Source: Guillardia theta CCMP2712 (lineage: Eukaryota > Protista > Cryptophyta). From it: a stretch of DNA of 64,000 bases. Location of the stretch: NCBI RefSeq assembly GCF_000315625.1, contig NW_005434655.1:742807-806806 (forward strand), in the 5' to 3' direction. Positions 1 through 64,000 of this stretch are shown piece by piece (the first letter of the stretch is position 1; every line of letters begins with the position of its first letter). The notes beneath the pieces are model-generated. The model made no database searches and had not been told where the DNA came from. It saw nothing but the letters and a program-made list of their open reading frames with translations. Position numbers and translations under genes: made by a program.

Positions 1-76
1 TGCCCTGCCCTGCTCTGCCCTGCCCTGCCCTGCCCTGCCCTGCCCTGCCCTGCCCTGCCCTGCCCTGCCCTGCCCT
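1..76. repeat. (TGCCC)n simple repeat, probably intronic
   Basis: About 15 tandem TGCCC units followed by a pyrimidine-rich tract. Confidence 0.9.
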
Positions 77-121
77 CTCCCCTCCTTCCATCCGATCAAA
101 GTTGCCTTCTCTCCCCTTCTT

Positions 122-3100
122 TCACCTCCCTGTCCTCCTCGTCTCATCTTGCATCCTCCACTCCTTACCTTGCGCGTCCTTCAGCTGTCCCACCACCAGG
201 ACGGGCCCGCCAACATCCAGCTTCTGCGCTATCGCCGGGCTCTGCGCATTTTCTCTGGCGATCATGGTGAAGATGCCGGAGAAACCTCCGGCAAGGTTGC
301 GGATGTTGTCAAGCACGAAGGAGAACTGAGTCCCCGAGGGGATCAGGAGCTCAGCTGGGAAGCTGGTGGGGGTCCGGACGCAACTTTGCCCAGCAGGGGA
401 GCAGGAAGCGGAGGAGGAGGCGATGCCGCCGACGAGGCCGGTCGATCCCTGGACAAGGATGGACATTGTTCCATTGCCGACGTTCTTGGACAGGATGGCC
501 ATGCTTCTGCTCCCTCCTCCGACCGTCGGGGAGAGGATCTGCGTCAGATCCCCATCGTCCATGAGGAACGAGCCGGGGATCTGAAGCTCGAGGAGGAACG
601 AGGAGGGCATGACCGCAGGGGACTGGAAGGAGAAGGTCAGCTGGGAGCGGACCCCAGCTGAAGGGTCCTGCGGGGTGATGGAGATGGAGGCGAAGGAGTT
701 AACGGTGACGTTCTTGCCCGGTATCGTCAGATTCTGCTCCACCACCGATGCCCCGTCCTCCCTGTAGGCGATAATGGAGAAGTTGTCCAGCAGACCCCCA
801 GCTATGTGCCTGACGTTGAGGATGTCAAACTCCAGCACGTTCGGCTCAGCCCAGCTGTCACTCCAGACGTTCTGGAGGATCTGGAAGACAACCCGTCTGC
901 TCGCCGTGTCGGAGCTGAGAAGCCCCATGCTCGCCGGGCGGATTGCTCTGACCTGAGAGACGGAGGAGGGCGAGGAGGGGGTGGCGGAGCAATCGAGGTC
1001 GTTGACCTGAACACCAGGAGGGAAGCGGAGCTCGATCACGGCCTTGGGAGGAAGCGTCCCGCTGATGTTGATGCGGGCTCTGTAGAAGCCGCAGACTCCG
1101 GCAGCTGGAGGTTCGAGGAGCGAAGAGTCGCTCCCGCGGAAGAACTGGAGGAGGAGGGAGGGGTTGAAACTGCCCGGGAGGATGGAGGTGCTGTCAACGT
1201 CAATGGCCTGGCTAATGATGGAGATCTGGTCGGAGAGCAGGAGGGCGATGTCGATGCCGTTCTTGGGGCCAGCCCAAAGGTTTCTGACGTTGGCCAAGGT
1301 GAAGGAGATCCGGAGACCCTCGGGGAGGTTGGTGGCGCCCGACCCGAAGAGCCTGAGGTAGAGGTCCTGTCCTTGCACCATGTACAGGGTAATGTTGCAG
1401 GTGAAGCAGGTGGGACCGTCGCAGCAGGTGGAGGAGAAAATGTAGGAGGAAGTCGGGAGGTTGATACCGAAACCGTCAGGCATGCCGACATGGATGATGG
1501 CGTTGTCCGGGACGTAGCCGACTGTTGAGAAGTTGACCGAGATAAGAAGCTGCTGGCCTGAGAGAAGGTTGGAGTAGGTAATGCCCCTTGTGGGGAAGAC
1601 CGACGTCGTGATTGAGACGCCTGAGTCGTACGTCATGATGCGACAGAGTCAGGGAGGCATGAGAGAAAGACGGGCAGGAAAGAGCAGGATGGGAGAGGAG
1701 GGGAGAGAACGGAGGGAGGGAGGAGGAAATCGAACGAGAGAGAAGGGAAGAAGGGGAAGGAAGGGATGGGGGGAAAGGGAGGGAGAGTAGCAGGATAGCC
1801 TGCAGTCGTTACCTGGCACTGATGAGTCGTCGATGATGCGGGTTGGATCAAAGAACGTCGTGCGGATGGTGAAGGAGTTTGTAGACCCCGCCCCCGGGTT
1901 GACGATTCCGCTCACTCCAAAGGTGAAGGTCCCTGGAAGGAGGAGGAAAGAGCGTGAGGAACTAAACGGGGAGAGAGTGGAAAGGGATAAAATGGAGTTG
2001 GAGCACGAGGAGGTGGAGCACAAAGAGGAGGAGGAGGTAGTCACCTAAGTTTCCCAGGATGTCAGACGTCAGGTTGAGGTTGTCGAGGCAGATGTGTATC
2101 CTGTCTGAGAAAGTTCCGTGCGAGGGAGGTAGCTGACCCCGAAGCCAGTGGCAGAGATGAGGACGGGATGGGCGAGGTAGAACCCGAACGGAAAAATGAT
2201 CACAAACTTGCCGTCCCTGGGGATCGTCCCGACAGTCCGGATCTCGAACTCGTACGTTGCCAGTTGCCGTGCGCGGTCCGAGCCGGAGGAAACCTGGAGG
2301 ACAAGGCAGTGAGCAACCGGTCATGAAGCCCCGGCACCTTCACCTTGCATGTCAGCGAGCCTCCCTTGACAAACACGCCGGAAATGTTGCCAGAATCGAT
2401 GAGGGTGCCGTCACCAGTCATCGTCCGCACCATGAAGGTCGAGGTGGTCCCAGCAAACGGGTTTCTGATACTTGTGAGGAGGAAGGAGGCGCCTTGTAGG
2501 GCAGAAAGACCCGTGTTGATATAGCCCAGGTTGGGAGCTACCTTCAGCGTGACGACGTTGGAGGTCTCGTCTACTAGTGACACGAAGACGGCCTGACCTT
2601 CCGAGAACTTGTTCTGGTTCAGAGCCTTCGTGACTCCCTTCTGCACCCTGAACCCCTCGGGAAAGTGGAACTCTAACTTCCCGTCGGGAGGCAGGAAACC
2701 GCTGGTAGACAGCGTAACCACAACGTCCGTCACCACCATCGCGTCGTTGTTGGAGAGGCCGATAGAGACGTTGGCGTTTGTCATCGTGTAAGGAGCAAAC
2801 TGAACCAAAGGCACTGCCACAGAGAAAAACTCAGTGCCGTTGGACCACAGGCTGACCGTCGCCGAGTCTCCCAGGTTCTTCCATGGGTTCCTGACGTTTG
2901 TCACCAGCATCTCGAACCCTGCCTTGGAGTCAAGGACCGTCGCTGTCCTGTTCGCTCCCAGCACCACCTGGAACCCTCCCGTGATCGCTGTCAAAGTCGG
3001 AGATCCTGTCCCGTGCAGCGGGACGTCGCCTATGTCCCCTCCACTCGTCGTCAGCCCGACCACCGAGCTTGTCCCACCAGCTCCGAGCTGGTACGCGCTC

Positions 3101-3372
3101 GACGAGGGCACAACCACTCTGAGCTGTGCTGACTGCGGGACAGCGAAGTTTACAGCAAACCCTAGGTAGACGGTGGATGAAGCTCCAGCGTAAGAACTCT
3201 GGGAGTAGAAGCGAACTCCGCAGAGTCCGCTTGCGGAGATGGATGCTGCAGTCACTTTGGAGCCATCTGTATTGTTGCAGCTCGAGGCCAGACTGACGAA
3301 GTTGCTCTGAGCCTCGATGATACTACTAAGACTGCAGAGGAGCAGCCCGATACCATAAACCCTGTGCTTCAT
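122..3372 (-). CDS. Multi-exon secreted or surface protein with repeated beta-rich (Ig-like) modules; probably runs off the left edge of the window
   Basis: ORF 2200-3372 begins with a signal-peptide-like sequence (MKHRVYGIGLLLCSLSSIIEA). Modules with 'F/L-x-x-(V/I)RN(P/L)' and 'F-P-x-G-F' recur across ORFs 2200-3372, 1649-2044 and 122-1636. There is a GT-AG intron at about 2343-2294 and several low-complexity introns. Exon limits are approximate. Confidence 0.7.
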
Positions 3373-4013
3373 AGCGGAGGCTCGTTTGAGGGACTTTAGA
3401 TGGTAGTCAGCTCATTTGTTGTCCCATTGTGTCACATATCATCGAGAGAATGTTGTGCTCTATGATTTCGACATGAACATGTACTGACGACGAAAAACAG
3501 CTCAATCTAGATAGCACATGCAAGTCAGTATCCCCTCGTCATTTCCCGCCACCAGTAGTTCACACTGTTCCTCTGTTACTTCAAGTTCCCACTCTAGTTT
3601 CTTTCTTCTCCTCTCCTTCCTCTCAGCTTTCTTCTCATCCTATCCCATCTGATCCCCTCTCCTGCTTCCTCCTGCTCTCTCCTCTCCTCCCCTCCTCTCC
3701 CCTTCCATTCAAGGCTTGCTAAGTTCGCTTTGACATGCATTTCAACGACTGGCACTACCCCACCGTCAACAAGATGACCCCTACCCCCAACTTGGTTCTT
3801 GGTATCATTTCAAACCCGTTCTTATGCCACAATTTTAGCCTCAACATAACCCCCCCATGAACCACCCCTGTGTTTACTGCACCACCCTCTCCAAAATTGG
3901 TTTTTGGATAAGAGTGATGGGGTGGGTGGATAGAAGGAAGGGACGGGGGTGGTTTTGGGGGTGGATCGTTCGGTACTTTGCGATGCCATAAAAGTGAAGA
4001 GCCGGAAACTTGA

Positions 4014-4150
4014 GAGGAGGAGGAGGAGGAGGAGGAGGAGGAGGAGAGGAGGAGGAGGAGGAGGAGGAGGAACCGATGAGGAGGAGGAGGAGGAGGAGGA
4101 GGAGGAGGAGGAGGAGGTGATTGAAGAGAGGAGGAGGAAGGAAGAGGAGG
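4014..4150. repeat. (GGA)n microsatellite
   Basis: Long GAG/GGA runs. Confidence 0.9.
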
Positions 4151-4294
4151 AAGCAGACGAGAAGGAGTGACTGAGGAAGATGCTATGGAGCATCCAGAAG
4201 CGAACAGGCCAGAGGATTAGAATGGGGGTGGGGGGTTCGCAGTGACCAACTCGATCATATGGAAGCAATCCCAGGGGTGTAGAGTAGATGATCT

Positions 4295-6053
4295 ATGGAC
4301 AAACAAGCTGATCAGTTTGTCGATCGTGCTCCCCGTGCTCTGACGTTTCCTCAGATGTCAGAGGGCCAGGTGGCGGGAATCGGGGCCATCTTAGGATACG
4401 ACTCCAACAGGAGGGTTGTGGTTACCAAGATGTTGCCAAGAGGTCTTGCAGCTGCAGTGTGATGGAAAGCGCTGAGTGTGAGCTTCCAGGGACCGCGGCA
4501 ACCTCTGGCATGGTGCAAGTAGGAGACGAGATCGTCAAGATCGACTCGCAGGAGGTAGAGCTCTTGAGGTCGGGAAGAGGATGGGATGTGAGGATGTCGG
4601 TGGCAGGTGAAGGAGGTTGCACAAGCTTCCAGTCTCCTTAAAGGAGAATCAGGATCGATGGTGCGGCTGAAACTGAGGTATCTTGCATCCTGTACCTCAT
4701 GAATACCTCATCACCCCCTCCCCGAGCGAAGGGAGCTGACGGTAGTGCATGGCTACCCCGCAGGCGCTTCGTTGCAGCCAAGAAGACTTCGATCAACTTG
4801 GACTGCACTCTCGTCCGAGAAGTCGGGAACGAGCATGTGCTCCAGCAGGAGCACCATGGGTTCCAGGGTGTGAACCACAACAGAAACGAGATGTCGGGGA
4901 AGGACATCTACGATAGGATGGTTCAGGGGCAGATGAAGATCAACGAGAACATGGTCCATCACAAGGAGGAGAAGGCTTCTCAGGTCCTGCGGTCGAGCAT
5001 CGGCCTCGTCTCACGGCGGCGCAGGAGGAGATCGATGCTTACTTCGCTGCGAGGAAGGCAGAGGATGAGAAGAACATAGCAGAGGCAGGGCACCGCTAGC
5101 GAATGCCTTCCCCGCTTGTCGTGTGATGCCACGATGCAGGCCGACGCGCTGTACGCGAAACTCACTGCCAAGGACGAGGAGAAGAAGCAGGGAGGAGGTG
5201 GCAAACAAGTTTGTGGTCCCCGTACCTCGTTGTGATGCTCGAGCAGGTCACTCGCATTTCTGGGGGCACAAGCAAGAGGTTGGGGCGTGCGAAGGGTCGA
5301 GGGGCGTCAGGCCTGACCTCTCGTGAGGCAGCCAGCGAAGAAGAGCGAGGAGCCGAAGCAGAGCGGGTTCAGCATGTTTGGGAACAAGAAGAAGGTGGAG
5401 CGAGAGGTTGTTGGCAGACTAGCTCAGCTTGAGACTATCAGGAGGAGAAGGCAAAATCAGATGACTTTCTATCCAATCCCGTCGACTATGTCTTCGGTGT
5501 GAGCCCTTGACTTGAGTCTCCACGCTGAGTCACGTGGCGCGTGCAGGCAAGCCGAAGCCTCCGAGCATGTATCAGCGTACCAAGGAGAACATGGTCAAAG
5601 GGCGATCCGCTCGAACTTACGCTGACTTGGTTGCAAGATCGATCATGCCATAGATTACAAGAAGGAGAGGATCGTACAGAAAGGTTCGTGTGCTGACCAC
5701 CCTGAGCTTGCTGAAGACTCCTCTTAGACAACTCCCGGCGAGCTGGGCATCACATGTGGCCCTGGGAGGTAACTTGTGTGCGCTGCATGCGCTGAGAGGA
5801 GGAAGAAGAGGAAGGTAAGCTGGGGCAGGTCAAGAACCACGACAAAGATTGGCTGGAGCAAGACGTTCCTGGTGGCTGCTCTTCGATGCTGCTTGCCTCA
5901 CTTGAACCGTCTGACCGCAAATGCTCCAGGCCCCTTCGACTCGTGCTTTCAATCTCGCAAGAAATGAGCAGAGAAGGATTTCCCATCCTCCTCCCCCTCA
6001 CGCTCCTCTGCACAGGGAGGAAACAGAGTGGAGAAGCAGTATCATCGCAGTAA
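4295..6053 (+). CDS. Multi-exon gene with an N-terminal PDZ-like domain
   Basis: Pieces in different frames (VAGIGAILGYD..VVVTKML, AATSGMVQVGDEIVKIDSQE, LLKGESGSMVRL) reconstruct a PDZ pattern and are separated by ~50-nt GT..AG introns. Start and stop are inferred. Confidence 0.55.
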
Positions 6054-6057
6054 CCTC

Positions 6058-9000
6058 CTACCCTGTCGCAATAGCGGCTGCCGCACGTGCTGCCTTGCTG
6101 CGCTCCTTCTCTATCCCCAGCAGGATCTGCAAGGATTGAATGAAAAGTGCCTGCAAGCAAACTCTGTTCTCCATCCTGTCCTGCCGTGATCTCGCATCGA
6201 TCAAGTTGTCACGGCGGGAGGACTGCAGGTCCAGGTGGTGCCGCCCAACCTCTTCCTGCAGGCCCAAGTTCCTTCCTCCTCCTCCCTCCCCTCCTCCCGT
6301 CCGGCTGCGAGCGGCGAGGAACCAGTAGTGCGTCTCAAGGCGGCTCTGGAGGACAGAGAGGTGGACCTTGTTGGAGTCCACGATGAGCTGACTGTTGCTG
6401 AGGATGCGCTTGAACTCCTGCTCCCCCCCAATCTCCACCGGCATCCTCTGCATGACCTCGAAGAATTTCTCCCAGCTGATCAGTTTCAAGTCCCGCGACA
6501 GCGGCGGGTCGTGGGAGCTCCTGACCTCGTCCATGAGCTCGTCAACCGTTACCCCCCACCTTAGCAGCATCTCCGATATGCCATGCAGCGCGTCGGCTAC
6601 GAGCTCGTCAGGGTGGGTGCGGATGGGGACTTCCTCGCTTGCAAGCAGCTGGTTGTCAGCTTGTATGTACGCTATGATGAGACATTTCCGAGGAGCAGGA
6701 GGAGGAGGAGGAGCGTCCTCCTCCTGGCGAGTCCCCCTCTTGCTCTTGATCTTGAAGAGCGCATCGTCGACGAGGCAGGTCTCTATCCCCCCTTCCCTCA
6801 CGAGCGATACGATGGTGTCCGTGACGTCCACGGCATCGGAGACCCCTCCCGTGCTGCCATAGCTCGCTTGAAGGACCCGGTCTATCATCCTCCTGTCCAT
6901 CTCCAGATACGCTCCCTCCATGACTTGCACGTGCTGCACCCGGAGGTAGGACAGCTCCTCCATCAGCCTCACCTGCTCGCTCCCGGGAATGCTGTGCCAG
7001 ACCTCCAGGAGGAGGCGGTAGCAGCACTTGTAAGCCCTGCAGTCAGTTTGGAGCCGCTTCGTCTCATCCTGCAGCTCCAAGATCACGTTGGGTTTGGCTG
7101 CCTCCAGCGTGTCGGCCACCTTGACCCTGCAGGCAACCCTTCATCCCTCCGCGTACGTTAGGAAGCGCTCTCCTCACCTCCGATTCCCTCCTAGGAAGAC
7201 GAAGCGATCGATGGCGCTCATGCTCAGGAGCCGCACGACACCGCTCACCTTCTTGTGCTCAATGCTCATCCTCTCCACAGCATCGCTCGCCGCGCGGAGC
7301 TCGGACTTGAGCTTGTCTCGCTCCAGCTCCAACCTGTTCCTCTCGTCCTACAGGCCGTCACGCAGGAGGCACAACCCGTCTGCCAGCCTACCTTGAATTG
7401 CTCGAGCTTGCTCGCAATGTTGCAGAGCTCCTTCCTCACCCGCTGCGCACAAGTAAGCCTTGAAGTCGCTCCTGCTCTTACCTCGGCGAACAGCTCCTCC
7501 TGCTTCTTCAGAGCAAACTTGAGTTGGTTCACCTCCGATTCGAACGGGAGGATGATACTCGTCGTCACTATGTCGAAGAAGGCCCACCGGTTGGGGAACC
7601 TCCCCGCCTTAGCCAGCTTGTAGATGTTCTGCAGCTTTTGGACCAGCCAGGAGCGCCCCTGGTCCTTCAGAAGGGCCAAAGTCCTCTCATCCAGTAAGTG
7701 CTTCATAGAGCTCATGTCGACCGACGACACGCGGTTCCGAGCAAAGGTGTCCTTAGAGTCCCCAACACTCACCAGGCTCCACAGAGCACCGACACTGTCA
7801 TCGTGGTCGATCGACCCAGAGAGGTGGGACTCTCCCAGCTGCTCCTCAGCAAGTTCTGTATCCTCCAGGTCCTCCTCGATCTCCTCCCTGATGTCCTCCT
7901 GCAAGCTCGGTCTGTCTGACCTCCCTCCTTGCTTCACTGGAGGGCGAGGAGAACCCTTGACCGAGCTGCTGACCAGCCGGCAGAACACGTCCATGATCAC
8001 GTCACTGTCCGCGCTCAGTCCGATGGACCTGAACAGTGCAGCCGCTCTCGCCTCCTCCATCCCCGCTGTGCCCTCAAGCTTGCAGAACTCAGCGATCATG
8101 GCCCGCAGGCTAATCAGCTTCATCCCTTGCTCGACGAATGAGAACTTCTCGGCCCACGACAGGAAGGAAGCGACGCTCTGGAATCCCTTCAGAACAGCCT
8201 CCATCAGCTCTGCCTGCACGTCCTCCTGCCCCGCGCTCCCTTGCTTCCCGCCTCCCGGTGGCTCCTTGGTGCCCTTGGCCTTTGCAAGAATCCTTTCCAA
8301 CTTTGTCGGCTGTGGGTCCGCAAAGTACACCGGGTTCACACTGGAGATTGAACCTTTCCATATCGCCTCCAGCGACTGATATGTCAGTTCCATGTTCTCG
8401 TCCTCCAGGTGCTCTACGTCACGGAGCAACTCCCTGATCCTCGACTCCTTCTCCTCGATGTCTTTCTCCATGATGACTTGAGCTTTCTGCCTGTCCCTCA
8501 GCGCCGACAGCTCGTTCTCCAATGACTTGTTCTCCTCCATTCGCTTCAAGAGGTCTGCGTTCAGGACGGACAGCTTGAACTCAAGGTCGTCGATGGAGTC
8601 CTGTAGGTTGATGCAGAATTCCTGGACCACCTTGTTCTTCTCTATCTCCAGCGTCAGCTCATAGTTCTTGTCTAGCAGATCCTGCTTTAGCGCTCTTTCC
8701 CTCTGAAACATCGCTTCCAAAGTCCCCTCCAGCTCCTCATCCACCATCAGATGCTCTTCTGTCTGCACCGACGCAGCCTTCTTCCCCACGGCAGGCACAC
8801 CAGCATCCCCCTGCGCCCTTGAGAGCGCCTGCTTCCCGAACCTCTTGGACGCGAGCCAGTCCTTCCTCGCCCTACCCTTCATCTCCTCCGCATCCCTGAG
8901 CGCATCGCCCCCCTCCATCAACGTCGGCGACTGTTGGACCCGCATGCTCGTGAGGTTCCGCAAGGACAGCATCATCGATCTCCCGGTCTCGGAGAGAGCA

Positions 9001-9341
9001 TTACTCTGACTGGGCGTCTCAGACAGCTTCCCCTGCAGGACCTTGACCTCCCTCAGCAAGAAGTCATTGGTCTTGGTCAGCTCCTTGATAGCTTCCTCGT
9101 AAGCTCGCCTCTCTATGCTCTTGAGCTGAAACGCTCTCCCTCCTCCCTCCTTCAGGTCTTCACGATCATTGCGCTTACCCTTGAAGGCGATCGGGCTGGG
9201 CAAGACGCCGACCGACCGAAGGCGTTGGACCTCCCGTTGGAGCCTCTTTACCTCCTCCGCCCACCTCATGGCCATACGGGCATCGCGCTCCAGAGCATCG
9301 AGTTCTGACTTGGAGATTCTTCGCCACTCTTCTTGCGGCAT
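6058..9341 (-). CDS. Multi-exon coiled-coil protein of unknown function
   Basis: Long E/K/L-rich ORFs 7266-9341 and 6058-7119 on the same strand, joined through short introns around 7100-7400. Confidence 0.65.
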
Positions 9342-10319
9342 GGCGACAGATCTAGCCGGAGGGGAGGCTCCGATTGGGCCGCAGCGACGATTGCCAGCCG
9401 ATCACGAATTCCGTGATTCGAAACTCAGGTGAAGGTTGGAAGTTGAAACCAAAAATGTCTCAGCTTTTCTCAGGGCCTTGCCTTGCTCCTCCTGGTCTGC
9501 ACGTGTGACATACCATGATTGCTTCCCTTCCATCTTCACCAGCATGATTTCTCCTCTCCTCTCGTCTCCTCTCCTCTCCTCTCCTCTCCTCCCTTCCTCC
9601 ATGGGCAGTAAATTTCACTAGAACAGAATTTCAAAAAAATGAAAAGATTCGGCTAAGAAAATCACCCTACCCTTGCCCCTCATACAACAGTGCAAAGTAC
9701 CCCTACCTGAATAGCTCGACAAATAAGTTTAAAACATTATATGAGGGTACCAGTCTAAATACATGTGGGACCCGTGATTTCGAGGGGTCCTACATGAAAT
9801 TTAAAACTTTTATATATATTGTATACTATTATATGACGGTAATGGTACAAATTGCTGGCTGTTACAGTACCCGGCATATTCCCCTCACATGAACGGGTAT
9901 GCGAAATCAAGTCACGTTTCCGGTCAACTTTCGGAAGTTCAGTCTCAGTGGAACCCGGGTGACCAGCGGCGCCCCGGCCCGGCACCCGGCCCGGCGACCT
10001 GGCTATCCGATCGGGCCCGGACTCCGGACTCTCTGACTCGGGCCGGCCGTGCGGGCCCGATTCCCGAGCAGTTGGACGCCGTTTCCACAGGCCCTCGGAG
10101 GCGGTTTGCTGATGGATGACTCGGCATGCCTGCCGAGCGGCGTGCATTCTGGGGTCTTTTGTGGAAGTCAATCATTAACAAATCGACGATATTTGCATTC
10201 TGCGTTTCAGGAGACGGGTGGATACTGACCCCTACCTTTTATAGGGGTACTCATCGGTATTTTTAGGGGTGAGGGTACATCGCAATTTCAGGTTGCTGTC
10301 GAAACATACTTTTAAGATT

Positions 10320-10750
10320 AGTGTATTTTAATACAAATCCTCCGTAGCAGTGTTTGTACCTGTGATTGACACCGGTGTCAATGCCTTCGATCTTATGGCG
10401 TCATGAAGGTAGGGTTATCTGCTGTATATCTACCCCCTTTATCGACTGTCGACCCATACCACCCGTATAGGGCTAGGTTCAAATTTTTGTACCAAAGAGA
10501 GCTTGTACACCGGTGCTTTGCTATGCAGAAGTATGATCTCACTGGGAGGTGGGGGTACTTTTAGTACCCTACCCCACATTTTACCTCAAAAAGTATACCA
10601 CCCCTATAGGCCCATATTCAAATTTTTGTACCAAGAAGAGCTTATGTACCGGTCCACATCTATACGGATTTATGTTTCAGTATGTGGTAGGGGTAGTCTG
10701 TAGATGCTCTCCACCCCCTCTTTGATGGCCAAAAGTATATCACCGGTGGT
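10320..10750. repeat. Degenerate ~139-bp tandem repeat upstream of the transposase-like gene
   Basis: ATACCACCC(G/C)TATAGG...TTCAAATTTTTGTACCAA...ACCGGT at 10456 and 10595, with partial copies on either side. Confidence 0.7.
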
Positions 10751-10763
10751 CAGGGGCTCCCGC

Positions 10764-10771
10764 TATATAAA
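10764..10771 (+). promoter_or_regulatory. Possible TATA box
   Basis: TATATAAA about 100 bp upstream of the ATG at 10871. Confidence 0.35.
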
Positions 10772-10870
10772 TCTTTCCTCTTGCCGCCGCGGTCACACTG
10801 CCAGGCCTTGTTACGAACTTTGGTTCAAATCTTGATCCTACATTTGAATCTTTAAGATCCGATTACAGAG

Positions 10871-13537
10871 ATGTTTCTACCAATTCATGCAAAAGAACCC
10901 TCTCTCAAGAAACGCAGAACATCACATTCTATAAAACTTTCTGGATCTTCTCTAGATTACATTGAGACGCTTGCATCGAAAGCGAAATGCGTTTTTGGGA
11001 GGAGGAGCAAGCGTTGTGGTGAGCCAGATGTTACTTCTTTCTTGAAAGGGTTGGGTAAAGATGGTACAAAATCGATTCCTCTTGTGAATCCTTCGTTCCA
11101 TGATGTATGGGAAGAGGTCAGGGCAATTTTGAACTTGCCAGCAGATTTGAATCCCAAGTTTTTCAGCGAGATCACCGACCTTGAAGCTCGCCTGCAATTC
11201 ATAAAGAAGTTTCAAGAGTATGCCTCTCCCGTGCTTGACCTTCTTATGCAAATCGTTGTATCCATATTCGACTTATTAGGTAAAACGCATGAGGAGCATT
11301 TGAAATTTTTAGCTTACCTCTTTATCGACGTTGACACGTTATTGGAGGAGGCAAAGGCGGCAAAGGTAAACCTTGATTGCAATGGTACCCCTGAAAATGG
11401 TGCTCCTCAAAATGACAGTTGCAATCGTGCTGATGAAAATGTCACCAGAAACTGTCAGAATTTAAGTGGCAATGGGTCTTCTGAAATCCTCCATGATAAT
11501 GCAGAAAAAGAAAACGACTGTGTCAATGGAAACAAAGAAAATGCTGGAAACAATGGTAGTGGGTCGAAAACCTTCAAGGGGAGAAGTACGAAAACGAACA
11601 AGTATTCCCCCGAGAAAATAATGGTTGGGCTTGTCAAGAATAGAATGTTCAGAGACTGCATAACTACACAGATAAGGACCAATCTTCATGTACAAAGGAA
11701 ATTGAAATACATTGCCAGTGCTTTCCTTCCAGATGTTCATGAGGCAGGTTGTCTTCTATTGAAGGCCAACCTGTCTAAACAATCATACAACGTGTTATAC
11801 AGGACGCTCGGACGTACAAAAAGATTGGTTGTATCAATGAAAAAAATTGGACGAGCTAGAGTTATGAAGAAAAGGTGGTTGAAAGATGCATTGAAAGCCT
11901 TCAAGACTGACCAAGGAAGTTACGGAACGGATCTATTGTCATCGCTGAAAATGCAAGTGAAAAAGAAGGGATTTCACAAGAAGAAACGCATCATTGTCAT
12001 TTTCAACACCGATGCCACTGTTCTTGCAAAATCTAGTGGATGTGATACAAAACATACTGAAATTACGTATACTATTATCATCCCAAGAGATGAATGTGAC
12101 CCAGATGAATGGAATGAAATTGAAGCATGCATCAGATCAGCATTCGATGCTGCAACTCTCATGATTCTGCCAGTCGGCGATAACGCCAAGAACATGAGGT
12201 TTAATTTCTGGGAGCCCTACGAGCCAAAGATCTTGGACTTGATGCAGAATGGTTTGCGGATTGGTGACGATGTCATTGACGTAGAGGTCATGTTCAGGGC
12301 AGATCTTGCAGGTCATTATGGATTGCTTGAGTTTGGAGGTGTGAGTGATGCCTCCGGCAAGTTTTGCATTCACTGTGATGAGACTAAAGAAGCAAAAAAG
12401 GCGGGCAGGTTCATCGTTCTTAAGCAGAAGAAAGAGGAGGAATCAATCACACTTCGACAATTTTGCAAACGATATAAACTGCTTCCATCTGACATTGAAC
12501 TCCTGAATAAGATGCTCAATTGTCTGGCTGAAACCTCAGATATGACACAATCTGGATTCATGGATCCTGCAGACGTTGGAGAAGATGTATTCCAAACATT
12601 CTTTGAACCATGGAACCAGGAAGCGTTGAGAACTTGTTTCCAACACCCAGACAGCTTGATCCCAGATGGTGTAGTGTTGCCTTGCCTCCATTTTTGTCAG
12701 ATTTTGAGAGAGTGCTCTCGTTTGAAAGATGCCAATCTCAGGACAATTAACTTCATTTACTGCATGTTGCATATGAAGCTCCGCTTCGTGAACTTGTTGG
12801 TCAACTACATTTATGAGCTGGCAGCGAATCAGTCGCAAGTGTCAGCTGTGAACAGAATTCTCCAATCGTTTCATGTCAACATGGAGATGAAGGCGAAAGA
12901 TCAACAAAGACAGCTGAATGGCAAGATGTGCAAACGATTCTTGAAAGCTTTCCCTGACCTTATTGCCTTGCTGGTACCCGATGAGGATACACGTGAACAA
13001 TGGAAAGTAGCGATGGATCAATGGACACATGTGCACGACGTACTATCTTGCCAGCACTACGATAAAATTTCGAAATCAGATGCAGAGGAACTGCCGACAC
13101 AAATCAGAAGCTTTTGTGTGAAGATGATCAACTTGGTAGGAGATGCAAAACGACTGCAAAGTTTTTACTTCCACAGTATGATGATCGGGCACATCGGCGA
13201 GCAATTCGAATATCTGTACAAGGAATATGGGATTCCTCTTGGATTGCTTAGCTTGTCGGCGATCGAAAAACGTCATGAAACACTTGGAAGAAGATGTTTT
13301 AAGAAAGCTATTCCGGAGATTAACTTGTTTACAAGTGGCAAGAGCACTAGCATTTTGCAACCTGACACATCCAAGGAAGACTCCAAAGGAGCGCGTGCAT
13401 TTTACACACTGTTCAACCTTCTACTGCACTCGTTTGAGGGGTGTGACGAAAAGGATCAGGGGGATGCGGTGGTGATGCAGGACTTGCAAAGTGCAGTAGC
13501 AGAATTATTCGATGATGAGGATATGAATGACCTGTAA
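10871..13537 (+). CDS. RAG1/Transib/Chapaev-like DDE transposase, 888 aa, intact
   Basis: Ordered motifs FNTD381A, FRAD478L, FC499IHC502, CMLH634MKLR, LNGKMC, YFH768SMMIGH774 and SAIE799KRH follow the order of RAG1 D600, D708, C727/C730, H795, H937/H942 and E962. The ORF is intronless and paralogous to 28350-30692. Confidence 0.75.
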   Translation: MFLPIHAKEPSLKKRRTSHSIKLSGSSLDYIETLASKAKCVFGRRSKRCGEPDVTSFLKGLGKDGTKSIPLVNPSFHDVWEEVRAILNLPADLNPKFFSEITDLEARLQFIKKFQEYASPVLDLLMQIVVSIFDLLGKTHEEHLKFLAYLFIDVDTLLEEAKAAKVNLDCNGTPENGAPQNDSCNRADENVTRNCQNLSGNGSSEILHDNAEKENDCVNGNKENAGNNGSGSKTFKGRSTKTNKYSPEKIMVGLVKNRMFRDCITTQIRTNLHVQRKLKYIASAFLPDVHEAGCLLLKANLSKQSYNVLYRTLGRTKRLVVSMKKIGRARVMKKRWLKDALKAFKTDQGSYGTDLLSSLKMQVKKKGFHKKKRIIVIFNTDATVLAKSSGCDTKHTEITYTIIIPRDECDPDEWNEIEACIRSAFDAATLMILPVGDNAKNMRFNFWEPYEPKILDLMQNGLRIGDDVIDVEVMFRADLAGHYGLLEFGGVSDASGKFCIHCDETKEAKKAGRFIVLKQKKEEESITLRQFCKRYKLLPSDIELLNKMLNCLAETSDMTQSGFMDPADVGEDVFQTFFEPWNQEALRTCFQHPDSLIPDGVVLPCLHFCQILRECSRLKDANLRTINFIYCMLHMKLRFVNLLVNYIYELAANQSQVSAVNRILQSFHVNMEMKAKDQQRQLNGKMCKRFLKAFPDLIALLVPDEDTREQWKVAMDQWTHVHDVLSCQHYDKISKSDAEELPTQIRSFCVKMINLVGDAKRLQSFYFHSMMIGHIGEQFEYLYKEYGIPLGLLSLSAIEKRHETLGRRCFKKAIPEINLFTSGKSTSILQPDTSKEDSKGARAFYTLFNLLLHSFEGCDEKDQGDAVVMQDLQSAVAELFDDEDMNDL

Positions 13538-13568
13538 ATAGACGATTCTTGAATTTATTGAATGAAAT

Positions 13569-14711
13569 TTAATGTTCTGATTGTGTCTTTGGCCGAGGAT
13601 ATGACCACATGAGTTTGTTTGTGAATCCTAATCTCACAATCTTGGAGAATCTGAACGTGATGGTTGTCTGTGATGTTGAGGATCTGTGTCGAGAAAGTTT
13701 CATTGGCAACATGATATGTAGAGGTCCTTCAAGATAAATGCATCCTCGAGCTGGTCCAAGGAAATAAGGGTTTTCTTTCAAGGGAATATTCAGTTCTTGT
13801 TTGAACAGAGGTGTACAGAGCAAGTTTGAATCTAGAGTCCATGTACACTGCGAGCGCGTCGAAAGACCTGAACACGTTACTTTTGACGTTTCCATCGAAA
13901 AGTGCTTCAAGAAGAACAGTATAGCGCTGAAATCTTGTATAGGAGCATCGAATGCGAGGCGCTTTGCCTTCCTTGGGTTCCAGGTAGTCGATCCTCTTTT
14001 GTCCAACCACTTGTGCAGTTCCTCGCGTAACACACCGAGGACATTGGTAACTTTGAAAAAGTCATAAGCTGATGCAAAATTATCAAAGTACGAGTTGAGC
14101 ATGGTTGAAGATAAGCGAAAGCTCTTAAAGTATTGAATGTGACAACGCTCCTTCCTCTGGACAGTCTCGAAGAAGATCCATCCTACCACACAAACACGCT
14201 GTATCGATGGCGGCCCAAGCGTCAAAGAAATACATGGATACGTCACATTGAAAACTCTGAAAACATCGGATATTGGAACTACATCCGTGTAAGTGCTTTG
14301 AAAACACTCGTGCGGTGACATCCCGTCAAGAAAATTTGTGTTTCTCATCTCATTGTTCATTGAAAGCTTTTCAAAAACTTCTTGAATGGTTGACTTATTG
14401 TACAGAAGGAAAACTTTCAACGAATCACCAATGATATGCGTAATCATCCCAAATCGTTCTTTTCTATCGACATCAAAAAAAGCGACACCAAGAAATGGCT
14501 TAAGCATAATGTCACAGTTCCAAGATTCCATATGAAATTGAAGAGTGTTCTCTTGAGCTGGAGGTATAGAGGCTGATAGAAGAAGCGGGATTTGAACAAT
14601 AGTTGGAACATTTCCAGGCTTCTCGTTAAGTTGGACTCGCCTTTCCCTATTGTCACTGAACCTTCTGCTTGCATCTGCTCGCTCTGCTGCCGTCCTGCGG
14701 ATTCTTGGCAT
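13569..14711 (-). CDS. Convergent partner protein, 380 aa, with a BAH-like N-terminal region and an unknown C-terminal domain
   Basis: Intronless ORF and clear paralog of 27034-28182 (shared WNPRKA.RL.FD and LF..EL.IPLK.NPY.LGPARG.IYLEGPL). ECFQSTYTDVVPISDVFRVFNV resembles the C-terminal motif of BAH domains. Confidence 0.7.
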   Translation of the reverse strand: MPRIRRTAAERADASRRFSDNRERRVQLNEKPGNVPTIVQIPLLLSASIPPAQENTLQFHMESWNCDIMLKPFLGVAFFDVDRKERFGMITHIIGDSLKVFLLYNKSTIQEVFEKLSMNNEMRNTNFLDGMSPHECFQSTYTDVVPISDVFRVFNVTYPCISLTLGPPSIQRVCVVGWIFFETVQRKERCHIQYFKSFRLSSTMLNSYFDNFASAYDFFKVTNVLGVLREELHKWLDKRGSTTWNPRKAKRLAFDAPIQDFSAILFFLKHFSMETSKVTCSGLSTRSQCTWTLDSNLLCTPLFKQELNIPLKENPYFLGPARGCIYLEGPLHIMLPMKLSRHRSSTSQTTITFRFSKIVRLGFTNKLMWSYPRPKTQSEH

Positions 14712-15765
14712 ATTGATTGGATTCAGAGCTAGAGGAGGAGGGGAACTTAAGTTCGTAGTAGCAAGGATGAAAGCAGGGGGTCTCGGAATATATTCGGAAG
14801 GATGGAAGGAAGGAGGAGGAAGAAGGGAAGGAAGGAGAATGCGGAGGGGCGGGGAAGGAAGCGAGCAAGTCTGTTCAAATTATAATATTGTAAGTTACGA
14901 CAAATTGTACCTGATAAACGTTAAGGAAACATGTGAAAAATACTTTTACGAGAGTATTTCAAAACAAGCTCCATTTCTCAATATGAAATTTGAAACTTCG
15001 GTGAAACCAGAAACATGACCCCCCATTTCCCATACACTACCCCCAAGACCCCAACTTCCAGAGAAAGCCCCAGAATGGTGCATGTCACGCCGGCCCGGAT
15101 AGCCGCTGAGTCCAGTTCAGTGACAAAACTCTTCCGACCATACTCCGACGCCCCTTACTATGTGACGCGGACTTCTCATGTCTGGATGCTTCGGTTTCAC
15201 ACGAGTCCGTGTTCCTCCATACAAGTCTAACTTGCCCGGCCGCACTGGCTGGCAGGCCCTTCGGAAGTTCACCAGGCCCGGGCCGGGCCTGGTGAAGGGG
15301 GACTCCCGGAGTCCGGCAAGAGAGTCTGCCCGGCTTGGCCGGCCCCGGGGGGCCCCGCCGGCAAGTTCCCTGGTCGCCGTCACAGGGGCGGCGCCGCGCC
15401 TTCGGAGACTCATCGGCAGCATCTTCATCCGATGAACTTCGGAACCGTCAGTCGGAGTCGGAGGGTGAGCGGCTGCCGGTCTCGTAGCTGCCGCGGTTGC
15501 GGCTGCTGAGCGGCTTGTCCCCGACAACCGTCACCGGGAAGGGTACGGAAGTTCCGTGGCAGTGGCACTAGCCTCCTGTCGCAGCCTGGTCTTACGGCAA
15601 TTCATGGGAGTCCCACCTACAGTACGTACATTGAGTCATTCTCGTTCATACTGTACTATTCACGTATTCAATAGTAATCAACACTTGGTTCACATTATCT
15701 CTATAGCTGACATCACCCTGACTTCGGCCGTGGCAGCAGCGGGTTCACTGTGTGATGCTTTTGCT

Positions 15766-17294
15766 TGATGAAACCTACCACTGCCAGTATCGGAGCCTCT
15801 TGAACCGTTGCCGTCTGCCTCATCCCAGTTCCCATACCCATACAACCCCCTCAGCAACTTAGCTATTCCTTGTCGTATGATGGGTATGTCCTTCTGTCCA
15901 AAGTTGTCGATGCCCTCTCCAGCAGCTACATTGTTGGCGATTACACACAGAAATATTGCACATGATGTGCTATCTTCCTGAATTGGCACCTGCCGATACA
16001 CCATCAGCGTTGCACCTGGTCATATGCAACGTAAGTGAACCTGTCCTTCTCTCATAACTCGCTTCTCGTATGCACCCTCTAAGCTATCGTCTGTCTGCCA
16101 TTTGTAGCGGAGATATTTCAAGAAGCCTGTATGTTTCACACAGGCCAACCCTGTCGTCAGCCATGTGGCTTCACGTTGGTTGTCAGCTTCCACTTACCTT
16201 CAATCTGGTTCAAAACGCCGATACCGGTCATCCCCTTGGGGTCATACAATCTGCATCCCCAAATGCTCGTTACTCGTGGTTGGTGTACAAGTCCCACTTA
16301 CTCCAGTCGTCTTTCTCCCATGTAGGCAATTGCCAAACACCAGTGTCCGGGTTTAAACACGGGAATCAAACATATACCTGTATCCATCTCTTCTCTGCTA
16401 ATGTGTTTCCAATAACGCAAAAGCTCTTCATATCTTCGTCTCGCTGTCACGGTGTTGGATGCAGCACCAGTAGTGTGTAGCAATTCCAGATTGGGATAGA
16501 AATAGGTGGAGACAAAGTCAATTTTCCGATGCTTAATGTGCCTGCTACAACAGTGTCCCGGACGCATTCAGAACTCCATTTGACCAGATGCAGCCAACTC
16601 TCCACCACGTCGCAGCTGATACATTTAGACATATCGCTTACATCCTGAATAGTCGCTTCGGACAGGTTGGGGATAGCATGATTGATAACCTTTCCCCCTA
16701 TGAAGGTCATATCGTTTCCCAGGAATACATCTCTCATATATTTGCATTCATACTCCTCTCGCACGTTCACCACATCATCATTCGTTCCCTTGTCAAACAA
16801 TTGCATATGCTTAATCTTCTTGCTGGGCTTCTTGGCAATCGTCATGATTCTGCGTTGTGTGCCGTTTACCTTGCCAAGTTGTTTTCATTGGGAATCTCCA
16901 CCCCAGGATCTACGCGGTTGCCTTGTTCTCGCGAACCTTGTGATGAGTGAGGATCCGTTTCGCATGACCTGTTGTTATGCCCCACCTTTCCACAGTCCTG
17001 ACACGTTTTCTTGCGATTGCCATGTATGGTGTATAGCTCACTGTAATCGAGATCTTCCGGAGCCGGATCATCCTTCCCGGGTGGCTGATGTCTTACTCGT
17101 CTACGTTGCCCGCGACGCTTAGATGAGGAGTAAAAGTCCGGATCGCCTTTGTTAGGTATCATATGCGCGCCGGGATCCTGCCTCCAGCTTGGGATTTCGC
17201 AGGAGGGGGAGAGAATGGGTTTGTAGGGTTTAAAGGAAACTCGCATGAGAACCGGGAACATGTCCCGGAGTACAGACACTGTCAGCAACTGCAT
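15766..17294 (-). pseudogene. Ulp1/C48 SUMO-protease-like gene preceded by a zinc knuckle; probable MULE-type transposon remnant
   Basis: CQDCGKVGHNNRSC (CCHC knuckle), IPVFKPGHWCLAIA, LE/intron/LYDP and PIQEDSTSCAIF together give the H, D, Q and C catalytic pattern of C48 peptidases. The sequence is fragmented across frames and introns. Confidence 0.6.
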
Positions 17295-18859
17295 CGATGA
17301 ATGTCGTAGTTAGCCAATATGGATGAAATAAACTCTGTTATTCCATGATCATGGTGAGTACTGTACCAAACAGCGATGGCGTGATAGTCCCTTTCGTTAA
17401 ATCTTGACCTCAAGTCGATTCCTCATCATCCAGGGTAATGGTTTGCTTGCTTCGTCTGCAGGAACTTCCTTGCAAAGGTGGGGATGACGAATTTGATAGA
17501 TTTGGTCCTGACATGATTAATCAACGTTTCAATGTTCAAAATCCCAAGTCAAATTGCAAGATCACACTGGCATGTGTCTCAACTTGTGCAGAGGCAACTT
17601 GCCTCTGGGAAAAATTCAATTCCCTGAAATAGGGATGGGTGGGGGACAGCGGGGACTACCCTACCCCCGATTTGTGAAAGCACTAGGTGGGTCCGGTATA
17701 CTGTTAACAGTTAGGTCTCTGGTACAAATTTTAACTGTTAACAGTTAACCGTTTTTCAACGGTTTTCATCTAACTGTTAACCTTTAATCGACAAAGGCCT
17801 CCCCTGGGAATCCCGGACTCCCCGGGGAGTCCCTTTTTCGAGCCCTCATACAGCCCCCTTGGAAGGGCATAAAGGCGGGGAAAATGGCAGGGGAAGGAAG
17901 AGGGGAGGAAGAACTTTCCAACGCTGAAATTCGCGTTGCAAACGACCAACCCGTTGTCGAGATAGGACAGGAGATAACTGTGAAAAGTAAGCATGCCGTT
18001 CACAAACCCATATGCAGCCCCTAGCAAATCTGGTCTTTTTTTTTCTACTTTTTTTGGGGTTCACATGGGGTCCGTATATACACTCCCTGTTGACTACCCC
18101 TTGTTTTCACCGATCAAAGGAGGGGCAGAGAGACTGGACATAAGCGGGGTGGGGTGATTTGAATTCCTCTGGCGTGGAACCCTTCCCCCGCCTTGGTTTT
18201 AGAGGTACTGCAATTTTAGTTTTACCCATCACGTACATGGTAGTATAGATTGTACTGTATGAAGACATATTGGTACAAAAGAGAGGTTTCATGGTACAGA
18301 AGTTCCCCCCTCCACCACCCTACCCCCTTTTTATCTCCTCACAGAGGATATTTGAATCCACAGAGAAATCCCTCAATGCTCACTGTTATGAATACTCACT
18401 GTTATGCGCATCCACCAGTCATTTATGTCGCATGACGTTTCTTCCTCAACAGCATCCCGTCACTGTGCGCTGGAGGAACGGGCTTCCTGGCAGTCTCCTC
18501 TCCATCAGGACTCGTCGGAGATTCTGTTCCTGGAGCCGCCCCTGGTGTTCGGCCTATGCATACTAGAGCGGACAAGTACGTGCAGCCGGGGTGGGAGCTG
18601 GAGAACGCTATCAGGGATGCGACTAGGCTGGCACCAAGAGCTGAGGAGGCTAGTCGTCCTCTTCTACGCTGGCCATGGGATGAAGGCAGGAAGGGCCAAA
18701 GAAGACGACCTGATCCCCTGTGAGGTAGGGACGATGGAGACCGAGGAGGAGGTAGAGGACTACACTGTGACTCTCAGTCTGTTTCCTTGTTGTCATCGAT
18801 GCCTGCAGATACCGGGAGGGTCTGCAGGAGACGGGACGGCTGCTCCCGCAGCAGGCGGC

Positions 18860-19386
18860 CAAAGACGTCCTGCCTCTATCATTCAACTGCTGGTGCCTGA
18901 CAGAGACAAACAGCTTCTTTGGGAGGAAGCTATTTCGAAATTGAAGAGAAGGAAGACGTCAGGGGTGTTGCTTTCAAGTTGCTTTCAAGTCGGACAAGCG
19001 AGACTGCTGCAGTCTTTCTATTTGCACAGCGGCATGATGTCAGGGCATGTGGGCGATCAGTTTGTACATTTCTACGAGAAATATGGCATTCAACTAGCCT
19101 GACTATTGAACATGTCGTGCATCGAGCATCAACATCAACTTCAGGGAAGAGATGCATATCGAGCTGCTGCCATGATCGGGAACAGCTACATTGGACTCGG
19201 AAAAGAAGGAAGCTGCTACTGCATCTAACGGGCAACTTGACCATGTGTGGGATATGCACTGTCCGTGCGGTAGTCACTGATGGACCTTCACGAAATGCAG
19301 ATGACAAGAAGAAATTCAACAATTCGGTTCGAGCACACTTCACTTTGTTGTGGCAGCTCCTTCAAAGTAAATTAATGTCTGAGTAA
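18860..19386 (+). pseudogene. Decayed C-terminal fragment of the RAG1/Chapaev-like transposase
   Basis: QLLVPD..., LQSFYLHSGMMSGHVGDQFVHFYEKYGIQLA*LLNMSCIEHQH and (frameshifted) VRAHFTLLWQLLQS align with the C-terminus of the 888-aa protein. Confidence 0.75.
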
Positions 19387-20096
19387 AGTCGCGTTCAATC
19401 TGGATGCCTCCAAATCTCTGTGTGAAACGTGCACAATCGTACCATTCTCTCGAACTTGAAAGAGATGCATGTGTATTGCGTCCTCTAATTTCGTTTTCAA
19501 TTTCGTTTCAAGGTGACTGTCAGTGCGCCCTCGAAACTTGAAATATAACGAACCTGATCCAGGTTCTATCGTGTAGGGTTCATCCTTGAAAGGCACAGGA
19601 AATTCTCTGTTAATGACAGGATTCTGTAAGAGTGATGTACTGATGGTCCAACTGCACTGGCCTTTTCATCCGGGGTTTCAAGAAGGGCTTCCCACGTTTG
19701 CGAAACCAGTTAACTATACTACCGTAGTCCTAATCTTGTGCAGATCGATGTTGAGACGGAAGAAATCAGTTTGTTTTCTAGTGTTAAAGAAGTTGACATT
19801 CTTCCTTTCCAATTTCGGATGATTCCACTTCGAAATTTCCCATTGACATCAGTAAACCTCACACCATGACATGGTACCAGATTGAATGACATGTCTAAAC
19901 CTTCAACGTGGTGTAGTAATTCAAAGTGCACAGAATGATCGAAGGCATTTGCTGCAAGGAACAACGGTGCCCCTTGGATGTATCTCATGCGAATGAAGAG
20001 GATCAACTTGTTCTCTTGCTCCAATCTCCTCCTTTTGGCAATGCCGAGCGATGAGGCAGCCCTTGACGACGGTGGCCGCCCCGATTGCGCCGCCAT
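19372..20096 (-). pseudogene. Decayed copy of the convergent partner gene
   Basis: AKRRRLEQ..., DMSFNLVPCHGVRFTDVNGKFRSGII and PFKDEPYTIEPGSGSLYF match the 380/382-aa proteins; frameshifted and internally deleted. Confidence 0.7.
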
Positions 20097-20335
20097 TGTC
20101 CGTCAAGGCAAGGACTGAGGATTGCAACTGGTACTGAAAGTAGTACCATAGGGTATGTGTCGGTACCGTACTGTAACTACCGTTAAAATAACTTGTAAAG
20201 AGGATTGTTGAAATCAACTAAAACAAATGGGTACTATGAAGTGGGGTCTCTAACTCGTTTATCAAAATAGCACGCCTAGAAAAAAAAAAGACCCTACCGA
20301 AAAATTTAAGTGCCAAATTAACGAAAGGCCTGAAA

Positions 20336-22580
20336 GTGAACGGCATGATGTTTGGCCGTTTCAGGCCTGCAAAGAGCATTCTCATGGGCATGCATAGATG
20401 CGATTGGAACTCCGTCGCGATAACTGGAAAGGTGATAGCGAAGTGTGGGAATGGTAGATGGATGGTTGATTGGTACTTGCCTGGTGAAAGAATGAAAATT
20501 AGCGTCTTGGAGAGTACCTTACGATCCACATTGTTGCCTGGGGAAATGCCAAATTTGCAAAATTCTACCAATGTTTCCGCTGCCCGCGATGTAGCCGCGT
20601 CCGATGACGCTGGCTCTAATGATGTAGTGGTGTCTCATCATGACCCTGTCCCTATGCAAGGGGAATCAAACCATGAAAATGATTCCTCTTCGCCTATGAC
20701 CATCAATTGCAATTTTGGAGAAAATGTCCTCGTTTGGCAGTTATCACCGACTGGTGTTGCAGAAGATCAACGACTGTCAAGTGGATTTGCAATGCGCAAA
20801 ACTGTGATTCGCTGGACACCAGCTCTGCAGATCCTTGACGAGAAAACTCCATTTGATTGCTGGAAATTTCTGCTTCCGTGGAAGTATTTTTTCGGAGATT
20901 GTGACGAAACTGGATGTTGTTTGCTCTGGACGAACAATTCTTTGCCAGCAAATGTGAAACCGTTCACTGTACATGAATGGCTTCAGTTCATGGGTGTGCT
21001 GTTCATGAGAACTCTACATCCACACGGTCCAATAAGGAGTTTATGGGGCAGCGATTACGACTCTGCCAGTCCGCCTGTTGATTTGGGTAAGCGCTTTGGA
21101 GTCAGTCGTTGTCGATTCGAACAATGGCGAAAGCACATAAAATTCGCTCCTCCGTATGCATACATTACAGACAATGCTTTTAATTGTATCCGACCCCTTA
21201 TACACGCTTTCAATGCGAACAGATTGCAAACAATTCGTCCTGGATCTGAATTGATTTTGGATGAAAGCATGGGTAAATGGATACCAGTTGCTGAGGTATC
21301 CTACCATATTGTGTTGGAAATTTGTGTGACTGACTTTGTATGAAGGACGTTGATGATGGAATCCCATTTCTAACAAAAATTGCCCGAAAACCACAAGGTA
21401 TTGGCAGTGAGTACAAGAACATTGCAGAGTGTACCTACGGAATTATGTTGCAGCTGGAGTTACAAGAAGGCAAACGAGTGATGGAGAATCAAGAATTTAC
21501 TGATCAATATCCGAAGCATACATCATGGGTTCTCAGATTGATGAATCCTTACTTCAACCAGGGTCACATTCTTTACGCAGATTCCGCGTAAAGAATGTGC
21601 GTAAAGAATGTGACCAGATTCCGCGTGATTAACGCGTTATATGAAGACGTTGAATATTTTCTCCTGGAGCTTGGCCAATACTTTCGATCCTATCTGAAGC
21701 CATTATTTCCTGTTCCATGGGCTATGTCAGGAGGATTCAAGTCCAAGTTGGCTCCGATCAAAGCTCTGGCGTATATGATATGGGAAGTCAGAAAGCGCAG
21801 TGGGAATCTCAATGCCACTCCGGATAAAACGCGGATGGAGCTTCTGACGCTGGCAAAGTCGAAATTGCCTGACATATCTACCTTCCACAGCGTTATGGTC
21901 CAGATGAAGATCCTGCTTAACAAGTTGGAAGATGTAGCGGGAGAGGAATCAGTGAAAGCCTTGGAAATGATTTTGGTGGAGGAGCTGATCAAGCAATGTT
22001 ATCTCTCAGATTGTGCCGATATTCGAGATGTCGCGCGCTTGAATAAGCGGTCCAAGTTGTCAACCGAATTGACTTGGGAGGAGGTGTACTCTTGGGCTGT
22101 AAATTTGAATGAGTTTGGCATTGATTCAACGATGTCGATGACTGATATTCAAGGAATGGCAATGCAAATTCGGTGAATACCAGAAGAAACCGATCGGAGG
22201 CTAGTGCAGTAAGAGGTGCTACGAAGACCGTATCAACTTCATGGCAGCATAATGGCAGGGAAATGTTCATTTTCGGGCATGCATGGAATGAACCTGGCAG
22301 GCCTGATACCCCAAGAAAACTTCTCATTTCGACATGGAATACAACAGAAGAAACCGATCCCCATTTGAAAATTCGGTATCGACGGAAGGGTCAGCCAGGA
22401 ACAGGGAAGAAAAAAACACTGTCAACGCCAAGAACGGCCATGATCAAGTCATATTTCAACGGAGCATCTGTGATCGATGTGCACAATCACCTGAGACAGA
22501 GTGGACTGGGACTGGAAGAAAAAGTTGGAACTCATGACTGGAGATTCAGAATGTTCTGTACGATACTTGGGTTCGTTGAA
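20336..22580 (+). mobile_element. piggyBac-like (DDE_Tnp_1_7 type) transposase, disrupted
   Basis: SRCRFEQW, LILDESMGKW, KIARKPQGIGSEYK, LYADSA and YFNGASVIDVHNHLRQ. Probable intron at ~21296-21345; interrupted at ~21590-22170 and truncated at ~22580. Confidence 0.8.
21626..22169 (+). repeat. Inverted copy of a Copia gag segment (source 22733-23275) inserted in the piggyBac-like ORF
   Basis: Near-identical peptide INALYEDVEYF...IQGMAMQ in ORFs 21595-22176(+) and 22449-23612(-). Confidence 0.9.
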
Positions 22581-23630
22581 ATTACAATTAATCTTTCCTC
22601 CTGCCGTCATGACAAAGAAATCGTCTCCCGATTGTACGTCTGAGAGGAGGGATTCGTCCCCAACCATGGTAACATTTGCACCAGAATCAAGCAAAAAATT
22701 GACAACCCTTCCGTCACCGTCTCCTACCATACTTTGCATTGCCATTCCTTGAATATCAGTCATCGACATCGTTGAATCAATGCCAAACTCATTCAAATTT
22801 ACAGCCCAAGAGTACACCTCCTCCCAAGTCAATTCGGTTGACAACTTGGACCGCTTATTCAAGCGCGCGACATCTCGAATATCGGCACAATCTGAGAGAT
22901 AACATTGCCTGATCAGCTCCTCCACCAAAATCATTTCCAAGGCTTTCACTGATTCCTCTCCCGCTACATCTTCCAACTTGTTAAGCAGAATCTTCATCTG
23001 GACCATAACGCTGTGGAAGGTAGATATGTCAGGCAATTTCGACTTTGCCAGCGTCAGAAGCTCCATCCGCGTTTTGTCCGGAGTGGCATTGAGATTCCCA
23101 CTGCGCTTTCTGACTTCCCATATCATATACGCCAGAGCTTTGATCGGAGCCAACTTGGACTTGAATCCTCCTGACATAGCCCATGGAACAGGAAATAATG
23201 GCTTCAGATAGGATCGAAAGTATTGGCCAAGCTCCAGGAGAAAATATTCAACGTCTTCATATAACGCGTTAATCATCGCGGCATCCATCTCCTTGCCATC
23301 AGAATCCCTTCGGCTTACCCCCTTCTTTTTCTTCTTGCCAGAAGCACTCACTGGATTGCCGGAATCACCGTCATCAACGGGACTACCATACTGATCCGAC
23401 ACCGTCTTGGACAAATTTTGCAACTGCTCCACATAATCTCGAATCTGCCCGCTCTTCCTCCAACAAAATTTGGCATTCAGGAAAAGCAAAACGACCAACT
23501 CGCCATCCACATTCACACTCTTGTTCTTTTCCCATACAGTATGAAACTCACCACCAAAATTACCGAGTTGATCGAGTGGAAACTCTCGTATCAGCGGGCC
23601 CGGGCCAAACACAAGCCCAATCCATTCATT
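22581..23630 (-). mobile_element. LTR retrotransposon gag + aspartic protease fragment (Copia-like)
   Basis: FLLDSGANVTMV protease motif after a helical gag-like region; adjacent to a Copia RT. Confidence 0.65.
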
Positions 23631-23744
23631 GCATTCTGAATCGGAAGCAGAAGTTCATCCAATTCCTCCTGTGACGTCACAGATCCTTTGAGAAATTTTC
23701 ACGTGAGCTTAAATTCTTGGGTTCAGAGGCAGTTGGACATGATT

Positions 23745-24789
23745 AAATACGGTCTACAAATATGAACACAACGGTTCACGACTTCTTCTTACGACATGGG
23801 TGGATGATCTTCTTATTGTGTGTGAAAATCAGGAAGTATGTGATCATTTTCTGAATCAGCTGAGCAAGGTATTTGATTTTTCTGGAAGTGAAGCCACTGG
23901 TACATTTCTTGGGATTCGTGTTCATCAAGATTTAACGAAAGGGACTATCACGCTGAGTCAGAAACATTTCATTGAACAACTGATTGACAAGTTCGGAATT
24001 CCTCTGCGTTCAGTGTTTACGATCCTTCCTGGTTTGTACATGCGGACTTATCATCTTGAAGGAGAATTGCTAGACAAATCTGCAGTGCGGCAGTATCAAG
24101 CACTTCTTGGGACAATTCTGTATATCGCAAATGGCACAAGAGCAGACATTGCCTTCGCTGTTAGTCTTCTGAGCAGATTTTCGAGAGCGCCCAGAGCTCG
24201 TGATTGGGAGGCGCTGCTACATCTCGCGAGGTATTTACACACTACAAGAGACATTTGTATCGTTTATCACAACAGAGGAGTATTTGTGAATCAAGAAATC
24301 CTTCACAATCAGCTGGTGGCAGCTAGCGACAGCGACTGGGGAACTGATGTTTTGACAAGGAGGAGTCAATCTGGCTACGCGATTGTGATGAACGGAGGTG
24401 TAATCTCATATGGATCCAAGGCACAGAAAGTTATCTCCTTGTCATCGTCAGAGGCAGAAATTTATGCTACCTCTGTAGTTGCCAAACACGTCAAGATGTA
24501 TCGTAACTTGCTACAGAAGTTGGGGTTTCCACAGTCCGGCCCGACGATGTTGCTCCTGGATAACGAGCCCTGTATCCGTTTGCTGACAGAGAAGAGAGCT
24601 TATTCTCGGTTGAAACACATAGATGAAGGGGATCTGTTACCTGTGAAGGTGCCTACAAAGTTTCAGCCTGCGGATTTGTTCACAAAGATTTTGCCATTGA
24701 CGAGATGGAAAGCAGTGAGTTCTTTTCTCTTTGGTGAAGATTTGAATTACTTTGCCTTGGGAAGTCATGGCGACGAGCTGGATGAGTGA
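23745..24789 (+). mobile_element. Ty1/Copia reverse transcriptase C-terminus + RNase H fragment
   Basis: WVDDLL, FLGI, YQALLG..LY, TRADIAFAV, SDSDWG, SSSEAE, DNE, KHID and QPADLFTK. Confidence 0.9.
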
Positions 24790-27033
24790 CACATCTCTGC
24801 TTACGATTATGAGTGCGTGACTCATTAGGTGTGCAAGCTTGGGGGGTGGAACAATGTTGGAAAGAAGGATTCTTGTCAGCCAGGGTGGCGCAGTTGCAGG
24901 ACATGGGGGGAAAGATTTTCTACAGAATCAAAGCAGTATGATTTCTGTCGCAACTGTGTGCTGACTGTAGTTGTAGAGACTGCCTGGAGACAGCGCTTTG
25001 GGAGCAACTTTGAACTTCAGTGGGATTTATCCCAGCTTGAATACAATGGGGTTCATCGTACAGCTGGTATCAACGAGCAATCGCCTGCACCAATCTCTGA
25101 TTCAGGGAGGGAGAACCTTGGAAGGAAGGTTTGATATTGAGAAGTAGAATCAGATGATTGGCATGGCGTGGTATCAAGCTTCTTCTCCCGAAGACTGTTC
25201 AAGGAACTCTAGGTCAAGTCAAGCAGATTAGGATGTGAAGCCTCCCATCATGATCGCAAGATACAAGACCTATGATCGCAAGAATTGAAATGAGAATTGA
25301 AATTGATGAAAAATCGGCCGTTAAGAAATTGAGAAATTGAAAATGAAGAGATGATTGATGGGGAAAGGCAAATGAAAGAAGATCATATGGTCAATATGAG
25401 AATTGAAATGAACATGCATGCAAATGAAATCTCAAGAGCTCTCAGGTGAAATGGCGCCAAATCAATCTTTCATACCGCGGTTAGATAGCGATTTGTTAGA
25501 TGGGCCCGTAGAGCAGGATAGTTAGGACAAACACATTGGTCATGAATGAGGTGGACATCATTGGGTGGAAAATTTGGATTGAGAAAGTCAGATGGGTGAC
25601 AATTGAAATCGGATGGGATTTGAAGCACAATGATGGGATGGATGACGAGATGATCAGAAAGGTGTCTGGGGAGCCTGACTGATCAGAGGGGAAGCCTGAC
25701 GAACAAGTGCAGTGCGGCACAGTCGAGTTCAGGTGGTGGAGGAGTGTTGATGGTACTGACGAGGTTTCTATGAAGGAGAATATGTAGGTAAAAGATGGAT
25801 GGAAGGAGCTTGGAGCATGGACTGAGGAGGATCTAGGGGGAAGAAGCAGCTTTGATCTTGGAGGACGAGATTGCGATTCAGGAAGACGCAGGGAGGAGCT
25901 TGCGTGGAGGATGCAGGAAGCTTGATGGAGGAGAAGGTGATGCAGGAAGGATGCAGGAAGCTTGGAGGAGGAGAGCGCGGTGTTGCAGCTTGGAGGAGGA
26001 GAGCGCGGTGTTGCAGCTTGGAGGAGGAGCAGGGAGATGTTTAAAAAGGGGGTTCCCAGAGGATGAAGGATGAAGTGGAAAAGGAAGCTGAGAATCTCGC
26101 TGAACTTCGTCAGGGAGGGTGTAAGAACTCGGATAAGTTCTTGGAGACGGCGAGAAGTTCAGGGTATTGCGTCTCATCGGTGGACAAAGCTCAGCGAGAT
26201 GGAAGTGGGTTTCGACATAGGTCTGGAATTAAGGAATCGACGAGCCTGAGGGTCAGGCGGAGAAGAGGGGGTTAGGAGGACACGTGTCCATTGCGCGCTG
26301 TGCATTGTACTGGGTTACAAGGGACTGAAGGGAAGGTGACTGCTGTGAATAAAGGAAGTGTTGGTGGTGTTGTGTGGTTCTTCTGAGAGTTCTATCACCA
26401 TCAGTGAAGGTGTTAGAGACTGCACAGCTGTGTATCGTTGAGGTGAATAAGGTTGGTGTGAGGATCTCAGGTGTACTGAGAGTTAGTCTTTGGTGGATCT
26501 TGGGTTAAACAGAATTCTGGCCAGTGAGGTGGAGGTTGATTCGATTAAACTTCAAATCCGATCAAATTAAGCACCGCGATTGTTTCATCGCGGTTAGTTA
26601 AATTTAAAAGTTAGATTTTTAAACTCCCCTGGTGAGCCCCCCTGACCCGCCTTGGCTCCATGCTGCCCCTCCCGCACTGCGGCGGCATAAGTCGCCCCCA
26701 ACGCGCTGATCATCAAGAGCAATGCTCCTCTTACTGGGTTATCCTATGATACACATCGATAGCATCCAATACACCGTAAAGTGCACTTTCTCAATCCATC
26801 ACATTCTGTAGGATTTTGCTAAGGTACGCCTTAATTCTGTGTATAGGGTAGTCGCTGGGAAATAAGGGGTGGTATCTTGGTTTGAATATTAGTACCAGAT
26901 AATTTCAGATGGTCTCAAATCTAGATTGAAAGTGAGGTTATAAATAATTTTAGTCAGGGATAATAGTACAAATTAAAATATTCTTATTTCCGTCTCTGAG
27001 GCTCTCCCCCAGACACCTACCTCCTTCATCGGC

Positions 27034-28182
27034 ATGGATCGACGCAATGCAGCTGCAGATGCGGACTTGAAAAGAAGAAAGCTGGAGCAGAGAGATCATG
27101 AGACAGGGCTAAATATCCGAGAAAGGGTAGTTGGTGAATCTAGAGCGCAAATCCCCCTATGCTTTGCATCACTTGAGGCTTCAGATGTCTTGAATGCTCC
27201 TAAATATTTCTCTTGTGACTGGGACATGGAGTTTGATTTGATTCCTTCTGTTGGTGTCTTTTTTCACGATGTGCATAAGAAGCATAGATGCGGATTGATC
27301 AAGGAAGTCACTGCAGATAAAATGCTTGAAGTGTATGTGCTGTACAGCAAAGAGACTTTGACGGAAGTGTTTGAGAACATTTCCCAAGCCGACAAGCGAA
27401 GATATCGCAGATATCTCGATTCCATGCAACCCAACGATTGTTTTCAGAGCATCTACACTGATATTCTTCCACTGGCTGATGTGGTCGGAATATTCAAAGT
27501 TACATTTCCTTTCTGTTCTGTCCAAAGTGCCATTCAGAGTACTCTACAACATTTGCGTGTGATCGGATGGCTTTGTTTTGAAAATGTGAACAGGGACGAG
27601 CGACTCCAAATGGGGTTCTTCCAAAAATTTCGTCTGACAGCTGATATGCTGCACTCATATTTTGGACAACCAGGAAATACGATCGATTATTTCAAAACCT
27701 CTACAGAGCTTGGGATAATCAGAGACACTCTAAAGCGATGGCTCAATGCTCGTGGAGCTGTTAATTGGAATCCAAGGAAAGCAAGGAGGCTTGACTTCGA
27801 CATTCATATTCCTGTATTCAATTGCATACTTGCCTTATTGCAAAAGGTCCCAATTGATGACAAGCTTGTTACGTGTGCGGGATCAGAAAATGGGAAACAA
27901 TTCACTTGGTGCATAGATGCAGAATTGTTGAAAACTGCTTTGTTTCAGAGAGAGCTGCACATCCCTCTCAAAGCGAATCCTTATGATTTAGGACCTGCGA
28001 GGGGCACTATCTATCTTGAAGGTCCGCTGTATTTTACACTCGTTTCCAAGCCTAGCTTGAACGTCGATCGAGCTGTAATTAAAATGAAATTTTCGAGAAT
28101 CGTGCGATTAGGCTGGAATAATGAAAATAATCTGGGAATTCCCAGACCCTTGACTCTTTTGGCGCTTCGTTTTCTCCGATGA
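27034..28182 (+). CDS. Convergent partner protein, 382 aa (paralog of 13569-14711)
   Basis: Colinear similarity to the 380-aa protein over nearly its full length; basic NLS-like LKRRKL at the N-terminus; BAH-like DCFQSIYTDILPLADVVGIFKV. Confidence 0.7.
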   Translation: MDRRNAAADADLKRRKLEQRDHETGLNIRERVVGESRAQIPLCFASLEASDVLNAPKYFSCDWDMEFDLIPSVGVFFHDVHKKHRCGLIKEVTADKMLEVYVLYSKETLTEVFENISQADKRRYRRYLDSMQPNDCFQSIYTDILPLADVVGIFKVTFPFCSVQSAIQSTLQHLRVIGWLCFENVNRDERLQMGFFQKFRLTADMLHSYFGQPGNTIDYFKTSTELGIIRDTLKRWLNARGAVNWNPRKARRLDFDIHIPVFNCILALLQKVPIDDKLVTCAGSENGKQFTWCIDAELLKTALFQRELHIPLKANPYDLGPARGTIYLEGPLYFTLVSKPSLNVDRAVIKMKFSRIVRLGWNNENNLGIPRPLTLLALRFLR

Positions 28183-28349
28183 TTCTCCCTCCCTTAGTGC
28201 TTTGAAGGAGAGTGGAGGGGATAGAACGCAACATACGTTTACAACGCAGCATACGTTCTAGTAAACGTATGTTCATCGGATTAAGAAGGAGAGCAGAGGG
28301 GAAAGGACAAACGATACAGATTAGCCGCAACATACATTTACTAGAACAA

Positions 28350-30692
28350 TCAGGTATGAACATCAGGTGTGCATTCGTTGAACGAGTGCAGAGCTAATTC
28401 AGACAGAGTGAAGTAAGACTGACAATCCTTCCTTGTTTTCTCTCCTGCTCCACACGGTCCATGTTCACTCAGGCTTTCGCCTTGCTGCTTCCTTTTCCCG
28501 CTCATTGCACAATTAATGGCTGGAATCGAGGTTTTGTAGCTGTGACGTCCCAAAAGCTGATGACGTCGTTCTACACAAGACAAACTCATCAAACCCATTG
28601 GGATTCCAAAAGTATTCCACAAATAGGTAAATTGTTCTCCAATATGACCCACCATCAGCGAGTGCAGGTAGTGACTCTGCAATTGCTTGGAATCTGCGAT
28701 GAGACAGATGATTTTTGTACACCAACTTCTGATTTCGATTGGTAAATTCTGAACATCTTCGCTGCTGATAGCTTCTGAATGCTGGCATGACAAAACTGTG
28801 ATTATTTGTTTCCATTGCTCAATAGCACTTCTCCACAATTGAAGTTTTTCACCATCTGGAACCAACGAAGAAATAAGTGTATCGAAAATACGGATAAACT
28901 GATCGCACTGAGGTCCGCTCAGATTCCTTTGCGAATCCTTGTCCTTCAATACGATCTTGATATTGTTGTCAGCCAATAGCTTGTTGATTGCTGACAACTT
29001 GGACCTGTTTACTGCCAGGTGCACGACGTGATTTACCAACATGTTAACAATCCGAATTTTCAGATGCAACATACAGTAAATGAAATGAATAGTGTCAAAA
29101 TTTAGTTCTTCAAGATAGCGACATTTTCTGGAGATCTTCACAGAGCGCAGCAATGGAAGGGAAAGTCCGGCAACGTCAATTTTTTCATCGGGATCTGCGA
29201 AGCATTGATTGAGTTTATCTTGATTCGAAGTCGATGCCAAAGCCTGGAACAGATGCTCGTTGAAATCTTCAATTAGGTTCGTCAAATTGGAACTGTTGGT
29301 TTTGAGAATCATGTCGTTCAGTAGCTTAACACTAAGAGGATCTGTACCATGCATCCTGCAAAGTTCTCGGAAGCTGACTGGCCCACCATTTATCTCCCGA
29401 ATTTGGAGGAACTTTCCAGATTTCCGATCTGAAGTTTGTTCACAACAATGAATACAGAAAGTACCGTCTGAGTCGTTTCTGCCCCCGTGACTTAGCAGAG
29501 AATTTTGTCCCATTAAATCTGCTCTGAAGAACAAGACAAATTTGATGGTAGCATCCCCTATCTTCAAACCATCTCTGAGAATGGATACTATGTCAGGCTG
29601 ATAGGGCTCCCAGAAATTGAATTTCAGAGTTGCTGTAGTGTCTGACAAAGGAATTATCATTAGGGTACAAGCGTCCGAAGCTTGTCTTATGCGCTTTTCC
29701 TCTTCCGCCCATTGCTGAAGATTTTTGCAATACTTCTTTGGAACAAACACCGTGAAACTAATTTCTGTATGCTTGGTGTCTCCACCGAGATTCCGGATAA
29801 GCAGCGCAGCATCTGAGTTCAAAGTCATAGCAATGATGTTCTCACGGTCTAGGCCAAGTTGCTTGAGTTTCATGGTGAGACTAGTTTTGAGACTGAGTCC
29901 ATGGCCATGGTCTCGAGTGGAAAACATCTTCAAGTTTTTCTTCAGCCAGATTTTCTTCATGACCCTCGTCTTACAGATTAGCTTCGCAGAAACTGCAACC
30001 CTCTTCAATCTTTTCACGTGTGAATGATACGCGATGTAGGACCTCATAGGCATTCTGGATGCATGCACTCCAGTACATGCTTCATTGACATTCGGCGCGT
30101 ATGCTCGGGCAACATATTTCAATTTCTTTTCAAATTTTTCGTCGGTAGGGATTTTTGTTTCAATGCACTTCTTGACGTTCTCATTCTGCATTAGGCCAAG
30201 GATAACTTTGTCAATCAACAAAGGGTTCATCCTTGGCGACACATTTGACTCTTCTCGTGGCCGCAAGCAATTTCCAAGACGTTTCCATAGCTCTTCATGC
30301 GGTAGATCTTTCACTCCATGAATGATCGCTACCATCTGCAACACCTTCAACAAAACTGGGACCATGTATTCATTATATGCAATTTCCAACGCTTCTTGCG
30401 CCTCCGGGTCTTCGACATAGTCAAAATTGATGGGGTTCTCGTGGTGAGGCTTTGAAATTTTCGATTGAATGTCTTGCCAAAACTGATCAAACGTCTTGCA
30501 GGGAGGCGCGATTGGCCAATCGGTCAGATTTTCGCCCACGCTATTCAAAAATTTGCCAATGTGCGGCTGCCCAGGACACTTCGAATCCTTAGTGTAAACG
30601 AAATTTCTCACTGCAGCATGTTGTTCTATGCAGCGCAAAGCATTTCCTTGTATGAGCACCCTCTTCGCTCGTTCGGCATCATCATGAGACAA
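28350..30692 (-). CDS. RAG1/Transib/Chapaev-like DDE transposase, 780 aa, intact
   Basis: LNSDA, FRADL, FCIHC, YCMLHLKIR, LSGPQC, YLHSLMVGH and SCVERRH, all conserved with the 888-aa paralog. Confidence 0.75.
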   Translation of the reverse strand: MSHDDAERAKRVLIQGNALRCIEQHAAVRNFVYTKDSKCPGQPHIGKFLNSVGENLTDWPIAPPCKTFDQFWQDIQSKISKPHHENPINFDYVEDPEAQEALEIAYNEYMVPVLLKVLQMVAIIHGVKDLPHEELWKRLGNCLRPREESNVSPRMNPLLIDKVILGLMQNENVKKCIETKIPTDEKFEKKLKYVARAYAPNVNEACTGVHASRMPMRSYIAYHSHVKRLKRVAVSAKLICKTRVMKKIWLKKNLKMFSTRDHGHGLSLKTSLTMKLKQLGLDRENIIAMTLNSDAALLIRNLGGDTKHTEISFTVFVPKKYCKNLQQWAEEEKRIRQASDACTLMIIPLSDTTATLKFNFWEPYQPDIVSILRDGLKIGDATIKFVLFFRADLMGQNSLLSHGGRNDSDGTFCIHCCEQTSDRKSGKFLQIREINGGPVSFRELCRMHGTDPLSVKLLNDMILKTNSSNLTNLIEDFNEHLFQALASTSNQDKLNQCFADPDEKIDVAGLSLPLLRSVKISRKCRYLEELNFDTIHFIYCMLHLKIRIVNMLVNHVVHLAVNRSKLSAINKLLADNNIKIVLKDKDSQRNLSGPQCDQFIRIFDTLISSLVPDGEKLQLWRSAIEQWKQIITVLSCQHSEAISSEDVQNLPIEIRSWCTKIICLIADSKQLQSHYLHSLMVGHIGEQFTYLWNTFGIPMGLMSLSCVERRHQLLGRHSYKTSIPAINCAMSGKRKQQGESLSEHGPCGAGEKTRKDCQSYFTLSELALHSFNECTPDVHT

Positions 30693-30720
30693 TTCAGGTT
30701 GAGGTTGAGCAGTTGAGAGC

Positions 30721-30979
30721 TCAGGCTGAGAGCTTGGGTGCTCACTCGAGTCAGGCTGAGAGCTTGGGTGCTCACTCGAGTCAGGCTGAGAGCTTGGGTG
30801 CTCACTCGAGTCAGGCTGAGAGCTTGGGTGCTCACTCGGCGAGTCAGGCTGAGAGCTTGGGTGCTCACTCGAGTCAGGCTGAGAGCTTGGGTGCTCACTC
30901 GAGTCAGGCTGAGAGCTTGGGTGCTCACTCGAGTCAGGCTGAGAGCTTGGGTGCTCACTCGAGTCAGGCTGAGAGCTTG
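30721..30979. repeat. 30-bp tandem minisatellite, 8 full units plus a partial one
   Basis: TCAGGCTGAGAGCTTGGGTGCTCACTCGAG repeated; one unit has a 3-nt insertion; degenerate copies extend to ~31050; no spacers. Confidence 0.95.
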
Positions 30980-32779
30980 CCAGGCGGCCGGCGCGGCAGT
31001 GAAGGCGGCGGCGGCGGTGCTCAGGCTCAGAGCTTGAGAGCTCAGGCTGAGAACAAGAATCTCTCTACCATCATCACCCCAATCTGATGCCTGGTGCGCT
31101 TCAAAACTCGTTTGACTTCCAGAATCTGTACTAGTGCGTGGACGATACCCAGCCCGCGCAAATTCAAATCCCCAGCTTTTTCAAATAAGTGTCCACGTAC
31201 CGGTGGTTTGATACACGACTAGGGGGTAGGGTTTGTTCCCCACCTACCCCGGTGGCCATAACCTCACAACAGGACCGGTGCATAGTCAAACAAAGGTACT
31301 GTATCAATTGTTTACAGTACAAATATGTATAAACTTTGTACATATATATACATTTAAAATAAAATAATACGAAGTATGGTACAATTATGCCTAACTATGG
31401 TACCAAAAATCTGTACCTTTTATTTGAACAAAAATACAAGCATTAAAAACAAATTCAACGACCGCTCTGAAACCAATCTACCACCTCTACCCCCCCAAAT
31501 CCAGTGATAATGACGGGTCATTACCTATAACCGGTACTAAGACCCAGAGAACTGAGAAAAGCCACTTTTCCTTTGTTTTTCCTGGTCAAAAACCTACAGA
31601 ATGTCACGTTGAAAGATTTCACGTCAAGATCCGATGTATTGCTGCTGTCAATCGAGTTGGATCATAGCTATCCAAGTTTATTCAAAAGCTAGCACTGATT
31701 ATTCCAGGGACAGCAACAGGTCTCTCAGACACTCATAAATACGCAACCAAGACGGACTCTGTCATGAGGAGGGTCGCAACGAAGACTGTCTGTCATGACT
31801 CAAACATGAGGTGATAGCGATGTCCTTCGGAAATGTCGGCTCAAGGTGAACACCATTTCGCAGATGTGAAGCTGATGATGTCGTGAATTCTAATTTCGCA
31901 GTCGGTGTATTCAAACTTGGTATGTTTGTCTGACTTTACATCGTCCGATGATGTGCATTGGTCATGTTTTTGAAAGCTATAGTTTGTCTGTAATAAAGTC
32001 ATTCTTACCGAGCTCTTATCATCATTTAAGCCCATGCCAGCTCACTTGTTTAAACTTAGAGATCTGTTCTGGTTGCCCTTGTGTTCGACATTGGCATCGG
32101 AAGCACCGGAAGTTGATCTGCGTTCGGAAGCATAGCATCTTGCACACATTTTTGCATGTACCGCCATTAAAATTTCACTCTTTTGGACGCATATTTTGAA
32201 AATTGATGACGAAAACGAAAATTTGCTGGAATACTGTTAACAGTATACCGGAACACTTTTCATGCTAACTGTTAACAGTAAAATAAGGCCCGAAAGAATT
32301 TAACTGTTAACAGTATACCGGACCCACCTACTAGCAGAAAAGGACCCGGTGGCTTCATTCTTGTACCAAACCCAGAAACACAGTACACATTGAATTTGAA
32401 TCAGGTACCAAAAAAATTGGAACATTTGTATTGAATTTCTAAGTCTTTTCTACTGTGTTTCCAATTTATATTTATTTTATGATTATTCGTATCTTTCTAA
32501 AACGTTTTCGCAGCCTTAAAACATGTCGTCTGTTAAAAGTTTCGAGGGGAGTGGAGTGGTCTTGAAGGTTTCCGCCCATGCCAATTCAAATACCCCACCC
32601 CCTATTACTCAATGATAATGGGGGTAAAAGGGTGCTTCGGTGCAAGGGCAAGTACCCGTATAAGTGCAGTCAAAAGTACCGGTCATGAAAAGCGCTAATC
32701 AACAATCCTGGATTTTCATATTCAGCTGCAGCGCCCCCAATCCGGGCCCGGCGGTGGGGGCCGCCGAGGCGGCAGGGGT

Positions 32780-33975
32780 CAGCGAGGGCGTGCAGGGACT
32801 GGCCGTTCCCACCCGGCGAAATGCAAGACAGACGGTTATCAGCACTGCCTCTTTCCGCACAGCTTCTTCATCCGGCAGTGCCCCACTGCTTTCCTCTGAG
32901 GCCGAGGCTTCAAGACCTTCATCGGTAAGGCTGGCGCAGCCCAATCCTTCTAATGCAATGGTCCCCCCACCGAGGTCGTCGGGCCCCGGATTGTTGCGTC
33001 CAGCTTCCCCAGTATCTTCTCAGGAATGGCTTGCGTCTTCAAGTTACAGGCAACAGACTTCCCCGTTGGCACCGCCAGATGGGAGGCTGGAATTACGTGG
33101 TGGTTTGAGCACTCCGAGCAGGTCCTGCTCCAACTCCTCAGTCGCAGTCCAGCCATTTTTACAGTCAAGCGTTTGAACAAGGAAGGATTACAAGCTTGGA
33201 AGGTTGCAGCTCAGGCTACCCTCCGCATGCTTCAGCTTGCGCCTGGTCTCTCTTCTCCCGCAGCAGGACAGCTCCGGCTCCTCTGGGACGCCCTCCCGCT
33301 GCTGCTCCTCTCGCCAGGCCCTCGCCTCTCTATCAACCGAGGAAATGCTGAGATCTGTTCCCGTGTCAGACTTTTTATGAAAGGTAAGTGGGACAAAATC
33401 TTTCAGAAACTGTCTCAACAGCTCCAATTTTCTACGGGTACATCAGACGGTAGCCGCCCACAGCCCGGCACAGGCCCTGGTGACAGCATTGCCCGGGGAT
33501 TCGTGCAGTCCACCGAAAGAGACATGGGAAGGCCCTTGCAGGTCCTCAGAGCAGGTAGTGATATCGACAGTGGCGGCCAAGGTCGTTCTTCCCAAGTACC
33601 ACGAGCGGGACTCGCGAGGGTCGGCGGGAGTGGTGGCAGGAGCTCCATCGAGGCGCCGGTTGTGGGCAGGGCCCCGGCAGCCCACGGGCGCAGCCTTCAG
33701 CGCAGGAAACTCGATCTCGCCCTGGAGCATTATGACAATAGGGATCTTCACAAAGCAAGACGCACCCTCACGGGGGCAGGCCCTGCGGACTGATGACTTC
33801 GATCAGATTTACCAAGACACTCTTGAGAAGTTTCCTCACAGCCCTAGCCCTGCTCCTTTGCTTGCGTGACCCTGGCAATATTCAAGCCTCTCGTCATCAG
33901 CTCATATTTGGAGAGGCCTCGGGCGACGATGAAGACGCAGACTCGGAATCTCTCTTGGACGCTATCCTCCATGAG
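32780..33975 (+). mobile_element. Degenerate fragment of a CRE-like non-LTR retrotransposon (region upstream of the RT)
   Basis: Peptides WWFEHSEQVLLQLL.RSPAIFTVKRLNKEG and ESLLDAILHE are nearly identical to the ORF at 53618-57829; frameshifted. Confidence 0.85.
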
Positions 33976-35069
33976 AGCTTCTCATGGAGGATAGCGAGGA
34001 TGCTTCTCATGGAGGATAGCGTATATTTCATCAGCAATTGCCATTCACGATATGTGGAACAGTTCCAAGAAAGAGATAAAAACAAAACTTAAAACTCTAA
34101 AACTGAAGGTCAAAGTACTAAATATCAGTCAATTTTTAGGTTCTTTCTACCCTGCTTTCAAGCTATCTTGCATCCTTTCACTGTGACAACGATTCAAACC
34201 AGCACGAAGGTCAAGGTCAAGGTTAGGTCAACCCATAAGCCCCCTACTGAATTAGTTAGAAAAAATGTTGATAATGAAATCATTGAACATATCCATTTGG
34301 CCACTTTCGAAAAACTCTTTCACAGACTATATTTACACAAATATAACATAATTACCAGTCTTATCATTCTTCTGTATGACAACCAATTCAATATTGCCAA
34401 GGTCATTATCAATGATAATAACGAGTAGCACCTGCGCTGCTCCTCCACCTGCGCTGCGGCTGCTCCCCGCCATTGCAGGGCCTGCGCTGCTCCTCCAGCG
34501 CTTGCCAGTGCGCTTCATCAGCACTCCTGCAGCACCTGCGCTGTCCTCCTCTAGCGCATCCTGATGCTCGTGCACTCGGGCTCCTCAGCTTGTACCATCC
34601 GCATGCCACTAGAGACGCTCCTCATCCGCCTGCGCTGTCCACATGCTCCTGTGCTCCTCCTCATCTTAGACCGCCGTCCATAATTTGTACCAGAAGCCCC
34701 GAGTCCAGGGGATAGCAACGTCAAGTGCCATCATGATATTTGGCACGAATTGTCCTGATCTCACGACCATACTATGATAGATTATCTCGAACTGAGGCAT
34801 TACGTACCGGGGTGACCGGGTAGCCTAGTAGAACTCCAAACAGTTTCCAAATGACTTAGTGAGTCAAGTAGACATCCCATGTCCGATCAGCGGAGTGAGA
34901 CGCACTGCCGCATACCGTGCCAGTGCCGGAACACACCCGTGACCTGAGATTATGGCCGGGCAGGGAAGAACAGAGGCCTTGAGCTGACGAAAAGATCCGA
35001 GGCTGGATCGGACCGCGGGCCGGACTCCGGGATGCCGGCGTTTGGCAAGATCGGACATCTCTTGAGTCT

Positions 35070-35212
35070 GGGTAGAAATCGATCGATGGTCACTCTCGGC
35101 CTCGCAAGACTCGATGTCATCAAGTTGATGAAACTACCCGGTCCAGGATCTTTCGTCATCAAGGCATCAAGTTGATTCGGAAACTTGGAAGTTGATCGAT
35201 CGATTTCTACCC
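35070..35212. repeat. MITE-like 143-bp element with 18-bp inverted ends; copies at 43177-43308 (truncated) and 53472-53614
   Basis: GGGTAGAAATCGATCGAT ... ATCGATCGATTTCTACCC. Confidence 0.65.
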
Positions 35213-35327
35213 GGCTCAGTCAAGTTGACTGTGAAGGCTGTTTGAGGAAACGGGCCCCGAAACTTGACTGATACCGGTCCCAAGCTTTTTCAAATCAAGT
35301 CTCATAAAATGCCCTTAAATTTCAAAT

Positions 35328-37701
35328 GTGGGACAACAAGCTTCCCTCTCTCTTGTTGAGTTGAAAAATAATTCTCTCACTTCAGCTGCAATGACGAAAC
35401 GCGGCAGGCAAGATGGGGGCGACGATGAGCAGTCCGCCCGTAACAGCAAGAGAGTACAAGGGAACAAGCAGGAGGAGCTCCGAAAGAAGGAGGAGAAGCT
35501 TCGAAAAGAGAAGGAGGAGGAGCTCCGAAAGAAGGAAGAGGAGCTTCGAGAAGAGAAGGAGGAGGAGCTCCGAAAGAAGGAAGAGGAACTTCGACAAGAG
35601 AAGGAGGAGCTCCGAAAGAAGGAGGAGAAGATCCGAAATGATAAGACTGAGGCCATGCGGAAACTTCATCTCGAAGGCGAAATCAAGGAGTACTGGCAGG
35701 ATGTTCTGAAGGACCTTGCGGACCAGGAGAAGAAACTAGAGAAGGAGAAGGAGGAGCTCCGAAAGGAGGAGCTCCGAAAGAAGGAGGAGAAGATCCGAAA
35801 TGATAAGACTGAGGCCATGCGGAAACTTCATCTCGAAGGCGAAATCAAGGAGTACTGGCAGGATGTTCTGAAGGACCTTGCAGACCAGGAGAAGAAACTA
35901 GAGAAGGAGAAGGAGGAGCTCCGAAAGGAGGAGCTCCGAAAGAAGGAGGAGGAGCTCCGAAAGGAGGAGCTCCGAAAGAAGGAGGAGAAGATCCGAAATG
36001 ATAAGACTGAGGCCATGTGGAAACTTCATCTCGAAGGCGAAATCAAGGAGTACTGGCAGGATGTTCTGAAGGACCTTGCAGACCAGGAGAAGAAACTAGA
36101 GAAGGAGAAGGAGGAGCTCCGAAAGGATTGGAAAGGTCTCCGAGAGAGAGAGAACCACATCTCTTGGAAGGAGATAACTCGGAATCGTGACGCGGTGGGG
36201 TATATGGAGGAGGGAAAGTTTTTTTGTCTCGATGGGTCGTTTTGGGATCAGCACAGCTCTGGACAAGGAAGGCAGCGGGTGCTCTACTGCAGGAAATGCT
36301 TCAATGAGCAGTGGGAGTTCATTAAGGACAGAGTGTGTAAGGACGGGAGTCTGGGTTGGATCTTAGGGCCTCCAGGGATGTGGAAGTCGTCGACGACCAT
36401 GTCCTTTATACAATCGCTGAGCATGGAGGAGGGATGGATGGTGATGTGTGTGCGGCTGTGGAAGTGGAGTTCAGTTCAAGTGCTCCAAGTTGATGATGGA
36501 GTTTTGAGAATCGCTGATTTGCCACGCAATGGTGCAGAAGAGATGCTGAGATGGGTCCTAAGAGAATGGTCTCAGGGCAAGAAGAAGTATCTTGTGTCCT
36601 TGGACGGTTACCAACAGGATGTACATGATCTGGCGCTCAGTGAATGCATGTGGTGGCTTCACAAGGACCGGGAAAACCGGCGGGTTGTCATCACGACGTC
36701 GATGAGTTCTCGAGAAAAGAAAAAAATTGAGCTCGATAGAATGGAGAAGGTAGAGGAGTTNNNNNNNNNNNNNNNNNNNNNNNNNNNNNNNNNNNNNNNN
36801 NNNNNNNNNNNNNNNNNNNNNNNNNNNNNNNNNNNNNNNNNNNNNNNNNNNNNNNNNNNNNNNGAAAGCTCGGAGGAGACAAGGTCGAGAGATGTCGAGT
36901 CAAAGTATCAGATTGTTGGAGGCTCATGCCGCCATATGTTCGAATGTACGACAGATCAAGCTATCCAAGATCTCTGTGCAGCGATGGACTCTGTCTCTAA
37001 TTTCACGACGCTCTTTGAAATGGACGTGGGCGACCTTTCAAAGCAGTTTGTCAATCGGCTGCATGGGAAGTATCGAATCGGAAACCAGGTGTACTGGACT
37101 TTTATCAGTAGGTTTGTTGCCAGGGAGCTAGCAGAGAAGCTCGGAGAATCGTTTGTGAGGAAGATTGAGCAGCTCCCTGGCATGACTGAGAATCCGTCTC
37201 TTCGGGGGATTTTGCTTGAGATGCTGTTCTTTGCTCGGATAGGACGAGATCCAGGGCTGCAGGTCAACCTCAGGTCAGAGAATCAAGCCGAGTCCGAGCA
37301 GCACGACGACTGGCAAAGGTGTAGCGTAATACCTCTTGAAGCAAGCGAAGTCCAGAAGGCTCTGAAGCAAGGAGAAGCAAGGTTGTGCCTGAAGCCGTTG
37401 AAATGGAATCAGGGGGGCTATGATGCAGTGATTTTTGGACTCGAATGACAAGTTGGTGCGCTTCATACAGGTAACCATTGCGGAGACCCATGACCTTAAA
37501 TTGCGGTTCATGTATGAGTGTCTGCAATCTTTGGGCATTGAGCAAGGGGGGACCTGGAAGGTTGAGATTGTGTTTGTCGTTCCAAAGGAGAATCTCTACA
37601 AGTTCAGAATGAAATGTATGGAAGACGAATTTATACTTAAACAGTACGGGTGGACACGCGACTCTCAAGTAGTTGCAATGAACTCCAGACCGCAAGGATA
37701 G
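35328..37701 (+). pseudogene. CRN-like: Crinkler/RHS-like NTPase + REase-fold gene, copy 1 (Walker A altered, +1 frameshift at ~37435, N gap)
   Basis: Coiled-coil repeats, GPPGMWKS, LVSLDGY, VGGSCR.MF, KPLKWNQGGYDAV and RFIQVT....HDLK. Confidence 0.75.
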
Positions 37702-40030
37702 AGCCGACAGATCGATGAGGGAAGAAAGAGGGGAGTCGCGGCCCCCAGAAGCCTCCCTTGCATCATGTGATAGAGTGCCTTGAATAAATACATCCCCGAT
37801 ACCAACTCTGACACTACCTCATCTCCACAGCCTTACGCACGTCACTAACCCTCATCTCTCCTCCTTCCACAGGTGCGTGCCCGGCGCCTTTTGAAGGACG
37901 CGATCCTGGTGATGATTCGTGTTCCCTGCCGATTCTCAGAGAAGGAACGATGGCATGTAAGCCGACAAGGATCGGGCGTGAGGTAGTTCCTTCACACTGA
38001 CGTCTTGATCTTACTTGATGCCACCGATCATCACAAGCGTCTCGTTAGGCTCAAGGCATTTTGCTCAAGACCTCAACCAAACCCAAACATTGCTTCAAGC
38101 TGAGAGCGAAGCAGGACATGCGGAGCAAAGATGCGATACTTGCTGATCTTGCGAAATCCCTTTGTATCGCGACTACACCCTTTCCGACTCTAGCTCAGTC
38201 ACCTCTTGCCTCATGCTGGTAATTTCTGCCTTCATGCTGGCGAACAGCTTACTCACTCTCTGTGATGACTTGAAATGCAGCCCCGTGCTGCATTCACACA
38301 TTGGTTGTTTGGCATGCTGGAAAGGATTACTCGCACCTTCCGACAAGTCCCCGTTAGCCTTACTTTTCTCANNNNNNNNNNNNNNNNNNNNNNNNNNNNN
38401 NNNNNNNNNNNNNNNNNNNNNNNNNNNNNNNNNNNNNNNNNNNNNNNNNNNNNNNNNNNNNNNNNNNNNNNNNNNNNNNNNNNNNNNNNNNNNNNNNNNN
38501 NNNNNNNNNNNNNNNNNNNNNNNNNNNNNNNNNNNNNNNNNNNNNNNNNNNNNNNNNNNNNNNNNNNNNNNNNNNNNNNNNNNNNNNNNNNNNNNNNNNN
38601 NNNNNNNNNNNNNNNNNNNNNNNNNNNNNNNNNNNNNNNNNNNNNNNNNNNNNNNNNNNNNNNNNNNNNNNNNNNNNNNNNNNNNNNNNNNNNNNNNNNN
38701 NNNNNNNNNNNNNNNNNNNNNNGTTTGTATGACCAGTAATCAATAAATTTGTTCGTTTTTCTTATCGTTTGCTTCTCTCAGTTGTGGACTAACGACATAA
38801 TCCATGAAATTCATGGACTGCGATCGTGCAAGAAGTCAGTAGAGAGGAAGAGGGTAGAAGGGGAAGAACGCATACGGCTGTAGAGATGTGCTTTCTTGTC
38901 GTTTGAGTCTGTCCGCAGCCATTCGCTTGAGGGCTTCCAGCAGCATGTGCGGAGGAATTGAAATCTCACAGCTTGTCAATGATCAGACGATTCTAGATGG
39001 TCTTTGAGGAGGGCAGGAGAGCTCCGCGCTCAAGTCAGCGTACCCTGCTCTCGCACTTGGCCGTTACTTGCCCCAGCCTCCAAGATCAACCTAGGAGCCA
39101 ACCTATGGCTATCTTGACTTCGGCTCCATGATAAATCCGGGTCCACGTCGATCATCACAACATCTTGTCCCTTGTGAGCAGTCGGTCACTCCCTTCCATG
39201 TTGTCAATGGCACGGTCCGCACCTTTTGTCGAAAGAATTCTGCTATGTAAGCCCAGCTGCCATAATGCTGAGCGCGAACAGCCTGAAGCAGCTTCCTCGG
39301 ATCACCAGGACAACGTGCTGGTTGAAGCGGAACCCTGACTCCCACTGGGCGTCTCGGCTGCCCAAATGCACTTCGTCGTCAGTCCTACTCTTCCTTCCAC
39401 TATCCTCTTCCGCCTCAAACTCCAACGCAGCTGTCACGCACCGATGAGTCAAACGATCCACTAACTTCAACCCGCGCAGAAGCTCAAAGATCTGTTCTCA
39501 CATTACATCCAGCTAACTTTCAGTAAAGAGACATCCAGGCAGAAATTACCATCATGAGGCAAGAGGTGACTGAGCTAGAGTCGGAAAGGGTGTAGTCGCG
39601 ATACAAAGGGATTTCGCAAGATCAGCAAGTATCGCTGAAGCAATGTTTGGGTTTGGTTGAGGTCTTGAGCAAAATGCCTTGAGCCTAACGAGACGCTTGT
39701 GATGATCGGTGGCATCAAGTAAGATCAAGACGTCAGTGTGAAGGACCTCACGCCCGCTGATCCTTGTCGGCTTACATGCCATCGTTCCTTCTCTGAGAAT
39801 CGGCAGGGAACACGAATCATCACCAGGATCGCGTCCTTCAAAAGGCGCCGGGCACGCACCTGTGGAAGGAGGAGAGATGAGGGTTAGTGACGTGCGTAAG
39901 GCTGTGGAGATGAGGTAGTGTCAGAGTTGGTATCGGGGATGTATTTATTCAAGGCACTCTATCACATGATGCAAGGGAGGCTTCTGGGGGCCGCGACTCC
40001 CCTCTTTCTTCCCTCATCGATCTGTCGGCT

Positions 40031-42884
40031 CTATCCTTGCGGTCTGGAGTTCATTGCAACTACTTGAGAGTCGCGTGTCCACCCGTACTGTTTAAGTATA
40101 AATTCGTCTTCCACACATTTCATTCTGAACTTGTAGAGATTCTCCTTTGGAACGACAAACACAATCTCAACCTTCCAGGTCCCCCCTTGCTCAATGCCCA
40201 AAGATTGCAGACACTCATACATGAACCGCAATTTAAGGTCATGGGTCTCCGCAATGGTTACCTGTATGAAGCGCACCAACTTGTCATTCGAGTCCAAAAT
40301 CACTGCATCATAGCCCCCCTGATTCCATTTCAACGGCTTCAGGCACAACCTTGCTTCTCCTTGCTTCAGAGCCTTCTGGACTTCGCTTGCTTCAAGAGGT
40401 ATTACGCTACACCTTTGCCAGTCGTCGTGCTGCTCGGACTCGGCTTGATTCTCTGACCTGAGGTTGACCTGCAGCCCTGGATCTCGTCCTATCCGAGCAA
40501 AGAACAGCATCTCAAGCAAAATCCCCCGAAGAGACGGATTCTCAGTCATGCCAGGGAGCTGCTGAATCTTCCTCACAAACGATTCTCCGAGCTTCTCTGC
40601 TAGCTCCCTGGCAACAAACCTACTGATAAAAGTCCAGTACACCTGGTTTCCGATTCGATACTTCCCATGCAGCCGATTGACAAACTGCTTTGAAAGGTCG
40701 CCCACGTCCATTTCAAAGAGCGTCGTGAAATTAGAGACAGAGTCCATCGCTGCACAGAGATCTTGGATAGCTTGATCTGTCGTACATTCGAACATATGGC
40801 GGCATGAGCCTCCAACAATCTGATACTTTGACTCGACATCTCTCGACCTTGTCTCCTCCGAGCTTTCTTCCGCATCCAAGCTCCATTTCATTACACCGGC
40901 CACACTCTTGTAGAACATTTCGTACTTTATGGCCTCCTGGTANNNNNNNNNNNNNNNNNNNNNNNNNNNNNNNNNNNNNNNNNNNNNNNNNNNNNNNNNN
41001 NNNNNNNNNNNNNNNNNNNNNNNNNNNNNNNNNNNNNNNNNNNNNNNNNNNNNNNNNNNNNNNNNNNNNNNNNNNNNNNNNNNNNATTCACTGAGCGCCA
41101 GATCATGTACATCCTGTTGGTAACCGTCCAAGGACACAAGATACTTCTTCTTGCCCTGAGACCATTCTCTTAGGACCCATCTCAGCATCTCTTCTGCACC
41201 ATTGCGTGGCAAATCAGCGATTCTCAAAACTCCATCATCAACTGGGAGCACTTGAACTGAACTCCACTTCCACAGCCGCACACACATCACCATCCATCCC
41301 TCCTCCATGCTCAGCGATTGTATAAAGGACATGGTCGTCGACGACTTCCACATCCCTGGAGGCCCTAAGATCCAACCCAGACTCCCGTCCTTACACACTC
41401 TGTCCTTAATGAACTCCCACTGCTCATTGAAGCATTTCCTGCAGTAGAGCACCCGCTGCCTTCCTTGTCCAGAGCTGTGCTGATCCCAAAACGACCCATC
41501 GAGACAAAAAAACTTTCCCTCCTCCATATACCCCACCGCGTCACGATTCCGAGTTATCTCCTTCCAAGAGATGTGGTTCTCTCTCTCTCGGAGACCTTTC
41601 CAATCCTTTCGGAGCTCCTCCTTCTCCTTCTCTAGTTTCTTCTCCTGGTCTGCAAGGTCCTTCAGAACATCCTGCCAGTACTCCTTGATTTCGCCTTCGA
41701 GATGAAGTTTCCACATGGCCTCAGTCTTATCATTTCGGATCTTCTCCTCCTTCTTTCGGAGCTCCTCCTTTCGGAGCTCCTCCTCCTTCTTTCGGAGCTC
41801 CTCCTTTCGGAGCTCCTCCTTCTCCTTCTCTAGTTTCTTCTCCTGGTCTGCAAGGTCCTTCAGAACATCCTGCCAGTACTCCTTGATTTCGCCTTCGAGA
41901 TGAAGTTTCCACATGGCCTCAGTCTTATCATTTCGGATCTTCTCCTCCTTCTTTCGGAGCTCCTCCTTTCGGAGCTCCTCCTCCTTCTTTCGGAGCTCCT
42001 CCTTTCGGAGCTCCTCCTTCTCCTTCTCTAGTTTCTTCTCCTGGTCTGCAAGGTCCTTCAGAACATCCTGCCAGTACTCCTTGATTTCGCCTTCGAGATG
42101 AAGTTTCCGCATGGCCTCAGTCTTATCATTTCGGATCTTCTCCTCCTTCTTTCGGAGCTCCTCCTTTCGGAGCTCCTCCTTCTCCTTCTCCAGTTTCTTC
42201 TCCTGGTCTGCAAGGTCCTTCAGAACATCCTGCCAGTACTCCTTGATTTCGCCTTCGAGATGAAGTTTCCGCATGGCCTCAGTCTTATCATGTCTACAAT
42301 GACTAAAGGCGGTGCTAGCTCCTCCTNNNNNNNNNNNNNNNNNNNNNNNNNNNNNNNNNNNNNNNNNNNNNNNNNNNNNNNNNNNNNNNNNNNNNNNNNN
42401 NNNNNNNNNNNNNNNNNNNNNNNNNNNNNNNNNNNNNNNNNNNNNNNNNNNNNNNNNNNNNNNNNNNNNNNNNNNNNNNNNNNNNNNNNNNNNNNNNNNN
42501 NNNNNNNNNNNNNNNNNNNNNNNNNNNNNNNNNNNNGGTCCTTCAGAACATCCTGCCATGGCTCAGTCTATCATTTCGGATCTTCTCTCTTCTTTCGGAG
42601 CTCCTCTTTCTCTTGTCGAAGCTCTCTTCTTTCTTTCGGAGCTCCTCTTTCTCTTTCTCTTCTCGAAGCTCCTCTTCCTTCTTTCGGAGCTCCTCCTCTT
42701 TCTCTTTTCGAAGCTTCTCCTCCTTCTTTCGGAGCTCCTCCTGCTTGTTCCCTTGTACTCTCTTGCTGTTACGGGCGGACTGCTCATCGTCGCCCCCATC
42801 TTGCCTGCCGCGTTTCGTCATTGCAGCTGAAGTGAGAGAATTATTTTTCAACTCAACAAGAGAGAGGGAAGCTTGTTGTCCCAC
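40031..42884 (-). CDS. CRN-like: Crinkler/RHS-like gene, copy 2 (gapped; Walker A GPPGMWKS)
   Basis: Inverted, near-identical copy; two N gaps and a poorly assembled 5' end. Confidence 0.7.
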
Positions 42885-43635
42885 ATTTGAAATTTAAGGG
42901 CATTTTATGAGACTTGATTTGAAAAAGCTTGGGGCGGCCGGGCAGAAACTGACCGGTATCAGAAGCGTTGCGTTTTTACTATTCCAATGGTAGTCCAATG
43001 GGGTATTGTTTAAATTTCTCTCGATGGCTGCAAAAATGGCGTGTTGGATATTTTAAAATGGAGGAGGCACCTGCCACTGGAGCAGGGGGAGCAGGGGGGG
43101 GAAGGTTCAGCAGCACGATTCAGCTTGCTTTGCAGTCATTCTGGGAGGCCTCTTCATCGAACGATCAGTAAACTCTGGGTAGAAATCGATCGATGGTCAC
43201 TCTCGGCCTCGCAAGACTCGATGTCATCAAGTTGATGAAACTACCCGGTCCAGGATCTTTCGTCATCAAGGCATCAAGTTGATTCGGAAACTTGGAAGTT
43301 GATCGATTGGTGGGATACCTCCTGCTTAGATGAAGTGCACNNNNNNNNNNNNNNNNNNNNNNNNNNNNNNNNNNNNNNNNNNNNNNNNNNNNNNNNNNNN
43401 NNNNNNNNNNNNNNNNNNNNNNNNNNNNNNNNNNNNNNNNNNNNNNNNNNNNNNNNNNNNNNNNNNNNNNNNNNNNNNNNNNNNNNNNNNNNNNNNNNNN
43501 NNNNNNNNNNNNNNNNNNNNNNNNNNNNNNNNNNNNNNNNNNNNNNNNNNNNNNNNNNNNNNNNNNNNNNNNNNNNNNNNNNNNNNNNNNNNNNNNNNNN
43601 NNNNNNNNNNNNNNNNNNNNNNNNNNNNNNNNNNN

Positions 43636-45699
43636 NCGAAAGAAGGAAGAGGAGCTTCGAAAAGAGAAGGAGGAGGAGCTCCGAAAGAAGGAAGAGGAAT
43701 ACTGGCAGGATGTTCTGAAGGACCTTGCAGACCAGGAGAAGAAACTAGAGAAGGAGAAGGAGGAGCTCCGAAAGGAGAAGGCGAAATCAAGGAGTACTGG
43801 CAGGATGTTCTGAAGGACCTTGCAGACCAGGAGAAGAAACTAGAGAAGGAGAAGGAGGAGCTCCGAAAGGAGGAGCTCCGAAAGAAGGAGGAGAAGATCC
43901 GAAATGATAAGACTCTTTGAAATTAGAATTTTCTCGAAGGCGAAATCAAGGAGTACTGGCAGGATGTTCTGAAGGACCTTGCAGACCAGGAGAAGAAACT
44001 AGAGAAGGAGAAGGAGGAGCTCCGAAAGGATTGGAAAGGTCTCCGAGAGAGAGAGAACCACATCTCTTGGAAGGAGATAACTCGGAATCGTGACGCGGTG
44101 GGGTATATGGAGGAGGGAAATTTTTTTTGTCTCGATGGGTCGTTTTGGGATCAGCACAGCTCTGGACAAGGAAGGCAGCGGGTGCTCTACTGCAGGAAAT
44201 GCTTCAATGAGCAGTGGGAGTTCATTAAGGACAGAGTGTGTAAGGACGGGAGTCTGGGTTGGATCTTAGGGCCTCCAGGGACGGGGAAGTCGTCGACGAC
44301 CATGTCCTTTATACAATCGCTGAGCATGGAGGAGGGATGGATGGTGATGTGTGTGCGGCTGTGGAAGTGGAGTTCAGTTCAAGTGCTCCAAGTTGATGAT
44401 GGAGTTTTGAGAATCGCTGATTTGCCACGCAATGGTGCAGAAGAGATGCTGAGATGGGTCCTAAGAGAATGGTCTCAGGGCAAGAAGAAGTATCTTGTGT
44501 CCTTGGACGGTTACCAACAGGATGTACATGATCTGGCGCTCAGTGAATGCATGTGGTGGCTTCACAAGGACCGGGAAAACCGGCGGGTTGTCATCACGAC
44601 GTCGATGAGTTCTCGAGAAAAGAAAAAAATTGAGCTCGATAGAATGGAGAAGGTAGAGGAGTTGATGGTGTACTCGTGGGCACTGGAGGAGTACCAGGAG
44701 GCCATAAAGTACGAAATGTTCTACAAGAGTGTGGCCGGTGTAATGAAATGGAGCTTGGATGCGGAAGAAAGCTCGGAGGAGACAAGGTCGAGAGATGTCG
44801 AGTCAAAGTATCAGATTGTTGGAGGCTCATGCCGCCATATGTTCGAATGTACGACAGATCAAGCTATCCAAGATCTCTGTGCAGCGATGGACTCTGTCTC
44901 TAATTTCACGACGCTCTTTGAAATGAACGTGGGCGACCTTTCAAAGCAGTTTGTCAATCGGCTGCATGGGAAGTATCGAATCGGAAACCAGGTGTACTGG
45001 ACTTTTATCAGTAGGTTTGTTGCCAGGGAGCTAGCAGAGAAGCTCGGAGAATCGTTTGTGAGGAAGATTGAGCAGCTCCCTGGCATGACTGAGAATCCGT
45101 CTCTTCGGGGGATTTTGTTTGAGATGCTGTTCTTTGCTCGGATAGGACGAGATCCAGGGCTGCAGGTCAACCTCAGGTCAGAGAATCAAGCCGAGTCCGA
45201 GCAGCACGACGACTGGCAAAGGTGTAGCGTAATACCTCTTGAAGCAAGCGAAGTCCAGAAGGCTCTGAAGCAAGGAGAAGCAAGGTTGTGCCTGAAGCCG
45301 TTGAAATGGAATCAGGGGGGCTATGATGCAGTGATTTTGGACTCGAATGACAAGTTGGTGCGCTTCATACAGGTAACCATTGCGGAGACCCATGACCTTA
45401 AATTGCGGTTCATGTATGAGTGTCTGCAATCTTTGGGCATTGAGCNNNNNNNNNNNNNNNNNNNNNNNNNNNNNNNNNNNNNNNNNNNNNNNNNNNNNNN
45501 NNNNNNNNNNNNNNNNNNNNNNNNNNNNNNNNNNNNNNNNNNNNNGGGGACCTGGAAGGTTGAGATTGTGTTTGTCGTTCCAAAGGAGAATCTCTACAAG
45601 TTCAGAATGAAATGTGTGGAAGACGAATTTATACTTAAACAGTACGGGTGGACACGCGACTCTCAAGTAGTTGCAATGAACTCCAGACCGCAAGGATAG
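43636..45699 (+). CDS. CRN-like: Crinkler/RHS-like gene, copy 3 (5' part gapped or misassembled)
   Basis: ORF 44098-45699 with intact GPPGTGKS and the REase-like C-terminus. Confidence 0.7.
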
Positions 45700-45799
45700 A
45701 GCCGACAGATCGATGAGGGAAGAAAGAGGGGAGTCGCGGCCCCCAGAAGCCTCCCTTGCATCATGTGATAGAGTGCCTTGAATAAATACATCCCCGATA

Positions 45800-47510
45800 C
45801 CAACTCTGACACTACCTCATCTCCACAGCCTTACGCACGTCACTAACCCTCATCTCTCCTCCTTCCACAGGTGCGTGCCCGGCGCCTTTTGAAGGACGCG
45901 ATCCTGGTGATGATTCGTGTTCCCTGCCGATTCTCAGAGAAGGAACGATGGCATGTAAGCCGACAAGGATCAGCGGGCGTGAGGTAGGTCCTTCTGACGT
46001 CTTGATCTTACTTGATGCCACCGATCATCACAAGCGTCTCGTTAGGCTCAAGGCATTTTGCTCAAGACCTCAACCAAACCCAAACATTGCTTCAAGCTGA
46101 GAGCGAAGCAGGACATGCGGAGCAAAGATGCGATACTTGCTGATCTTGCGAAATCCCTTTGTATCGCGACTACACCCTTTCCGACTCTAGCTCAGTCGCC
46201 TCTTGCCTCATGCTGGTAATTTCTGCCTTCATGCTGGCGAACAGCTTACTCACTCTCTGTGATGACTTGAATGCAGCCCGTGCTGCATTCACACATTGGT
46301 TGTTTGGCATGCTGGAAGGAATACCCGCACCTTCCGACAAGTCCCCGTTGCCTTACTTTTCTCAACAAGCTGCAAGATCTTGTCACGAAATACATCATTG
46401 AAATACATCTGTTCATACACATGATCTCTTTGCCTCAGCTCAGATATGATCTTAATCTGTGTGTTGTCCGTGCAGCTATACTCCATATGAAATTCCCTTA
46501 TAGATTTTTCAATTTCAACAACTCGTTTCTCTAAGGACTTGACTCGGACATACAGGCTTTGCTCCATCTTTCTTTGCCCTTACATTGCAGAGGTAAATGG
46601 AAAACACTCTTACATAAAGGACCGACAACCCACCGCCGATGAACCCGAGGGGGACACCCGCGGCAAGGCGCTTCTCCTGCATCGTGACACCTACAACGCG
46701 AGGCACATTCATTCTGTTTGTAATGACCAGTAATCAATAAATTTGTTCGTTTTTCTTATCGTTTGCTTCTCTCAGTTGTGGACTAACGACATAATCCATG
46801 AAATTCATGGACTGCGATCGTGCAAGAAGTCAGTAGAGAGGAAGAGGGTAGAAGGGGAAGAACGCATACGGCTGTAGAGATGTGCTTTCTTGTCGTTTGA
46901 GTCTGTCCGCAGCCATTCGCTTGAGGGCTTCCAGCAGCATGTGCGGAGGAATTGAAATCTCACAGCTTGTCAATGATCAGACGATTCTAGATGGTCTTTG
47001 AGGAGGGCAGGAGAGCTCCGCGCTCAAGTCAGCGTACCCTGCTCTCGCACTTGGCCGTTACTTGCCCCAGCCTCCAAGATCAACCTAGGAGCCAACCTAT
47101 GGCTATCTTGACTTCGGCTCCATGATAAATCCGGGTCCACGTCGATCATCACAACATCTTGTCCCTTGTGAGCAGTCGGTCACTCCCTTCCATGTTGTCA
47201 ATGGCACGGTCCGCACCTTTTGTCGAAAGAATTCTGCTATGTAAGCCCAGCTGCCATAATGCTGAGCGCGAACAGCCTGAAGCAGCTTCCTCGGATCACC
47301 AGGACAACGTGCTGGTTGAAGCGGAACCCTGACTCCCACTGGGCGTCTCGGCTGCCCAAATGCACTTCGTCGTCAGTCCTACTCTTCCTTCCACTATCCT
47401 CTTCCGCCTCAAACTCCAACGCAGCTGTCACGCACCGATGAGTCAAACGATCCACTAACTTCAACCCGCGCAGAAGCTCAAAGATCTGTTCTCACATTAC
47501 ATCCAGCTAA
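45800..47510 (-). other. Multi-exon gene fragment of unknown function, co-duplicated in the 3' flank of CRN-like copies (also ~37800-39530 and ~49462-50620)
   Basis: Repeated flank with short GT..AG introns and exon-like ORFs (e.g. 46289-46567 and 47103-47339) converging on the CRN-like stop codon. Confidence 0.4.
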
Positions 47511-48064
47511 GTAGGCTGTTCGCCAGCATGAAGGCAGAAATTACCAGCATGAGGCAAGAGGTGACTGAGCTAGAGTCGGAAAGGGTGTAGTCGCGATACA
47601 AAGGGATTTCGCAAGATCAGCAAGTATCGCATCTTTGCTCCGCATGTCCTGCTTCGCTCTCAGCTTGAAGCAATGTTTGGGTTTGGTTGAGGTCTTGAGC
47701 AAAATGCCTTGAGCCTAACGAGACGCTTGTGATGATCGGTGGCATCAAGTAAGATCAAGACGTCAGTGTGAAGGAACTACCTCACGCCCGCTGATCCTTG
47801 TCGGCTTACATGCCATCGTTCCTTCTCTGAGAATCGGCAGGGAACACGAATCATCACCAGGATCGCGTCCTTCAAAAGGCGCCGGGCACGCACCTGTGGA
47901 AGGAGGAGAGATGAGGGTTAGTGACGTGCGTAAGGCTGTGGAGATGAGGTAGTGTCAGAGTTGGTATCGGGGATGTATTTATTCAAGGCACTCTATCACA
48001 TGATGCAAGGGAGGCTTCTGGGGGCCGCGACTCCCCTCTTTCTTCCCTCATCGATCTGTCGGCT

Positions 48065-49461
48065 CTATCCTTGCGGTCTGGAGTTCATTGCAACTACTTG
48101 AGAGTCGCGTGTCCACCCGTACTGTTTAAGTATAAATTCGTCTTCCACACGTTTCATTCTGAACTTGTAGAGATTCTCCTTTGGAACGACAAACACAATC
48201 TCAACCTTCCAGGTCCCCCCTTGCTCAATGCCCAAAGATTGCAGACACTCATACATGAACCGCAATTTAAGGTCATGGGTCTCCGCAATGGTTACCTGTA
48301 TGAAGCGCACCAACTTGTCATTCGAGTCCAAAATCACTGCATCATAGCCCCCCGGATTCCATTTCAACGGCTTCAGGCACAACCTTGCTTCTCCTTGCTT
48401 CAGAGCCTTCTGGACTTCGCTTGCTTCAAGAGGTATTACGCTACACCTTTGCCAGTCGTCGTGCTGCTCGGACTCGGCTTGATTCTCTGACCTGAGGTTG
48501 ACCTGCAGCCCTGGATCTCGTCCTATCCGAGCAAAGAACAGCATCTCAAACAAAATCCCCCGAAGAGACGGATTCTCAGTCATGCCAGGGAGCTGCTCAA
48601 TCTTCCTCACAAACGATTCTCCGAGCTTCTCTGCTAGCTCCCTGGCAACAAACCTACTGATAAAAGTCCAGTACACCTGGTTTCCGATTCGATACTTCCC
48701 ATGCAGCCGATTGACAAACTGCTTTGACCGGTCGCCCACGTTCATTTCAAAGAGCGTCGTGAAATTAGAGACAGAGTCCATCGCTGCACAGAGATCTTGG
48801 ATAGCTTGATCTGTCGTACATTCGAACATATGGCGGCATGAGCCTCCAACAATCTGATACTTTGACTCGACATCTCTCGACCTTGTCTCCTCCGAGCTTT
48901 CTTCCGCATCCAAGCTCCATTTCATTACACCGGCCACACTCTTGTAGAACATTTCGTACTTTATGGCCTCCTGGTACTCCTCCAGTGCCCACGAGTACAC
49001 CATCAACTCCTCTACCTTCTCCATTCTATCGAGCTCAATTTTTTTCTTTTCTCGAGAACTCATCGACGTCGTGATGACAACCCGCCGGTTTTCCCGGTCC
49101 TTGTGAAGCCACCACATGCATTCACTGAGCGCCAGATCATGTACATCCTGTTGGTAACCGTCCAAGGACACAAGATACTTCTTCTTGCCCTGAGACCATT
49201 CTCTTAGGACCCATCTCAGCATCTCTTCTGCACCATTGCGTGGCAAATCAGCGATTCTCAAAACTCCATCATCAACTTGGAGCACTTGAACTGAACTCCA
49301 CTTCCACAGCCGCACACACATCACCATCCATCCCTCCTCCATGCTCAGCGATTGTATAAAGGACATGGTCGTCGACGACTTCCCCGTCCCTGGAGGCCCT
49401 AAGATCCAACCCAGACTCCCGTCCTTACACACTCTGTCCTTAATGAACTCCCACTGCTCAT
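48065..49461 (-). pseudogene. CRN-like: Crinkler/RHS-like gene, copy 4, 5'-truncated
   Basis: Homology starts abruptly at NEQWEF and is fused to 3'-flank sequence. Confidence 0.8.
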
Positions 49462-50716
49462 TCCTCCGCACATGCTGCTGGAAGCCCTCAAGCGAATGGC
49501 TGCGGACAGACTCAAACGACAAGAAAGCACATCTCTACAGCCGTATGCGTTCTTCCCCTTCTACCCTCTTCCTCTCTACTGACTTCTTGCACGATCGCAG
49601 TCCATGAATTTCATGGATTATGTCGTTAGTCCACAACTGAGAGAAGCAAACGATAAGAAAAACGAACAAATTTATTGATTACTGGTCATTACAAACAGAA
49701 TGAATGTGCCTCGCGTTGTAGGTGTCACGATGCAGGAGAAGCGCCTTGCCGCGGGTGTCCCCCTCGGGTTCATCGGCGGTGGGTTGTCGGTCCTTTATGT
49801 AAGAGTGTTTTCCATTTACCTCTGCAATGTAAGGGCAAAGAAAGATGGAGCAAAGCCTGTATGTCCGAGTCAAGTCCTTAGAGAAACGAGTTGTTGAAAT
49901 TGAAAAATCTATAAGGGAATTTCATATGGAGTATAGCTGCACGGACAACACACAGATTAAGATCATATCTGAGCTGAGGCAAAGAGATCATGTGTATGAA
50001 CAGATGTATTTCAATGATGTATTTCGTGACAAGATCTTGCAGCTTGTTGAGAAAAGTAAGGCAACGGGGACATGTCGGAAGGTGCGGGTATTCCTTCCAG
50101 CATGCCAAACAACCAATGTGTGAATGCAGCACGGGCTGCATTCAAGTCATCACAGAGAGTGAGTAGGCTGTTCGCCAGCATGAAGGCAGAAATTACCAGC
50201 ATGAGGCAAGAGGTGACTGAGCTAGAGTCGGAAAGGGTGTAGTCGCGATACAAAGGGATTTCGCAAGATCAGCAAGTATCGCATCTTTGCTCCGCATGTC
50301 CTGCTTCGCTCTCAGCTTGAAGCAATGTTTGGGTTTGGTTGAGGTCTTGAGCAAAATGCCTTGAGCCTAACGAGACGCTTGTGATGATCGGTGGCATCAA
50401 GTAAGATCAAGACGTCAGTGTGAAGGAACTACCTCACGCCCGCTGATCCTTGTCGGCTTACATGCCATCGTTCCTTCTCTGAGAATCGGCAGGGAACACG
50501 AATCATCACCAGGATCGCGTCCTTCAAAAGGCGCCGGGCACGCACCTGTGGAAGGAGGAGAGATGAGGGTTAGTGACGTGCGTAAGGCTGTGGAGATGAG
50601 GTAGTGTCAGAGTTGGTATCGGGGATGTATTTATTCAAGGCACTCTATCACATGATGCAAGGGAGGCATCTGGGGGCCGCGACTCCCCTCTTTCTTCCCT
50701 CATCGATCTGTCGGCT

Positions 50717-53179
50717 CTATCCTTGCGGTCTGGAGTTCATTGCAACTACTTGAGAGTCGCGTGTCCACCCGTACTGTTTAAGTATAAATTCGTCTTCCAC
50801 ACGTTTCATTCTGAACTTGTAGAGATTCTCCTTTGGAACGACAAACACAATCTCAACCTTCCAGGTCCCCCCTTGCTCAATGCCCAAAGATTGCAGACAC
50901 TCATACATGAACCGCAATTTAAGGTCATGGGTCTCCGCAATGGTTACCTGTATGAAGCGCACCAACTTGTCATTCGAGTCCAAAATCACTGCATCATAGC
51001 CCCCCTGATTCCATTTCAACGGCTTCAGGCACAACCTTGCTTCTCCTTGCTTCAGAGCCTTCTGGACTTCGCTTGCTTCAAGAGGTATTACGCTACACCT
51101 TTGCCAGTCGTCGTGCTGCTCGGACTCGGCTTGATTCTCTGACCTGAGGTTGACCTGCAGCCCTGGATCTCGTCCTATCCGAGCAAAGAACAGCATCTCA
51201 AACAAAATCCCCCGAAGAGACGGATTCTCAGTCATGCCAGGGAGCTGCTCAATCTTCCTCACAAACGATTCTCCGAGCTTCTCTGCTAGCTCCCTGGCAA
51301 CAAACCTACTGATAAAAGTCCAGTACACCTGGTTTCCGATTCGATACTTCCCAGAAAGGTCGCCCACGTTCATTTCAAAGAGCGTCGTGAAATTAGAGAC
51401 AGAGTCCATCGCTGCACAGAGATCTTGGATAGCTTGATCTGTCGTACATTCGAACATATGGCGGCATGAGCCTCCAACAATCTGATACTTTGACTCGACA
51501 TCTCTCGACCTTGTCTCCTCCGAGCTTTCTTCCGCATCCAAGCTCCATTTCATTACACCGGCCACACTCTTGTAGAACATTTCGTACTTTATGGCCTCCT
51601 GGTACTCCTCCAGTGCCCACGAGTACACCATCAACTCCTCTACCTTCTCCATTCTATCGAGCTCAATTTTTTTCTTTTCTCGAGAACTCATCGACGTCGT
51701 GATGACAACCCGCCGGTTTTCCCGGTCCTTGTGAAGCCACCACATGCATTCACTGAGCGCCAGATCATGTACATCCTGTTGGTAACCGTCCAAGGACACA
51801 AGATACTTCTTCTTGCCCTGAGACCATTCTCTTAGGACCCATCTCAGCATCTCTTCTGCACCATTGCGTGGCAAATCAGCGATTCTCAAAACTCCATCAT
51901 CAACTTGGAGCACTTGAACTGAACTCCACTTCCACAGCCGCACACACATCACCATCCATCCCTCCTCCATGCTCAGCGATTGTATAAAGGACATGGTCGT
52001 CGACGACTTCCCCGTCCCTGGAGGCCCTAAGATCCAACCCAGACTCCCGTCCTTACACACTCTGTCCTTAATGAACTCCCACTGCTCATTGAAGCATTTC
52101 CTGCAGTAGAGCACCCGCTGCCTTCCTTGTCCAGAGCTGTGCTGATCCCAAAACGACCCATCGAGACAAAAAAAATTTCCCTCCTCCATATACCCCACCG
52201 CGTCACGATTCCGAGTTATCTCCTTCCAAGAGATGTGGTTCTCTCTCTCTCGGAGACCTTTCCAATCCTTTCGGAGCTCCTCCTTCTCCTTCTCCAGTTT
52301 CTTCTCCTGGTCTGCAAGGTCCTTCAGAACATCCTGCCAGTACTCCTTGATTTCGCCTTCAAGATGAAGTTTCCACATGGCCTCAGTCTTATCATTTCGG
52401 ATCTTCTCCTCCTTCTTTCGGAGCTCCTCCTTTCGGAGCTCCTCCTCCTTTCGGAGCTCCTCCTTTCGGAGCTCCTCCTTCTCCTTCTCCAGTTTCTTCT
52501 CCTGGTCTGCAAGGTCCTTCAGAACATCCTGCCAGTACTCCTTGATTTCGCCTTCGAGATGAAGTTTCCACATGGCCTCAGTCTTATCATTTCGGATCTT
52601 CTCCTCCTTCTTTCGGAGCTCCTCCTTTCGGAGCTCCTCCTTCTCCTTCTCTAGTTTCTTCTCCTGGTCTGCAAGGTCCTTCAGAACATCCTGCCAGTAC
52701 TCCTTGATTTCGCCTTCGAGATGAAGTTTCCGCATGGCCTCAGTCTTATCATTTCGGATCTTCTCCTCCTTCTTTCGGAGCTCCTCCTTTCGGAGCTCCT
52801 CCTTCTCCTTCTCTAGTTTCTTCTCCTGGTCTGCAAGGTCCTTCAGAACATCCTGCCAGTACTCCTTGATTTCGCCTTCGAGATGAAGTTTCCACATGGC
52901 CTCAGTCTTATCATTTCGGATCTTCTCCTCCTTCTTTCGGAGCTCCTCCTTCTCTTGTCGAAGCTCCTCTTCCTTCTTTCGGAGCTCCTCCTCCTTCTCT
53001 TTTCGAAGCTCCTCCTCCTTCTTTCGGAGCTCCTCCTGCTTGTTCCCTTGTACTCTCTTGCTGTTACGGGCGGACTGCTCATCGTCGCCCCCATCTTGCC
53101 TGCCGCGTTTCGTCATTGCAGCTGAAGTGAGAGAATTATTTTTCAACTCAACAAGAGAGAGGGAAGCTTGTTGTCCCAC
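50717..53179 (-). CDS. CRN-like: Crinkler/RHS-like gene, copy 5, full-length ORF of 820 aa (8-aa internal deletion)
   Basis: Four N-terminal repeats, GPPGTGKS and WNQGGYD; lacks KQFVNRLH present in other copies. Confidence 0.8.
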   Translation of the reverse strand: MGQQASLSLVELKNNSLTSAAMTKRGRQDGGDDEQSARNSKRVQGNKQEELRKKEEELRKEKEEELRKKEEELRQEKEELRKKEEKIRNDKTEAMWKLHLEGEIKEYWQDVLKDLADQEKKLEKEKEELRKEELRKKEEKIRNDKTEAMRKLHLEGEIKEYWQDVLKDLADQEKKLEKEKEELRKEELRKKEEKIRNDKTEAMWKLHLEGEIKEYWQDVLKDLADQEKKLEKEKEELRKEELRKEEELRKEELRKKEEKIRNDKTEAMWKLHLEGEIKEYWQDVLKDLADQEKKLEKEKEELRKDWKGLRERENHISWKEITRNRDAVGYMEEGNFFCLDGSFWDQHSSGQGRQRVLYCRKCFNEQWEFIKDRVCKDGSLGWILGPPGTGKSSTTMSFIQSLSMEEGWMVMCVRLWKWSSVQVLQVDDGVLRIADLPRNGAEEMLRWVLREWSQGKKKYLVSLDGYQQDVHDLALSECMWWLHKDRENRRVVITTSMSSREKKKIELDRMEKVEELMVYSWALEEYQEAIKYEMFYKSVAGVMKWSLDAEESSEETRSRDVESKYQIVGGSCRHMFECTTDQAIQDLCAAMDSVSNFTTLFEMNVGDLSGKYRIGNQVYWTFISRFVARELAEKLGESFVRKIEQLPGMTENPSLRGILFEMLFFARIGRDPGLQVNLRSENQAESEQHDDWQRCSVIPLEASEVQKALKQGEARLCLKPLKWNQGGYDAVILDSNDKLVRFIQVTIAETHDLKLRFMYECLQSLGIEQGGTWKVEIVFVVPKENLYKFRMKRVEDEFILKQYGWTRDSQVVAMNSRPQG

Positions 53180-53624
53180 ATTTGAAATTTAAGGGCATTT
53201 TATGAGACTTGATTTGAAAAAGCTTGGGGCGGCCGGGCAGAAACTGACCGGTATCAGAAGCGTAGCGTTTTTACTATTCCAATGGTAGTCCAATGGGGTA
53301 TTGTTTAAATTTCTCTCGATGGCTGCAAAAATGGCGTGTTGGATATTTTAAAATGGAGGAGGCACCTGCCACTGGAGCAGGGGGAGCAGGGGGGGGAAGG
53401 TTCAGCAGCACGATTCAGCTTGCTTTGCAGTCATTCTGGGAGGCCTCTTCATCGAACGATCAGTAAACTCTGGGTAGAAATCGATCGATGGTCACTCTCG
53501 GCCTCGCAAGACTCGATGTCATCAAGTTGATGAAACTACCCGGTCCAGGATCTTTCGTCATCAAGGCATCAAGTTGATTCGGAAACTTGGAAGTTGATCA
53601 ATCGATTTCTACCCGGCTCAGTCA

Positions 53625-56600
53625 GAAACTTCTTTATTGACTGAAAAAGAAGGACAAACCGGAGCAAACAAAGGAGGGGGAGGATAAAGCCTACAAACCC
53701 GCCTCAATAAAAATACTAGGAAACGAAGGAGGCAGCGAAAACCGGCACTCCAACCACGCAAGCGACGGCCGCACGCACGACAAGCAGGGGAACAAGGATC
53801 AGGACAAAGAGCAGTAGCGCAAGGCCCCTGCGAGGAGGACGGCAAGACCCATACGAGAGCGATACTGCCGAAACAGGCGAGCACGCAAACGATGAAAGCC
53901 AGGGTCCCCATACACCGCCTCCTGAGCGTACCTGCAGTGAAGGGAAGAAAGGCCTTCGGCGGGTGATGGGTGCCATAACTTGCGCGATGATCGGAAATCT
54001 TCTGTTGGGCGGGGCCGGAGAGCGCAGAAAGTCCGACGGGGCTGCCGCTGCTGTTGTAGGGATGGGTCATCGTGAAGTCCAGAACCAGCCCATTCCAGGT
54101 GTGGGTGGAGAGGCCAGGGAGCCAAAGGTCGCCCATGTGTCGGTTGGTGGGGCCATGCTGAGGAACGAGGGTCCGGGTGTGTCGCAGTCCCTGTTGATGG
54201 AGCTTCGTGAGTGCAGTGGTCCAGAGAGCAGCGCGATGACGACAGTTGGCCAAATGAGAGACACTGCTTCCCGCCGATGGATCCAGAGCTGTAGCACAAC
54301 GATCACAGGTGGGAGGCAGCCTAGCCGGGGGTAGCCCATGCAGGAAGCGGTCGACACCTCGTGCGAGGTGGATGGGACACTGGTTAGAAGGGTGAACGTT
54401 GGTGGCCTCCATCAAAGAGTATTGCAAGCGCCGCTGTGGGTTCTGAGTCTTCCGAAGGAGGGGCTCCAGGGGGAAAGGGGAAGAAGGCTGACTCGCTGAC
54501 TCGGGGGGATAGAGCTCCACAGTATAGCTGCCATGAGCCCGGAGGAGAGCTGCCTGCACCTGAGACAATTGCGCCCGCCGCTCAAGATGAGGGGGAAAAG
54601 TCTGCATCAACCGTCCAGTGACTGAGCGCTGGGGGGGGAGAAAAGGAGGTCCGCCCGCGAGCTGAAAGAGCGCCGGAGATGGGATCGAATTGTGCAAACG
54701 TGCGTCCTCCAGGTCGCTGGGGTCCAGGTATTGCGGCACTCCACGGTCAACCAGGGCCTGATGCACCCGCAGGAAGGAGGCGAGTAGGGGAGGGAGGGCC
54801 AGATCCGGCTCGTCCAATTGACGGAGGGTACCATCCAGCCGAGAGAACAGCGGAGGGGTTGAGAATGTCCAGGTCTGCACACAGGGTAAAGTAGCGCTCC
54901 ATTGTAAGAAACTGGCCGTGGCGATGTAATAAGCTGATAGACTAACTCCTGCTTGAGGTGTAAAGCCATCCCCGCCCTCCTGGTATGGAAGTTGACGCTT
55001 GAAAAAAGCAAAGTCCAATGGAGACAAGAAAGAAGAGCTGGCCAGACCGAAGTCAATGTCCGAGCCTCCGTCCGACGAGGGCCAATCAAAAGCCTTGCCC
55101 AGTTCCAGAAGAACACTCTGGTCGAAAGCAGTGCATGCATCAGTTACCATTTCAGGATCGATGCCCCGTAAGAAGTACTGCAAAGTTGGGAGATGAGTAG
55201 CCCGGATAAGGTGTTTGCAGGCGAAGGGATGTAAGGTACTCAGCGATCCCAACTTGTGGAGGTCATCGTCTAGAGCCGCGAGCTTGTCCCGAAGCCAGTT
55301 GCTGATGAAGCCCCTAGAGCCCAAAGGTATGCCTCCTGCCACCACCCCCTCCATCTCGACCGAGAAGCTCCGCAAGTGCGCAAATTCGCGCTTGATGAAG
55401 GCAACGATTGCTGAATGCTGTTCGGGCGGTAAGTCGACCCAGGAAGGGGAAAAGACCTTGGAGTCGCGAGGCTGAATGTCCAGTGCCAAGTCATCCCGCA
55501 GGGTGTCGATAAGGTCCTTGACCGCAGCACTAGCGTCCGAAAGTCGCCCAACCACCGTGATATTATCAGCGTACAGCGGGAAGGTGCAGTTGGTATGCTT
55601 ATCCGCAACTCGCATGAGAAAAGGATGGAGAGCGTGACAGAAGAGACTGAGACCTGCTGGATCACCTTGGTGAACCCCTCGAGAGCAGTCGAAAGGCCGA
55701 GCTTGCGTTCCTCGCTTCAAAAAGAGACGACAATCACCCTGATAGAAGTGAGAGACATAAGGGAGGACGCGGTGCGCAAACGATCCGCATTGCGGGAGCT
55801 GGTCCCCCGGCCTGGCGAGGAATCCCTCACCCAGGGACGCAAAGTAGCCCTGAGACGCCGTACCCAACAAAGTGTCAAGCAATGCCCGCCGGGATAAGGA
55901 ATTGAAAGCATTCTTGCAGTCCAGCCCAATCATGACGACAGGGTCATAGGCGAGCAACGTCGCCTCCGACGGAATGTGCTGATGCGTGAAAGGCCCTAGC
56001 GTGCACTGAAGGAGCTTGGCAAATCGAATCGCCCCATCTTCCAGACCGCCCGAGTGCTGGATCACCCGAGGATGAGCCTGAGTGAAGAAGTGGGTAAGGT
56101 CAGAGCGGTGGTAGCGAGTGAAGAGGCTAGAGCTCAATCGCCTCTGCAGGCTTCCTATGATAATTGGGCGTAAACCAGGTTTACCCGGCTTGGCAGCTGG
56201 GTAGTATATTCCCCCCCGCAGAAGGCTATCGATCTGATCAATTCCGGTGCCATACCCCAAGAGTAGAGGTTTCAGAATGAAGTTCTTGTAGGCATCCTTG
56301 GTAGCCTCGTCCATTCGGAGGATAGGGCGCAAGAACTGAAAAGGTCGCCATCCTGTAAGATCCGCTGCAGCTGACTTGGTGAATTTACTCAGGACCTTAT
56401 TGACATGCTTCTCATGAAGGATGGCATCCAAGAGAGATTCAGAGTCTGTATCTTCGTCGTCGCCCGAGGCCTCTCCGAATATGAGCTGATGACGGGAAGC
56501 TTGAAGGTTGCCAGGGTCAAGCAAGGAAACAGGGCTGGGGCTGTGAGGGAACTTCTCAAGAGTGTCGTGGTAAATCTGATCGAAGTCATCAGTCCGTAGG

Positions 56601-57886
56601 CCAGCCCCCGTGAGGGTACGTCTTGCTTTGTGAAGATCTCGATTTTCATAATGTTCAAGGGCAATATCAAGCTTCCTGCGCTCAAGACTACGCCCGTTGG
56701 CCGCCGATTCCCTCGGAGCCGGAAGCGGCGCCTGTGAGGATCTCCCTCCACCACTCTTGACCCGATGACAGATCTCAGCGTTTCCACGATTGATGGAGAG
56801 GCGAGGGCCCGGTGAGAGGAGCAATAGCGGGAGGGCATCCCAGAGAAGCCGAAGCTGCCCTGCTGCCGCGGGAGAAGAGAGACCAGGCGCCAGCTGAAGC
56901 ATGCGGAGGGTAGCCTGAGCTGCAACTTTCCATGCTTGTACTCCTTCCTTGTTCAAACGCTTGACTGTAAAAATGGCTGGACTCCGACCGAGGAGTTGAA
57001 GAAGAACATGCTCTGAGTGCTCAAACCACCACTTAACTCCGGCCTCCCATCTGACAGTGCCAACGGGAAAGTCTGCTGCCTGTAAAGACGCAAGCCATTC
57101 CTGGGAAGATGCCGGGGAAGCCGAACGCAACAACCCGTGGCCTGTCGACGGCGGCGGGGGGACGGCCCTGGCGTTAGAAGAGCTGGGCGGCGCCCGCCTT
57201 GCCGACGGCAAACTGCCGGATGGAGGAGCTGTGTGCAAAGAGGCAGTGCTGATACACGTCTGTCTGAAATTTCGATGGGAACGGCCAGTCCCTACACGCC
57301 CTCGACCATTGCCGCCCCGGCGGCCTCCACCACTGTGACCACCAGAGGGTGATACAATCTCTGAACTAACAGGAGAGCCTCCACTGCTGCTCGCCGTTGC
57401 CGTGCCGCCAGTGCAGGCTGACTCGGAGGTCCCCACTATCCGCAGAGGGCGACCACGGATGTTGGTGCGACGTGTAGCTGAGCGAGTACCATAGGTGTGC
57501 GGCCGCCGAAAAGCTGTACGAAGCTCTTCAGCACTTGGCTCATCAGACAGCGGAGGAGTAGGTGGGGCCTCTGGCTCCGAGGGTCGGGCAGATGGGAGGT
57601 CCAAGGTAGCACCAGAACCTGTAGGAGATGAAGCTAAATTCGTACCAGTGTTGCCAACGGAAAGATGATCGTGATTTCGATGAAGAGGGCCCTTCTGATA
57701 CCACAGGGTCTCGTTGGAAAGCCTCCCAGAATGACTGCAAAGCAAGCTGAATCGTGCTGCTGAACCTTCCCCCCCCTGCTCCCCCTGCTCCAGTGGCAGG
57801 TGCCTCCTCCATTTTAAAATATCCAACACGCCATTCCCTCAATCCCAAGGTTGGGGTGATATACACCTTGACCAGCCGCCGAGTAA
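53625..57886 (-). mobile_element. CRE-clade-like non-LTR retrotransposon (RT + zinc finger + restriction-like endonuclease), single long ORF
   Basis: RPIIIG..RRL, DCKNAFNSLSR, GVHQGDP, YADNI, CDRC...HLANC and GDLW...VLDFTMTHP; limits defined by comparison with the empty site at ~35222. Confidence 0.85.
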
Positions 57887-57989
57887 AGTTGACTGTGAAG
57901 GCTGTTTGAGGAAACGGGCCCCGAAACTAGACTGATACCGGTCCCAAGCTTTTTCAAATCAAGTCTCATAATATGCCCTTAAATTTCAA

Positions 57990-60690
57990 ATGTGGGACAA
58001 CAAGCTTCCCTCTCTCTTGGAGTTGAAAAATAATTCTCTCACTTCAGCTGCAATGACGAAACGCGGCAGGCAAGATGGGGGCGACGATGAGCAGTCCGCC
58101 CGTAACAGCAAGAGAGTACAAGGGAACAAGCAGGAGGAGCTCCGAAAGAAGGAGGAGAAGATCCGAAAAGAGAAGGAGGAGGAGCTCCGAAAGAAGGAAG
58201 AGGAGCTTCGAAAAGAGAAGGAGGAGGAGCTCCGAAAGAAGGAAGAGGAACTTCGACAAGAGAAGGAGGAGCTCCGAAAGAAGGAGGAGAAGATCCGAAA
58301 TGATAAGACTGAGGCCATGCGGAAACTTCATCTCGAAGGCGAAATCAAGGAGTACTGGCAGGATGTTCTGAAGGACCTTGCAGACCAGGAGAAGAAACTA
58401 GAGAAGGAGAAGGAGGAGCTCCGAAAGGAGGAGCTCCGAAAGAAGGAGGAGAAGATCCGAAATGATAAGACTGAGGCCATGCGGAAACTTCATCTCGAAG
58501 GCGAAATCAAGGAGTACTGGCAGGATGTTCTGAAGGACCTTGCAGACCAGGAGAAGAAACTAGAGAAGGAGAAGGAGGAGCTCCGAAAGAAGGAGAAGGA
58601 GCTCCGAAAGAAGGAGGAGAAGATCCGAAATGATAAGACTGAGGCCATGCGGAAACTTCATCTCGAAGGCGAAATCAAGGAGTACTGGCAGGATGTTCTG
58701 AAGGACCTTGCAGACCAGGAGAAGAAACTAGAGAAGGAGAAGGAGAAGGAGGAGCTCCGAAAGGAGGAGCTCCGAAAGAAGGAGAAGGAGCTCCGAAAGA
58801 AGGAGGAGAATATCCGAAATGATAAGACTGAGGCCATGCGGAAACTTCATCTCGAAGGCGAAATCAAGGAGTACTGGCAGGATGTTCTGAAGGACCTTGC
58901 AGACCAGGAGAAGAAACTAGAGAAGGAGAAGGAGGAGCTCCGAAAGGAGGAGGAGCTCCGAAAGGAGGAGCTCCGAAAGAAGGAGGAGAATATCCGAAAT
59001 GATAAGACTGAGGCCATGCGGAAACTTCATCTCGAAGGCGAAATCAAGGAGTACTGGCAGGATGTTCTGAAGGACCTTGCAGACCAGGAGAAGAAACTAG
59101 AGAAGGAGAAGGAGGAGCTCCGAAAGGATTGGAAAGGTCTCCGAGAGAGAGAGACCCACATCTCTTGGAAGGAGATAACTCGGAATCGTGACGCGGTGGG
59201 GTATATGGAGGAGGGAAATTTTTTTTGTCTCGATGGGTCGTTTTGGGATCAGCACAGCTCTGGACAAGGAAGGCAGCGGGTGCTCTACTGCAGGAAATGC
59301 TTCAATGAGCAGTGGGAGTTCATTAAGGACAGAGTGTGTAAGGACGGGAGTCTGGGTTGGATCTTAGGGCCTCCAGGGACGGGGAAGTCGTCGACGACCA
59401 TGTCCTTTATACAATCGCTGAGCATGGAGGAGGGATGGATGGTGATGTGTGTGCGGCTGTGGAAGTGGAGTTCAATTCAAGTGCTCCAAGTTGATGATGG
59501 AGTTTTGAGAATCGCTGATTTGCCACGCAATGGTGCAGAAGAGATGCTGAGATGGGTCCTAAGAGAATGGTCTCAGGGCAAGAAGAAGTATCTTGTGTCC
59601 TTGGACGGTTACCAACAGGATGTACATGATCTGGCGCTCAGTGAATGCATGTGGTGGCTTCACAAGGACCGGGAAAACCGGCGGGTTGTCATCACGACGT
59701 CGATGAGTTCTCGAGAAAAGAAAAAAATTGAGCTCGATAGAATGGAGAAGGTAGAGGAGTTGATGGTGTACTCGTGGGCACTGGAGGAGTACCAGGAGCG
59801 AAATGTTCTACAAGAGTGTGGCCGGTGTAATGAAATGGAGCTTGGATGCGGAAGAAAGCTCGGAGGAGACAAGGTCGAGAGATGTCGAGTCAAAGTATCA
59901 GATTGTTGGAGGCTCATGCCGCCATATGTTCGAATGTACGACAGATCAAGCTATCCAAGATCTCTGTGCAGCGATGGACTCTGTCTATAATTTCACGACG
60001 CTCTTTGAAATGAACGTGGGCGACCTTTCAAAGCAGTTTGTCAATCGGCTGCATGGGAAGTATCGAATCGGAAACCAGGTGTACTGGACTTTTATCAGTA
60101 GGTTTGTTGCCAGGGAGCTAGCAGAGAAGCTCGGAGAATCGTTTGTGAGGAAGATTGAGCAGCTCCCTGGCATGACTGAGAATCCGTCTCTTCGGGGGAT
60201 TTTGTTTGAGATGCTGTTCTTTGCTCGGATAGGACGAGATCCAGGGCTGCAGGTCAACCTCAGGTCAGAGAATCAAGCCGAGTCCGAGCAGCACGACGAC
60301 TGGCAAAGGTGTAGCGTAATACCTCTTGAAGCAAGCGAAGTCCAGAAGGCTCTGAAGCAAGGAGAAGCAAGGTTGTGCCTGAAGCCGTTGAAATGGAATC
60401 AGGGGGGCTATGATGCAGTGATTTTGGACTCGAATGACAAGTTGGTGCGCTTCATACAGGTAACCATTGCGGAGACCCATGACCTTAAATTGCGGTTCAT
60501 GTATGAGTGTCTGCAATCTTTGGGCATTGAGCAAGGGGGGACCTGGAAGGTTGAGATTGTGTTTGTCGTTCCAAAGGAGAATCTCTACAAGTTCAGAATG
60601 AAACGTGTGGAAGACGAATTTATACTTAAACAGTACAGGTGGACACGCGACTCTCAAGTAGTTGCAATGAACTCCAGACCGCAAGGATAG
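57990..60690 (+). pseudogene. CRN-like: Crinkler/RHS-like gene, copy 6 (five repeats; 11-bp deletion frameshift at ~59798)
   Basis: ORFs 57990-59990 and 59803-60690 together cover the protein; GCCATAAAGTA is missing relative to other copies. Confidence 0.8.
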
Positions 60691-62491
60691 AGCCGACGTC
60701 GTGGAGTGTGGCTGCTTAACAAAGCCACAAGCACATGAATGTACAGAATGACATGGCGATGAGCATTGGCATGTAAGACGAATCTAACCAGCAAGGATGT
60801 GATGATTTGGCTTTATTGAAGCTACCCTGAGAATGAAGCAGTTGCACGCTATCACATGCATAGTTCCATGCTAGAGTAAGTGACGTGCAAGTTCCTCATT
60901 TCATGGAATGAATGTCACCAACAGAGAGAGAGTCACATACATCTGCATACAATGTGCAAGCATCATTGGTGACGCCACTTTCTTTTGGCTTTCACCTGAT
61001 TCAAATCCATCGCAAACATAGAAAAGCAACAGCAAGTATCTTCAAATCTGCTTCACTTTCATCCCAGGTAGCATTCTGGTACCAGGATGCTAGGGTGGCA
61101 ACGCAACAAGGAGGATCGCATTTCCTTCAAGTATTCGAAGGTTGCTTCTCTCAACGCACTCTGATCCATTTTCCTCATGTTTTCCTTCTCAAAGTGTGAA
61201 AATCGCTTATATAACTAAGATACATCATCATCGAGGCGTCTCAGTGCAAAAACAAGAAGGCAAGCCACATGCTTGTTGGGATAATGTAACCATGCAAATT
61301 TGAATCCTTGCCGCTCAAAACAATATTTGATGCATATTTACACCATCACAAGATCAAGAAAGCAAACATCATCATTAATATACAGTTAAAACTATTCTCA
61401 CCATGCTTCAAAGCTTCTTTGTATTCACAAGCAACTCAACGAACTCAGATTCAAATCTTGTCTTTCCTCTTGGAATCCAAGAATGGGTCTCAACCATTAT
61501 GGATAGGTTCAAAGAGAAGTTTTCTATTCATCCACATGACAGTACACATAGATTCGAAGTCTCTCACCATTCAAATTGGTTGTCGCGCGCGAGCAAGGGA
61601 TCGGTTCGCCATCTCTTGCTTGGTCGAGGGAGGGGGGATTTGGGGAAAGTGAAGGAAAGGGGTGACCCCTACCCCCTTTTTCTATACTTCAAACTTGGAG
61701 AGCAGGGGGTGGAGGTGTCTTGTTTCCAATCACCTACCCTCGCATTCTCAAGAGAACCTGGGGTTAAAATGGGGGTACTCATGCGTGTAAATTCAAACCA
61801 GCCGTTTCTTGGGTGCAGGGGGGTGGAACACAGTTCACCATCACCCTGAAATCGCCTTAAAAGCGTATAGTAGAACTGTACGAGGAGCTCGAGATCCGGT
61901 ACTAATAGGCTCCAAGAACAGCCTCAATTTGCCTTGTCTACCCCCTCACAACCACAAACGGGGTAGTGCTACCCTACCCGACATTTGATAGGGGAAAGGA
62001 GGGTAGTCTTAAGCAGATATGGGTGCTTCTGGACCCCAGACGGCAAGCTATGCCCCCCTCAGGACTAATTGGATCTGGCCCACTGGGCCAGCCTTTGTAC
62101 CAGAAGCATTATTGAGTAATTCAAGATCATGACGTAATGACGAGACGCTTGTGATGATCGGTGGCATCAAGTAAGATCAAGACGTCAGTGTGAAGGAACT
62201 ACCTCACGCCCGCTGATCCTTGTCGGCTTACATGCCATCGTTCCTTCTCTGAGAATCGGCAGGGAACACGAATCATCACCAGGATCGCGTCCTTCAAAAG
62301 GCGCCGGGCCCGCCACGCACCTGTGGAAGGAGGAGAGATGAGGGTTAGTGACGTGCGTAAGGCTGTGGAGATGAGGTAGTGTCAGAGTTGGTATCGGGGA
62401 TGTATTTATTCAAGGCACTCTATCACATGATGCAAGGGAGGCTTCTGGGGGCCGCGACTCCCCTCTTTCTTCCCTCATCGATCTGTCGGCT

Positions 62492-62938
62492 CTATCCTTG
62501 CGGTCTGGAGTTCATTGCAACTACTTGAGAGTCGCGTGTCCACCCGTACTGTTTAAGTATAAATTCGTCTTCCACACGTTTCATTCTGAACTTGTAGAGA
62601 TTCTCCTTTGGAACGACAAACACAATCTCAACCTTCCAGGTCCCCCCTTGCTCAATGCCCAAAGATTGCAGACACTCATACATGAACCGCAATTTAAGGT
62701 CATGGGTCTCCGCAATGGTTACCTGTATGAAGCGCACCAACTTGTCATTCGAGTCCAAAATCACTGCATCATAGCCCCCCTGATTCCATTTCAACGGCTT
62801 CAGGCACAACCTTGCTTCTCCTTGCTTCAGAGCCTTCTGGACTTCGCTTGCTTCAAGAGGTATTACGCTACACCGGAAGTTCAAAGTTTGCCAGTCGTCG
62901 TGCTGCTCGGACCGGCGGCTTGATTCTCTGACCTGAGG
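62492..62938 (-). pseudogene. CRN-like: Crinkler/RHS-like gene, copy 7, C-terminal fragment with 3' flank
   Basis: REase-like C-terminus identical to other copies, cut at ~62938. Confidence 0.8.
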
Positions 62939-62944
62939 CCCAGT

Positions 62945-64000
62945 GTTTGATCTTTCCCTGGCATGCGGACTGGAACACGCTTCAGCCTCCTCCACCTGAG
63001 GATATGATGCCCTGGGCCATGGCGACCGTCTCCTCGCCTGTTTCTACCAGTTCGTTGGTCTCTCAGGTCGCCTCGTCGGACTCGCCGCTCGCAGCTCAGG
63101 CCTTGCAGGAGCTACTCGAGGATTTTTCCGATGTTCTGGTCGACGAACTACCAATCCAGCCACCTGTCTCGCGGGGGCAGTATGCCACCGACGTTGCGCT
63201 CCAGGAGGAGCTCGCTAAAATGATCGACTTCTTGTTGGCACGTGGCATCGAATGATTGAACGGAATAAAGGTCTTTCCTCTGAAGGAGTCCCTCAATTTC
63301 GTTTTTGTATTGATTATCGAGGAGTCAACAATCACCTTCTCGACGACAGTTTTCCGCCTCCCGTCCCTACCGAGCTCATGGAACGGATCGGGCGGGTGCT
63401 CTCGCAGCGTACTGAGTCCAGTACGGATACCCTATACTTCAGCAAGCTAGACATGGCTTCTGGGTTCTGGCAGCTAGCTCTCACTCCTGACAGCTCTCAA
63501 CTTGCCAATACACTGGGTTTGTTACTGAACAAGGATCCTACCGTACCAATTCCGCGCTCTGCCCTTTGGTCTGAAAACGGCCACAGCTGCCTTCCAGAAG
63601 TTCTCACAGGGCATCCTCGCAGGTATGGCCAACGTTTTAGTCTACGTCGATGATGTCTTACTCTTTTCCATGGGTAATCCTCGTTCACACCTACAGCAGG
63701 TGCGTCTCCTACTGGAGCGCCTCCGCCACCACCAGGTCTTCGTTAAACGGAGCAAGTGTGTGTTTCTTCAGACGCAGATCAGTTTTCTCGGATACACTTT
63801 GAATGCGCGTGGGATTGCACCCGAAGCTAGCAAAGTCACGTGCTGCCATCGAAGATTTTCCGAGTCCGCCTCCTGCATACTTGTACTACGCCTTGCACAT
63901 GATGATGCCGGCCATGTTGGTTCTGACAAGACCTACCTCTCACTTGTTGCCCGGCCGGTTGAAAGTCTACTGGAATAACATGAAGCGTGACGTCGAAAAT
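62945..64000 (+). mobile_element. Degenerate Ty3/Gypsy pol remnant
   Basis: FRFCIDYRGVN, FSKLDMASGFWQ, (L)PFGLK and YVDDVLLFS, then K..KC.F and integrase-zinc-like AHD..GH.G; many frameshifts and deletions. Confidence 0.85.

Follow-up and report, generated by a model that had tools for sequence, protein, structure and literature searches.

A two-gene transposon of the cryptophyte Guillardia theta with a RAG1-like transposase and a BAH-fold partner

The 64,000-nucleotide stretch of Guillardia theta CCMP2712 analysed here (contig NW_005434655.1, positions 742,807 to 806,806; the window) contains an intact 4.9-kb cut-and-paste transposon. The motif layout and predicted structure of its transposase support a RAG1/Transib-type fold, RAG1 being the enzyme behind antibody-gene assembly, and structural modelling of the second, convergent gene supports a product that is unrelated to RAG2 and has a fold of the chromatin-reader (BAH) type. 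As a whole, the data are probably best explained by a RAG1-fold, CAT-ended transposon with a BAH accessory partner acquired separately from RAG2.

Structure of the element and its family

The complete element with terminal inverted repeats (TIRs) measures 4,933 bp (window 10145-15077) and encloses both genes. The features of the window are as follows.

10142..10144, no strand: left copy of the target-site duplication (TSD), GTG, 3 bp
10145..10168, + strand: left TIR, starting CATTCTGGGG
10456..10744, + strand: subterminal direct repeat, two ~150-bp copies, 72% alike, 5' of the transposase, candidate role
10871..13537, + strand: ORF1, DDE transposase, 888 aa, predicted RAG1-like fold (motif conservation and predicted structure)
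12011, 12302 and 13265, + strand: codons of the catalytic residues D381, D478 and E799
12401..12688, + strand: insert after CxxC, ~aa 511-606, with a LysM-like module (profile and structure matches)
13538..13568, no strand: A+T-rich gap between the two stops, 31 bp
13569..14711, - strand: ORF2, partner gene, 380 aa, with a basic N-terminal helix, a BAH-fold domain and a C-terminal alpha/beta domain
14121..14561, - strand: BAH-fold domain, partner aa 51-197 (predicted-structure matches)
15054..15077, - strand: right TIR, matching the left end
15078..15080, no strand: right TSD copy, GTG, 3 bp
17992..20347, + strand: second family member, internally deleted and non-autonomous, CATGCCGTT ends, no TSD (empty site shown)
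26802..31603, - strand: third family member, CATTCTGTAGG ends, TSD TCA; partner at 27034-28182 (+), transposase ending at 28350 (-)

The first-pass annotation had described two open, convergent frames separated by 31 bp, coordinates that are borne out, and had proposed a transposon whose ends it did not give. These ends are now located: the termini are CATTCTGGGG, the inverted repeats, at 10145 and 15077, share their first 10 bp and match at 20/24 positions, and the GTG/GTG duplication lies directly outside them. Nine further genomic sites align with the element from ~10145 onward. The subterminal direct repeat may serve as a transposase or partner binding site or as a promoter region.

RNA-like contigs, one per gene, span each ORF ungapped and meet at 13543-13546, which is consistent with intronless genes; host genes of G. 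theta are rich in introns. Both genes are apparently expressed in intact copies (the RNA nature of dataset X1 is conjectural; the raw-read RNA run X16 contributes 13 reads only). No excision joints were found among the sequencing reads examined, and a ChIP run in which the repeated flanks are covered and the interior is uncovered reads as neither absence nor enrichment.

Within the clade of elements with CATTCTG ends, the TSD is 3 bp in 13 of 14 copies and 4 bp in one; two of these duplications are verified against satellite empty sites, and the 13 3-bp TSDs have a G+C content of 46%. Sister families insert without target duplication (empty site found). Every mapped family end starts with CAT, the mapped set leaving out families C31, C72, C100, C105, C296 and the C307a group. 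The assembly contains this autonomous copy just once, as might be expected if the two genes had been domesticated by the host or were an artefact of assembly. That explanation is exceedingly improbable and is refuted by the TIRs and TSDs, by many dispersed family copies with differing flanks together with non-autonomous derivatives, and by a freshwater metagenome copy that is 98.5% identical and has a different right flank. Dozens of G. theta family copies have gone unrecognised and are invisible to Pfam.

The transposase

The first-pass annotation proposed a RAG1/Transib-type enzyme from the order of its catalytic and zinc-binding residues (D381, D478, C499/C502, LH634, H768/H774, E799), and this layout is conserved. 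An alignment of 15 family members shows no variation at D381, D478, C499, C502, H634, H768 and H774 and almost none at E799, while in a 63-row alignment the catalytic and zinc residues are kept in all covering rows except for one E at 381 (C499/C502, the CxxC after the second D, in 56/56 covering rows). D437, C631, R638 and H802 are further conserved positions, C631 forming a CxxH motif with H634. No cysteine-rich N-terminal motif is conserved in the 15-member alignment.

The predicted model (pLDDT 89) places D381 on beta1, D478 after the last core strand and E799 at the opening of the post-insertion helix. Foldseek returns RAG1, BbRAG1L or HzTransib for all 49 matches at E<=0.001 (best 5e-11; Hermes follows at 1e-2), and VIA ranks RAG1 (Z 19.6, 463 aligned, rmsd 7.5) and BbRAG1L (Z 19.1, 428 aligned, rmsd 3.7) above Transib (Z 12.8) and the P element (Z 11.6). 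A feature search also lists RAG1 clusters first (0.96). In the Atlas structure search, TM values of 0.54-0.63 do not separate RAG1 from EnSpm (Transposase_21) or from unnamed clusters. Sequence and profile searches of Pfam and the PDB gave no RAG1, Transib or CACTA match, a Pfam scan of 63 homologs gave no Transposase_21 or Plavaka match, and a viral structure library gave no significant match; the PF06918 profile matched nothing anywhere, controls included.

The insert after CxxC matches the LysM of LytE by profile (E 8e-6) and 4lzh weakly by structure (Z 4.6), and PF01476 is found in five transposase homologs (best 3e-6). A LysM-like module within a DDE transposase is unusual.

The partner gene and its pairing with the transposase

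The suggestion that the second protein is not RAG2 and possibly reads chromatin agrees with its predicted structure. BAH-containing chains occupy the first 19 VIA rows for the partner model, at Z 10.7-6.2 with the following row at 4.8, and Foldseek matches the Sir3 BAH domain at E 7e-6. No kelch propeller occurs among the structure matches, and the C-terminal alpha/beta domain has no structural match. Sequence and profile searches of the window protein against Pfam and the PDB gave no BAH match, and an Atlas feature search gave no match.

A convergent partner accompanies 23 of the 24 G. theta transposase loci that include the C-terminus. The gene trees of the two proteins have identical topology over 11 pairs (Mantel r 0.98), and dN/dS is ~0.2 for both in the C154/C285 pair. 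Genes that share an element diverge together regardless of their function.

These patterns bear on an unlikely alternative, that the transposase acts alone and the BAH gene is long-retained cargo of anti-silencing or regulatory use. Fungal CMCT elements bear anti-silencing cargo (TET/JBP; PMC12730594), ~17 deletion derivatives hold much of the partner frame with the transposase gone, and the partner is undetected at 8/26 distant loci with >=3.5 kb downstream. Cargo genes are usually patchier, however, and this partner is kept across all families down to ~20% identity, with no exchange between them.

Relatives beyond Guillardia

Word-indexed protein searches match Guillardia and Hanusia only. 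Freshwater metagenomes contain a clade with the partner at 21 loci, 20 of them convergent, and its partner aligns with that of Guillardia by hhalign (E 1e-7); the partner alignment excludes the neighbour of L027 (a kinase-like ORF). The transposase profile also matches the Klebsormidium nitens protein P0099 (E 2e-8), which belongs to an element of 13.7 kb that has TIRs of ~36 bp and a convergent putative BAH gene. The convergent genes of Klebsormidium and Cymbomonas, searched piece by piece with no spliced models joined, gave no significant alignment to the Guillardia partner profile; their putative homology follows from position and a sub-threshold Pfam BAH match (E 7e-4).

Comparison with known transposon superfamilies

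ProtoRAG/RAGL elements and RAG1-RAG2 (PMC9435367, PMC10629977) come closest to the transposase core in structure, and they share two tail-to-tail genes between TIRs and a partner with a chromatin-reader fold. The Guillardia element differs in its LysM insert, in a partner made of BAH plus an unmatched domain in place of kelch propeller and PHD, and in CATTCTG ends with a 3-bp TSD (0 in sister families) rather than RSS-like CAC heptamer TIRs and a 5-bp G+C-rich TSD. Transib (HzTransib) is alike in fold and zinc-site motifs, yet it is a single gene with CAC-type ends and usually a 5-bp TSD, and no sequence similarity to the element's transposase was detected; TSD length does vary (5, 3, TA) within Transib according to a preprint on the Nozomi lineage (bioRxiv 10.64898/2026.08.26.747230). 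Identity with ProtoRAG or Transib is rejected on the absence of RAG2, the CAT ends and the absence of a 5-bp TSD.

True descent from RAGL, with RAG2L replaced by a BAH protein, is quite improbable. It would suit the order of the fold and feature searches, the shared layout and the RAGL of the alga Aureococcus (PMC9435367). Against it stand the ends and TSDs, an identity of 12-15% and the tied Atlas scores; the search matches offered no competing solved structure of CACTA, Chapaev, Mirage or Lanisha, and tail-to-tail genes are a frequent arrangement in two-gene transposons. Of the original proposal that RAG2 was replaced by an unrelated protein, the unrelated BAH-fold partner stands. Because RAGL/Transib-type ends and TSDs were sought and not found, and no sequence similarity to RAG1 was detected, RAG2 replacement is no more probable than a partner gained independently somewhere in the wider CMCT clade.

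The element fits the published CMCT clade, with a DDE RNase H fold, C(2)C after the second D, 5'-CA..TG-3' termini and, in its own clade, a 3-bp TSD within the 2-5 bp of CMCT (sister families have none). The CMCT histidine motif before the catalytic E is H(3-4)H, the spacing of the freshwater and green-algal relatives; cryptophyte copies have H(5)H. EnSpm/CACTA and PlavakaB resemble the element in CA..TG ends, 2-3-bp TSDs, C(2)C and histidine motifs, and EnSpm employs a second protein. The EnSpm likeness of the transposase is at fold level only (Atlas TM 0.57-0.61); Transposase_21 and CACT termini are absent from the element, and its second gene is separate and convergent. Chapaev has a Chapa zinc-finger N-terminus, CAC ends and a 4-bp TSD (Chapaev3: 3 bp, overlapping the element's length). 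PlavakaB ends start with CAT (PMC12730594). Spy (PHIS group; cited in PMC12730594) resembles the sister families only in insertion without target duplication, the transposases being unrelated.

The claim of a new transposon must be weighed against Lanisha, an already published superfamily of RAG1-type elements with several ORFs (Maumus, McDaniel, Carey; PMC8245031; bioRxiv 10.1101/2020.07.03.163634). Its transposases were found through HHpred similarity to RAG1 and lack BLAST matches to Repbase (bioRxiv 10.1101/2020.07.03.163634 supplement), and its elements are 10-12 kb with 5-8 ORFs, 35-40-bp TIRs and homologs among K. nitens proteins (bioRxiv 10.1101/2020.07.03.163634). Its families, found in Rhizophagus, one coral and one fern, are assigned to CMCT (PMC12730594), where they fall between Transib/RAG and Chapaev at a bootstrap of 28 (PMC12730594 Data S4). 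The Guillardia element likewise has a RAG1-type transposase visible by remote homology only, TIRs, extra ORFs and K. nitens homologs; compared by description, the two may be the same lineage.

That the element is a compact cryptophyte Lanisha, in which nothing but the two-gene organisation and the BAH annotation would be new, is an appreciable possibility, short of being likely. The Klebsormidium relative is near Lanisha dimensions, and the four best Atlas rows are clusters from Mucoromycota (two), Rotifera and Streptophyta, to be set beside the Lanisha hosts; the link to the Lanisha reference MT647524 is indirect, through the K. nitens homolog. By Lanisha's description, however, 4.9 kb, 2 ORFs and 10-24-bp TIRs set the element apart; Lanisha descriptions name neither the BAH partner nor the LysM insert that the element has, and none of the 30 transposase-profile matches with source checked comes from moss, fern, Rhizophagus or coral. 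A literature search found no report linking Guillardia with RAG1, Transib or a transposase superfamily, and the PMC9435367 supplements contain no Guillardia and no Klebsormidium.

Proposed mechanism and significance

Under the preferred explanation, with an accessory partner gained separately from RAG2, a transposase dimer would bind the CAT-ended TIRs and, by analogy with RAG/Transib chemistry, cleave by a nick followed by a hairpin on the flanking side. The 3'-OH ends would then be joined to target DNA at points staggered by 3 nt, or by about zero in the sister families. We infer physical partnership of the two proteins and targeting by the partner, which as an accessory subunit could bind nucleosomes through its BAH domain and lead the transpososome to chromatin, either at the ends or at targets such as the 332-bp satellite. 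Its role would be of the class of RAG2's PHD finger, the Harbinger Myb protein and EnSpm TnpA. A more far-reaching version is doubtful: a lineage of superfamily rank, separate from Lanisha and near RAG1/Transib, in cryptophytes and green algae, whose LysM-insert transposase would work only in complex with a nucleosome reader of BAH type steering insertion to heterochromatic satellite, an independent analogue of RAG1-RAG2 with sister families switching between 3-bp and blunt joining.

One unsettled problem in the evolution of RAG is how a Transib-like enzyme of one subunit became reliant on a partner that reads chromatin. The Guillardia family provides a second example, apparently an independent one, of a RAG1-fold enzyme with a helper of chromatin-reader fold, in a cultured alga, and its close relatives with a 3-bp or no TSD provide a natural test of strand-transfer spacing in the RAG1 fold.

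Element structure, termini and target duplications

The window lies within an 87.1-Mb, 669-contig genome, and the nearest named homologs are from Guillardia theta CCMP2712 and Hanusia phi. The two convergent ORFs described in the first-pass annotation are both open with stops 31 bp apart, and belong to a real, intact two-gene transposon of 4,933 bp, flanked on either side by GTG (a 3-bp target duplication).

10145 and 15077: terminal inverted repeats (TIRs) of the focal element, first 10 bp identical, 20/24 overall
10871-13537, + strand: ORF1, transposase, 888 aa, open frame
13569-14711, - strand: ORF2, partner, 380 aa, open frame

The ends of the focal element are common to four non-autonomous derivatives (2.3-2.5 kb), of which three show a 3-bp duplication and one 4 bp; two of the three 3-bp cases were checked against the uninterrupted 332-bp satellite hosting those two. 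Duplications of 3 bp also flank a related copy on contig C154 (AAC), the third window copy (26802-31603, - strand; TCA) and seven derivatives of the latter, giving 13/14 copies for the CATTCTG-ended families. The 3-bp-duplicating families share these CATTCTG ends and form one clade in the transposase tree. Amongst the remaining families, which also start with CAT, none of 13 copies mapped at both ends has the 3-bp duplication. At an empty site elsewhere in the genome, the two flanks of the second window copy (17992-20347, + strand) meet with zero bases gained or lost. Of two satellite insertions, one has lost 1 bp and the other has a 0-1-bp overlap. Sister families thus differ in target-joining geometry. 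Separately, an empty-site paralog in the G. theta genome (G000:C8:2981-3024) has 4 extra bases beside the insertion point, a possible excision footprint.

Transposase

The residues named in the first-pass annotation are all present and conserved in alignments of 15 family members and 63 homologs: D381, D437, D478, C499, C502, C631, H634, R638, H768 and H774 are invariant in the family and E799 is nearly so, and the same columns are held in the homologs, at identities down to 15-20%, wherever sequence covers them. A structure model of the transposase core (aa 230-860) is confident (pLDDT 89, pTM 0.86), and its acidic residues sit on the expected elements of an RNase H fold. The comparison with RAG1-type structures proposed at first reading was borne out by Foldseek, in which 49/49 matches at E<=0.001 are RAG1, BbRAG1L or HzTransib, with Hermes next (1e-2). 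An independent aligner places RAG1 (Z 19.6) and BbRAG1L (Z 19.1; 428 residues, rmsd 3.7) at the top and Transib (12.8), P element (11.6), ISCth4 (9.0) and Hermes (7.6) lower. "Nearest to RAG1" is conditional because the structure matches include no solved CACTA, Chapaev, Mirage or Lanisha transposase; among predicted models, TM values of 0.54-0.63 are alike for RAG1, EnSpm, and unnamed Mucoromycota, rotifer and streptophyte clusters. Following the CxxC is a LysM-like insert (E 8e-6 against LytE; PF01476 matched in five homologs), which distant relatives also keep.

Partner protein and proposed mechanism

In the partner model (pLDDT 81), a basic helix at the N-terminus is followed by a domain rich in beta structure and, at the C-terminus, by an alpha/beta domain. 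The best 19 structural matches, covering residues 51-197, are every one a BAH-containing chain (ORC1b, polybromo, DNMT1, EBS, AIPP3, Sir3; Z 10.7 to 6.2, next row 4.8), and Foldseek concurs (Sir3 BAH, E 7e-6). Kelch and PHD domains are absent from the predicted structure and from the matches to the whole model. The earlier suggestion of a possibly chromatin-reading protein unrelated to RAG2 agrees with the predicted BAH fold.

Most likely, a transposase dimer would bind the CAT ends and subterminal repeats and excise the element by RAG/Transib-type nicking and hairpin formation, steps that we infer from the modeled fold and motifs. Insertion occurs with a 3-nt stagger, as the target duplications show. 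The partner would most likely bind nucleosomes as an accessory or targeting subunit; alternatively, it may be regulatory or anti-silencing cargo. The 332-bp satellite adjoins seven coding copies and 5/8 derivative ends examined, and many insertions lie elsewhere. This G+C-rich tandem repeat, with units 99% identical, is found on short contigs and is a candidate centromeric or subtelomeric repeat.

Locus L064 (G000:C285:27300-29000) and contigs C307, C340, C560, C296, C319, C282, C367, C322, C521 and C523: 332-bp satellite sites

Linkage, RNA-like contigs and possible recent movement

The convergent co-occurrence that the first-pass annotation had proposed to examine genome-wide is present at 23 of the 24 loci where the transposase match extends into the C-terminal part, the partner lying directly downstream; the sole exception, on contig C65, is cut off beside telomere-like repeats. 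About 17 loci appear to hold the partner only, and both of the two examined proved to be 2.6-kb deletion derivatives that retain TIRs and remnants of the transposase. The trees of the two genes agree in topology across 11 matched pairs (Mantel r 0.98, p 1e-4), and dN/dS is near 0.2 for each gene between the C154 and C285 copies; this shows that the two genes were kept together and not reshuffled, and does not extend to physical contact. One RNA-like run contains a separate contig for each gene (10976-13546 and 13543-14838), with the TIR regions uncovered, and a raw-read RNA run yields 13 reads only. A 98.5%-identical copy in a freshwater metagenome has a different right flank, which fits recent movement.

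Short telomere-like TTTAGGG runs also occur where family copies are broken off or at their flanks; they may reflect healing of breaks that the transposon made, or another element that ends in such runs.

C65 ~469470, C113 ~208900 and ~211650, C17 ~992800 (G000): TTTAGGG runs

In addition, a family copy truncated on its 5' side and lacking the left TIR (G000:C285:21344-22170) adjoins an armadillo-like repeat ORF, a possible host-gene fusion.

Relatives beyond Guillardia

A profile search returned 169 relatives from other cryptophytes, a freshwater metagenome clade, Cymbomonas, Mesostigma and Klebsormidium. In the freshwater clade, where many loci represent the same organisms sampled again, a homologous partner (hhalign E 1e-7 and 2e-6 against the Guillardia profile) lies downstream at 21 loci, convergently in 20, and is present at 18/26 loci with enough downstream sequence. 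The Klebsormidium homolog lies within an element of 13.7 kb, whose TIRs are ~36 bp long and CACTAC-type and which may have a 2-bp duplication (a single case). A convergent gene in this element has a weak Pfam BAH match and gives no alignment with the Guillardia partner. The region of this gene (L132:20288-20734 and 19297-19788, - strand) also holds DUF7081/MBD-like pieces (E 1.5e-9), a second chromatin-reader-like module. Beside distant transposases at two other loci (L125:11081-12106, L127:7171-7893) are genes with an HxD...H pattern like that of 2-oxoglutarate dioxygenases; Pfam gives no match for them, and they could be TET/JBP-like cargo.

Genomic surroundings

The window contains several other mobile or repeated features.

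15690-17294, - strand: fragments weakly similar to Ulp1 protease and zinc knuckles, probably a further decayed DNA transposon
17379-17407 and 23925-23953: the two arms, separated by 6.5 kb, of a perfect 29-bp inverted repeat
17418-17686 and 32266-32743: left end, in two pieces, of a further family member of the CATATTGG family (C9/C242/C65 type)
20336-22643: piggyBac/IS4-like transposase pieces (PF13843, E 2e-6)
35328-62995, both orientations: at least seven near-identical genes, several with N gaps
53618-57829, - strand: non-LTR reverse transcriptase element, 1,403 aa (PF00078), inserted in the gene array

The piggyBac/IS4-like pieces carry a CATGCCGTT-family copy in their 5' part and are interrupted by a 543-bp Copia gag-like inverted duplication (21626-22168 / 22733-23275). 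The 29-bp repeat surrounds the nested elements and splits a Copia reverse transcriptase (PF07727 at 23800-24789), and the split CATATTGG-family end suggests inversion or nesting across the transposon cluster. The arrayed genes combine charged coiled-coil repeats with a P-loop (AAA_22, E 1e-3) and, at the C-terminus, a nuclease-like motif, and resemble CRN/RHS-type multigene families; a fragment of the PF00078 element lies at 33026-33793.

Comparison with known systems

The CMCT clade is defined by C(2)C and H(3-4)H motifs, CA..TG ends and 2-5-bp target duplications (Kojima 2025, PMC12730594), and the focal element fits it, although its histidine spacing is longer than H(3-4)H. Relative to ProtoRAG/RAGL transposons (PMC9435367, PMC10629977), it lacks RAG2L, RSS-like ends and a 5-bp duplication, and it also departs from Transib in the canonical tests. 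The focal element would work like a RAG1-type transposase and is probably not a RAGL; of the RAG-like system first proposed, the predicted RAG1-type fold and the motifs stand. Compared by description only, the closest candidate name for the family is Lanisha, which is RAG1-type by HHpred and has a length of 10-12 kb, 35-40-bp TIRs, 5-8 ORFs and homologs in K. nitens (bioRxiv 10.1101/2020.07.03.163634); the G. theta element falls outside its size and gene count, whereas the Klebsormidium relative falls nearly within. In the searchable literature, neither the G. theta family nor a BAH partner is described in any paper. The focal element is placed inside a known clade, and possibly inside a named superfamily, as a two-gene transposon that is striking for RAG and transposon specialists and is testable.

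What the first reader, a model, noticed from the sequence alone, without database searches (positions are those of the whole stretch)
27034..30692. Second intact, deeply diverged copy of the same convergent pair
The 780-aa and 382-aa ORFs are colinear paralogs of the first pair and keep the same tail-to-tail geometry, while differing at many residues outside the motifs. Every predicted catalytic and zinc residue is kept (NSDA, RADL, FCIHC, MLH, YLH..GH, VERRH). Conserved linkage across that much divergence argues that the pairing is functional and not a chance neighbourhood or recent duplication.
Basis: partly seen in the sequence, partly recalled or inferred. Interest (0 to 1): 0.82.

Follow-up and report, generated by a model that had tools for sequence, protein, structure and literature searches.

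The report
Algal RAG1-fold transposon with BAH partner
This is a second, slightly decayed copy of a two-gene jumping gene of the alga Guillardia theta. Its cutting enzyme folds like RAG1, the enzyme that assembles antibody genes, and it has co-evolved under selection with a neighbouring gene that has a chromatin-reader (BAH) fold. The pairing is therefore real and functional for the transposon.

Summary
The two ORFs exist and are paralogs of the first pair (T 35% identity, P 42%). They lie tail-to-tail, 167 bp apart, and every D/D/C/C/H/H/E motif residue is kept.

They form one 4,802-bp cut-and-paste transposon (window 26802-31603). It has CATTCTG... inverted ends and a 3-bp TCA target duplication. 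Four paralogous "empty sites" elsewhere in the genome prove the insertion.

- The T and P trees are congruent over nine lineages, and their pairwise identities correlate (r 0.88, Mantel p 1e-4).
- Synonymous sites are saturated between lineages, and ML dN/dS is 0.13 (T) and 0.17 (P).
- At least 20 loci in the genome keep the convergent pair.

The T model matches the RAG1/Transib core (Z 20.4). P residues 49-198 are a BAH fold (Z 11.1), not a RAG2 propeller.

"Intact" is only partly right. T has lost its ATG through a 149-nt deletion plus two small ones, and P has a 1-nt frameshift near its end. An intact sister copy (T 889 aa, P 372 aa) sits on a metagenome contig.

The best classification is a new lineage of the CMCT clade (CACTA/Mirage/Chapaev/Transib), not ProtoRAG.

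The scan has already reported this family on other pieces of this genome. RNA evidence could not be obtained.

The parts
26802..31603 (.). Complete element E2 (4,802 bp). It is flanked by the 3-bp target-site duplication TCA at 26799-26801 and 31604-31606.
   Evidence: The two flanks adjoin with exactly 3 bp of overlap in four other copies of the host repeat, on C11, C12, C222 and C68. Identity to copies in other contexts (C282, C46, C2, L069, L068) starts and stops at these exact bases. The TSD was checked.
26802..26818 (+). Left terminal inverted repeat, CATTCTGTAGGATTTTG
   Evidence: The same terminal heptamer CATTCTG occurs in E1 and in the C154 element.
31587..31603 (-). Right terminal inverted repeat (reverse complement CATTCTGTAGGTTTTTG)
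27034..28182 (+). Partner gene P2 (382 aa as it stands). It has a BAH-fold domain at residues 49-198 and a conserved C-terminal domain of unknown fold. A 1-nt insertion in the A-run 28124-28127 shifts the frame over the last conserved residues.
28183..28349 (.). Tail-to-tail spacer of 167 bp between the two stop codons. It holds a 19-nt inverted repeat (28255-28273 / 28329-28347).
   Evidence: RNA fold z-score -2.98. Its role is not tested.
28350..30692 (-). Transposase gene T2, the part called as a 780-aa ORF. The RAG1/Transib-like core spans residues 197-776. Candidate catalytic residues are D294, D392 and E708. Candidate zinc ligands are C413, C416, H677 and H683.
30693..31064 (-). Upstream continuation of the T2 open frame (124 codons, no ATG). 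It includes the 30-nt x 8.5 tandem repeat at 30721-30979 that encodes SSQPDSSEHP repeats.
31047..31126 (-). Damaged 5' end of T2. Relative to the intact copies L069 and C282 there are a 10-nt deletion (within 31047-65), a 1-nt deletion (within 31090-31102) and a 149-nt deletion (junction 31119/31118) that removed the ATG start.

Best explanation
The stretch is one copy (E2, window 26802-31603) of a two-gene cut-and-paste DNA transposon of Guillardia theta.

Shown:
- It is a discrete insertion with about 17-nt inverted ends starting 5'-CATTCTG and a 3-bp target duplication, sitting inside another repeat.
- It belongs to a superfamily with at least nine old lineages in this genome. All of them carry the same two genes tail-to-tail.
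- Both genes evolve under purifying selection between lineages and have congruent trees.
- Individual copies decay neutrally. This copy has lost T's ATG and has a frameshift in P's last codons.

Inferred for T: it is a DDE transposase with the whole RAG1/Transib core architecture (RNase H domain plus the C2 and H2 zinc modules). By analogy it would nick the element ends, make flank hairpins or double-strand breaks, and integrate with a 3-bp stagger.

Inferred for P: it is an accessory subunit needed for the element's propagation. Its BAH domain would bind nucleosomes or histone tails, and its C-terminal domain would contact T or DNA. P would therefore play a RAG2-like role of coupling the cutter to chromatin, using an unrelated fold.

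The family fits the CMCT clade (EnSpm/CACTA-Mirage-Chapaev-Transib) as a new lineage. It is not ProtoRAG.
For: Insertion and ends. Three elements have their own 3-bp TSDs: E1 GTG, E2 TCA and C154 AAC.

Family and linkage: at least 20 loci have T and P adjacent and convergent, with stop-to-stop gaps of -12 to 177 bp.

Selection: omega 0.126 (T) and 0.169 (P). Between E2 and E1, pS is 0.82-0.83 and pN 0.39-0.41. Between C154 and C285, omega is 0.31 and 0.19. Between E2 and L069, synonymous/non-synonymous counts are 4/16 (T) and 1/7 (P), which looks neutral on small counts.

Congruence.

Folds:
- The T2 model (pLDDT 78.5) matches RAG1 core 461-1001 and HzTransib 21-476 at Z 20.4, with about 426 residues aligned at 3.6 A. 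BbRAGL scores 18.7 and the next fold, P element transposase, 12.2.
- In the P2 model (pLDDT 78.9), residues 49-198 match BAH domains at Z up to 11.1. The top 19 hits are all BAH domains, then the scores drop to about Z 5.

Motifs are invariant.

Outside G. theta:
- Hanusia phi has both T and P. They nest with E1/C154 and exclude E2.
- Metagenome contig L067 carries T plus a convergent P (E 6e-42).
- Distant contig L062 carries a T-like gene plus a convergent ORF that matches the P profile (hhalign probability 92%, E 6e-7).

Non-autonomous deletion derivatives with a shared junction occur on C2, C12 and C116.

The CMCT criteria come from Kojima 2025, PMC12730594.
Against: - No sequence-level link to any curated family. 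Pfam finds nothing at E<=0.1, and single-sequence and profile searches of PDB sequences find nothing. Classification therefore rests on predicted fold, motif order, termini and TSD.
- The models come from shallow alignments of 12-13 sequences.
- The residue-by-residue superposition of D/D/E and the zinc ligands on RAG1 was not available.
- The histidine spacing is H(5)H, not the H(3-4)H given for CMCT.
- The role of P is inferred only from selection and fold.
- Two of the three most distant metagenome relatives showed no recognisable P next to T.
- This particular copy is damaged in both genes.
Confidence: 0.82

Rival explanations
1. P is only a passenger. A host-derived BAH gene was captured once by an ancestral element and stays linked because it lies between the inverted ends. 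It serves the element indirectly (for example by countering silencing) or not at all, rather than acting as a subunit of the transposition machinery.
For: Linkage and congruent trees are expected for any cargo inside a mobile unit. Two of three distant T-like metagenome genes have no detectable P neighbour. No interaction data exist.
Against: A neutral passenger would not keep omega at 0.17 with saturated synonymous sites over at least 8 lineages. It would also not keep the same convergent position and short spacer everywhere. P branch lengths track those of T almost one to one. An anti-silencing role is still a function for the element and is not excluded.
Confidence: 0.13
2. It is a true member of the RAG/ProtoRAG lineage, with a RAG1-like gene paired with an extremely diverged RAG2-like gene.
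For: The layout is convergent, as in ProtoRAG and the vertebrate RAG locus. T has the RAG1 core fold. Language-model features point to RAG1 clusters.
Against: P is a BAH fold, with no six-bladed kelch propeller and no PHD. The TSD is 3 bp, not 5 bp. The termini read CATTCTG, not a CAC heptamer. No RAG1 or RAG2 Pfam model matches.
Confidence: 0.03
3. It is a domesticated host gene pair (a cellular recombinase and its cofactor) that only looks like a transposon.
For: Both genes have long open frames under purifying selection. Family members are annotated as ordinary hypothetical proteins (GUITHDRAFT_110778 and others).
Against: It has inverted ends, a TSD and empty sites. There are many dispersed copies and deletion derivatives. 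Differences between near-identical copies look neutral. This copy carries lesions in both genes. Copies are not syntenic.
Confidence: 0.02

Closest known systems
CMCT clade of DNA transposons (EnSpm/CACTA, Mirage, Chapaev, Transib, Plavaka, ESTA, Lanisha; Kojima 2025, PMC12730594)
   Same: The motifs D, D, C(2)C, H..H and E come in the same order. The termini are 5'-CA...TG-3'. The TSD falls in the 2-5 bp range, and 3 bp is what EnSpm/CACTA and PlavakaB make. The transposase is large, and many lineages carry a second gene.
   Different: No sequence-level match to Pfam models of any member was found. The histidine motif is H(5)H. The termini are CATTCTG, not CACTA or CAC..GTG. The second gene is a BAH-fold protein, which I did not find described for any lineage in the paper searches I ran.
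ProtoRAG / RAG1-RAG2 (amphioxus ProtoRAG; vertebrate RAG locus)
   Same: The transposase has the RAG1 core fold (Z 18.7-20.4). Two genes lie tail-to-tail inside inverted ends. The partner is a candidate chromatin-reading accessory, as RAG2 is through its PHD finger.
   Different: The partner fold is BAH, not kelch propeller plus PHD. The TSD is 3 bp rather than 5 bp. There is no CAC heptamer. The host is a cryptophyte alga. The pairing was evidently acquired independently.
Transib (e.g. Helicoverpa zea HzTransib, PDB 6PQX)
   Same: It ties with zebrafish RAG1 (6dbo) as the best structural match, Z 20.4 over residues 21-476 of HzTransib. The zinc-module layout is the same.
   Different: Transib elements encode one protein and make 5-bp TSDs. 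There is no detectable sequence similarity.
Two-ORF cut-and-paste elements (PIF/Harbinger with a Myb/SANT protein; En/Spm TnpA and TnpD)
   Same: A transposase is paired with a second element-encoded protein that the element needs.
   Different: Those partners are sequence-specific DNA binders. Here the recognisable domain is a chromatin-type BAH fold, and the genes are strictly convergent.
Chromatin-reader domains captured by transposable elements (chromodomain Gypsy elements, PHD/Chromo fusions; Grau-Bove et al., bioRxiv 10.1101/2021.11.30.470311)
   Same: A mobile element carries its own histone or nucleosome reader, plausibly for targeting.
   Different: The cases reported there are mostly Chromo or PHD domains fused to the enzyme. 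Here a BAH fold sits in a separate, co-evolving gene.

Membership tests
CMCT clade (Kojima 2025) | [quoted passage not shown] | tested here: inconclusive
   D294, D392, C413-x2-C416, H677-x5-H683 and E708 come in the right order and are invariant. The histidine spacing is 5, not 3-4. An extra invariant C540-x2-H543 is present.
CMCT clade (Kojima 2025) | 5'-CA...TG-3' termini and a 2-5 bp TSD | tested here: met
   The termini are CATTCTG...CAGAATG. Three elements have 3-bp TSDs (TCA, GTG, AAC), and the empty sites overlap by 3 bp.
CMCT clade (Kojima 2025) | Sequence or phylogenetic grouping of the transposase with EnSpm, Mirage, Chapaev, Transib or Plavaka | not testable with these tools
   No reference transposase sets were on hand. 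Pfam gives no hit. There are only sub-threshold DUF1280 hits in two distant relatives.
EnSpm/CACTA | CACTA or CAC..GTG termini with a 3-bp TSD | tested here: not met
   The TSD is 3 bp, but the termini read CATTC...GAATG.
Transib | 5-bp TSD, CAC-type heptamer termini and a single transposase ORF | tested here: not met
   The TSD is 3 bp, the termini are CATTCTG, and there are two genes.
Transib / RAG1 | RAG1-type core fold (pre-RNase H, RNase H, ZnC2, ZnH2 and C-terminal domains) | tested here: met
   On the predicted model, Z is 20.4 against zebrafish RAG1 (6dbo, its residues 480-1021) and HzTransib 21-476, and 20.0-20.1 against mouse RAG1 461-1001. About 426 residues align. All of the top 35 VIA rows are RAG1, Transib or BbRAGL.
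ProtoRAG / RAG transposon | RAG2-like partner (six-bladed kelch propeller, with or without PHD) | tested here: not met
   The P2 model has a BAH fold at residues 49-198. No propeller appears among the Foldseek, VIA or atlas matches.
ProtoRAG / RAG transposon | Convergent RAG1L-RAG2L arrangement inside the inverted ends | tested here: met
   The convergent arrangement holds in all 15 pairs examined. This is geometry only, because the partner is not RAG2-like.
BAH domain proteins (Pfam PF01426) | Sequence match to the BAH model | tested here: not met
   No Pfam hit at E<=0.1.
BAH domain proteins (Pfam PF01426) | BAH beta-barrel fold | tested here: met
   Z is 11.1 (ORC1b, 5hh7) and 10.4 (DNMT1). 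The 19 best chains of 48,161 are all BAH domains. Foldseek E-values are 5e-6 to 1e-3.
BAH domain proteins (Pfam PF01426) | Histone or nucleosome binding (aromatic cage or nucleosome surface) | not testable with these tools

The most novel reading that the evidence does not exclude
A RAG1-fold transposase lineage in cryptophyte algae independently recruited a chromatin-reading partner, and that partner is an obligate subunit. The BAH protein would bind T through its unknown C-terminal domain and tether or license cleavage and integration on particular nucleosome states. That would be a convergent re-invention of the RAG1-RAG2 'cutter plus chromatin reader' design, down to the tail-to-tail gene layout.
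Probability: 0.3. Interest if true: 0.8.

Novelty: new variant of a known kind. Interest (0 to 1): 0.6.

Why it matters
RAG1-RAG2 is the textbook case of a transposase that works only with a chromatin-reading partner, and how that partnership arose is debated. This family pairs the same transposase architecture with an unrelated reader fold in a distant eukaryote. The pairing has been kept under selection through at least nine lineages and two genera.

That suggests RAG1-type enzymes repeatedly benefit from a dedicated chromatin partner, and it gives a second, independent system in which to ask why. Practically, the family is absent from Pfam and its members are annotated as hypothetical proteins. 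The ends, TSD and intact reference copy (L069) defined here allow proper annotation of cryptophyte genomes and a clean transposition assay.

Tried and rejected
- Pfam scan of all four proteins: nothing at E<=0.1.
- Single-sequence and profile HMM searches against PDB sequences: nothing for the profiles, and only chance-level hits for single sequences.
Loci L001-L060 were merged instead, so the termini of several lineages lay outside the available DNA.
- Pairwise dN/dS between E2 and E1 is not computable because pS exceeds 0.75. It was replaced by an ML codon model over 8 lineages.
- The C-terminal domain of P gave no usable match. The atlas feature search on residues 200-382 was blank, and the structure searches were filled by the BAH domain.
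- The word-index search with the P profile found nothing beyond Guillardia, Hanusia and one ENA contig.
- Pfam scans of 19 distant T relatives gave nothing except sub-threshold DUF1280 hits.
- Paper searches for this family in Guillardia or other cryptophytes, or for a BAH partner of a transposase, found no description.
- Rejected readings are ProtoRAG membership, a host gene pair, and a local tandem duplication of pair 1.
Full report
OBSERVATION

The window is contig C19:742807-806806 of an 87-Mb assembly. Family members carry GenBank names of Guillardia theta CCMP2712.

T2 aligns colinearly with the 888-aa ORF of the first pair (35% identity, E 7e-173). P2 aligns with the 380-aa ORF (42% identity, E 2e-103). 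Both pairs are tail-to-tail.

In an alignment of 13 family members, D294, D392, C413, C416, C540, H543, H677, H683, E708 and H711 are identical wherever the column is covered.

HOW INTACT IT IS

The 780-aa ORF begins at TTG. The frame is open for 904 codons, but its first ATG is codon 110.

Sister copies of the same family show what is missing. They are contig C282 (99.7% identical over 3 kb) and metagenome contig L069 (99.07% identical from the first to the last base of the element). L069 encodes an ATG-initiated 889-aa T and a 372-aa P. Relative to L069 the window copy differs in four ways:
- A 149-nt deletion that removes the ATG.
- A 1-nt deletion and a 10-nt deletion.
- More copies of a 30-nt coding tandem repeat.
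- One extra A at 28124-28127, which replaces P's conserved C-terminal ...EIIWEFPDP with an out-of-frame tail.

The RAG1-like core of T and the BAH domain of P are unaffected. A protein starting at Met110 would still contain the whole core, so activity cannot be excluded, but "intact" is too strong.

IT IS A TRANSPOSON INSERTION

The pair is framed by 17-nt inverted ends (CATTCTGTAGG[A/T]TTTTG) at 26802 and 31603, and by the direct repeat TCA.

The 257 bp left of 26802 and the 502 bp right of 31603 lie next to each other in four other places in the genome (C11, C12, C222, C68). In each case the two matches overlap by exactly 3 bp. These are empty sites of the same host repeat.

Copies in other contexts (C282, C46, C2, L068, L069) become similar to E2 at exactly these bases.

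The first pair (E1, 10145-15077) and the C154 element have the same terminal heptamer and their own 3-bp duplications, GTG and AAC.

Three copies (C2, C12, C116) share one internal deletion junction and carry stop codons in P, as non-autonomous derivatives do.

LINKAGE, CONGRUENCE AND SELECTION

Six-frame searches of the genome find T-like and P-like matches side by side at 20 or more loci. They are always convergent, down to 22-25% identity. In the 15 pairs with long ORFs the stop-to-stop distance is -12 to 177 bp.

ML trees of T (674 columns) and P (375 columns) recover the same clades with nearly the same branch lengths. E2 is sister to (E1,(C154,C285)) at 100/99 and 97/96, and its terminal branch is 0.82 in the T tree against 0.80 in the P tree. 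Pairwise identities of T and P correlate (r 0.88, Mantel p 1e-4).

Transcriptome-derived Hanusia phi homologues of both genes nest with E1/C154 and exclude E2. The E1-E2 split is therefore at least as old as the split between the Guillardia E1/C154 elements and their Hanusia relatives.

Selection was measured at three depths:
- Between E2 and E1, synonymous sites are saturated (pS 0.83 and 0.82) while pN is 0.41 and 0.39.
- A GY+F3X4+G4 codon model on eight lineages gives omega 0.126 for T and 0.169 for P. This uses ungapped columns only, with saturated dS, so the values are approximate.
- Between C154 and C285, omega is 0.31 and 0.19.
- Between the 99%-identical copies E2 and L069, the changes are 4 synonymous to 16 non-synonymous in T and 1 to 7 in P (omega about 1-2, on small counts).

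This is the usual transposon pattern. Selection acts on whichever copies still jump, and inserted copies decay.

WHAT THE PROTEINS ARE

Neither protein matches Pfam or any PDB sequence, even with family profiles.

T2. An AlphaFold2 model (pLDDT 78.5) matches only RAG1, HzTransib and amphioxus RAGL among the top 49 Foldseek hits (E 3e-9 to 6e-5). By VIA-align, residues 197-776 cover the RAG1 core (zebrafish 480-1021, mouse 461-1001) and HzTransib 21-476. The top score is Z 20.4, with about 426 residues aligned at 3.6 A. P element transposase scores 12.2 and Hermes 7.7.

P2. The model (pLDDT 78.9) has a BAH fold at residues 49-198. The 19 best of 48,161 chains are all BAH domains (Z 11.1 to 6.2), and unrelated folds start at about Z 5. 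There is no kelch propeller. Residues 200-372 are conserved in the family but matched nothing.

DISTRIBUTION

A profile search of 1.84 billion representative proteins finds only 136 relatives of T. The top ones are from Guillardia, and the rest are unnamed metagenome proteins without Pfam domains.

Metagenome contig L067 carries T (868 aa) and a convergent P (E 6e-42). A far more distant contig, L062, has a T-like gene followed by a convergent 511-aa ORF that matches the P profile (hhalign probability 92%, E 6e-7). Two other distant contigs show no recognisable P.

CLASSIFICATION

[quoted passage not shown] E2 fits, with the variant H(5)H. Its 3-bp TSD and non-CAC termini exclude Transib and ProtoRAG proper, and its BAH partner excludes a RAG2 homologue. 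No solved CMC structure appeared among the PDB matches to the T model. The RAG1-like fold therefore cannot separate "Transib-like" from "CMC-like".

I found no description of this family, or of a BAH partner of a transposase, in the paper searches I ran. Repbase could not be consulted.

MECHANISM

Inferred: T cuts at the CATTCTG ends with a DDE and zinc-module active site like that of RAG1/Transib, and integrates with a 3-bp stagger.

P is kept by selection acting through transposition success, so it contributes to propagation. The most likely role is a chromatin-binding accessory subunit, with BAH binding the nucleosome or a histone tail and the C-terminal domain binding T or DNA. I put this at about 0.3-0.4. 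An anti-silencing role is the main alternative.

CONTEXT

The scan's notebook shows that other agents reached the same reading for this family on at least seven other pieces of this genome, and on pair 1 of this window. I treated those notes as leads only. Every statement above rests on calls made here.

- The explicit tests for congruence and dN/dS.
- The empty sites.
- The lesions in this copy.
- The intact reference copy, L069.
- The distant paired contig, L062.

Noticed in passing
window 17685-32329: The '14.6-kb element' with perfect 29-30-nt inverted ends (AGGTGGGTCCGG...) and an ACT duplication is, in its basic form, only about 1.1 kb. In C11, C12, C222 and C68 its left end (105 bp) is followed within about 10 bp by the sequence that flanks E2 here. 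It is therefore a small MITE-like repeat swollen by nested insertions, not a carrier of two gene pairs.
   Followed up: partly
window about 17992-19800 (T fragment 18875-19168 +, P fragment 19401-19665 -): This is a third, non-autonomous member of the same superfamily. It is a deletion derivative that keeps only the convergent 3' ends of T and P. It is 82% identical in DNA to the C17/C56 lineage and is present in 10 or more copies at 86-96% identity (C37, C14, C184, C84, C78, C128 and others).
   Followed up: partly
window 30721-30979: A 30-nt tandem repeat lies inside the N-terminal coding region of T and encodes SSQPDSSEHP units. Its copy number differs between near-identical copies: 8.5 units here, five protein-level repeats in C282 and two in L069.
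   Followed up: partly
window 26300-26547: A 248-bp unit with more than 30 copies at 88-98% identity across the genome abuts the host repeat left of E2. It is another short repeat family and was not classified.
   Followed up: no
window 21626-22168 and 22733-23275: A 543-nt inverted repeat with 99% complementary arms 564 nt apart overlaps the 387-aa ORF at 22449-23612(-). It was not examined.
   Followed up: no
window 23800-24789: A 329-aa ORF reads like the C-terminal part of a Ty1/copia-type polyprotein. This is by eye and was not scanned. It forms part of the nest of insertions around E2.
   Followed up: no
G000: C12:578973-579704, C113:93128-93859, C169:60638-61369, C75:295605-296336, C41:498220-498948 and others: About ten loci have open frames of 300-411 aa that match P residues 8-241 at 24-26% identity (E about 1e-6). 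No T-like match was reported beside them. They may be a host BAH family from which P was taken, or partners of a more distant element. No DNA could be fetched.
   Followed up: no
window 28255-28273 / 28329-28347: A 19-nt inverted repeat sits in the 167-bp spacer between the two stop codons (RNA fold z-score -2.98). It may be a shared 3'-end signal. With convergent genes this close, the transcripts could overlap.
   Followed up: partly
L067, L068, L069 (ENA project PRJEB17505 'metagenome' contigs): Three contigs of 4.8-5.0 kb from one ENA project each hold a whole element of this superfamily. Two of them are 98.6-99.1% identical to E2. The samples evidently contain Guillardia or a very close relative. 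The flanks of L069 show no TSD, possibly because of a collapsed assembly.
   Followed up: partly
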